The position numbers and the translations under genes were made by a program. The notes beneath the pieces were generated by a model, which saw only the letters and a program-made list of their open reading frames with translations, did not search any database and was not told the origin of the DNA. A stretch of DNA of 63,998 bases, filler included, from Stramenopiles sp. TOSAG23-6 (Eukaryota), in NCBI GenBank assembly GCA_900128565.1. It is 18 parts of 18 records of this genome, joined end to end, with 100 filler letters (N's around TTAATTAATTAA, not from the genome) between each part and the next. Parts side by side here need not be neighbours in the genome. Positions count along the whole stretch, not along the records: positions 35,867 to 39,337 come from LT637481.1; 17 more parts are not named here. The stretch is one strand, 5' to 3'. This document shows positions 1-63,998 of the stretch, in pieces. Each line of letters starts with the position of its first letter. Positions within the stretch are counted from its first letter, which is position 1.

Positions 1-10849: not shown

Positions 10850-13800
10850 ATTCTTCTTCAAGTATAGCAATCAATTTATTACATAATACTAACACAGACG
10901 TTTTGCAAACAGTCTCAACCTCATCGGCTCTTCAGCAGCAAACTGTTCTATCTATTGCATGGAACAAATATGATGTAACAAATACTACCACTGGAATGTT
11001 TCTACTAGGTACGACGTCTGGGGATATTTTACAAATTGAAATAAAACGAAAAAAAACAAGTGAAAACAAAAATATCAATATTTCGTGTAAAAGACTGTTT
11101 CATCTTGAAGGAATGAATATATCAGGACTTTATATGGAAAAGATGCCTTTTCTGAAATCTAATCTTAAAAGTAAATGTATGTTTTATTTTTTTTTCAAAT
11201 TCGATTTTTTTTCGTACGAAATTTTGTACCTAACGATTTTTTTCTGAAATCTAATCTTAAAAGTAAATGGACGTCAGTTTCCACACAAGAACAAAGTTTA
11301 TCAAATTCGGAAAACAAATCTGAAACAAATGCTTCTTTTTGTCGTACAGATTCTGACCAAATAATGGAAACTACGACTTGGTTTATATTAGCTACAGGCA
11401 GAAACGCAAAACAGAAAATAATTCGTGTCTATGAATTTTTTGGAGGTCCAAATTTTGAGATATTATTTAAATATTACAAAAATAATTTTGATGAATTCAA
11501 GAGGAATGATAATAATGATAATATTGAGGAGGATAATAATGATAATATTGAGGAGGATAATAATGATAATATTGAGCAGGACCTACTAAATAATATAAAT
11601 GTAATGAATGAATACAAGCGAGATGCTACAACTCAGAATATTGGAGATATTTTCTGGGCGGATATTCCAGCAGGTATTCGAATGGAGAAACCAACACTAT
11701 CCATAGCTTCACCAGATGGTGGTGTTTCTGATGGGTTTGGTATTTTAACTGGTAATGGTTGTGTTTTTTGTAACAGTTCATTAGATAAAAAAAGAAAAAC
11801 AAAATCAACAGATGGTTTGATGACGTCATCGACCTCGGTAGTAACGAAGAGTCAATCAATTATAAACGATCCAGGATTTATCAAAATGAATATAGTTGAT
11901 AAAGATTCAATGAAATTTTCTCATGATATAAGTGTATCACAATATCATGTGTATTGTACAGATATTATCGATATAAGTGAAAATAACATGAAATATGAAA
12001 ATAACACGAAATATGAAAATGACACAAGACTACAAAAACAAGATAATTGTATAGTAAGTTTGCGCTTTCGTATAATTAGTATAATAACGAAATCTATCTT
12101 GTACCAGAAAATCTTTCCTCTAGAAAAAAAATGGTCTTGGGATAAGACACGAAATCTTGTCTCAAACAATTTGACAGGATTGTCAAATAAGATGAACAGT
12201 TTTCTCATTCATGATTTCGTATCTAATGAGAAATGGATTATATCTAGTCATAATATTTGGTTAATTTCTATAACTGGAGAAGATAGAAATCTTTGGTCTG
12301 ATTACTTGCAAAATGCAATACAACAATGTAAATCACTCAGTAACGAAAACAACCCGAATAAAATAAATTTTGTTGGTTTCAAAAAATCATTATTTTATTG
12401 TGAAAACGACAAACAACGAAATATTGTGAATATACAGTATGCGAATGCATTGTTTCGTCACAAAAACTATTCCGAAGCTGCAAAAAAGTATTTTATATCA
12501 AAGTGTTCATTTGAAGATGTAATTTTGAAATATTTTTCAATATTACCAATTGCAACAGATTTGGGTACAAACACTGATATTAAATTAGACATGGTTACTT
12601 CCCCAATTGAATCACTACTTGAATATCTACGTCTAATACTTTCAAAGAATATTCACCGAAACATGTATGTTTTTTTTTTTTCAATTTCAAATTTATTTTT
12701 TTTTCGTACGAAATTTCGTACCTAACAAATTTTACAAAAAAAAAAATTTCACAATACATGAGGAGCCAAAAAACAGTTATTTTAACATGGATGTGTCATT
12801 TGCTTATTTATAAAGTGCATATAGCAAAATGTGTCATTGGCTCCATACCTCAAAAACAATTAAAACATCAAAAGTATCGAAAAAGTGAAAAACACAGAAA
12901 ATATCTGACAGACAGAATTACAAAATCACAAAAATGTTTACAGTCCTACGTAAACATTTTGAGGGATTTTTTACTTCAATATAAATGTGATTTAGACTCT
13001 CGAACCACTTTAGCTGCTCTGAGTAATTTTGGGCAGATAAATGAATTAACATATTTTGCACAAGAAACAGGTTTGTGGCAACGTGTTCTTTACATTCATT
13101 CTCAACAGAAACAATTTCTGACTGCATTACGTATCTTACAAAAAATTCCACAACATGAAGCATCAGCTTTACATTACGAATTTTCGTTTGAATTCATGAA
13201 ACACATACCTAAAGAAACGATTCAAGTATGGATTTCTGGTACGTGTGACTTTTTAATCCCTCGTCAGTTAATGCCATCATTAGTTCAATATGAAGTGAAA
13301 ACGAATGATAATAGTAATAATAATGGTACAATTTCTGTACTTAAGTATTTGGAATATGTTACAGGTACAAATGTTTTAAGTGCTCCAATTACGTCACGAC
13401 CATCAAATATATCACAGAGAATGAAAACGAATCATAAACTTAATGATACAATAGAAAAATCAAATGTAAAGAATAAATCTTCAAGTACGAAATCTTGTAC
13501 AAAACATTTAGATGTAGTACAAAACAAACATCGCAAATATTTCAGAAAGATTTCGTGTCGTGATAGTTTTGTATTTAACTACTTTTTCCGTCTTTTAGCT
13601 AAAACTCAATCTGAAACTGAAGTTTTGAGGTTTTTAGCGGAACGAAAAGATGATGATATTGGTGTTATACTTAATCTAAATAGCGCGTTACGGATATGTA
13701 CGTTTACATTATGATTTTCAAATTGTTTTTTTTCGTACACAATTTCGTACCTAAGAAAAACATTCTTGTTTTTTTTATTTTTTCACAATACATGTCAACG

Positions 13801-14195
13801 TTTACACCTTACAAGATGTTGTATATATATTTATACCATGTTGCATTTATATAATGACGCAATGGATGTAGCGTTACAAAATAATCTTATCCATGAAGCA
13901 AAAGAAGTCATTAAAAATGTTGTGGATGATTCACAAATGAGTAAACATGAATGTTTTATTTTTTTTCAAATTCGTTTCTTTTTTCATACGAAATTTTGTA
14001 CCTAACGATTTTTTTTTTGAAATATTTTTACAAAATACATTTATGGCTTTCATTGATTCATTATTGTTTTCAGAAGAATAAAAATATAGAACAGGGTATG
14101 TCAATATTAAGTGAATGTGGCGATGTTTTAGATGTAGCATCAATCCTACCATTGATGCCTTCTTCTATAAAACTTCGTAGAGTAGGTCGACCAAT
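10850..14195 (+). CDS. VPS18: Vacuolar protein sorting 18 (PEP3), internal exons
   Basis: LLGTTSG, RVYEFFGG, EDRNLWSDYL, SFEDVILKY, ALRICQR...YNDAMDVAL and KHLWL motifs; one frame after removing introns 11177..11268, 12665..12759, 13698..13793 and 13949..14040, all ending AT. Confidence 0.85.
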
Positions 14196-14631
14196 GTACG
14201 TTTTCATCATGAATTTATTAATTTATTTTTTTTTGGTACGAAATTTTGTACCTAAACAAATTTTTGATTTTTTTTTTTTTTTNNNNNNNNNNNNNNNNNN
14301 NNNNNNNNNNNNNNNNNNNNNNNNNNTTAATTAATTAANNNNNNNNNNNNNNNNNNNNNNNNNNNNNNNNNNNNNNNNNNNNAATAAAAAATGTAAATAT
14401 TATTCTACAGTGTAGAGCATGATGGACTATACAGGAACCGAATTTTTATCAAACGAAAAAAAAATAGAAGAAGAGAAGAGTAAAAAAAAAGGCAAAGAAA
14501 TTCCTGAGATCCAATGTAAGTTTTTTTTTTCAATTTTGAATTTATGAATTTATGAATTTTTTTTTTTTTTCGTACGAAATTTTGTACCTAACAAATTTTT
14601 TTTTTTTTTGAAATATTTTTCCAAAATACAT

Positions 14632-15268
14632 GGGTATTGAATACCAAATCGGAACGTATTGCATTGGCGGATTGTACTGCTTATTTTCATTTGTAATTCC
14701 TTTACTTCACATTGGAGTATTAGGTACACTATGGAGGTGGAAGTTAACTCTACCAGAGCAAAAGAAAATATTTTTTCTTGCTGAAATTTTAAGCGCTTGG
14801 GCAGCACTCGAGGTTTTTCTTGTCTCGGTTGTAGTTGCACTTGTAGAGTTAAAACCTGTATCAGGTTTTATGACAGGACCAATTAAAGAAGCTCAAATGT
14901 TGAAAGATTACACAATTAAATATCTTCTGCCCCTCAATTTAATATCCGAATATAATGCCCAAAGTTTTGTCGTTGATAGTGAAGTTAAGTATGGTATTTA
15001 TATATTAGTTATTGCAGCTGTACTCACTCAAATTTTGACTCAATTTGTTGTTCGTATGGCAGAAGCGTCCATTGAAGCAAGAGAAAATCGCTTAAAAGGC
15101 AGATCAGTTGATGAAAGATTTACTCATGGTTGTGGAACTTCTTTAGTTTTATATTTGCATGATTGTTTAATTGGTACAATTGCTGTTAAAGTACCTAAAG
15201 ATAGCAGCAAAAAAGACTGTGACTATCAAAGATTTGATGATAATGATTATCATCGATTTGGTCATTAA
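14632..15268 (+). CDS. PqiA-like (paraquat-inducible A) membrane protein, last exon
   Basis: FSFVIPLL...EILSAWAALEVFLVSVVVALVEL resembles the PqiA W-x-x-L-D/E-V-F motif; preceded by a family acceptor aaaatacat at 14631. Confidence 0.6.
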
Positions 15269-15795
15269 TTATTTATTTATTATTTTGTATAGTAATAAAA
15301 AAATTATTCAATTTTTTTAGGTCATTAATTATTTATTCATTATTTTGTATAATGATAAAAAAAATATTCGATTTTTTTAGTGTCTCCTTCACTACAAGTG
15401 TTTATTATACACAAATACAAAAAATACAAAAAATACAAAAAATACAAAAAATACAAAGTTGATATGAAAATGATAAAAATGAATAAAAAGTGACAAAAAA
15501 CACGAAATATGCGATTATGTTTTGACGGGTCATTTTAAAAAAATGACGACTTTTTAAATTTCCATGCGGCCAAGTAATTAATTGTGTCGTGTACCCTTCG
15601 CTTTTTGAGTCAAGTCGTCTCGATAATATTATCATTTTTAAGCAACTTCACGCTACTGGATGAAATTGTATACATGTTAAGCTCATAGGCATAATTATAT
15701 TATACTATACTCATAGTGCTAAATCATCAACCTGTAATCCGAAGGAACTTGCAAGGATTGAATCCACGAGTATTTCTTTGTTGGTCAAGTGCGTG

Positions 15796-17088
15796 ATGCG
15801 TAGGTTTCGTTTTCGTATTTCATCTATTCTTTTTTTCGCCGCTATTATTCAAGTCCTACATATTTCTGAAGCAACTTCGTCAGTACGTCGAATAGACAAT
15901 CATATAGATGTATCTTTTGACGTGGAGAATCCGGACACATTTCCTTTATCTCGAAGATCTGCAGCCGAAATAATCCCTATCCGACGTGCAAGTCCAGTAT
16001 CTAATTGTATTGTGAAAGCAACGACTGTATGCAAAGCACTGTATTTTTTAGGAATGATAACCGTTTTAACCCAGATTTTGGGTGTAGGTGTTATTGGTTT
16101 ATTAGTGGACGGTGAGAAAATTGTACCTGGAGGCTTTGCACTAAAAAACATTTCAGATGACGTTCTCAATCCAGTCTTTCAAAATTATGAATGTAACAGC
16201 ATGATTAAACATTATGAAGCACACGCCGACCAATCTAAGATAGAGAGTCTTTGTCAATGTGCAGAATTTGTTGAGAAAGAGTGTGTGAAAACATTCAATG
16301 AAACAAATAACCAAACCTTGTGTTATCGTGGACAAGTAATTCGACGTAGTAAATATTTATATAACAAAACTGTGGGGGTTATATGGAGAAAATGCATCAA
16401 ATATGGACCAATTACAGGTCAGAGTCGCCAATGGTTTAACGAAACAAGAAACCGTGTGGATAAAATGGAAATTTATTTGGATTTCCTCATTGGTTCATCT
16501 GCTTTTGTACTTGCTTCATCTATTATTTGTTATTTTAGTAGTGATATCCCGAAAAGGTTCCTTCGTCAGTTGGAATCACATGAGGTGCTCAAAATGCATG
16601 ATAGCCTTGCTGTCCAGAATCACACTATAAGACTACATCACGAAATTTTACAGTACCAAACAAAAGTCATAGAAAACGAGACAATAAAAGAGGTTGATGC
16701 CAATCTAGAATTGTTTTTACGTTTGCACAAATCCCAGTGTCGTTTCGCGACAGCGAAATTTTTCCATTGGAATCGACAGTATTTGGCGCAGGACATTTGT
16801 CAGCTAATTAAGGATTTATTACTTGCCAATGAAGAAAATATCTGGAAAGTTTGCAGCAAACAGAAAAGAGAAAAAGAATGTTTGTACTTGCATAAAATGT
16901 TAAAGCAACAGCTAAACAAGCTCAAAAGCAATTCGAATAAACATTATCCAATGCAAAGAGCATTTTATTTAGCCAACGCCAGACTACATGATAAAATGAG
17001 GAAATACTTAATTATGAGGCAACCTCATGAACTATCTATGGTTGAGCCTGAACCAGATTTACCTTGCGTTGTTGATGAAAATCCTTAA
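15796..17088 (+). CDS. Unknown membrane protein with signal peptide and two further hydrophobic segments around a Cys-rich loop
   Basis: Intronless ORF of about 430 aa; hydrophobic segments at the N-terminus, ALYFLGMITVLTQILGVGVIGLLV and FLIGSSAFVLASSIICYF. Confidence 0.65.
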   Translation: MRRFRFRISSILFFAAIIQVLHISEATSSVRRIDNHIDVSFDVENPDTFPLSRRSAAEIIPIRRASPVSNCIVKATTVCKALYFLGMITVLTQILGVGVIGLLVDGEKIVPGGFALKNISDDVLNPVFQNYECNSMIKHYEAHADQSKIESLCQCAEFVEKECVKTFNETNNQTLCYRGQVIRRSKYLYNKTVGVIWRKCIKYGPITGQSRQWFNETRNRVDKMEIYLDFLIGSSAFVLASSIICYFSSDIPKRFLRQLESHEVLKMHDSLAVQNHTIRLHHEILQYQTKVIENETIKEVDANLELFLRLHKSQCRFATAKFFHWNRQYLAQDICQLIKDLLLANEENIWKVCSKQKREKECLYLHKMLKQQLNKLKSNSNKHYPMQRAFYLANARLHDKMRKYLIMRQPHELSMVEPEPDLPCVVDENP

Positions 17089-17324
17089 CAAAATTGTTGA
17101 AAAATACATAAAATTAAAAAATATCGTACGCAAACCTGTCTTGATGTTCAAATTTGACAGTGAGTTTTTTTGACACATCATTCACAGCAGTTTGCTAAGT
17201 TGCGCTATTATATTTTTCACATCACAAAATTTTCTTCATTTTAGCATTATTCTATTTGATAAGCAACTGTTATAATAGTTATAATAGTAAAGAAATCTAT
17301 ACTAAAGATTCTCTAGATCTCTAG

Positions 17325-17871
17325 ATGCCTAAATTATTGCTCTTTATTATTGGTGCGACTTCCATTGTTGCTTCTATTTCAGCAGGAAGCACCGTCGACG
17401 AAATAAAAGATACTTCAAGACCTTGTGTGACTACAGTTATAAAAGCTCAAGAAAGTAATACACAGCGTGATAATCTGAACGCTCCAACAATCTCAATCCA
17501 TCCAGGAGAACGTGACAATGCAACGTATGTAAAATATCAAGCAATACCATTAGCACCTAAACCTCGTTTATCAAACCATTCACAACAGATGGTGAGTAAC
17601 TATCCAAGTGATACACCAGCAGTCACTGACACTGTAACAAAATCTAAAAAAAAAGGTTTTCTCCACCAAATTGGCTGTATCTTTACATCTTGTGTTACAC
17701 TACCAGCCACAGAGACAACGACGGAATTGGTCAAAGACTCAAAACACTCAAAACACTCAAAACAACACTCAAAATCTTCTAGTGAAAAAGTTACTATTGA
17801 ACCTTTGCGACACTCAAAATCTTCTAGTGAAAAAGTTACTAGNGAAAAAGTTACTATTGAACCTTTGCGAC
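17325..17871 (+). CDS. Putative secreted Ser/Thr/Lys-rich protein (3' partial)
   Basis: MPKLLLFIIGATSIVASISA signal-like N-terminus; repeated HSKSSSEKVTIEPLR. Confidence 0.6.
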
Positions 17872-18036
17872 NNNNNNNNNNNNNNNNNNNNNNNNNNNNN
17901 NNNNNNNNNNNNNNNTTAATTAATTAANNNNNNNNNNNNNNNNNNNNNNNNNNNNNNNNNNNNNNNNNNNNGTTAGGTACAAAATTTCGTACGAAAAAAA
18001 AATCGATTTTTTTGTTTAAAAAAAAATAAATCATAC

Positions 18037-19007
18037 ATAGCTGGTGCAAGCATAACTACACTAGCACGAGATGGATCGACTTCTTGAACTCTGGCTGTAA
18101 ATTGTAATAAATTTGTATCGGTACTGCCACTATCTTTATTATCGTCAACTTTTTTCTTCTTCCAGCTGGGCAGTGGTAATTCCGTTCCTAAAGACCATCC
18201 CCCTTCATCTCTCAAAGTCTTCAGTGCTGTTGATCCATCAGCACCATCACGTATTTTAATAAGTTGTAGTCTTTGATGAAGAGGAAGAACAAATTTTGTC
18301 GCTGACAAACTCATTTTAGACTCTTCAATGGTTGGCTTTTCGTTTTCCTTTGGTTTAAATCGGGCTATTACTTTTATAGAGTATCTTTTAGGAGCCTCTA
18401 ACTGAGCAGCAGCACTTCTGGCAAGCCGCTCAGCTTTGAGACGGGATCCATCACCAAAGTATGGAACACTAACTTCTTCAAAGTTGGAAATCATTCTTGA
18501 GTTTGTAGGCGAGGCCGGTAAACTGCGTCTTTGGTCTTGTTGATCATATAAAGCGCTTTCGTTCTCAAGAACTGTTGACTTTTTTTGATGGAATTGATGA
18601 GCCGCTTGTGCTGCAGTTCTCACAGTAGGTGATAAATTAGTTTTTGTCTCAAATGTGTCGCTACTATTATTTAGATCAATATCTTCTGGAATACTACTTT
18701 CATGAGTCGGTGTAGGAGGTATATTCAATGAAATTGTGTGTTGTAGTGGACGCCACAAATTGCGCAAAGGCCACAAATCAAAGAATAAATTCTTCCAACT
18801 AATATTTAATGGTCTTTGGCGAGGCACGTACACATTCCGTTCTACGTCAAGTCTTTTCAAAAGCCACTGAAAGTGTACTGATGTCCCAACGAAAATCCTC
18901 CATTCGCGGTTTAAAATAATAGCGCTAAGATCATTAAACTCAAGGAATTCTAAAAACTGATAACTCCAAAGACATGGAGACTGAAATGTCTTCTGGGGTA
19001 ATAACAT
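18037..19007 (-). CDS. F-box-like plus kinesin-motor N-terminus protein, exon 1 (3' partial)
   Basis: FLEFNDLSAIILNREWR (F-box-like) and SIKVIARFKP (kinesin first-strand motif); family intron follows LAPAM. Confidence 0.55.
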
Positions 19008-19161
19008 CTCTTTGTGTTCTGCATGACAAACATGAAATTTTGATTTTCATCTGCCCTATCTCTCATTTTTTGACGGTTAGAATTTCGGTTAAGGAAAACC
19101 TCCGCGGTGTCATAAAATAAAAGACAATTATTGAAAAGAAGCATTGCAAAAAAATTAATAG

Positions 19162-19234
19162 TGGAGGTGGAGGGCATCGATCCCCCTGCCTCTCGCATGC
19201 AAAGCGAGCGCTCTACCAAGTGAGCTACACCCAA
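19162..19234 (-). tRNA. tRNA-Ala(TGC)
   Basis: D arm GCTC/GAGC, anticodon arm CTCGC-TTTGCAT-GCGAG, ATCG T-loop and G3:U70 Ala determinant; positions 1-2 are TT and do not pair. Confidence 0.85.
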
Positions 19235-19408
19235 TTACACATCCCCTCTTCATCAGAGTCACCACACACGACCAAGAACGACCAAAAAAAAACAGCCTCG
19301 AAAAAAAATAGTAGCAAATCGAAATATTTGCGTCGCTAAAAAAATTATTAATAGTACGTACGCAAAAAATACTTGTACGTAGTTTACAAACTCTTCATTT
19401 ATTTTTGT

Positions 19409-19678
19409 ATGGGGGTTACAGTTCTATTTTTTGCAAGAGCTCGGGAACTCTGTAAGACTTCAGAATATAGCATTAGTGTTAGTGGAGATTGTAGTCTCGA
19501 GGAAGTTATTACCCGTGTCAGTGAAAAGTTTCCTGCTCTTTTACGTCAACCTGCACCTTTAATTAAAAACTGTGCTTTCGCTGTAAATCAACAGTACATC
19601 CTAAAGCAAAATATTGGTTCCACTCGTATTCATTCAGGTGACGAAATTGCATTTATTCCTCCAGTTAGTGGGGGCTAG
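19409..19678 (+). CDS. MOCS2A: Molybdopterin synthase small (sulfur carrier) subunit
   Basis: VLFFARARE, FAVNQQY and GDEIAFIPPVSGG-stop. Confidence 0.93.
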   Translation: MGVTVLFFARARELCKTSEYSISVSGDCSLEEVITRVSEKFPALLRQPAPLIKNCAFAVNQQYILKQNIGSTRIHSGDEIAFIPPVSGG

Positions 19679-19696
19679 GTAATCTTTTATTCAAAC

Positions 19697-20284
19697 ATGA
19701 GCAATCACACTGTTGACGAACCCGTGATTGACAACACTGATAAACTCGATCTTACTTTATCTAAACCTCTTCAAGATGTCGTTGTTATTACTCCAAATAT
19801 ACTATCCATTGATAAAGCATGCTCCGATGTGGCATCGCCACGCGCTGGTGCAACAGCAACATTCATTGGTACGACTCGAGACAATTTTAATGGTTTGGAG
19901 GTCACAAGGCTGGAATATGAAGCTTATGTCCCCATGGCAAAAAGTGAGATGCATAAGATTTGCACTTTGGCACGAGCACGCTGGACGAGTATTCTTTGTA
20001 TTTCCATATATCACCGACTTGGAATTGTTGGTATTGGTGAAGCATCTATAATAATAGCTGTGTCGTCACCACATCGGCGGGATGCAATGGAAAGCATGAT
20101 GTATTTAATTGACACGGTGAAAGCTACTGTTCCTATCTGGAAAAAAGAGTTCTATTTAGATGGTTCAGAGTTCTCCGGACACCATGGCTCTGGACCACCA
20201 ACATTGTTACCTACATGGAAAGTCAATAAGGAGTTTGATCCTTCAATAACACATGGAAAAGTAAATAAAATTAAGAATAAATGA
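19697..20284 (+). CDS. MOCS2B: Molybdopterin synthase catalytic subunit
   Basis: GATATFIGTTRD, LEYEAYVPMA, HRLG, SSPHR and KATVPIWKKE motifs. Confidence 0.95.
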   Translation: MSNHTVDEPVIDNTDKLDLTLSKPLQDVVVITPNILSIDKACSDVASPRAGATATFIGTTRDNFNGLEVTRLEYEAYVPMAKSEMHKICTLARARWTSILCISIYHRLGIVGIGEASIIIAVSSPHRRDAMESMMYLIDTVKATVPIWKKEFYLDGSEFSGHHGSGPPTLLPTWKVNKEFDPSITHGKVNKIKNK

Positions 20285-20764
20285 ATCATTTAAAAAAAAT
20301 AGTTTTTAATAAACTCCAACAATAATGTGACATTATATTATCAAAAACCCACACAATATTTTGACTTGCGATTTTTTTTTCCGTGCCAAATTTTTGTACA
20401 CAACAATTTGAAAAAAACTACATCAACGGATATGATTTTGGAAAGCGAATTAATTGCCACGATTTATGATATGTTTCCCAATGTGACCACCCCAATTCAT
20501 GACATAGTTTGATCAAATCTTCATAAAGAACCTTTCGCTTTACATTACCAACTCCTGCATCATCAAGTGTTTTTATCTGTGCTAAGATACAACTTATCGC
20601 ACTAGCAGGTCTTCTCATGACTCGGTGTCTTATAGTGGATAACGTTAAATGTTTTGAATCTTTACCGTCCAATGCGACCCATTCTTCTAGTTGCTCACAA
20701 GCATATTGAAATTCAAATTCTGTATTTGTATTGTCACTATCACTAGAATCCTCCATAGATACAG

Positions 20765-21459
20765 TAGTAGTGACACATTTGAGACAAAAACTAATTTATC
20801 ACCTACTGTGAGAACTGCAGCACAAGCGGCTCATCAATTCCATCAAAAAAAGTCAACAGTTCTTGAGAACGAAAGCGCTTTATATGATCAACAAGACCAA
20901 AGACGCAGTTTACCGGCCTCGCCTACAAACTCAAGAATGATTTCCAACTTTGAAGAAGTTAGTGTTCCATACTTTGGTGATGGATCCCGTCTCAAAGCTG
21001 AGCGGCTTGCCAGAAGTGCTGCTGCTCAGTTAGAGGCTCCTAAAAGATACTCTATAAAAGTAATAGCCCGATTTAAACCAAAGGAAAACGAAAAGCCAAC
21101 CATTGAAGAGTCTAAAATGAGTTTGTCAGCGACAAAATTTGTTCTTCCTCTTCATCAAAGACTACAACTTATTAAAATACGTGATGGTGCTGATGGATCA
21201 ACAGCACTGAAGACTTTGAGAGATGAAGGGGGATGGTCTTTAGGAACGGAATTACCACTGCCCAGCTGGAAGAAGAAAAAAGTTGACGATAATAAAGATA
21301 GTGGCAGTACCGATACAAATTTATTACAATTTACAGCCAGAGTTCAAGAAGTCGATCCATCTCGTGCTAGTGTAGTTATGCTTGCACCAGCTATGTATGA
21401 TTTATTTTTTTTTAAACAAAAAAATCGATTTTTTTTTCGTACGAAATTTTGTACCTAAC
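20765..21459 (+). repeat. Inverted duplication of 17972..~18666 (F-box/kinesin gene fragment)
   Basis: Identical translation from SSDTFETK to the intron; copy lacks the N-terminus. Confidence 0.9.
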
Positions 21460-21559
21460 NNNNNNNNNNNNNNNNNNNNNNNNNNNNNNNNNNNNNNNNN
21501 NNNTTAATTAATTAANNNNNNNNNNNNNNNNNNNNNNNNNNNNNNNNNNNNNNNNNNNN

Positions 21560-35995: not shown

Positions 35996-37328
35996 ATTTC
36001 GGAAGGAAGTTCGTTTAGGATCATATAGATCTGTTGCTGCTGGCAGGTTGCCTCCACCAGCTGCAATTGTGGCCAGGCAAATGATTGCTGCTGATCCTGG
36101 GTTTACACCTTTATACAAGGAACGTATTCCATATGTTGTTGTATGTGGGCCACCTGTACCTAACCCTACCCCTAATCATGAAACCCTAACCCTAATTCAT
36201 TTTTTTTTTTCATAGTAAATTTCATACTTAACGAATTGTTTTCATGATTTTTTTTTTGAAATATTTTTCCAAAATACATGGATCCCGATTGTATGACCTT
36301 GTCGTATCACCAACACAAATCTTGAAATTTTCACCACCGATGTATGTTTTATTTTTTTTTAACAAAAAAATCGATTTTTTTTTCATACGAAATTTTGTAC
36401 CTAACAAATTTTTTAGAATTTTTTTTGAAATATTGTTCCAAAATACATACTTCATATTAATATTACATGGTATATAAATAAAATGATGGTGCCTGCACTT
36501 GCGAGATTATTTAACCTTGTAGGTGTTGATGTATCTGCCTGGTTGATGGATCCCCTAATTAAATTAAATGGATCAAAAAATCGTCAAAATGCTTTAGCTG
36601 AACTAAACGTTTTTCGTGTAGATAGGATCATTCAAGGAAATAGAAATAATACAAATGAAAGACACGAAAAACGTAAAAATAATTTACGTTGTATCGATAA
36701 ATATGTTAAACGACTTCAGTGTGGGGCTTGTGGAGGTGACGCTGCTAGAGGCAATTATTGTGACGATTGTCTTTCAGATCCTCAAAAATTACATTTTGTG
36801 TACGTTTTCATTATTTTTTTACCTAATTTTTTTTCGTACGAAATTTCGTACCTAACAAAAAACAAAAACAAAAAAAATATTTTTTCACAATACATAATTC
36901 AAAGTAATCTCTCTTCATCGGATAAAACTAGAAATTTGTACGTTGTCCCTTTTAAAATTACATTTGGTAAAAACATTGGTATATTTGATATCACTCTTTA
37001 TCAAATACCAAATTTTACATTATCTATTTTAATTTTTTTTTTTTTCATTTTAAAAATATACATTTTTAACATACCTAACAAATTTCAAATTTTGAAAAAT
37101 ATTTTTTTGCATTGTCTACTTCAGACGTTATGTCGTCTATGTATCTCAAAGGAAGACCCACAAAAAAGATTGGGGAGTATCGGAGGAGGTGAACTTTTAC
37201 AAAAATCTGCGATTTCGTGTTGTAATTTAGATTGTCCAGTTTTATATCGCAGAGCTTCAACACTTGTTCTTTGGAGGCACGCAAGACTTCTCCACAACCA
37301 ACTGAATGATGTATACAATACAAACTAG
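35996..37328 (+). CDS. REV3: DNA polymerase zeta catalytic subunit, C-terminal exons
   Basis: FRKEVRLGSY, ERIPYVVVCGPPGSRL, PALARLFNLVGVDV and CysA/CysB clusters (CCNLDCPVLY); GT-AT introns 36156..36279, 36342..36448, 36800..36895 and a fourth from 36938. Confidence 0.9.
36156..36279 (+). other. Representative non-canonical GT-AT spliceosomal-type intron
   Basis: cct|GTACCT...ccaaaatacAT|gga restores the conserved REV3 GxPGxRL motif. Confidence 0.85.
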
Positions 37329-37695
37329 AATCAAATATTATGAAGTATATATAAAGCATGAACAAAATTTTATAATATTGTTTTTTCCGGTTTTACCCAA
37401 ATGCCATTAATTAGGGATCTATGAAAAAATAGTTTTGTTTTTTAACTAATTAAAACGAAATTTAGAAGCTAAAACTTTTATTTTTGTAATTTTTAGTAGT
37501 CAATCGCAATCAATCGAAATCTACCTCCTCCATTATATGCTCCGAAATGGTAAATGATTGAAAATTCCGGATTGATTGTGTAATTGACTAAGCAATTTCA
37601 AGAGTTTGCTTTTATCATTGTAAACGTTCCAATTGTTTATTCAATATGACGTCAGGTGGTCTTTTGCAACAAGATCGCGGACGAAGCTCTGCATC

Positions 37696-39051
37696 TCATT
37701 TTTTCGCACCTGCTTTGATAAGTTGTGCAACTACTTTTCCATGACCCTCCCATGAAGCAATCATCAATGGTGTAGCTCCGTTTTTATTAGCATGATTTAC
37801 ATTAATATTCTCCGCTTTGAGAAGTTCCTCAACTACTCCCGCATGACCCATTTCTGAAGCAACATACAATGGGGTATCTCCGTATCTATTAGCATGATTG
37901 ACATTAGCACCAAGATCGATGAGTTTTTCAACTACTCCCGCACGACCCTTCTCTGAAGCAATATACAATGGGGTTTCCCCGTATTTATCAGTCTGCTCGA
38001 CATCAGCACCATTATCAAAAAGTAGTTTAACGACTTCTTCATTACCATTCTGTGAAGCAATAAACAATGGGGTTCTTCCGAATTCATCAGCCTGATTGAC
38101 ATTAGCACCTTTACCAAGAAGTAGTCCAACTACTCCAACATGACCATTCATTGAAACAAGATGTAATGCAGTATATCCGTGGTTATCAACCAGATTGACA
38201 TCAGCACCAGCAGTGATTAGTTGTGCAACAACTTCCGCATTTCTTTGACGCACAGCATGTAATAATTTGGCATTATTTTCTTCTTTTGCTCGTGCTTCGC
38301 TTTCTGCTTTCTGTTTTCGCATTGCTTTTGCTTCTTCTGCTGCTTTTTGTAGTTCATTTTGAAAAGCTAATGCTTCTTCTTGAGTCATCTGCGGCGCCGA
38401 TGGCTGAGGCGATCCACCACCACCACTGAATGCACAACCCATATCCCAATGTGTTGTTTTTGTATTATTGTCGATATAATATTTACGCCCTAACCGATCT
38501 CTTGCTTCCTCCCAACCATATGGTAGCGGGGAAATATTCGCCTCAGCACCACCACCTCCACAACCAGCAGCATCCTTCGGCGGCGCCGATGGCTCAACGG
38601 TCATATCAGCAGCAGCAGCAGCATCCTTCGGTGGCGCCGATGGCTCAACACGGCCTGCAGCTGCTCCATGCCCACGCAACGAACTGGAAACTTCTTCAGC
38701 AAGAACAATCGGGAGTGGGTCGTTCTGTGGAGATTCTATCATGTGAGCACCATTATCCATGTAAAAAAAATCACCGCGGCACTTAGGGTTTCCTCTATCT
38801 GATTTTTTTTCATTAAAACAGTATACAGGACTCCCGTTCGAATGCGTTCTTGCATCACCAGTATTAGGATCCACTACAGGTACACTACACCATGCACATC
38901 TTTTAGAGAAAACACCGCCTGAAAAAAGTCCCATTGTAGGAGCGTTCACGCAATCGTCCTTTGTCAAATACGACTTACAATCTGCACCCATACAAACTCC
39001 CGTCGTAAAACCAATCGCAATCAAAATCTGAAAGCATTTTCTTGTATTCAT
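37696..39051 (-). CDS. Signal peptide, Cys-rich domain, PSAP motifs, WW domain and ankyrin repeats
   Basis: LPYGWEE..GRKYYIDNNTKTTHW (WW); five to six GxTPL ankyrin repeats; EPSAPP twice and QPSAPQ. Confidence 0.85.
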   Translation of the reverse strand: MNTRKCFQILIAIGFTTGVCMGADCKSYLTKDDCVNAPTMGLFSGGVFSKRCAWCSVPVVDPNTGDARTHSNGSPVYCFNEKKSDRGNPKCRGDFFYMDNGAHMIESPQNDPLPIVLAEEVSSSLRGHGAAAGRVEPSAPPKDAAAAADMTVEPSAPPKDAAGCGGGGAEANISPLPYGWEEARDRLGRKYYIDNNTKTTHWDMGCAFSGGGGSPQPSAPQMTQEEALAFQNELQKAAEEAKAMRKQKAESEARAKEENNAKLLHAVRQRNAEVVAQLITAGADVNLVDNHGYTALHLVSMNGHVGVVGLLLGKGANVNQADEFGRTPLFIASQNGNEEVVKLLFDNGADVEQTDKYGETPLYIASEKGRAGVVEKLIDLGANVNHANRYGDTPLYVASEMGHAGVVEELLKAENINVNHANKNGATPLMIASWEGHGKVVAQLIKAGAKK

Positions 39052-39437
39052 TTCCTTAATTTTGTTGTTTGTTCTTTTGATGTCTTTTTATGATTAATAT
39101 TTAATGAGTTCATCGCAAGTGAGTTCCTCGCGCTGTTCATTTGCTGTTCATTTTTGTGCTGTTCATTACATGATGTAACCATTACCGGGTAACAGTTTCA
39201 CTATAGTTGATTAAATTTGGAAGCTTCAGACTCAGAGTCTTCTTCTTGTGTAATAAATAATACGTACTAGCCTACTAGACTCTAGAGTCATATGTCCTCC
39301 GTCCTGAGAGACTATCTCTTGCAGTGTAATACGTTATNNNNNNNNNNNNNNNNNNNNNNNNNNNNNNNNNNNNNNNNNNNNTTAATTAATTAANNNNNNN
39401 NNNNNNNNNNNNNNNNNNNNNNNNNNNNNNNNNNNNN

Positions 39438-40007
39438 GTAAGTAATGAATCATAAAAGTAACGGTCCACATTTGGCGAAATTGACGCAGACTAAAGAAGG
39501 AATAAACACAAAAAGAAATGATACATCTGTAAAGCGAACCTGTACACACATAGCTCATATGAAAAAAGAATGCAACGCATTCCCTTTCAATTTGTCAGTC
39601 AAGGTAAACTAAACTCCGAGAGAACTATAGATGTAAGTAATGAATCATAAAAGTAACGGTCCACATTTGGCGAAATTGACGCAGACTAAAGAAGGAATAA
39701 ACACAAAAAGAAATGATACATCTGTAAAGCGAACCTGTACACACATAGCTCATATGAAAAAAGAATGCAACGCATTCCCTTTCAATTTGTCAGTCAAGGT
39801 AAACTAAACTCCGAGAGAACTATAGATGTAAGTAATGAATCATAAAAGTAACGGTCCACATTTGGCGAAATTGACGCAGACTAAAGAAGGAATAAACACA
39901 AAAAGAAATGATACATCTGTAAAGCGAACCTGTACACACATAGCTCATATGAAAAAAGAATGCAACGCATTCCCTTTCAATTTGTCAGTCAAGGTAAACT
40001 AAACTCC
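39438..40007 (+). repeat. 195-bp tandem repeat, about 3 copies
   Basis: gtaagtaatgaatcataaaag at 39438, 39633 and 39828; diverged partial copy near 41245-41345. Confidence 0.92.
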
Positions 40008-42593
40008 AACTCACTGTGAAATTTGGTGTGAAATTAGACCTTGGGAAGAAACACTGCTTCTTGAGAAATGCAAAGGAAATACAATTACAACCTTGGATAA
40101 CCAAACAACAAGACTAATTTTATATCACACATTTTCAAAACATTTACGTTTGTACTTTCTTTCAAGAGTCAATAATACAATACACATTTAAAAAAAAAGA
40201 ACGTTAGGTACAAAGTTTTGGTGTACAAAAATACGAAATATGCGATTTAAAAAAAAAATCAAATTTTAGTGACAAATTAAAATTCGTTTCTAATTTAAGG
40301 TTGCGCTTGGATTTCATTTCATGAGTTAGTCATGAAGTCGTTGTCACTAATACATTGAGAAACTAGCAAGGATAATATGGGTAAGCACGTAATTAGGGTT
40401 AGGGTTAACCATGATCCTCGTTTCAAATCTACACTACTCGTTTTGGGCTTAGGTACAGAATTTGGTACAAAAAAAAATGGAATGGAATTTCGCAGGTATA
40501 GTGTAAGTGAAGGGTATAGGAAGATTGTGTGTAACCATGGGATCATTTTCTTGCCAGTTACTTTGAACAAATATTGAGTATTAATGAAATTACACTTGTC
40601 TATGTGATTTAATATATCAGTACAGAAAATGCAAATTAACTACAAATTAGGATTAGTAGGCAATGTTGGAACGATTTGAAACGTGAGGAACATGGCTTAT
40701 CTAGGGTTAGGGTTTAAGTACAAATACCAATTTTTTGGTATTTCGATTTTTTTTCGGTCATGTCATGTCGGTGTGTGTGTGTGATGTTGACAACATTAGA
40801 CCTGGAATTTTCAACTAGTTACTACAATAAGTCACTACAATGTAGCTAGACCTTGATTTTATATGGTTGGTAGATTGAAACTTTTGATTTTACAATGAAA
40901 CTAGACCTTGGATTTACACGGATTTACAGTGAAACCAGACCTTGGATTTCAATGAGTCACTACAATGAAACTAGACCTACGTTTCATATGACCGGTAGAG
41001 TGAAACTAAACTTTTGATTTCAATTTGTTTTTAAAAGAAGCCAGACATTGGAACACTAATTAGAGAAATATTTGCTCAAGAGAACCAATGAGATAAAAGC
41101 AAAAAATGAAACGAACAAAAAATTATATAAAAAGATGACCATATTTTTTGGGCTAAAAGTAATGTTCAACATTGGGTTAACTTACACAGAGCAAGGAAAG
41201 AATATAGACCACAAGAACTGACCAATCTTTGAAAAAAAAAAAAATACACAGCTCATATAAACAAAAGATATAGCTTATTCTTTTTAATTTTTCAGTCAAG
41301 ATGAACTAGACTCCAACTCATGGGCACAGTAAAATTAGATCTTGCAACACAAACTCGTGAAAGATATCTTTCCACGGAAACAACAAGAAAAGGAAAAGAA
41401 AAACAATTGATATATTACAATATCCTATCAAAAATTATCAATGTGCCTTTTTTGTGTGCCCAGGTTGAGGATATCATTTTGTAGAGTAATTGATCGATTC
41501 ACTGTTTCAAAATCTATTTAGAAAAAGACTCACAAAATGATAAAACCAGTATACTATTGAGACAACAAGTCGGTGTACAACAAAGCAATTATGTGTTTCA
41601 ATGATGATTTCACTGTAATGTAAAAGACAGTACTGTTGTCTAAAATTCGTACAATAACACTTACATGGCCAGTACCACTCTCAAGACAAGTAAAACACAT
41701 AATCCAAAAAAATCGAGTTTTTCAAACTTTTAACTACGGTGTAGGTAGCTGTAGGTGAGCTCCAAGGTTCATTCTTTTTGTAAAAGTTACGTACACAGTG
41801 TATATATATATTGTCACTATTTTAATCATGTGTCTATTTAGACTAGAATGCATTGTAAAAGAGGGGAAACTTGGATAAAATGACGGATAAAATATATGAA
41901 TCTCAGCCCTAACCCTTTCTTAGGTATGAAAAAATGTTACGAATTATTTTTTGTAGTAACTTTTGTACATAACAATTTTACTCGTCCGAGGAGTATTTAC
42001 TACGGATTACTACGGATTCATCGAAAAAAATTAAATTTTGAAAATCCTCTTTTATGCATTGTAACATTGTGCGGCTATATTTCAGGTCCACAATTGAATG
42101 TGTCTAGTGATACCATGAGCCAACTGTATTATCTATATTAGGTAATTGAAGCACTATATCCATGGTAAAATTTGATTTTGGTACGGTTAGGTATAAAAAA
42201 TGAAAAAAAAAAAAAAAAAAAACACGAAAAAAAGTGAGGACCTAGAGCTAGTGGTTTACTTGCATTGATGATTAATCAAATCATTCAAAAAAGATTCAAT
42301 AAGAGACGTGTATACATATATCATATATGTAGCTTTTTGTTTTAAAATCAATTATTTGTTGATAAACAATTTTAATTTGTAGGAATTCAAAAAAGATATA
42401 CAAAATGTTCAACAATTCTGAAAACTATGAATGCTCATTTTATTTCTTAATTTGTATTATTATAACCAATATGTAACTTTATACTTACAAATGAAACATT
42501 TTATTTATACTTTTTTACAAATTACAGGAATTTGAGTGCTAATTGTGTTATAGCACATACCATTTAACAACAAGAATACCAAGTACACGTGAA

Positions 42594-42848
42594 GAAATAT
42601 GCCAATTGCTCAAACAACAGAAAATCCTCTTGGAATGGCTGTTGTTGCAGTAAAGGAAACAAGAGATGAACAATCAAATGTAGCTGCACCAACTGATGAA
42701 AACTCTAAAGAAGCAGAACAAAGAAATATGCCAATTGCTCAAACAAAAGCAAATCCTCTTGGAATGGCTGTTGTTGCAGTAAAGGACACAAGAGATGAAC
42801 AATCAAATGTAACTGCACCAACTGATGAAAACTCTAAAGAAGCAGAAC
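42594..42848 (+). repeat. 129-bp (43-aa) coding tandem repeat, 2 copies
   Basis: atgccaattgctcaaaca at 42599 and 42728 in an open frame. Confidence 0.88.
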
Positions 42849-43080
42849 ATCATCATCCTCTGCTACAATTTGAGAAGCAGTTACCGTCACTTGAAACACC
42901 AANNNNNNNNNNNNNNNNNNNNNNNNNNNNNNNNNNNNNNNNNNNNTTAATTAATTAANNNNNNNNNNNNNNNNNNNNNNNNNNNNNNNNNNNNNNNNNN
43001 NNTGTTTTATTTTTTTTTCAAAAATTTTTTTTTCGAAATAATTTTTAATTTTTTTTTTGGTTTGATTTTGCAACATGTAC

Positions 43081-43782
43081 ATACGCCCCCACAGCTTCAG
43101 ATGTCAAAGCATCATTCACTCGTCCAATTCCGTAGTCAGATACACCAATTCCACCATCATGTATTTTGGAAAAATATTTCAAAAAAAAAAACTAAAAATC
43201 GTTAGGTACAAAATTTCGTATGAAACATAAATTCGAAATTGAAAAAAAAATACAACATACATATTGTTGTCCGAGCATCGATAATTTATTCTGTTGAAAA
43301 TCCCTCATCGTGAATGTCTTTCTCATATTTGTGGTTGATGCACCATGACCTACTTGATATGTTGGTGTTGATCGTTCATTTTGTTCTTTCACAACTTTCA
43401 TAGTTTTATCAAGTTCTTGGAGTTTTTCTTCAAGGGTATCATATAAAATCAGATTCTCCTCAATCCCAACAACTTTTTCTGTGTAGTTGCTCAAAGACGC
43501 AGAAAGCCTCGCAGCTACTAAGGCAAAATAATTACATACTGCAACTTCATTATCCCAAGTATTTATTTGCTCTGAGAATCTACGAATAGGAGGCAGCGCA
43601 GACTCCACAATATATTTTTGAAGTGATTTCGAGTTAGGCAGTACAAGCTTTAACTCCTTCACAAAGTCCCGTCTTTGCTGGGGTTGAAATCCTTTCTGAA
43701 GATAACACATGAATAACTTTTCCAGTGGACTTTTTTCTGTGTGGGTTGAAGCATTATCATTTGTGGGTTTTGGGGACATCAT
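43081..43782 (-). CDS. Unknown protein, exons 1-2 (3' partial)
   Basis: Frame continues GQQY|DGGIGV across GT-AT intron 43159..43260. Confidence 0.6.
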
Positions 43783-44101
43783 ACGTTGCAATTTTAAATT
43801 GAATTATTGAAATTGAAATGTTTGGATTCGAATTCGATTCGATTGAGATTAGATTCGAGAATTTTTCCAGATTACGATTAGGCTAGGGTTAGGGTTTAAA
43901 AATAAATTTTAATGACATTTTCGCGAAGTTTGTTTTCGGAACTTTTTCACTTTTCGCACGCAAAAAGTGGTGATCTCAAGAATGGTTATTTGAAATTGTT
44001 TTCAAGATGCACTAGTTCAACGTTTTAGAGCATTTATGATTTTGTAGACAATATAAGTTTGTCAAGGTAGTTGCGTTTTTTTTTTAATTTCTGTGTGATA
44101 G

Positions 44102-45677
44102 ATGAGTTCCAGCACCATTTCTCTCCTCAACAACACTGAAGTCCAACTCCATAAAAAAAGCTTCATTCAGAGGTACAGCTCATTTGTTTTTACTTGTATT
44201 GGATGCATTCTATCTGGAAGTATAGTTTTTTCAACTTTGCACTTTTGTCGATATAGTGTTTCTTCGTATGCAATTTGTGCATATATGTACTGTACCGTTG
44301 CCTTGCTAGCATTTTTGAAGTGCTTTCGTCAGTATTGTGTCGCAGAAGTATTTGCTATACCTAACTTTCGCGCAGCTAGATATCTAACGTGGATACCATT
44401 TTACCTTAGTTTTTCCTCTGCTGCTAGAACACTTCAATTTACACTTGACGTTTGGGAGTATAAGTCACACTCGAATCCGTGTGATACCTCTTTGAAGCCG
44501 TTAGAATTTATAGTAGAAGATGTTTCTGATTCAACTCATACAAGTGTTAGATCAATGGCTCAGCGAGTAGCTACTTTACTATTTTACAGCGGGGTGAGTT
44601 GTGTAGTTTTATATTGGGCTGATGTTGATGTGCATGCACGTACGTTATCAGTAGGCTCTGGGTATTCTAGCGGGTTTGAACAGAATTTTCGTATTAATGG
44701 AAATACTACTACTCATCGAAAAATACCAAATTCTTGGGCAACGCAGCTACTCTTACTGCTAAATCTCTGGCTATATGTGTGTACTATTTTGTTTTTCTTC
44801 CTTGGAAAGTATCATTGGCATGTAAGTACAATTTACAGCATCGGTATTGATATGACAATTTTCATTTATATTTGTTTGTTAGTGACCACGGTTTTTTATG
44901 CCTTAAAAATGTACGTTTCAAAAAAAAAAGAAAAAAAAATTCGTACAAAAATTTGTACCTAACAAAAAAAAATTACAAAAACAAAATATTATTTTCCAAT
45001 ACATGAGACGAATTTTAAAAACTTTAGAGGCGAACATTCAACATCCTATAATTACTTCATTTCGATGTAAAACAAATGTAACTGTGATTATTTTGACGGT
45101 CTCATTTTTTATAAAGTGTTTTTTATGTACGTTTTTTTTTCGTACGAAATTTTGTACCTAAGATGTTTTTTTGAGCATTGTTTTTTCATTTCAAATTTAT
45201 TTTGTATGTAGAAAATTTCGTACCTAACAAAAAGATCAAACTTCAAACATATTCCCCCAAAATACATGGTGTTATAGACCACTTGGGCAGTTCCTGTTTG
45301 GTCCAAGTGGAGGTTGCATTCGTGGTATATTTTATAATATAGCATACCCCTGGTGTTTTTATCTTTTTCCTGAAATCATACCAACATTGTGGTTGATATA
45401 TATATTAGGTATCAATCCCGTCGGTAGGGTTAGGGTTCCAGAAAATGTTGAAAGGAATATAATAGAATCCAAAAATATAAATAACCCTAATACTCTTACT
45501 ATATGGGAATCAAAACATAATGGTAACGAGAATGAGAGGAATGAAGATTTTACGTGTAGGAATAAACATATTGCTGAATTAAATAGTTTTGGATTACACG
45601 GAGATTCTCTTGTAGAGTTAGGGTTAGGGTTACCGGGACCTTTTGCATTTACTGAACTACCCGAAAATAGTCGCTAA
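44102..45677 (+). CDS. TOM1/THH1/GPR137-like multi-pass membrane protein
   Basis: About seven hydrophobic segments, LLFYSGVSCVVLYWA and FYLFPEIIPTLWLIYIL; single frame after removing GT-AT introns 44911..45004 and 45127..45267. Confidence 0.7.
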
Positions 45678-45765
45678 GATATAATATTGAATCTAACTAT
45701 AGTTAAAAAAAAATGTATTCCTGTATATAGTAAAAACATTTTATTCCTGAGTAAAAAAATCTTAA

Positions 45766-46414
45766 TTAATTTTGTTTCCATATCTTTGTATGCTCAGGTC
45801 TGTCATAATATTCATCTTGTAAAGCTGACGTCATTCTATCAGCATTTTCGGTAGTCAATTCAGAAAACATTTCAAATGCGAGATCTTGAAAAGAACTTGC
45901 AATCCATTGAAACCAATAATTTGTTTCAAAACCTCCTCCAATTTCCATAATAGTCCATTCTTCTGGATTTTCTGGATGTTTTCCATATTTCTCAGTGATA
46001 ATCATGTTTTGTGGGAAAATATATATATTTTTGTTAGTAAAGAACATTAGTTAGCTATGAAATGTCTACCAAAAAGAAAAAAACAATTCATAATGTAATC
46101 GTACATTAGCCCCATCGTTGAAAAAGTTTCATTTTTGCTAATCATACTTAATTTTTTTTCTGCTTTATCTTCCAAAGATTCTTCGTTGAAGATAATACTT
46201 TCTGCAGATAATACTTTTTTAGCGACTTCAGGAATTGTGTTTTTATTCTCAAAATGTCGGATTCGTTTGATGCATTTCCACTCAGCTGACTCTATTTTGG
46301 ATTTCAACTTGACGCTAATTGTGTCAGGTGGGCGAAATTTTGCGATTTTATTGAAAACAACATATGCTACTTTGCCCCACGGTTGCTTCAATGTTTTTTT
46401 AAATGGTTTGAATA
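45766..46414 (-). CDS. Unknown protein, last two exons
   Basis: GLM|IITEKY joined in frame by GT-AT intron 46004..46104. Confidence 0.6.
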
Positions 46415-46567
46415 ATGTATTTTGGAAAAATATTTCAAAAAAAAATCGTTAGGTACAAAATTTCGTANNNNNNNNNNNNNNNNNNNNNNNNNNNNNNNNN
46501 NNNNNNNNNNNTTAATTAATTAANNNNNNNNNNNNNNNNNNNNNNNNNNNNNNNNNNNNNNNNNNNN

Positions 46568-49500
46568 TGTTTTATTTTTTTTTCAAAAATTTTTTTTTCG
46601 AAATAATTTTTAATTTTTTTTTTGGTTTGATTTTGCAACATGTACATACGCCCCCACAGCTTCAGATGTCAAAGCATCATTCACTCGTCCAATTCCGTAG
46701 TCAGATACACCAATTCCACCATCATGTATTTTGGAAAAATATTTCAAAAAAAAAAACTAAAAATCGTTAGGTACAAAATTTCGTATGAAACATAAATTCG
46801 AAATTGAAAAAAAAATACAACATACATATTGTTGTCCGAGCATCGATAATTTATTCTGTTGAAAATCCCTCATCGTGAATGTCTTTCTCATATTTGTGGT
46901 TGATGCACCATGACCTACTTGATATGTTGGTGTTGATCGTTCATTTTGTTCTTTCACAACTTTCATAGTTTTATCAAGTTCTTGGAGTTTTTCTTCAAGG
47001 GTATCATATAAAATCAGATTCTCCTCAATCCCAACAACTTTTTCTGTGTAGTTGCTCAAAGACGCAGAAAGCCTCGCAGCTACTAAGGCAAAATAATTAC
47101 ATACTGCAACTTCATTATCCCAAGTATTTATTTGCTCTGAGAATCTACGAATAGGAGGCAGCGCAGACTCCACAATATATTTTTGAAGTGATTTCGAGTT
47201 AGGCAGTACAAGCTTTAACTCCTTCACAAAGTCCCGTCTTTGCTGGGGTTGAAATCCTTTCTGAAGATAACACATGAATAACTTTTCCAGTGGACTTTTT
47301 TCTGTGTGGGTTGAAGCATTATCATTTGTGGGTTTTGGGGACATCATACGTTGCAATTTTAAATTGAATTATTGAAATTGAAATGTTTGGATTCGAATTC
47401 GATTCGATTGAGATTAGATTCGAGAATTTTTCCAGATTACGATTAGGCTAGGGTTAGGGTTTAAAAATAAATTTTAATGACATTTTCGCGAAGTTTGTTT
47501 TCGGAACTTTTTCACTTTTCGCACGCAAAAAGTGGTGATCTCAAGAATGGTTATTTGAAATTGTTTTCAAGATGCACTAGTTCAACGTTTTAGAGCATTT
47601 ATGATTTTGTAGACAATATAAGTTTGTCAAGGTAGTTGCGTTTTTTTTTTAATTTCTGTGTGATAGATGAGTTCCAGCACCATTTCTCTCCTCAACAACA
47701 CTGAAGTCCAACTCCATAAAAAAAGCTTCATTCAGAGGTACAGCTCATTTGTTTTTACTTGTATTGGATGCATTCTATCTGGAAGTATAGTTTTTTCAAC
47801 TTTGCACTTTTGTCGATATAGTGTTTCTTCGTATGCAATTTGTGCATATATGTACTGTACCGTTGCCTTGCTAGCATTTTTGAAGTGCTTTCGTCAGTAT
47901 TGTGTCGCAGAAGTATTTGCTATACCTAACTTTCGCGCAGCTAGATATCTAACGTGGATACCATTTTACCTTAGTTTTTCCTCTGCTGCTAGAACACTTC
48001 AATTTACACTTGACGTTTGGGAGTATAAGTCACACTCGAATCCGTGTGATACCTCTTTGAAGCCGTTAGAATTTATAGTAGAAGATGTTTCTGATTCAAC
48101 TCATACAAGTGTTAGATCAATGGCTCAGCGAGTAGCTACTTTACTATTTTACAGCGGGGTGAGTTGTGTAGTTTTATATTGGGCTGATGTTGATGTGCAT
48201 GCACGTACGTTATCAGTAGGCTCTGGGTATTCTAGCGGGTTTGAACAGAATTTTCGTATTAATGGAAATACTACTACTCATCGAAAAATACCAAATTCTT
48301 GGGCAACGCAGCTACTCTTACTGCTAAATCTCTGGCTATATGTGTGTACTATTTTGTTTTTCTTCCTTGGAAAGTATCATTGGCATGTAAGTACAATTTA
48401 CAGCATCGGTATTGATATGACAATTTTCATTTATATTTGTTTGTTAGTGACCACGGTTTTTTATGCCTTAAAAATGTACGTTTCAAAAAAAAAAGAAAAA
48501 AAAATTCGTACAAAAATTTGTACCTAACAAAAAAAAATTACAAAAACAAAATATTATTTTCCAATACATGAGACGAATTTTAAAAACTTTAGAGGCGAAC
48601 ATTCAACATCCTATAATTACTTCATTTCGATGTAAAACAAATGTAACTGTGATTATTTTGACGGTCTCATTTTTTATAAAGTGTTTTTTATGTACGTTTT
48701 TTTTTCGTACGAAATTTTGTACCTAAGATGTTTTTTTGAGCATTGTTTTTTCATTTCAAATTTATTTTGTATGTAGAAAATTTCGTACCTAACAAAAAGA
48801 TCAAACTTCAAACATATTCCCCCAAAATACATGGTGTTATAGACCACTTGGGCAGTTCCTGTTTGGTCCAAGTGGAGGTTGCATTCGTGGTATATTTTAT
48901 AATATAGCATACCCCTGGTGTTTTTATCTTTTTCCTGAAATCATACCAACATTGTGGTTGATATATATATTAGGTATCAATCCCGTCGGTAGGGTTAGGG
49001 TTCCAGAAAATGTTGAAAGGAATATAATAGAATCCAAAAATATAAATAACCCTAATACTCTTACTATATGGGAATCAAAACATAATGGTAACGAGAATGA
49101 GAGGAATGAAGATTTTACGTGTAGGAATAAACATATTGCTGAATTAAATAGTTTTGGATTACACGGAGATTCTCTTGTAGAGTTAGGGTTAGGGTTACCG
49201 GGACCTTTTGCATTTACTGAACTACCCGAAAATAGTCGCTAAGATATAATATTGAATCTAACTATAGTTAAAAAAAAATGTATTCCTGTATATAGTAAAA
49301 ACATTTTATTCCTGAGTAAAAAAATCTTAATTAATTTTGTTTCCATATCTTTGTATGCTCAGGTCTGTCATAATATTCATCTTGTAAAGCTGACGTCATT
49401 CTATCAGCATTTTCGGTAGTCAATTCAGAAAACATTTCAAATGCGAGATCTTGAAAAGAACTTGCAATCCATTGAAACCAATAATTTGTTTCAAAACCTC

Positions 49501-50032
49501 CTCCAATTTCCATAATAGTCCATTCTTCTGGATTTTCTGGATGTTTTCCATATTTCTCAGTGATAATCATGTTTTGTGGGAAAATATATATATTTTTGTT
49601 AGTAAAGAACATTAGTTAGCTATGAAATGTCTACCAAAAAGAAAAAAACAATTCATAATGTAATCGTACATTAGCCCCATCGTTGAAAAAGTTTCATTTT
49701 TGCTAATCATACTTAATTTTTTTTCTGCTTTATCTTCCAAAGATTCTTCGTTGAAGATAATACTTTCTGCAGATAATACTTTTTTAGCGACTTCAGGAAT
49801 TGTGTTTTTATTCTCAAAATGTCGGATTCGTTTGATGCATTTCCACTCAGCTGACTCTATTTTGGATTTCAACTTGACGCTAATTGTGTCAGGTGGGCGA
49901 AATTTTGCGATTTTATTGAAAACAACATATGCTACTTTGCCCCACGGTTGCTTCAATGTTTTTTTAAATGGTTTGAATAATGTATTTTGGAAAAATATTT
50001 CAAAAAAAAATCGTTAGGTACAAAATTTCGTA
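46568..50032. repeat. Redundant copy of contig 43003..46467
   Basis: Same sequence and ORFs at offset +3565. Confidence 0.97.
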
Positions 50033-50137
50033 NNNNNNNNNNNNNNNNNNNNNNNNNNNNNNNNNNNNNNNNNNNNTTAATTAATTAANNNNNNNNNNNN
50101 NNNNNNNNNNNNNNNNNNNNNNNNNNNNNNNNAATGG

Positions 50138-50923
50138 TCACTCATGGCGGAATTCTTGAATATTTTTTTGGTCATTTTCTTCGAGTTTTTTGAGTTCTTC
50201 GAGTTTTTCTCGAACCTGTTTAACCGATTCTTTCAATTTTGGCATTTTTTCTTTTTCTGTTTTTACTTTTTGAAGTAGAGCCATAATCTGTGAATGTTCT
50301 TTTTGAATTTGATTTTGTAATTCTTGGGTATCTAAAGGGCGGGTTTCACTAGCCTCAGCAACGGAATCACCAGCCTTGGTATCAGTTTTCTTAGAACTAT
50401 CAGTATCGGTAGTAGTAGTTTCGGTAGCAGTATTGGTAGTAGTAGCTTGGGTGGTATCAGTTCTCTCAGAACTACCATCATCGGAACCAGCGTTATCATT
50501 GTTCTCGGTTTCTTCACTACTATTTTCACTATCTTTTCCTTGCACTTTAGCCACTTTATCTTTTAGAGAACCCGGTATTTTTCCCGACAGTTTTGTTAAA
50601 TGTCCTTTGACTGAATCCGGTATTTTTCCCGACATTGTCGCTGCATGCTGTTTTAGTTTATCAACATCAGTAGACCCAGGTAGTTTATCCAACACTTTTC
50701 CTTTCACTTTTCCTTTGACTAAATCCGACATTTTTGACATTTCCGCTGCATGCTGTGTTAGTTTATTACCCTCATCAAAACCAGTGTTTGAAAAACGTAG
50801 ATTGTTCATTTCACTTGCGCGCTTTTTTTCATCAAGGTACTTTTGTATTGTACCATCAAATAAAGCAGCCGTTACATTTTTGCAGACAAGAAGAAGTAAT
50901 ACACTTGATATAATTTTTGTCAT
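50138..50923 (-). CDS. Putative secreted protein with Thr-rich linker and C-terminal coiled coil
   Basis: MTKIISSVLLLLVCKNVTA signal-like peptide; intronless 261-aa ORF. Confidence 0.7.
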   Translation of the reverse strand: MTKIISSVLLLLVCKNVTAALFDGTIQKYLDEKKRASEMNNLRFSNTGFDEGNKLTQHAAEMSKMSDLVKGKVKGKVLDKLPGSTDVDKLKQHAATMSGKIPDSVKGHLTKLSGKIPGSLKDKVAKVQGKDSENSSEETENNDNAGSDDGSSERTDTTQATTTNTATETTTTDTDSSKKTDTKAGDSVAEASETRPLDTQELQNQIQKEHSQIMALLQKVKTEKEKMPKLKESVKQVREKLEELKKLEENDQKNIQEFRHE

Positions 50924-52740
50924 TTGAATAGCTTTCTTTTGAGGATTTGGAATGGTGTTTTGTTTTTTTTCAAATTTAGGGTTTGGAATAGAAAAAAACT
51001 ATAGGGAACCAAAATAAATATTTAACGGAAATGCAACGGAAGTGCTCTCAAATCTAACGGTTTTTTTTTACGATCCGAAAAATCGAAATCCGAATCGATC
51101 AAAGCAAAGCGAAATTCAAATCGAACAAAATTAAAAAATTTTAAACTCGATGTTCATTCCGTTCCGTTTATCTCTTTTCAGCAATCTTTACCCTGACTTC
51201 AAGAAAAACGTACGTAGAATTACAATGATTATTCCTTGAAATAAAGTAATTACAAACAATGTGGAGATTTACATCACCATGACCTGTAATAGTAAATTCT
51301 TTATCATCAGCTTTAATTAAATTCATAAACAACAAAAGTTGTGCATATAACAAGACATCACAAAATACCAATTTAGTTGTTCATTAACAAGTTGCGCAAT
51401 AGCTGTATACTTTTACAATAACAGGAAAATGGCAAACATGGGAAATATCTTCAGGGTCTTAGTATTTGCCAAGTTAGCTTTAACGCAAGCTGTAAACTTC
51501 TTCACAGATTCTGTGCAAGATACTATATAATAGTAGTATCACTCTTTCTTCATATGTGTAAAATCTGAAATATTACAAACAGCACATGAAGTAAGTATAT
51601 CAAAGAAAGATAATTCTAAAAAATTGTGTCATTTTTAAAGAGTTCTATTCCTTAATGTGTAGCATAGCTGATATATTGTACACACTATATTCTGCACTTT
51701 TTATTCATCACAAGGGCTTCTAAAGTAATGTGTTTTTTAAGTTTCACTGTATATTCATTTATAATCTTATTGATCTATTGTATTCAAAATGTTAAACGAT
51801 ATGTTATTCTATGTGTAGACAATTGATATATTCTTTTCAATTATCGCAATCATTCATTTATATAATAATTGCTATATTACACTCACGATATGGAGTATAT
51901 TGTATTTATTACAAATATTCCCAATGCATCATTTTATATCATTGCTGTTCGTATATTCATTTTTAAAATCCATGACATATTCAATATATTCTATCAACTA
52001 TTTAAAGTATTTTATCTAAAACAAAATAATAGTATAAGATATATTATTTTATGGAGTCACTGTTTATTTATTTGTATTGCATAGATGACATAACAACGCT
52101 CATTATATTTAATATGTTGTACTTATTATAAGCAATACTACAACTGTGCACAATTATATATATTTATTTTTTGTTTATGTGTAGTACAGTTGTTTTATTG
52201 TGAACTTTATATTTTATAAGTTTTCTTAATTACAAGCAATACTGTAATAATACATCCTTTTAAAGTATTATTGTTTATTCATTTGTGTCATACTTGGTAT
52301 ATTTTACATATCACATCAAGTAGTTCATATTTACTTTGCAAAATGCAATTGCACTAGCAGTAATATCACTGTATTCATTTTTTGTAAAATTGTCATAGTG
52401 CATAAATTAATGTTCGTAAATAACTCGTATTTCAAGCTATCTATTGTATTTGTGTGGATTGTGTATAAAATCATGATTGTTTATTTGTGCAATAGTTGGC
52501 ATATTGCTTATATTTCAGGCAGTACCGAGTAACTGTTATAAACAATACTACAAAAGTGCAATTCTATAGTATCACAATTTATTTATATGTCATGCAGTTT
52601 GCATATTCCAAACATTATATATTGTATTTTTTATCCATTACAAATGTAATTGTACCATTATGTCTTCTGTAATATAACTATTTATTTATCTCTACCATAA
52701 TTAACATTGTACACATTTTAGTGCTAAGCCTAGACCTAAT

Positions 52741-52836
52741 ACTAGACCTAATGTTCTTGGTGCAATGGATTTTACTAGTTCTCATCCTACTAGACCTAAT
52801 GTTCTTGGTGCAATGGATTTTACTAGTTCTCATCCT
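52741..52836 (+). repeat. 48-bp tandem repeat, 2 copies
   Basis: actagacctaatgttcttggtgcaatggattttactagttctcatcct repeated. Confidence 0.88.
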
Positions 52837-53162
52837 GATCAAATGAATGTTGCTACTAATGAATTTACTCCATTGTATTTTACAATTGTGACTTTACGTA
52901 TATTTGGTTTAACCAAAATTTCGTACCTATCGTTTTTTTTATTGTTTCCGTATTTTTTCACAATATATGAAAGAGGAAAAAAAAACGATACCAAAAGCTG
53001 TAGAGGCGGAAGATAAGCCACTTGAAAATAAACAGGCAAAGGATCCAGAGGAGGCACAAGACGAACAAGAGGACAAAGAATTAAACAGTGTGATTTAAGT
53101 CTGATTGATACATAGTTGAGTGTATTTGAAAATCTCAAGATTTCGTATGTTGACTATATTTA

Positions 53163-53524
53163 TTATGGATAAAATATTTGAGCTTCATTTTCTTTTTCAC
53201 TTTTCCCTTCTTTCCAATGCTCAATATTACGATCATTGGGAGTTACAGTTTCATCATATGGGCCTTGACAACAACCCTTTTCCCTACAATATACAGTAGT
53301 TGCAGCAAAATGAGGTCCATATCTATGGTACAATTCTGCCATAAATTTTTTACCCTCTGTTCCCATTTCAGTTTCCAGCTTATCACAAAGCTGTTTCATT
53401 TTATTGAAACGTTCAACGGTATACATTGGTTTAGACGATCCTGTTTGACTAGCATAATCATATTTACTACAGTATGGTTTATCTGCACTGGAAGTATACT
53501 CAACTCCAGTTACTTCAGGACCCC
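53163..53524 (-). CDS. Unknown Cys-containing protein, terminal exon
   Basis: Open frame following a family branch motif and an acceptor reading acaatattt. Confidence 0.55.
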
Positions 53525-53780
53525 AAATATTGTAAAAAATTTTTTTTTTTTTTGGTAAAAAAATTGTTAGGTACAAAATTTCGTATGAAAAAAATANNNN
53601 NNNNNNNNNNNNNNNNNNNNNNNNNNNNNNNNNNNNNNNNTTAATTAATTAANNNNNNNNNNNNNNNNNNNNNNNNNNNNNNNNNNNNNNNNNNNNAAAA
53701 AAATTAAATTCGAAATTTGTTAGGTACAAAATTTCGTACGAAAAAAAAAATAATTTCGAAATTCAATTTTAAAAACGTAC

Positions 53781-54658
53781 ATATTCTTTCCAAAGTTTCC
53801 AAGCTTCAAATACCATGTTATTCATCAACCTATTTAAAATGTTTGTAATTACTACCAAACCACGTTTAGCAACAAAATCCCGAGATCTCACTCGAAACAT
53901 CCAAGTATTGTGAAAAAATATGTTTTCAGTTTGATATTTGTTAGGTACGAAAATTTTAAAATTTTTTAGTAAAAAATAAATTTGAAATTGGATCACGTAC
54001 AATCAAATGGTAGCGTTTTTGCCACTTCATTCATTAGTTTGTGACTTTTTTTATGTATTTTTCTGGCACCTATTGTTAGATCTCGTTCATAGTCTCTGTA
54101 AAATTCAGTTTCCATTTGCATTTCTATAGGCAAGGCTAATAAACTATATTCTGGATGTACTGATTGCAACCTACCTTTCCGGGGGCGGCTAGACTGACGA
54201 TTTTGAGCATATTTTTTTTTCGTACGACTTTTAGTATAATGTTGTTGTCGAATAGGAGATAATCTATGCATTCGCATTGCCTTAGTACTACGGATTTCTT
54301 GGCCAGGGGTATCAAGCTGTAATGTTGAAAATGTAGGTAAAGAATTATTTCTTTTATCTAACGTCTTACGTGCAGTATATTTTTCCATATTTTGTAATTC
54401 TTGTGGTTTTTCTATAGTAACTCGTCGTATTTGAGGGGACATTCGAGGCGATAAAGAAGTACCATCAATCTCTGGAAATCCTGAATGATATTGACGGAAT
54501 TGAGGTGAGTCCAGTAGAATACTCCGTGCATCATCGGCATCTGTGGAAATCATATCTCGGAGCTCTTTCAATTCCGACAGTTGTACTGTATCATCAACAG
54601 GTCTATTTCGTTTACCTGTTTTCCTTGATCCAGTACTTGACAAGTTACGCACGTACAT
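53781..54658 (-). CDS. Unknown protein, exons 1-2 (3' partial)
   Basis: LPFD|WMFRV in frame across intron 53903..54000 (GT...TT). Confidence 0.6.
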
Positions 54659-54988
54659 CGTAATAAAACTATCTATATAAATGGAGTTAGAATAATTATG
54701 ATTTTATCAAAAGCAAGAACATTTACTATTTTTACTCCGACATTGTTAATTGAATTTAACTAGCTACACGGTTGACTATGACTAACTCTGATCTGACAAG
54801 TAAGTATGAGTTACCTTTTCATGAAGAAATCGTCGTTACGGTTACAAAAAAAAAAAAAAAAGGATGGATTTCGTGTGTTTGATGTCAAATTTCATTGAGC
54901 GAAATATACGTTTTTTCTCGTTTTGGTTTTCTTTGTCTCCCCTGTTTTTTTTGTTTTTACCGATTGTTTTAAACCAGCAACGGACACG

Positions 54989-57159
54989 ATGTCGCAATCT
55001 CTCGCCGAAGTTAGACGTTTGACAAACTTGGGATCTTTCAGTGTTGATGAAGTATTAGAGTTGTTTGCTGCAGCGACTGATAAGGATGGATTTATTTCGG
55101 AAAATGCGTTCGAAGAATGCTTTGAGGCGCTTCGGGGAGCAGGTGACAAACTTTCCTTATCTGAAACTAAAGTTCGACGCCAAATAGTTGATCGTTTATA
55201 CGATATATTTGATGAGAACGAAGATGGTATTGTTGATTTCACTGAGTTATGTACTGGACTAACCGTCCTTTGTGGAGGCAAACGTGATGAGAAAGCAGCA
55301 GCTGCTTTTTCTTTGTACGATTACAACGGAGACGGTGTCATCTCTCGCGAGGAGATGACACGCTACTTGACATCTGTATACAAAGTTATGTACGAAACGC
55401 AAGCTGGGACAGCAGAAAGAATGGGTGGCGTCAGTCCAGAAGAACTCGCAGATGTGACTACGCGCCAAGCCTTTGTCGAAGCTGACGTTGATGAAGATGG
55501 TATGTTGACTTTTGAAGAGTTCCAAGACTGGTATTCACAGCCAACTGACAATTCATCTGGTGCGATTGCTGCAGCTGTAGAATCAGCACCAGGGTGGGTA
55601 TCTCTTGGCGAAGTTCGTCGTTTGACAAACTTGGGAGCATTCACCGTCGATGAAGTACTTGAACTATTTGCTAACGCAACGGACGAAATGGGTTTTATTT
55701 CAGATACTGATTTTGCGGATTGCTTTGAAAAACTTATAGGCGCAGGACCTGCGCAATCGTTTGAAGATCAAGACAAGACACGAATAGTATTGAGTCGCTT
55801 GTATAACTGTTTTGATACAAATGGTGATGGCGTTGTTGACTTTACTGAGCTTGCTACTGGTTTGACAGTATTATGCGATGGTTCCCGTGATGAAAAAGCT
55901 GCAGCAGCTTTCTCGTTGTATGATTACAATGGTGATGGTGTCATTTCTCTTGATGAAATGACACGATATTTAACTTCAGTATTTAGAGTAATGTATCAAG
56001 CTCAGCCTGGAACTGCTGAAAGTATGAATGGTGTCAGTCCTGATGAACTCGCAGATGTGACTGCCCGTCAGGCATTTTCTGAAGCCGATGTTGATGAAGA
56101 TGGTATGTTGACTTTTGAGGAGTTCCAAGACTGGTATTCTACACCAACTGACAACTCAGCGGGCGCGATCGCTGCGGCTGTAGAATCTGCACCTGGGTGG
56201 GTATCTCTTGGTGAAGTTCGTCGTTTGACAAACTTGGGATCATTTAGTGTCGATGAAGTACTTGAACTATTTGCCAACGTAACAGATGAGGATGGTTATG
56301 TTTCGCAGGACGAATTTATCGATTGCTTTCATGCATTAGTAAGTGCTGGACCAGAGCAATCATTTGATGATCAAGATAAGACTCGCATGGTATTGAGTCG
56401 CTTATATAATATTTTTGATACAAATGGTGATGGTGTAGTTGATTATACTGAGCTTGCTACTGGTTTGACAGTATTATGCGATGGCACCCGTGATGAAAAA
56501 GCTGCAGCAGCTTTCTCGTTNTATGATTANAATGGTGATGGTGTCATNTCTNTNGACGAAATGACACGATATTTGACCTCCGTATTTAGAGTAATGTACG
56601 AAGCTCAGCCTGGAACTTTGGAACGTATGGGTGGAGTAGATGCAGACGAACTTGCTGACGCTACGGCACGTCAGGCATTTGCTGAAGCTGACGTTGATGA
56701 AGATGGTATGTTAACCTTTGAAGAGTTCCAAGACTGGTATTCACAGCCAACTGACAACTCATCTGGTGCATTGACTGCTGCTACTACTGCAGCTCCAGGA
56801 TGGGTATCTCTTGGCGAAGTTCGTCGTTTGACAAACTTGGGATCATTTAGTGTGGATGAAGTACTTGAACTATTTGCTAATGCCACTGATAGCGATGGTT
56901 ATGTATCAACTGAAGACTTTGCTGATTGCTTCGAAGCTCTGGTAGGTGCTGGACCCCCACAAACGTTGTCGGACCAGGATAAGACTCGAATGGTATTGAG
57001 TCGTTTATATGATATCTTCGATACAAATGGTGATGGTGTAGTTGACTTTACGGAGCTTGCTACTGGTTTGACTGTCCTTTGTGGTGGTACTCGTGATGAA
57101 AAGGCTGCAGCAGCTTTCTCGTTGTATGATTACAATGGTGATGGTGTCATTTCTCTTGA
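54989..57159 (+). CDS. Tandem NCS/calcineurin-B-like EF-hand repeat protein (3' partial)
   Basis: 603-nt (201-aa) unit starting at 54998, 55601, 56204 and 56807, each with DxNxDGxVDFxE, DYNGDGVISxxE and DVDEDGMLTFEE loops. Confidence 0.92.
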
Positions 57160-57371
57160 NNNNNNNNNNNNNNNNNNNNNNNNNNNNNNNNNNNNNNNNN
57201 NNNTTAATTAATTAANNNNNNNNNNNNNNNNNNNNNNNNNNNNNNNNNNNNNNNNNNNNGTACATTTTCATTTTGAATTTTGAATTTTTTTTTTTTTTTT
57301 TTATACGAAATTTCATACCTAACGGCTAAATTTTTTTTTTTTTTTTTTTTTCAATATTTTTCACAATTTAT

Positions 57372-58503
57372 ATTGATACAATTACAAATACAATACATTC
57401 ATTGGATAATTCAAATATATTAGAAAATGAAATTAAAATGACAAAATTAGATATTAAAGATTTACAAAAATTCAAAAATGAAATTATAACAAATCATTCA
57501 AATCAATATAAAACAATTGAACAAATTGTTTCAAACCCTAACCCTAGTAACCCTAACCCTAGGCGTCTCAATGAAGATTTAAATCAACATTTAAATGAAG
57601 ATTTAAATCAACATTTAAATGAAGATTTAAATGAACATTTAGAATTTGTTAAAAAAGCATATATGAAACAATCTGAACAAATATTTGAAAAATTTAATAC
57701 AATTGAAAAAGAATTACAAAAAGTTGAATTGTATAATAATGTATGTTTTTTTTTTCAATTTTGAATTTTTCAATTTCTATGTTTTTTTTTTTATAAAAAT
57801 TTTGTACCTAACAAATTTTCAAAAAAAAATTTGAAATATTTTCCAAAATACATCATATAAATGAAATATTTCAAAATGATATTAAAAAATCAAAACAAAA
57901 AATAAGAAAAAATAAATTACAAATTCAGAATCATTGTAAAAATACAGTATATACTCAAAAAAAATATGATTCAACAATTCATATACGAAAATATTTAGAT
58001 GAAAAAATGGATATATTGACGAAATGGCTATTTGATAGGACAAAATGTACGTTTTTATGATTTTTAATGATTTTAATGATTTTAATGATTTTAATGATTT
58101 TTAATGATTTTAATGATTTTAATGATTTTAATGATTTTTAAGGAATTTTTATGATTTTTAATGATTTTAATGATTTTAATGATTTTAATGATTTTTAATG
58201 ATTTTTATGATTTTAATGATTTTTATAACTTTTTTTTTTAAATTTAAAATTTTTTTTTTTTTTTTTTTTTTCATAGAAAATTTCATACCTAATGAATTTT
58301 TTTTTTTTAAATTTTTTTGTACAATACAGTTACACAAAAAGATCGAAAGGACAATAAATTACAAATTGCTCAAATTAAAAAACACAATAATACACAAAAA
58401 AAAGAAAATCAAACTCTCCTCAATAAAGTTCAAATTGCAGAAACACGAAATCAAGAAAAAATGGTAGTATTGAAACAATTACAAGAAGAAAATGAACAAT
58501 CAA
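57372..58503 (+). CDS. Lys/Asn-rich coiled-coil protein, internal exons
   Basis: Frame kept across introns 57741..57853 (GT-AT) and 58047..58329 (GT-AG); next intron 58504..58610 (GT-AG). Confidence 0.55.
58054..58224 (+). repeat. 9-10-bp intronic minisatellite (TTTTAATGA)n
   Basis: Roughly 17 imperfect units inside intron 58047..58329. Confidence 0.9.
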
Positions 58504-58511
58504 GTATGTTT

Positions 58512-58552
<41 letters not shown>

Positions 58553-58829
58553 TTTTGTACGTAATTTTGTACCTAACAATTTTTTTTTTTTTTTTTTTTT
58601 TACAATATAGGATTTACATGGCATATGTTCGAGTATTAATTTGTTATCTATTGAATTAGGCGAATTATCATTACTTTTACAAAGTATTCAATATAATCCA
58701 AAACAAGAATATCAAATATAAATTACCAAAAAATCAAAAAATTAAAAAAAAAATATTCAAAAAATAAAAAATATTCAAAAATAAATTTCAAATTTATTAA
58801 AAAAAAAAATCAGAAACCCTAACCCTAAT

Positions 58830-59699
58830 CTACTTTGCTTTTATTGCATTTTTTTTTCTTCGTGTTTGAACATCATGATTGAATAAACGTGCAATATTCA
58901 CTTCAGCCGTTGTGATTTGATCTCGTAAAAATAACAAATCAGATGACGTTTTTTGTAATTTCTCTGATGCACTTTTGACATTTTCATTGAGTAATTCTAC
59001 TATAATATAAAAAAAAATTTTGTAAAAAAAAAAAAAAAATGTTAGGTACAAATTTTACTATAAAAAAAAATTTTTGGAAAAAAAAAAAAAAAATTATGAA
59101 ATTTTTTTTTTGTTGTTTAGGTACAAATTTTACTATAAAAAAAAATTTCGAAAAAAAAAAAATGAACCAAGTAAAAATAAAAATAAAAGTACTAGGGTTA
59201 GGGTTTAAAAAAACATACATGCTTCCTGGTATTCATATTCTAGCATTATTGTCGCACCAAGCCACAAACATACTTTATTTGTCGGATTGATTTTAGCTGA
59301 TGCATACAAACTATCAGCAAGTGGAAAATTGGTGGTGAATGACACGTCATCATCATCTGATGTCTTTGAGTCATACTTTTTCTTGAGAAAAGAGACAACT
59401 TCATGAGTTCGTTGAATTTGTGGAATTTTCGTTCTGAGTGATAACTTTGTCCGTTGCATATGAGTTTCCATGAAACGATATTTTGATAATAACTCATTAA
59501 GATACTGAAACGTTGTCTCAAGTTGTAAATTATTCTTTTTGAGAAAGGATTCTACACTTTCAATGAAACGAACCTTTGGAATGCCAGAGGTGTTTTTTTC
59601 ATCTTCGATTGTAATGTGTTTCATAACTTTTTGTGCTAAAAGATTGACTTTAGTCACCGTATCGGGGTTTGTTAACGAAATCTTACTCTCATCGGACAT
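58830..59699 (-). CDS. VBP1: Prefoldin subunit 3 (VBP1)
   Basis: GIPKVRFIESV, KYRFME, KVCLWLGATIMLEY and LRDQITTAEVNIARLFNHDV motifs; GT-AG intron 59000..59218. Confidence 0.93.
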
Positions 59700-60115
59700 G
59701 ATGTATACAACTATATTATACAATGAACAAGGTTTTGAAAAGGAATACTTTGATTCAATACAAAAAGTATATACAAAACAATATTGTATTTCTTTTACTG
59801 TACGTAAGTTGCGCATGTATTTTTTGGATGACAGATCGATCGTCGAGTTGGCCATTTCCGGGTAACAAAGATTGAAAACGGATGGTCATGAAAAAAAACG
59901 TATTTCGTGTGAATTTTTGTTGGCCAAAAACAAACAAAAAACAAAACACACGTGTAAAATTGTAGAAATGTCTGTTAAATCGTATTTCCAGTGTTTATCG
60001 TTTTTTTTGCAAGTTTTTTCTTTGAGAGAGGAGGGTAGTTTACACAGCGTATTGTAGTGTACTACGTAGTTTGTAGTTGTACCTTTCATCAAGGGTGGAT
60101 ATACAACGTCAACGT

Positions 60116-60605
60116 ATGTCTCAAATACTAATGAATGATAGTAATAATAGTGACAATAGTCAATCAACACATGAATCTATAACAGCCACTACGGATCAAC
60201 CAATACCACTACCACTACCTTTACCACTACCACAAAACAATACAGAACACAATACAGAACAAAAGACAGAACAAAATACAACCGTACCACTTCCTCAATC
60301 ACTTCCAGATCCACAAACACTAAAATATCGACAAGTATCTTGTCCATATTGTCAACGTATTTTTAATCATTCTAGTCAAAGAGCCATTCATGTCAGACGG
60401 GTTCATACGGGTGAAAGACCGTTTAAATGCCCCCATGAGGGATGTGATAAAGCATTTTTTTCATCATCAGCTAGATCTAAACATGTCAAGGTACATAATG
60501 AAGCGTTATTCAAATGTGAACTTTGTGGGAAAAAGTTAAAAACAAAACGAAGTTTAGATAGACACATGTATTTTTTCATCATTTACCCTAACCCTAACTT
60601 TACTA

Positions 60606-60648
<43 letters not shown>

Positions 60649-60663
60649 ATAAAAATTTGTCCC

Positions 60664-60696
<33 letters not shown>

Positions 60697-60720
60697 AAAT
60701 ATTTTTTCATAATTCATGAA
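60116..60720 (+). CDS. C2H2 zinc-finger protein (3' partial)
   Basis: Three fingers with HTGERPF linker; third finger continues LDRHM across GT-AT intron 60568..60717. Confidence 0.9.
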
Positions 60721-60915
60721 NNNNNNNNNNNNNNNNNNNNNNNNNNNNNNNNNNNNNNNNNNNNTTAATTAATTAANNNNNNNNNNNNNNNNNNNNNNNN
60801 NNNNNNNNNNNNNNNNNNNNTATTTTGGAAAAATATTTCAAAAAAAAATCGTTAGGTACAAAATTTCGTACGAAAATAAATTCGATTTTTTTGTTAAAAA
60901 AAAAATAAAACGTAC

Positions 60916-62800
60916 ATTCAGATTCAACAACAATAGGTCCTTTGTTTATATCGGTGTTATAGCGATGATTATGAAAAGTATCAAATTGGCTTAATTTATC
61001 CAATAATTCTTGAAATATTTGTAAAAGATTGTTTGATATTTTTTGAGGATAATTCATGTATTTTAGAAAAATATTTCAGAAAAAAAAAACTTAAATTCCT
61101 TAGGTACAAAATTTCGTATGAAAAAAAAATCAAATTTGAAAGAAAAATAAAACATACATTTTTTGTAGTGTATGAAAAATCTCGTCACGAAATCCAAACA
61201 AAGTATTTGAAGCAGATTTTAGTTTTTGATCCAGATCATTGTATATAAAATTTGTTTTTTTTGATGAGTCATTAGATGTCATTGAAGAAGATTGAAAGAG
61301 ACGAAATGTATTATGCAAAAATATTTTATTTTAGTAAAGAAATCGTTAGGTACAAAATTTCGTATGAAAACCAAAAAAAAAAATAAATTTAAAATGAATG
61401 ATGAAAACGGACATAGTTCAACCAAAAACGAGTCTCTATGCCCAGAGGCTCCACGTAATTTTCTCATATTATTTAATATGATGCTAATTAATTTATTCTT
61501 CTCTTTTAATATAATGTGAAGAAATATTTTTTTTTTTTTTTGGTTAGGTACGAAATTTCGTATGAAAAACAAATAAATTCGAAATTCAAAAAATTGAAAA
61601 AAATAAAACATTCATTCTTCCTCTGTTGAATCTAAATAAAATGCATCACTATTATTACCTAATTTCCCTTCAGTGCCTATTGTATCACTCATAAAATTAT
61701 TTTCTACCATAGACCGTATTTCAGTGTATGTACTGTGAAAAAATATTTTTATGTCACAAAAAAAACGTTAGGTACGGAATTTTGTATGAAAAAAAAAATC
61801 ATTAGAGACAATTTTTTTTACGAAAAAAAAAAATTTTAAAATTCATGATGAAAACGTAAATCCTTGAGCTGTTGCCTTGAGAATTTTACAGAGGCGGTGT
61901 TGCTTTCGTGCAATATTTGATTCTATTTTGTTCTCTGTTATGTTTGATGCTTGTATAGTATGTATTTTAGAAAAATATTTCAAAAACAAAAAAAATCGTT
62001 AGGTACAAAATTTCGTACGAAAAAAAAATAGAATTTGAAAAAAAAAAATAAAACATACATCTATATTTGTAGGTATTTTTGTTATTGTGTTTGTTGAATT
62101 GGTTTTAGTGTTATCAGTACTTAGATCTCTATAATGTGTTGAAGTATCTCTAAAAGTTTTTTTTTCTCTGAGTTAGTTGAAAAAATAAACAATGTTTTTT
62201 TTTCCATTTTTTTTTGCATGAAATTTTCATAGTAAAAATAAAAAATTAAAAAAAACATACAAAATCTTTAGCTGCTTTGCCTTCAATTCTTCATTTAAAT
62301 TGGAGAATCTATCATCATTTATCTTGCAGTTTTGCAATTTTCTTTGATGTATTATTATGTATTTAGTATCAAAACAAAAATGTTAGGTACAAAATGTACA
62401 ATCAGCAAAGTATGGAAAAAATACTCAAAAGTAGATTGTAGAAAAAAAACTGTTAGGTACAAAATTTCGTACGAAAAACAAATAGTACGTACAATGTTTT
62501 GAGATCTTCATCAGCCATTGATTGAAACATTTCGGTGCCACTGGTATCATGTATTGTTAAAAAATNTTTTTTTTTTTGTTTTTTGGTTAGGTACAAAATT
62601 TACTACAAAAAAAAATTTGAAAAAAAAAATTGAAAAAAAAATAAAAACGTACTTTGTCATTGTAGTCGAACAGTGTGCCGCCAAACATTGGAAAGTTTTT
62701 TGGCACAGGTGGAAGAAATGGACTTGCATTATAATTTAAACTGAAGTCTCTTTGTTGTGAAAATAATTCAATAATAAATTAGGGTTAGGGACTAAAGTGT
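60916..62800 (-). CDS. Unknown intron-rich gene (partial)
   Basis: Short exons chained in frame by family introns near 61056-61157, 61306-61432, 61509-61613, 61728-61859, 61960-62058 and 62549-62652; 62160-62490 not resolved. Confidence 0.55.
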
Positions 62801-63998
62801 ATCTGTAACCGTTTTCTAAGGATTTTCTAAGGATGTATAGAGTTAGAATAAAAAATGTTTGAACAGAGAAATCAAATAATTGTTGAAAAAGTAAATAAAA
62901 ATCAATTATATACCAATAAATACTACTACATACATGGATTTCACAAAGTTGAAAATATTACTGTACTGCTCCACATTCACTAATTCATTGTCACTCAAGT
63001 TTCTGTATAAAAAAATTCAAAATTGGTCAATATTTATTTGTTAGGTATGAAATTTCGTACCAAAAAAAAAAAAAAAAAAAAAAAAAACGAATACAATAAG
63101 GGTACAAAAATGTATTTGTTAGGTATGAAATTTCGTACCAAAAAAAAAAAAATTACAAAACATGATTAGGGTTAGGGTTCTCCACGTACAAATCGTCCAA
63201 AAAATACGACATGTCCCAATTATACACAGCCTTGTTTGAGGGCAGGTTTGTTAGATCTATAAACGTTGGATTTTTGATTGAATGTATTTTGGAAAAATAT
63301 TTAAAAAAAAAAATTTTGAAAATTTTGTTAGGTACAAAATTTTCAAAAAAAAATTTAGACAAAAAATTGAAAAAATATACAATGTACTTGTGGCCTAAGT
63401 AATGTTTGATCAAATGAAACCGTTAATTTGTAAATCTTATTATTTTGCAAATTTCTATACAGTTACAAAATATGTCAAAAAAATATTTTAATAAGTATTC
63501 AATTTTTTTTTTCGTAAAAAAATTTCATACCAAACAAAAAAAAAATCAAAAAAAAGATTCAAAATTTTTTGATACTATTTTTAAATTATACAATCAATGT
63601 AATTATTATTGGAAATAACCTACACTTTTTTTAGGGAAAACATTTCAAATAAAATAAAATTAATCTTTATCTCGGTTAGTCTATTATTAGATGCGTCCCT
63701 TTTGAGTTTGAGTAAGATTTTTTTTTTTTTTGAAAATTGTTTTTTNTTAGGTATGAAATTTCGTATGAAAAAAAAAAAAAAANATGCTGAAAATATACAC
63801 AAAAAGAAAGATGATGAAAATAAATATTTGCAATTACATAATATATAATTCAGTAAATATTTCAACATACAATGTTTCCAAAATTGTTAGGCTGCCAATC
63901 TCTGAAGGTAAGTTTTCTAATTGGTTGTTGTTGACATATCTACACTGTAACAAAATATATACAAAATCAATATTATACAATGAGAAAACTGCAAGAAT

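What the first reader, a model, noticed from the sequence alone, without database searches (positions are those of the whole stretch)
12665..12759. Introns look like one introner/MITE-like family with a palindromic core and terminal inverted repeats
Seen: unrelated introns share a 25-nt core TTTCGTACGAAATTT(T/C)GTACCTAAC with two overlapping palindromes (TTTCGTACGAAA and GTACGAAATTTCGTAC) directly before the CTAAC branch site. The ends are inverted (ATGTAT-GTTTT versus AAAATACAT), and the exon dinucleotide before GT is usually AT, the same as the last two intron bases, like a 2-bp target duplication; at 53903..54000 both are TT. Exceptions exist (CT, GT, TC, AA before GT). Established: introners are non-autonomous DNA transposons that can take a splice site from the target duplication. 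Inference: either mass intron gain by such an element or a selected extended branch hairpin that replaces AG recognition.
Basis: partly seen in the sequence, partly recalled or inferred. Interest (0 to 1): 0.82.

Follow-up and report, generated by a model that had tools for sequence, protein, structure and literature searches.

The report
Repeated intron family spliced GT...AT
Nearly every intron in this stretch of an uncultured marine protist genome is a copy of one ~100-base repeated element that seems to be cut out at a non-standard end (AT instead of AG), which looks like a new case of genes being filled with introns by a self-copying DNA element.

Summary
The 25-nt core occurs 49 times at up to 3 mismatches, against 0 expected. 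The window is 18 short contigs joined by linkers. A gene-model label points to a MAST-3-type marine stramenopile single-cell assembly.

I curated 42 complete introns of 92-283 nt:
- 5' end: GT 39, GA 2, TT 1.
- 3' end: AT 34, AG 7, TT 1.
- Preceding exon ends in AT in 31 of 42, against a 9.9% background.
- Removing them joins ORFs of at least 30 codons in 37 of 42. Frame-shifted controls give 8 and 6 of 42.

One junction is unambiguous. In a Rev3/Pol-zeta gene, only GT...AT splicing restores the conserved P-G-[AS]-R-L motif.

The similarity goes beyond splice signals. Full-length identity reaches 0.89, against a shuffled maximum of 0.69. It persists when the signals are masked. The 5' and 3' module types are linked (p=0.03). 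Tandem and nested copies occur.

The core hairpins show no covariation. The "AT duplication" is only weakly supported (P=0.037 and 0.17).

Best reading: an introner-like, self-propagated intron family spliced mostly GT-AT. The transposition mechanism is unproven. No RNA reads could be laid, and I found no published description.

The parts
12665..12759 (+). Focal intron, 95 nt, AT|GTATGT...CACAATACAT| (5' module A, 3' module B)
   Evidence: removal joins ORFs of 59+ and 60 codons; +1/+2 controls give 14 and 17
12702..12726 (+). 25-nt core. Palindromes at 12702-12713 and 12706-12721. Branch-site-like CTAAC at 12722-12726
36156..36279 (+). Key intron in a Rev3/Pol-zeta gene: CCT|GTACCT...AAAATACAT|GGA. 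The exon ends in CT, so the boundary is not ambiguous by 2 nt
   Evidence: only GT..AT gives CGPP|GSRL = conserved x-G-x-P-G-[AS]-R-L (P 101/114, G 91/114)
34573..34727 (+). INO1 intron 1, a family member ending ATTATAG| (GT-AG). Holds an inverted core followed by a forward core
   Evidence: gives [14 protein letters not shown] as in homologues P0002, P0003, P0010
34872..35049 (+). INO1 intron 2, a family member ending AAATACAG| (GT-AG)
   Evidence: gives SAG|IKPVSIV as in homologues
13949..14040 (+). Family intron with a GA at the 5' end: AT|GAATGT...AAATACAT|
   Evidence: ORFs of 60 and 60 codons joined; controls 4 and 12
61509..61613 (-). Family intron with a GA at the 5' end: AT|GAATGT...CATTATAT|
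61728..61859 (-). Family intron with TT at the 5' end: AT|TTACGT...CAGTACAT|
53903..54000 (-). Family intron TT|GTACGT...CACAATACTT| (the TT/TT case)
11177..11268 (+). Family intron flanked by a 29-nt direct repeat (exon copy 11148-11176, intron tail 11240-11268)
   Evidence: suffix repeat 29
22828..23061 (-). Two family introns back to back (22969-23061, then 22828-22968) with no exon between them
7600..7745 (-). Family intron TG|GTATGT...CATTTTAG| with CCCTAAC-like repeats after the 5' site
9880..9998 (-). Family intron AT|GTATGT...AAATAAAT|
13698..13793 (+). Family intron AT|GTACGT...CACAATACAT|
14516..14631 (+). Family intron AT|GTAAGT...CAAAATACAT|
22180..22281 (-). Family intron TC|GTANGT...AAAACACAT|
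22452..22549 (-). Family intron with a degenerate core: AT|GTATGT...AACAATATAT|
29264..29372 (+). Family intron AT|GTTTGT...CACAAGATAT|
29468..29574 (+). Family intron with a degenerate core: AT|GTACGT...AAAATTATAT|
29723..29817 (+). Family intron AT|GTACGT...CACAATACAT|
29938..30036 (+). Family intron AT|GTATGT...TTCAATACAT|
30160..30252 (+). Family intron AT|GTACGT...TACAATACAT|
32501..32602 (+). Family intron in a mitochondrial-carrier-like gene: AT|GTATGT...AAAAAACAT|
32782..32899 (+). Family intron AT|GTTTGT...AAAAAAAAT|
33016..33153 (+). Family intron GT|GTATGT...CACAATACAT|
36342..36448 (+). Family intron (Rev3 gene) AT|GTATGT...CAAAATACAT|
36800..36895 (+). Family intron (Rev3 gene) GT|GTACGT...CACAATACAT|
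43159..43260 (-). Family intron AT|GTATGT...CAAAATACAT| (duplicate copy in contig 14)
   Evidence: 0.89 identical to the intron at 61056
44911..45004 (+). Family intron AT|GTACGT...TCCAATACAT|
45127..45267 (+). Family intron with two cores: AT|GTACGT...CAAAATACAT|
46004..46104 (-). Family intron AT|GTACGA...CACAAAACAT|
57741..57853 (+). Family intron AT|GTATGT...CAAAATACAT|
58047..58329 (+). Family intron, 283 nt, swollen by a (TTTTAATGA)n array. Ends TACAATACAG| (GT-AG)
58504..58610 (+). Family intron AA|GTATGT...TACAATATAG| (GT-AG)
59000..59218 (-). Family intron with two tandem cores in a gene I read as prefoldin-like. Ends TATTATAG| (GT-AG)
61056..61157 (-). Family intron AT|GTATGT...TAAAATACAT|
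61306..61412 (-). Family intron AT|GTCCGT...CATAATACAT|
61960..62058 (-). Family intron AT|GTATGT...TAAAATACAT|
62150..62260 (-). Family intron with a degenerate core: TT|GTATGT...AAACTTTTAG| (GT-AG)
62357..62492 (-). Family intron with two cores: TT|GTACGT...CTAAATACAT|
62549..62652 (-). Family intron AA|GTACGT...AACAATACAT|
63282..63380 (-). Family intron TT|GTATAT...CAAAATACAT| (5' site less certain)
3403..3498 (+). Partial family intron (5' part and core) cut by a contig end. Similar partial copies lie at 7197-7285(-), 10593-10690(-), 10791-10851(+), 14196-14282(+), 17972-18036(-), 32294-32346(+), 46415-46467(-), 53525-53596(-), 53697-53780(-), 57260-57371(+), 60821-60915(-)
33493..33517 (+). 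Degenerate solo core (TTTAGTACGAAATTTTGTACCAAAT) between two genes, with no recognisable intron ends
10168..10192 (+). Core-like fragment lying antisense to the ORF on the minus strand

Best explanation
What the window is. It is a chain of about 3.5-kb contigs from an AT-rich marine stramenopile; the only name a tool gave carries 'MAST3'.

What interrupts the genes. Roughly once per kilobase the genes are broken by copies of a single short element of about 92-140 nt. Its layout is:
- a 5' end (AT)|GTAYGTTTT;
- an A/T-rich 5' module in two versions;
- a 25-nt core built from two tandem 12-nt units (GAAATTTCGTAC) that ends in the branch-site-like TACCTAAC;
- a 3' module in two versions;
- a 3' end AAAATACAT| or CACAATACAT|.

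Shown:
- The copies are homologous over their whole length and fall into linked subfamilies.
- Removing them restores long reading frames.
- At one unambiguous junction only GT...AT removal restores a conserved protein motif.
- Positionally equivalent copies in INO1 end in AG.

Inferred:
- They are spliceosomal introns. Each copy brings its own 5' splice site and branch site.
- The 3' cut falls after the element's terminal A-T (or A-G after a T-to-G change). Splicing then removes the insert and leaves the host reading frame intact.
- The family arose by self-propagation, as an 'introner'. The most likely route is DNA-level insertion at AT dinucleotides.

The DNA-transposon step and the 2-bp duplication are the weakest links.
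For: - Motif excess: 49 matches against 0.00 expected.
- Splice ends in the 42 curated introns: 5' GT 39 of 42; 3' AT 34, AG 7, TT 1.
- ORF continuity: at least 30 codons on both sides in 37 of 42. With the 3' end slid by +1 or +2 the counts are 8 and 6 of 42.
- Rev3 junction: 114 homologue stretches show x-G-x-P(101)-G(91)-[AS]-R-L. The window gives CGPP|GSRL only with CCT|GT...ACAT|GGA.
- INO1 junctions YINGSPQ and SAGIKPV fix two family introns as GT-AG, at the same position as the ...ACAT| end of the others.
- Full-length identity between introns of different contigs reaches 0.89. Shuffled sequences give a median of 0.59 and a maximum of 0.69.
- With the 5' site, core and 3' end masked, 27 of 253 (5' filler) and 57 of 253 (3' filler) pairs still beat every shuffled pair. 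The 5'-versus-3' cross-comparison stays lower than the like-with-like comparisons (maximum 0.57 against 0.80 and 0.76), though above the shuffled maxima.
- 5' and 3' module types co-occur: 9/5/1/7, Fisher p=0.031.
- Tandem, nested or inverted copies occur at 22828-23061, 45127-45267, 59000-59218, 62357-62492 and 34573-34727.
- 12 of 32 unique contig ends lie inside the element.
- Degenerate core pieces lie outside introns and in antisense.
- An independent metagenome contig, L001, carries the same architecture.
- The preceding exon ends in AT in 31 of 42, against a 9.9% background.
Against: - No RNA evidence. Every junction is therefore inferred from frames and homology.
- For the 31 introns preceded by AT, GT...AT cannot be told from AT...AC, because both give the same mRNA.
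- The target-duplication signal is weak. Only 1 of 11 non-AT exon ends matches its intron end. Permutation P=0.037; Fisher p=0.17.
- The terminal inverted repeat is at most 6 bp, and its 5' half is simply a good 5' splice site.
- No transposase or autonomous copy lies in the window, and contig 12 has no long ORF.
- I found no clear intron that is not of this type. A lineage-wide constraint on all introns is therefore not excluded.
- Conservation of intron positions in other species could not be tested.
- Only 64 kb of one fragmented assembly and one further contig were seen.
Confidence: 0.62

Rival explanations
1. Same repeated intron family, but spread through RNA or recombination rather than as a DNA transposon. 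Possible routes are reverse splicing of excised introns into other transcripts followed by reverse transcription and recombination, or tandem duplication and gene conversion between introns. On this view the AT before the 5' site is a preferred 'proto-splice site', not a target duplication.
For: - Nearly all intact copies lie in sense orientation inside ORF-bearing regions.
- The TSD test is weak.
- Tandem duplications of 75-78 nt inside introns, and a 29-nt repeat, show that local duplication is active.
- Exon +1 is G in 19 of 37, as at ordinary splice junctions.
Against: - Degenerate core fragments occur between genes and in antisense: 33493, 10168, 34594 and contig 12.
- The short inverted ends and the strong AT flank resemble MITE-type introners described in reviews (PMC11282704, passages read).
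Confidence: 0.2
2. Not a mobile family. These are old introns that all converged on long, strict splice signals because this lineage's spliceosome needs an extended branch region or hairpin and no longer reads AG. The precedent is the strict signals of intron-poor algae and yeasts.
For: - Every recognisable intron in the window has the same 5' site and the same branch core.
- The core is the best-conserved part, with 94% mean column identity.
- Earlier scan notes on another genome (e1-562441, e1-567715) found that an 'introner-like' look was only strict signals.
Against: - Similarity persists in the filler once the signals are masked.
- The 5' and 3' modules are linked.
- There are tandem and nested copies.
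- Neither hairpin covaries: shuffles reach the observed covariation score in 200 of 500 and 401 of 500 trials.
- Fold z-scores run from -0.06 to -1.52 for 5 of 6 introns.
- Core changes are mostly CpG transitions (65 of 89).
- Intron density is high, about one per kb. By my recollection strict signals go with intron-poor genomes.
Confidence: 0.1
3. They are AT-AC (minor, U12-like, or U2-type AT-AC) introns. The real boundaries lie 2 nt upstream at both ends: |ATGTAYGT...AYAC|AT.
For: - 31 of 42 are preceded by AT, and 27 of the first 37 curated end in ACAT, so AT...AC gives the same mRNA.
- The three introns without GT at the 5' end (GA, GA, TT) all keep the AT.
- The core ACCTAAC faintly resembles the U12 branch site. 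In Physarum, minor introns were multiplied, possibly by a transposon (10.1101/2020.10.12.336362, passages read).
Against: - At 36156-36279 the shift would put H where 101 of 114 homologues have P.
- 11 of 42 would then start with GT, CT, TT, AA, TC or TG.
- The U12 5' motif [AG]TATCC is absent. Positions +3 to +6 are A, Y, G, T in nearly all.
- The branch motif lies mostly about 34-46 nt from the 3' end, further than the 9-12 nt reported for Physarum U12 branch points, though within the ~45-base limit that paper gives.
- The INO1 family introns are GT-AG.
Confidence: 0.04
4. An artefact of single-cell amplification, assembly or record concatenation rather than real biology.
For: - The window is a concatenation with N linkers, duplicated contigs and scattered N calls.
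- Contig 6 has inverted duplicated ends, and contig 10 looks chimeric after INO1.
Against: - The element sits at frame-preserving positions in 37 of 42 cases.
- An independent metagenome contig carries it.
- The copies differ from each other by ordinary substitutions.
Confidence: 0.02

Closest known systems
Introner elements of Micromonas pusilla and Aureococcus anophagefferens, and the wider 'introner' families (Gozashti et al. 2022, PMC9860276; 2025, PMC12130899; review PMC11282704). I read passages of each, not the supplements.
   Same: - Many introns in unrelated genes are copies of one short non-coding element.
- The ends are short and inverted, with a short flanking repeat.
- The element supplies splice signals, so insertion into coding sequence is tolerated.
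- The host is an aquatic protist.
   Different: - Described introners of these algae use canonical GT-AG. Here 34 of 42 end in AT.
- The flanking repeat is only 2 bp and palindromic (AT), against 3-9 bp in the literature passages.
- The element carries the branch site in a conserved tandem-palindrome core.
- No autonomous partner or polymorphism has been shown here.
Non-canonical, MITE-derived introns of the tunicate Fritillaria borealis (Henriet 2019, as summarised in PMC11282704; NAR 2026, PMC13326754; passages read).
   Same: - Mass gain of transposon-like introns goes together with a spliceosome that accepts non-AG 3' ends, including 3' AT/AU.
- Canonical introns are a minority.
   Different: - In Fritillaria the 5' end is mostly AG (AG-AC, AG-AT) and the ends are very diverse. 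Here the 5' end is a yeast-like GTAYGT and the 3' end is nearly uniform.
- Fritillaria has duplicated U2AF genes. The splicing factors of this organism could not be examined.
Introner elements and non-canonical introns of Amoebophrya (Farhat et al. 2021, PMC7789003; passages read).
   Same: - Repeated introns with inverted repeats at the ends and short direct repeats overlapping the boundaries.
- No transposase was found for most of them.
- The boundaries are ambiguous because of the direct repeat.
   Different: - Amoebophrya has no dominant terminal dinucleotide and has 8-20-nt inverted repeats that form hairpins.
- Here the ends are uniform (GT...AT), the inverted repeat is at most 6 bp, and folding is weak.
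Expanded minor (U12-type) introns of Physarum polycephalum (Larue, Elias and Roy; 10.1101/2020.10.12.336362; passages read).
   Same: - Thousands of introns with unusual ends (including GT-AT, AT-AT and AT-AA).
- A proposed origin from an element with inverted ends and a dinucleotide (TA) target.
   Different: - Physarum introns keep the U12 5' motif [AG]TATC[CT]TT and a branch point 9-12 nt from the 3' end.
- Neither feature is present here.
Strict splice signals of intron-poor eukaryotes (GTATGT / TACTAAC in yeasts; the Ostreococcus signals in earlier scan notes e1-562441 and e1-567715).
   Same: A near-invariant 5' GTAYGT and a branch motif CTAAC.
   Different: - Here the filler between the signals is homologous too.
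- Introns are dense.
- The 3' end is not YAG.

Membership tests
Introner (repeated, self-propagated spliceosomal intron family) | Introns of unrelated genes share sequence along their whole length, beyond the splice signals | tested here: met
   Identity up to 0.89 against a shuffled maximum of 0.69. Masked filler: 27 of 253 and 57 of 253 pairs lie above all shuffles. Modules are linked, p=0.031.
Introner (repeated, self-propagated spliceosomal intron family) | The copies are removed from mRNA by splicing | tested here: inconclusive
   The evidence is indirect only. ORFs are joined in 37 of 42, against 8 and 6 of 42 in the controls. Homology holds across 3 junctions. No RNA reads could be laid.
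Introner (repeated, self-propagated spliceosomal intron family) | Recent gain: lineage-specific positions or presence/absence polymorphism | not testable with these tools
   No genome of the organism or of its relatives is held. The metagenome scan gave a single contig.
MITE-type DNA transposon | Target-site duplication flanking each copy | tested here: inconclusive
   AT precedes 31 of 42 and ends 34 of 42. The two dinucleotides are identical in 28 of 42 against 25.2 expected (P=0.037). Fisher p=0.17. Only 1 of 11 non-AT cases matches. AT is palindromic.
MITE-type DNA transposon | Terminal inverted repeats specific to the family | tested here: inconclusive
   ATGTAT/ATACAT only. The perfect match is at most 6 bp (7 of 42 have 6, 14 of 42 have 0). 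In subfamily A it extends to about 10 of 11 with one gap, judged by eye.
MITE-type DNA transposon | Copies in both orientations and outside genes; a cognate autonomous element with a transposase | tested here: inconclusive
   Only degenerate fragments lie antisense or between genes. There is no transposase-sized ORF in the gene-poor contig 12. The rest of the genome was not available.
U12-type (minor) introns | 5' splice site [AG]TATCCTT | tested here: not met
   Among the first 37 curated introns, position +3 is A in 34, +4 is T or C in 35, +5 is G in 34 and +6 is T in 36. That is GTAYGT, not TATCC.
U12-type (minor) introns | AT-AC (or GT-AG) termini with the branch site close to the 3' end | tested here: not met
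   AT-AC is excluded at 36156-36279 by homology. The distance from the branch motif to the 3' end is mostly 34-46 nt.
Helitron-like element (inserts between A and T, with a subterminal 3' hairpin) | 5' TC and 3' CTRR termini, with a hairpin 10-12 nt from the 3' end (features recalled, not taken from a call) | tested here: not met
   The termini read (T)GTAYG...AYA(T). The palindromic core lies about 35-45 nt from the 3' end. Only the A/T insertion context fits.
Structured (hairpin-dependent) non-conventional introns, euglenid type | A conserved RNA helix supported by compensatory changes | tested here: not met
   Core helices: shuffles reach the observed covariation score in 200 of 500 and 401 of 500 trials. 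Fold z-scores run from -0.06 to -2.70, and only 1 of 6 lies below -2.

The most novel reading that the evidence does not exclude
In this MAST-3-type stramenopile the major spliceosome routinely removes GU...AU introns, about four in five of all introns. Almost the whole intron set was created by one AT-associated mobile element whose own last bases serve as the 3' splice site. AG ends (7 of 42, including both resolved INO1 introns) would then be secondary T-to-G 'repairs'. This would be a eukaryote whose default 3' splice site is not AG while its 5' site and branch site are textbook. It implies a changed 3'-site reader (U2AF small subunit or second-step factors) that co-evolved with an intron invasion.
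Probability: 0.45. Interest if true: 0.85.

Novelty: new variant of a known kind. Interest (0 to 1): 0.72.

Why it matters
How genomes acquire introns in bulk is a long-standing question. So is how far the spliceosome's "GT-AG rule" can bend. Known introner invasions mostly keep GT-AG. The known large-scale rule-breakers (Fritillaria, Amoebophrya, euglenids) have heterogeneous ends.

This case pairs a canonical 5' site and branch site with a nearly uniform non-AG 3' end, inside one recognisable element family, in an abundant but uncultured group of ocean protists. That would be a clean natural experiment on 3' splice-site recognition and on intron gain.

There is also a practical consequence. 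GT-AG-only gene finders will mis-build most genes here. The one gene model I saw for this sequence, P0001, skips real coding segments and runs into an intron. Gene catalogues and functional inferences for this lineage may therefore be badly incomplete.

Tried and rejected
- Whole genome: none is held.
- RNA evidence. The look-up of sequencing runs listed coded runs that hold part of contig 10: DNA runs at 0.81, 0.67 and 0.35 of the sampled words, and polyA metatranscriptomes at 0.25 or less. I could not lay them. These shares are therefore not used as evidence of expression, splicing or habitat.
- Same-species transcripts through protein searches. The INO1 exon search found only the assembly's own mis-spliced model and a 74% relative. 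The mitochondrial-carrier exon search with 'longer' found one distant hit.
- Metagenome scan for the core: one contig only.
- Rfam on the window: only a tRNA, so no snRNA was available to test pairing with the core.
- Pfam on the two large exons of the focal gene: no family. My first impression of a Vps18-like protein is unsupported. PDB searches of its small exons gave nothing or failed on my frame error.
- Automatic choice of the 3' site by regex or PWM often picked A-rich decoys. The final table was curated by hand from those outputs. Several 3' ends (for example 29264, 29938, 33016) were chosen with knowledge of the reading frame, so the ORF-continuity count is not fully blind.
- Hairpin, end-pairing and U12 readings were considered and rejected or down-weighted, as set out under the rival explanations.
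- Literature. Searches for the motif, introner + palindrome (12), GT-AT + introner (16), MAST + introns, introner + MAST terms (54) and introners + noncanonical + stramenopile (79) found no description of this family. The main texts of PMC5778133, PMC8163842 and PMC12614181 say nothing about unusual introns (find mode). Their supplements are closed and might do so.


Full report
What the window is.
- The 63,998 bases are not one locus. They are 18 contigs of about 3.5 kb, sorted by length and joined by N44-TTAATTAATTAA-N44 linkers.
- Contig 1 equals contig 2 and contig 13 equals contig 14. Contig 6 has inverted duplicated ends.
- GC content is about 24-45%, and long ORFs read in the standard code. 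No whole genome is held.
- An INO1 exon search returned, as best hit, a gene model labelled 'eukprot:GSMAST32.ASY1.ANO1.1357.1'. Its sequence is this same DNA translated with wrong splice choices.
- The best named relatives are oomycetes and other stramenopiles, at about 58-61% identity.
- I therefore treat the source as a MAST-3-type marine stramenopile single-cell assembly. That is an inference from a label.

The observation.
- The focal sequence at 12665-12759 reads aaacAT|GTATGT...TTTCGTACGAAATTTCGTACCTAAC...CACAATACAT|gaggag.
- The 25-nt core matches 49 times at up to 3 mismatches (18 exact). Expected from shuffles: 0.00.
- After dropping 5 redundant hits and one hit with an N, 43 window copies and one metagenome copy align without gaps at 94% mean column identity.
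- The first palindrome is perfect in 18 of 44 copies. The second is perfect in only 3 of 44, because position 16 is usually T.

The introns.
- From motif, PWM and frame scans I curated 42 complete introns of 92-283 nt.
- 5' ends: GT 39, GA 2, TT 1. 3' ends: AT 34, AG 7, TT 1.
- The four last bases were ACAT in 27 of the first 37 curated.
- The exon dinucleotide before the intron is AT in 31 of 42, against 9.9% for AT in the rest of the window.
- The phases are 11, 19 and 12.
- Removing each intron joins open frames of at least 30 codons on both sides in 37 of 42. Sliding the 3' end by +1 or +2 gives 8 and 6 of 42.
- Some 3' ends were picked with the reading frame in view, so this count is not fully blind.
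- About a dozen further partial copies sit at contig ends. By script, 12 of 32 unique contig ends lie inside the element. That is what a high-copy repeat does to an assembly.

Where exactly is the cut?
- For the 31 introns preceded by AT, GT...AT and AT...AC give the same mRNA, so they cannot be told apart.
- Three junctions are resolved by homology.
- In INO1, tblastn with P0002 and a reading of the DNA show AT|GTACGT...ATTATAG|C and AT|GTACGT...AAATACAG|T. These give EGSSY-INGSPQ and SAG-IKPV, as in homologues P0002, P0003 and P0010.
- So these two family introns are GT-AG. Their AG occupies the position of the AT in the other copies.
- In a Rev3/Pol-zeta gene (PDB hits 7lxd_A and 6v8p_A, E=1.4e-4), the exon ends ...TGT GGG CCA CCT and is followed by GTACCT...AAAATACAT|GGA TCC CGA.
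- Among the 150 best library homologues, 114 stretches match ERxPYxxx. They continue x-G(108)-x-P(101)-G(91)-[AS]-R-L.
- The window gives C-G-P-P|G-S-R-L only if the intron is removed as GT...AT. A 1-nt slide (TG...CA) is the only equivalent.
- The -2 shift, CT...AC, would put H at the position where 101 of 114 homologues have P.
- This is the strongest evidence available to me for a non-AG 3' end. It is still not RNA evidence.
- The one read-laying run was lost to a filter.

One family, not just shared signals.
- Full-length global identity between introns of different contigs reaches 0.89 (for example 61056 with 43159). The median is 0.65. Shuffled introns give a median of 0.59 and a maximum of 0.69.
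- I then masked the first 9 nt, the 25-nt core and the last 9 nt. The remaining 5' fillers still beat every shuffled pair in 27 of 253 comparisons, and the 3' fillers in 57 of 253. Comparisons of 5' filler against 3' filler score lower than like against like (maximum 0.57 against 0.80 and 0.76), though above the shuffled maxima.
- Two 5' modules exist: A, GTATGTTTTATTTTTTTTTCAAATTCGAATTT; and B, GTACGTTTTCATCATGAATTTCAAATTT.
- Two 3' modules exist: A, ...TTGAAATATTTTTCCAAAATACAT; and B, ...TATTTTTTCACAATACAT.
- The 5' and 3' types co-occur: 9 A/A, 7 B/B, 5 A/B and 1 B/A (Fisher p=0.031). Base +4 (T or C) tracks the 5' module.
- There are back-to-back copies (22828-23061), two-core introns (45127-45267, 59000-59218, 62357-62492) and an intron with an inverted and then a forward core (34573-34727).
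- One intron's last 29 nt are repeated in the exon just upstream (11148-11176 and 11240-11268). I read this as an exonised remnant of a tandem copy.
- Degenerate core fragments lie between genes, antisense to an ORF, and in the gene-poor contig 12.
- An independent metagenome contig, L001, has one intron of the same build.

What the core is not shown to be.
- Neither the 4-bp helix (columns 1-4 with 9-12) nor the 6-bp helix (columns 5-10 with 15-20) covaries. Shuffles reach the observed covariation score in 200 of 500 and 401 of 500 trials. The commonest variant (G5 to A) breaks a pair.
- Six introns folded as RNA give z-scores of -0.06, -0.25, -0.56, -0.92, -1.52 and -2.70.
- Of 89 differences from the inferred ancestral core, 65 are transitions at the six CpG positions. 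That is a DNA-level decay pattern.
- The core itself is two tandem copies of a 12-nt unit, and some introns carry three.
- Its 3' end (TACCTAAC) is the only obvious branch site. It is the best-kept part, and that is enough to explain its conservation.

Transposon signatures.
- They are present but thin. The ends read ATGTAT...ATACAT.
- The perfect inverted match, counted from exon position -2, is 6 bp in 7 of 42 introns, 5 bp in 6 of 42, and zero in 14 of 42.
- AT is palindromic, so the "2-bp duplication" could equally be part of the inverted repeat.
- The exon and intron terminal dinucleotides are identical in 28 of 42, against 25.2 expected (permutation P=0.037). The AT versus non-AT table (27/4/7/4) gives Fisher p=0.17.
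- Only the TT/TT intron (53903-54000) covaries, among 11 non-AT cases.
- No autonomous element is in the window.

Comparison with what is known.
- Reviews and primary papers (passages read: PMC11282704, PMC9860276, PMC12130899, PMC7789003, PMC13326754, 10.1101/2020.10.12.336362) describe four relevant things.
- Introners are MITE-like elements with 3-9-bp duplications and inverted ends.
- Mass intron gain often goes with tolerance of non-canonical borders.
- Fritillaria has AG-AC and AG-AT introns and U2AF paralogues that bind AU and AC ends.
- Physarum has multiplied U12 introns with a proposed TA-target element.
- The present family works like an introner and fails none of the tests that could be run. 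The tests that define mobility (polymorphism, empty sites, an autonomous partner) could not be run.
- It is not U12-type: the 5' motif, the branch distance and the Rev3 junction all disagree.

Is it in print?
- Seven full-text searches found no description of it.
- The MAST genome papers I opened in find mode do not mention unusual introns.
- Earlier scan notes on another genome are a reminder that uniform intron signals can be mistaken for introners. The masked-filler test was run to meet that objection.

Verdict.
- The 'one family' reading is supported.
- The GT...AT reading is supported by frames, and by homology at one unambiguous junction.
- DNA transposition with an AT duplication is plausible but unproven.
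- The hairpin alternative is not supported.

Noticed in passing
whole window, e.g. 9187-9197(-), 9685-9695(-), 10389-10399(-), 33440-33450(-), 36184-36194(+), 40394-40404(-), 57536-57561(+), 59193-59203(-), 63167-63177(-): A second over-represented short motif, (A)AACCCTAACCCTA(A/G), which is two telomere-like units. It has 38 matches at up to 1 mismatch against 0.14 expected. From the examples I compared by eye, it tends to lie in the same orientation as the nearby gene. It occurs inside ORFs (read as NPNPN, five times in one contig-3 ORF), just after the 5' site of several family introns, and between genes. L001 has it too. Function unknown: it could be a promoter or telo-box-like signal, or a repair footprint.
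   Followed up: partly
1-63998: The window is 18 length-sorted contigs joined by N44-TTAATTAATTAA-N44 linkers. Contigs 1/2 and 13/14 are duplicates, and contig 6 has inverted duplicated ends. Counts made on the raw window are inflated unless de-duplicated.
   Followed up: yes
33671-35173 (+), protein P0001: The public gene model for this INO1 gene skips two real coding segments and ends by reading into the third intron. Annotation that allows only GT-AG probably mis-builds many genes of this assembly.
   Followed up: partly
35174-35766 (+): INO1 stops after ...DDMVH at an intron-like GTAGGT. The rest of the gene is absent and the contig ends with the tail of a different ORF. This is either a chimeric contig or a rearrangement.
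   Followed up: no
11148-11176 and 11240-11268 (+): A 29-nt perfect direct repeat. The last 29 nt of intron 11177-11268 also stand in the exon directly upstream, where they read in frame as ...FLKSNLKSK. It looks like an exonised remnant of a tandem intron copy.
   Followed up: partly
58056-58250 (+): A (TTTTAATGA)n minisatellite has expanded inside family intron 58047-58329.
   Followed up: no
core columns 4-5, 8-9, 16-17 of alignment A1: 65 of 89 core substitutions are CpG-to-TpG or CpG-to-CpA transitions. This hints at cytosine methylation of the repeats, or at general CpG decay in this genome.
   Followed up: partly
25088-28375 (-), 54899-57211 (+), 37696-39087 (-), 122-1567 (-): Several long genes with higher GC have no intron at all (a 1095-aa ORF, an EF-hand repeat protein, an ankyrin/WW protein, a MoaA-like protein). 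AT-rich genes such as the one on contig 18 have an intron every 100-250 nt. The intron load is very uneven.
   Followed up: no
19161-19234 (-): A tRNA-Ala(TGC) gene, the only Rfam or ARAGORN hit in the window.
   Followed up: no
39438-42902: Contig 12 has no ORF above 121 aa. It holds short dispersed repeats (for example ggtctagtttcattgta) plus degenerate core pieces and CCCTAA motifs. It may be intergenic or subtelomeric DNA.
   Followed up: no

What the first reader, a model, noticed from the sequence alone, without database searches (positions are those of the whole stretch)
36156..36448. REV3 micro-exon fixes the register as GT-AT and excludes an AG acceptor
Seen: exon 36280..36341 (GSRLYDLVVSPTQILKFSPP) and the stretch from the branch site to it contain no AG; the only AG in the intron (catag at about 36215) lies upstream of the branch motif and is followed by an in-frame TAA. 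The exon before the donor ends CT, so the 2-nt ambiguity is resolvable: GT-AT gives CGPPGSRL, matching the REV3 GxPGxxL motif, while the shifted ..AC register gives CGPHGSRL. Likewise the AG 4 nt inside transporter intron 29264..29372 would frameshift.
Basis: partly seen in the sequence, partly recalled or inferred. Interest (0 to 1): 0.85.

Follow-up and report, generated by a model that had tools for sequence, protein, structure and literature searches.

The report
GT-AT introns flanking REV3 micro-exon
A 62-base coding piece of the DNA-repair polymerase gene REV3 in an uncultured marine protist lies between two copies of a very abundant repeated intron that has to be cut out at GT...AT instead of the near-universal GT...AG, although no RNA data yet confirm this.

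Summary
Exon A (to 36155), the micro-exon (36280-36341) and exon C (from 36449) are consecutive pieces of the C-terminal part of REV3. Joined as GT...AT removals, they are colinear with yeast Rev3 and with 16 informative orthologues. At the first junction 10 of 16 orthologues have proline, as GT-AT predicts, and none has the histidine of the CT-AC register. No AG acceptor can work: every AG option or exon skipping gives stop codons.

Both introns belong to a roughly 90-180 nt repeat family found all over the window (GTACCTAAC: 50 hits against 0.19 expected). Of 27 complete copies, 25 start GT, 24 end AT and 3 end AG at the same position. Fourteen of the 24 AT-ending copies hold no AG at all.

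The window is a set of about 3.5-kb contigs from a stramenopile. One source name suggests MAST-3.

Limits: no RNA covered the locus, and a 1-nt shifted register (TG-CA) gives the same mRNA. The closest known systems are transposon-derived non-canonical introns such as those of Fritillaria, and introners. I rate it a new variant of a known kind.

The parts
35867..35995 (+). 3' part of an upstream intron, cut off by the start of the contig. It is low-complexity A/T and ends ...TATACAT.
   Evidence: sequence; contig 11 = 35867-39337. The end was placed by reading; the orthologue alignment starts at F/RKEVRLG.
35996..36155 (+). REV3 exon A (...FRKEVRLGSYR...ERIPYVVVCGPP). It ends CCA CCT.
   Evidence: PDB search: yeast Pol zeta catalytic subunit 7lxd_A residues 1272-1317, E 9.3e-5; orthologue alignment.
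36156..36279 (+). Intron 1, 124 nt, GTACCTAAC...AAAATACAT (GT-AT). It has one AG (36214) followed by an in-frame TAA, a branch-like TACTTAAC at 36225, and telomere-like CCCTAA units near its 5' end.
36280..36341 (+). REV3 micro-exon, 62 nt, GSRLYDLVVSPTQILKFSPP plus AT (first two bases of an Ile codon). It holds no AG.
   Evidence: aligns with orthologues; spacing fits yeast Rev3.
36342..36448 (+). Intron 2, 107 nt, GTATGTTTT...TTCCAAAATACAT (GT-AT; the AT-AC register gives the same mRNA). It holds CATACGAAATTTTGTACCTAAC at 36384-36405 and an unused AG at 36415.
   Evidence: Its last 30 nt together with exon C lie in an independent metagenome contig (X3 record 2, 36419-36769).
36449..36799 (+). 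REV3 exon C (I-LHINITWYINKMMVPALARLFNLVGVDVSAW...QCGACGGDAARGNYCDDCLSDPQKLHF), which includes the first cysteine cluster.
   Evidence: Yeast Rev3 1341-1375, E 4e-4; 27 relatives at E<=1e-3. Of 5 differences in a metagenome contig, 4 are synonymous.
36800..36895 (+). Intron 3, 96 nt, GTACGTTTT...CACAATACAT (GT-AT). The upstream exon ends GT. The intron is in frame and has no stop.
36896..36941 (+). REV3 exon D (IQSNLSSSDKTRNLY). The 3' limit is provisional.
   Evidence: spacing to the second cysteine cluster fits orthologues (23 against about 24 residues).
36942..37124 (+). Intron 4, provisional, 183 nt, GTTGTCCC...CTACTTCAG (GT-AG). Ending at 37112 (GCAT) is also possible. Its 3' block ATTGTCTAC resembles the AG-ending copies in the INO1 gene.
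   Evidence: Not resolved.
37125..37328 (+). REV3 last exon (TLCRLCISKEDPQ...CCNLDCPVLYRRAS...) with the second cysteine cluster and the stop codon.
   Evidence: Pfam zf-C4pol PF14260, E 1.3e-3, 19.3 bits, below the 28.9-bit cut-off; orthologues end ...DCP[VI][FL][FY].R.

Best explanation
The stretch holds a genuine 62-nt internal exon of the gene for the catalytic subunit of DNA polymerase zeta (REV3). It is flanked by two members of a high-copy, transposon-like intron family ('introner'-like). The organism is an uncultured marine stramenopile; one source name suggests MAST-3. The mature mRNA joins ...GGGCCACCT to GGATCCCGA... and ...CACCACCGAT to ACTTCAT..., so the removed pieces run from GT to AT.

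Inferred mechanism: removal by the major (U2-type) spliceosome. The signals would be a yeast-like donor (GTAYGT, usually preceded by exonic AT), a branch-like TAC(C/T)TAAC 33-47 nt upstream of the 3' end, a T-rich tract, and a conserved 3' block (ATATTTTTYCAMAATACAT) that fixes the cut after ...ACAT. The last intron base may be T (most copies) or G (a minority subfamily). AG dinucleotides that lie between the branch-like motif and the 3' end are passed over.

Shown: the exon structure, the absence of a usable AG, the family, and the uniform ends. Inferred: that removal happens at the RNA level, which spliceosome does it, and how the AT end is recognised.
For: Exon structure:
- Exon A and exon C hit yeast Rev3 at 1272-1317 and 1341-1375. 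The 20-aa micro-exon fills the 18-residue gap.
- The GT-AT product aligns without gaps to 16 informative orthologues. The junction residue is P in 10 of 16 and H in 0 (19 of the 27 hits were aligned; 8 without upstream sequence were left out, and 3 of the 19 were uninformative).
- Every alternative (the AG at 36214, the AG at 36415, skipping) gives stops.

Family:
- GTACCTAAC occurs 50 times against 0.19 expected, and AAAATACAT 19 times against 3.3 expected; 0 of 100 shuffles reach either count.
- Of 27 complete copies, 25 start GT and 2 start GA; 24 end AT and 3 end AG at the same aligned position.
- With these ends, 26 of 27 link at least 19 open codons on both sides, against 9 and 13 of 27 when the acceptor is moved by 1 or 2 nt. 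Shift 0 is best in 23 of 27.
- 14 of the 24 AT-ending copies contain no AG at all. In 3 of the 5 that have an AG after the branch-like motif, using it would shift the frame.
- The INO1 gene in the same window has two AG-ending copies whose removal is confirmed by intron-free homologues. The family is therefore cut at this position.

Independent DNA:
- A 2024 seawater metagenome contig covers 36419-36769, including ...AAAATACAT|ACTTCAT. It has 5 differences, 4 of them synonymous.
- The intron repeat has a summed depth of 94,323 in that run, against about 7-8.5 for the unique flanks. This is a sum over all contigs, not a copy number.
Against: - No RNA evidence. The two metatranscriptome runs do not cover the REV3 exons. 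No database protein covers exon C. The junction probe and the protein scan of metagenome contigs found nothing.
- TG...CA removal gives the same mRNA at intron 1.
- In 2 of 27 copies (29017-29107 and 32501-32602) the long flanking ORFs are 1 nt out of phase with GT...AT. I attribute this to assembly chimeras through the repeat, but did not show it.
- Two copies (14516, 58504) fit only if the upstream exon is a very short first exon or 5' UTR.
- At least two or three copies that I could not complete end AC or TT at the aligned last position (32305; 53947 and perhaps 53573 on the minus strand).
- The proline at the junction is not universal: 6 of 16 orthologues have other residues.
- Contigs are only about 3.5 kb from a fragmented assembly, and no snRNA or splicing-factor gene could be examined.
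Confidence: 0.7

Rival explanations
1. The same exons are joined, but the chemistry uses another register of the same length: CT...AC at intron 1 (AT...AC at most other copies), or TG...CA.
For: The exon ends AT before the donor in 21 of 27 copies, so AT-AC would fit 15 of 27. TG-CA fits 18 of 27 and gives an identical mRNA at REV3 intron 1. AT-AC is an established intron class (passages of 10.1101/2020.10.12.336362).
Against: GT at +1/+2 holds in 25 of 27 copies and A(T/G) at the end in 27 of 27, which is more uniform than any shifted pair. CT-AC at intron 1 predicts H, where 0 of 16 orthologues have H and 10 have P. Copies whose upstream exon ends GT, CT, AC or AA (6 of 27) cannot be AT-AC.
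Confidence: 0.08
2. The introns are removed by the minor (U12-type) spliceosome, which is known to tolerate non-AG ends, including GT-AT.
For: [quoted passage not shown] The branch-like TACCTAAC loosely resembles the U12 branch consensus TTCCTTRAC quoted there.
Against: The donor is GTAYGTTT, not RTATCCTT. The branch-like motif ends 33-47 nt from the 3' end in 25 of 27 copies. The Physarum paper reports 10-12 nt for Physarum; I recall a short distance as typical of U12-type introns. No U11, U12, U4atac or U6atac gene could be looked for. Rfam found only one tRNA in the window, and no genome is held.
Confidence: 0.1
3. The gene model is wrong: an AG acceptor is used, the micro-exon is skipped, or the locus is a pseudogene.
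For: AG acceptors are the rule in almost all eukaryotes. A few copies of the same family do end in AG.
Against: All AG options and exon skipping give stop codons. The micro-exon aligns with conserved REV3 residues. All exons are open. A natural variant shows 4 synonymous changes out of 5.
Confidence: 0.03
4. Assembly artefact: the roughly 100-nt repeat caused collapsed or chimeric joins, so the printed intron ends or the exon order do not reflect the real locus.
For: Many contigs break inside this repeat. Two joins look chimeric: an SDR-like ORF joined to a transporter at 29017-29107, and an unrelated ORF joined to a carrier at 32501-32602.
Against: The three REV3 exons follow each other in the order and spacing of REV3. 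The junction ...ACAT|exon C is in an independent metagenome contig. The last bases of an intron sit next to unique exon sequence and are therefore tied to it.
Confidence: 0.05
5. The elements are removed by a route other than the spliceosome, as proposed for euglenid nonconventional introns, or at the DNA level.
For: The copies are repeated and transposon-like. The two ends can pair over a few bases (GTAT(G)TTTT with AAAATAC), and minimum-energy folds pair the ends in 3 of 4 cases.
Against: The folds are no better than shuffles (z -0.63, -1.54, -1.59, +0.10). The borders are uniform and have a donor, a branch-like motif and a T tract, unlike the variable borders of hemistasiid and euglenid introns (section 5 of PMC12621601). 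The elements are present in DNA of independent samples.
Confidence: 0.04

Closest known systems
Non-canonical introns of the tunicate Fritillaria borealis (passages of PMC11282704 and PMC13326754)
   Same: A majority intron class that breaks the GT/AG rule, is thought to come from transposon insertions, is removed by a U2-type spliceosome, and has many introns ending in 3' AT or 3' AC.
   Different: In Fritillaria the commonest pairs are AG-AC and AG-AT, so the 5' end is non-GT, and the ends are diverse. Here the donor is a conventional GTAYGT and the pair is almost uniformly GT-AT. The lineage is a stramenopile, and nothing is known about its U2AF or snRNAs.
Introners: transposon-derived intron families of Micromonas, Aureococcus, dinoflagellates and others (passages of PMC9860276 and PMC11282704)
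   Same: Many near-identical short introns in unrelated genes. They are AT-rich, with short terminal complementarity and a repeated dinucleotide at the two borders (AT before the donor in 21 of 27 copies; AT as the last two intron bases in 24 of 27).
   Different: Introners described in the passages I read use GY-AG ends (rare GC or GA donors are mentioned). A family whose 3' end is AT is not mentioned there. The evidence for a target-site duplication here is weak: only position -3 matches more often than shuffles, 12 of 27 against 7.8 expected, P 0.03.
Expanded U12-type introns of Physarum polycephalum (10.1101/2020.10.12.336362, passages)
   Same: Mass spread of one intron type, probably by a DNA transposon with a dinucleotide target site. 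[quoted passage not shown]
   Different: Physarum introns carry U12 donors (RTATCTT) and a branch motif 10-12 nt from the 3' end, and GT-AT is a small minority. Here the donor is U2-like and the branch-like motif lies 33-47 nt upstream.
Nonconventional introns of euglenids and hemistasiid diplonemids (PMC12621601 abstract, passages and section 5)
   Same: Non-GT-AG introns are dominant in a protist lineage, and a MITE origin has been suggested.
   Different: Those introns have highly variable, G+C-rich ends and extensive end-to-end pairing. Here the ends are uniform and A+T-rich, and no significant fold was found.
REV3 / DNA polymerase zeta catalytic subunit (yeast structures 7lxd, 6v8p)
   Same: The C-terminal part of the polymerase domain and two cysteine clusters are colinear with yeast Rev3.
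   Different: Only the last ~250 residues of the spliced product lie on this contig. The rest of the gene is not in the window.

Membership tests
REV3 (Pol zeta catalytic subunit) | Sequence homology to the C-terminal part of the B-family polymerase domain of Rev3 | tested here: met
   Best PDB hits of exon A and exon C are yeast Pol zeta catalytic subunit (E 9.3e-5 and 4.1e-4). Pol delta scores far weaker (E 0.36).
REV3 (Pol zeta catalytic subunit) | C-terminal domain with two cysteine clusters (zf-C4pol) | tested here: inconclusive
   CGAC...CDDC and CRLC...CCNLDC were read in the translation. Pfam PF14260 scores 22.3 bits, below the 28.9-bit cut-off. The orthologue pattern is shared.
REV3 (Pol zeta catalytic subunit) | Full polymerase and exonuclease-like domains upstream | not testable with these tools
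   The contig starts at 35867 inside an intron, and no genome is held.
Canonical U2-type GT-AG intron | GT at the 5' end with a U1/U6-compatible donor | tested here: met
   GTACCT (intron 1) and GTATGT (intron 2). GT in 25 of 27 family copies. That GTATGT is a yeast-type donor is recalled.
Canonical U2-type GT-AG intron | AG at the 3' end | tested here: not met
   Both introns end AT. No AG gives an open frame. 24 of 27 copies end AT.
Canonical U2-type GT-AG intron | Branch site and pyrimidine tract upstream of the 3' end | tested here: inconclusive
   A TAC(C/T)TAAC motif lies 33-47 nt from the end in 25 of 27 copies, followed by T runs. Its use as the branch point was not shown.
U12-type (minor) intron | Donor RTATCCTT | tested here: not met
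   The donors are GTACCTAA and GTATGTTT.
U12-type (minor) intron | Branch motif TTCCTTRAC close to the 3' end | tested here: not met
   TACTTAAC or TACCTAAC ends 47 and 43 nt from the 3' ends of introns 1 and 2.
Introner / MITE-derived intron family | Many similar copies as introns of unrelated genes | tested here: met
   50 GTACCTAAC hits. 27 complete copies lie in REV3, INO1, carrier, transporter and other ORFs. 81% identity over 97 nt between a carrier intron and REV3 intron 2.
Introner / MITE-derived intron family | Terminal inverted repeats and target-site duplication | tested here: inconclusive
   There is short complementarity, GTAT(G)TTTT with AAAATAC. AT precedes the donor in 21 of 27 copies and AT ends the intron in 24 of 27, but that match is no better than shuffles. 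Position -3 matches in 12 of 27 against 7.8 expected (P 0.03).
Introner / MITE-derived intron family | Copies also outside genes, or evidence of recent mobility (presence/absence between strains) | not tested
   Some motif hits lie in non-coding stretches or in antisense inside another intron (34594-34602). No presence/absence comparison was possible.
Euglenid/hemistasiid nonconventional introns | Variable borders and strong pairing of the two intron ends | tested here: not met
   The borders are uniform. Fold z-scores run from -1.59 to +0.10.

The most novel reading that the evidence does not exclude
In a lineage of abundant uncultured marine stramenopile flagellates (apparently MAST-3), the main intron class is a mobile-element family that the major spliceosome removes as GT...AT. 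The last intron base can be U or G, and the 3' cut is set by a conserved upstream block rather than by an AG. This would be an independent, near-uniform re-writing of the 3' splice-site rule outside animals. It would also mean that published gene sets for these organisms miss or mangle most intron-containing genes.
Probability: 0.55. Interest if true: 0.8.

Novelty: new variant of a known kind. Interest (0 to 1): 0.62.

Why it matters
If transcripts confirm it, this lineage would offer a natural system in which U replaces G at the last intron position in most introns while the donor stays conventional. That bears directly on how the 3' splice site is recognised (U2AF and the first-last nucleotide contact of the second step), and on how transposon-derived introns reshape splicing rules.

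There is also a practical consequence. Gene finders that allow only GT-AG will fail on these genomes. No database protein covers the REV3 exon C. The one public model found for this window (INO1, P0028) uses only the two AG-ending introns, deletes conserved residues and reads through into an intron. Functional inventories of these abundant marine grazers may therefore be biased.

Tried and rejected
RNA test:
- The look-up of sequencing runs gave two seawater metatranscriptome runs with small shares.
- When laid, they cover the intron repeat (summed depth about 18,000) and parts of the neighbouring ankyrin gene, but not the REV3 exons. No junction could be read, and nothing follows about expression.
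It was repeated on the single contig, as the message advised.

Database transcripts and gene models:
- Exon C found no protein of 63-203 aa or 204-2000 aa.
- A protein-guided scan of metagenome contigs found no relative.
- A 24-nt junction probe allowing both registers found nothing.
- None of these is evidence for or against splicing.

Taxon and genome:
- No whole genome is held, so snRNAs and splicing factors could not be examined. Rfam found one tRNA in the window.
- Diplonemid origin was considered because single-cell genomes of marine diplonemids are reported to be rich in non-canonical introns. I rejected it. The INO1 exon is identical to a model whose source name begins GSMAST32, and the next named relatives are oomycetes at 59-62% identity. 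Hemistasiid non-canonical introns are also G+C-rich with variable ends.
- Physarum-type U12 introns were considered and rejected on the donor and the branch distance.

Other attempts:
- Secondary structure of four introns was no better than shuffles.
- My first automatic frame tests were too noisy and were replaced by the curated list.
- Earlier notes of this scan held nothing on this genome or this repeat.
- The Atlas search only confirmed that INO1 is INO1.
- The Gawryluk et al. 2016 paper is not held.
- Supplements are closed. Those of PMC5778133 (gene-prediction tables) could hold splice-site statistics that I could not see.
Full report
WHAT THE WINDOW IS. The 63,998 bases are not one locus. 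They are 18 contigs of about 3.5 kb, sorted by length and joined by N44-TTAATTAATTAA-N44 spacers. The finding lies in contig 11 (35867-39337). G+C is about 24-45% in 2-kb windows, about 32% around the finding. This explains why REV3 starts abruptly: the contig begins inside an intron.

THE OBSERVATION. Reading and a script confirm every stated fact.
- Intron 1 (36156-36279, 124 nt) runs GTACCTAACC...CAAAATACAT. Its only AG (36214) lies upstream of the branch-like TACTTAAC (36225) and is followed by an in-frame TAA.
- The micro-exon (36280-36341, 62 nt) has no AG.
- The next AG (36415) is inside intron 2 (36342-36448, 107 nt, GTATGT...AATACAT). Using it, or skipping the micro-exon, gives stop codons.
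- The AG-free gap of 201 nt is the second longest of 2,790 such gaps in the window. The other long gaps also sit on introns of the same kind, so this reflects intron composition.
- The transporter intron 29264-29372 has its single AG 4 nt from the end, and using it shifts the frame.
- One qualification: exon A ends in T and intron 1 ends in T, so a 1-nt shifted cut (TG...CA) yields the same mRNA. Only the 2-nt shift is resolved here.

THE GENE.
- Exon A (35996-36155) hits the yeast Pol zeta catalytic subunit at residues 1272-1317 (E 9.3e-5). Exon C (36449-36799) hits residues 1341-1375 (E 4.1e-4).
- By extrapolation, 18 yeast residues lie between the two exons. The micro-exon supplies 20.
- A search of 1.84 billion representative proteins with exon C gave 27 relatives at E<=1e-3. 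I aligned the 19 that have sequence upstream of the match. The other 8 start at the match. Of the 19, 3 were uninformative (P0002, P0003, P0005).
- The GT-AT product aligns without gaps: ERIPYVVVCGP-PGSRLYDLVVSPTQIL... against, for example, ERVRYVVVHGP-PGSRLTDMVVPPQML.
- The residue encoded across junction 1 is P in 10 of 16 orthologues, other residues (A, A, R, S, K, I) in 6, and H in none. This favours CCT (GT-AT) over CAT (CT-AC).
- Downstream, intron 3 (36800-36895) is again GT-AT. Intron 4 is provisional (36942-37124, GT-AG; an end at 37112 is not excluded). The last exon carries the second cysteine cluster. Pfam zf-C4pol scores below its cut-off.
- A contig from an independent 2024 seawater metagenome covers 36419-36769 with five differences, four synonymous and one Ala to Ser. 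The intron 2/exon C border and the reading frame therefore exist in nature.

THE INTRONS ARE ONE REPEAT FAMILY.
- GTACCTAAC occurs 50 times (0.19 expected) and AAAATACAT 19 times (3.3 expected).
- Flanks of all 71 TA[CT][CT]TAAC sites and alignments give this consensus: exon-AT | GTAYGTTTT...(T-rich)...CGTACGAAATTTTGTACCTAAC...(A/T-rich)...ATATTTTTYCAMAATACAT | exon.
- Many contigs end inside this repeat.
- I compiled 27 copies with both ends inside a contig. Duplicates on contigs 2 and 14 were dropped, as were at least 12 copies cut by contig ends and about 15 sites whose ends I could not place. Several of those also end ...ACAT by eye. At the aligned last position 53947(-) ends TT, 53573(-) ends TT (or AT after a 1-nt slip) and 32305 ends AC.
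- Results for the 27 (with the end of 32782-32899 corrected): 5' GT 25, GA 2; 3' AT 24, AG 3; the exon ends AT before the donor in 21.
- With these ends, 26 of 27 join at least 19 open codons on both sides, against 9 and 13 of 27 when the acceptor is moved by +1 or +2. Shift 0 is best in 23 of 27.
- Shifted registers are less uniform: AT-AC in 15 of 27, TG-CA in 18 of 27.
- 14 of the 24 AT-ending copies hold no AG at all. Five have an AG after the branch-like motif: three would shift the frame and two would add 11 junk codons.
- The branch-like motif ends 33-47 nt from the 3' end in 25 of 27 copies.

EXCEPTIONS.
- At 29017-29107 and 32501-32602 the long flanking ORFs are 1 nt out of phase. In both cases the two sides look like different genes: an SDR-like ORF against an amino-acid transporter, and an unrelated ORF against a mitochondrial carrier. 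I suspect chimeric joins through the repeat; this is an inference.
- 14516 and 58504 fit only if the upstream exon is a 5' UTR or a four-codon first exon.

AG-ENDING COPIES. The INO1 gene on contig 10 has two family introns that end TTATAG and ATACAG at the same aligned position. Removing them gives ...EGSSYINGSPQ... and ...SAGIKPVSIV..., identical to intron-free homologues. So the family is cut at that position, and the last base can be G or T. The AG copies share a TTGTCT(A/C) block, as does REV3 intron 4.

WHOSE GENOME.
- The INO1 exon's best hit (P0028) is identical to the window wherever it aligns, including a read-through tail. The 85% identity printed comes from two internal deletions in that model.
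- Its source name begins GSMAST32. The next named relatives are oomycetes at 59-62%.
- The window therefore comes from, or is the same as, a public assembly of a stramenopile, apparently MAST-3.
- Holders of the DNA are seawater metagenomes.
- In one of them the repeat has a summed depth of 94,323 against about 7-8.5 for unique flanks. This is a sum over all contigs and organisms. It shows abundance, not copy number.

MECHANISM.
- Shown: the exon structure, the uniform GT...A(T/G) ends, and the lack of a usable AG.
- Inferred: removal by the major spliceosome.
- Grounds: a GTAYGT donor; a motif one base longer than the yeast branch consensus (recalled), at a normal distance from the 3' end; and T tracts.
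- U12-type removal is unlikely on the donor and the branch distance (consensus).
- Folding gives no significant structure, unlike euglenid or hemistasiid introns.
- The first CAT after the branch-like motif is not the one used in intron 1 (TTTTCATGA at about 36243). The conserved 3' block, not a scan for a trinucleotide, probably sets the cut.
- How AT is recognised is open. A divergent U2AF, as in Fritillaria, is one candidate.
- The AT before the donor and the AT at the end may be a target-site duplication of a mobile element, or simply consensus. The test was inconclusive.

WHAT IS KNOWN.
- Transposon-derived intron families (introners) are known in many protists, including stramenopiles (passages).
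- Genomes dominated by non-GT-AG introns are known in Fritillaria (AG-AC, AG-AT; 3' AT and AC ends), euglenids and hemistasiid diplonemids.
- GT-AT is known as a rare U12-type variant.
- I found no paper linking this lineage with introners or non-canonical splicing. Searches gave none. The main text of PMC5778133 has 'intron' twice (in methods) and 'splice' and 'non-canonical' not at all. PMC12614181 and PMC8163842 have no 'intron'.
- Supplements were closed and Gawryluk et al. 2016 is not held, so this is not proof of absence.

VERDICT. The reading (a real micro-exon, no AG acceptor, GT-AT register) is supported by sequence and homology but untested at the RNA level. It is best filed as a new variant of transposon-derived non-canonical introns.

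Noticed in passing
whole window; spacers at 3499-3598, 7097-7196 and so on, about every 3.57 kb: The window is a concatenation of 18 contigs of about 3.5 kb, joined by N44-TTAATTAATTAA-N44. Contigs 1/2 (1-3498, 3599-7096) and 13/14 (43003-46467, 46568-50032) carry the same ORFs and look like duplicates.
   Followed up: partly
11177-11268 (+): The last ~26 nt of this family intron repeat the last ~26 nt of the upstream exon, and the usual 3' block is missing. Its borders are therefore ambiguous over 26 nt. It may be a long duplication made at insertion or repair.
   Followed up: no
about 22960-23013 (minus strand): A family intron end ...CACAAGACAT is followed at once by GTACATTTTCATC, another family donor. 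These are either two introns back to back or an exon of zero length.
   Followed up: no
29017-29107 and 32501-32602 (+): The long ORFs on the two sides are 1 nt out of phase and look like different genes (SDR-like against amino-acid transporter; unrelated ORF against mitochondrial carrier). Probably contigs joined wrongly through the intron repeat.
   Followed up: partly
33671-35177 (+), INO1 gene: The public model P0028 (source name beginning GSMAST32) is this locus. It removes the two AG-ending introns correctly, but it also deletes two conserved stretches inside exon 1 and reads through into the next intron (...[18 protein letters not shown]).
   Followed up: yes
13949 (+) and 61613 (-): Two family introns start GAATGTTT instead of GT (GA-AT), and their frames still fit.
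   Followed up: partly
36160-36200 (+); near 63125 (-) and 33407 (-): Telomere-like CCCTAA units (AACCCTAACCCTAATCATG) lie inside intron 1 of REV3 and at two other places. This may be a sub-element of the repeat.
   Followed up: no
34594-34602 (-) inside INO1 intron 34573-34727: This intron holds an antisense partial copy of the family core next to a sense copy, an inverted arrangement inside one intron.
   Followed up: no
32305, 53947 (-), 53573 (-): At the aligned last intron position these copies read AC, TT and TT (the last could be AT after a 1-nt slip). Their other ends are cut off or could not be placed, so I could not tell whether further end types exist.
   Followed up: no
37696-39087 (-): A 463-codon ORF with ankyrin repeats (five ~99-nt tandem units at 37721-38218) and a WW-like segment. 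Low-depth RNA contigs of the metatranscriptome runs lie at 37361-37519 and 37855-38128, at and just beyond this gene's 3' end.
   Followed up: no
39440-40020: A tandem repeat of about 195 nt in at least three copies, seen as identical ORFs repeated at 195-nt steps.
   Followed up: no
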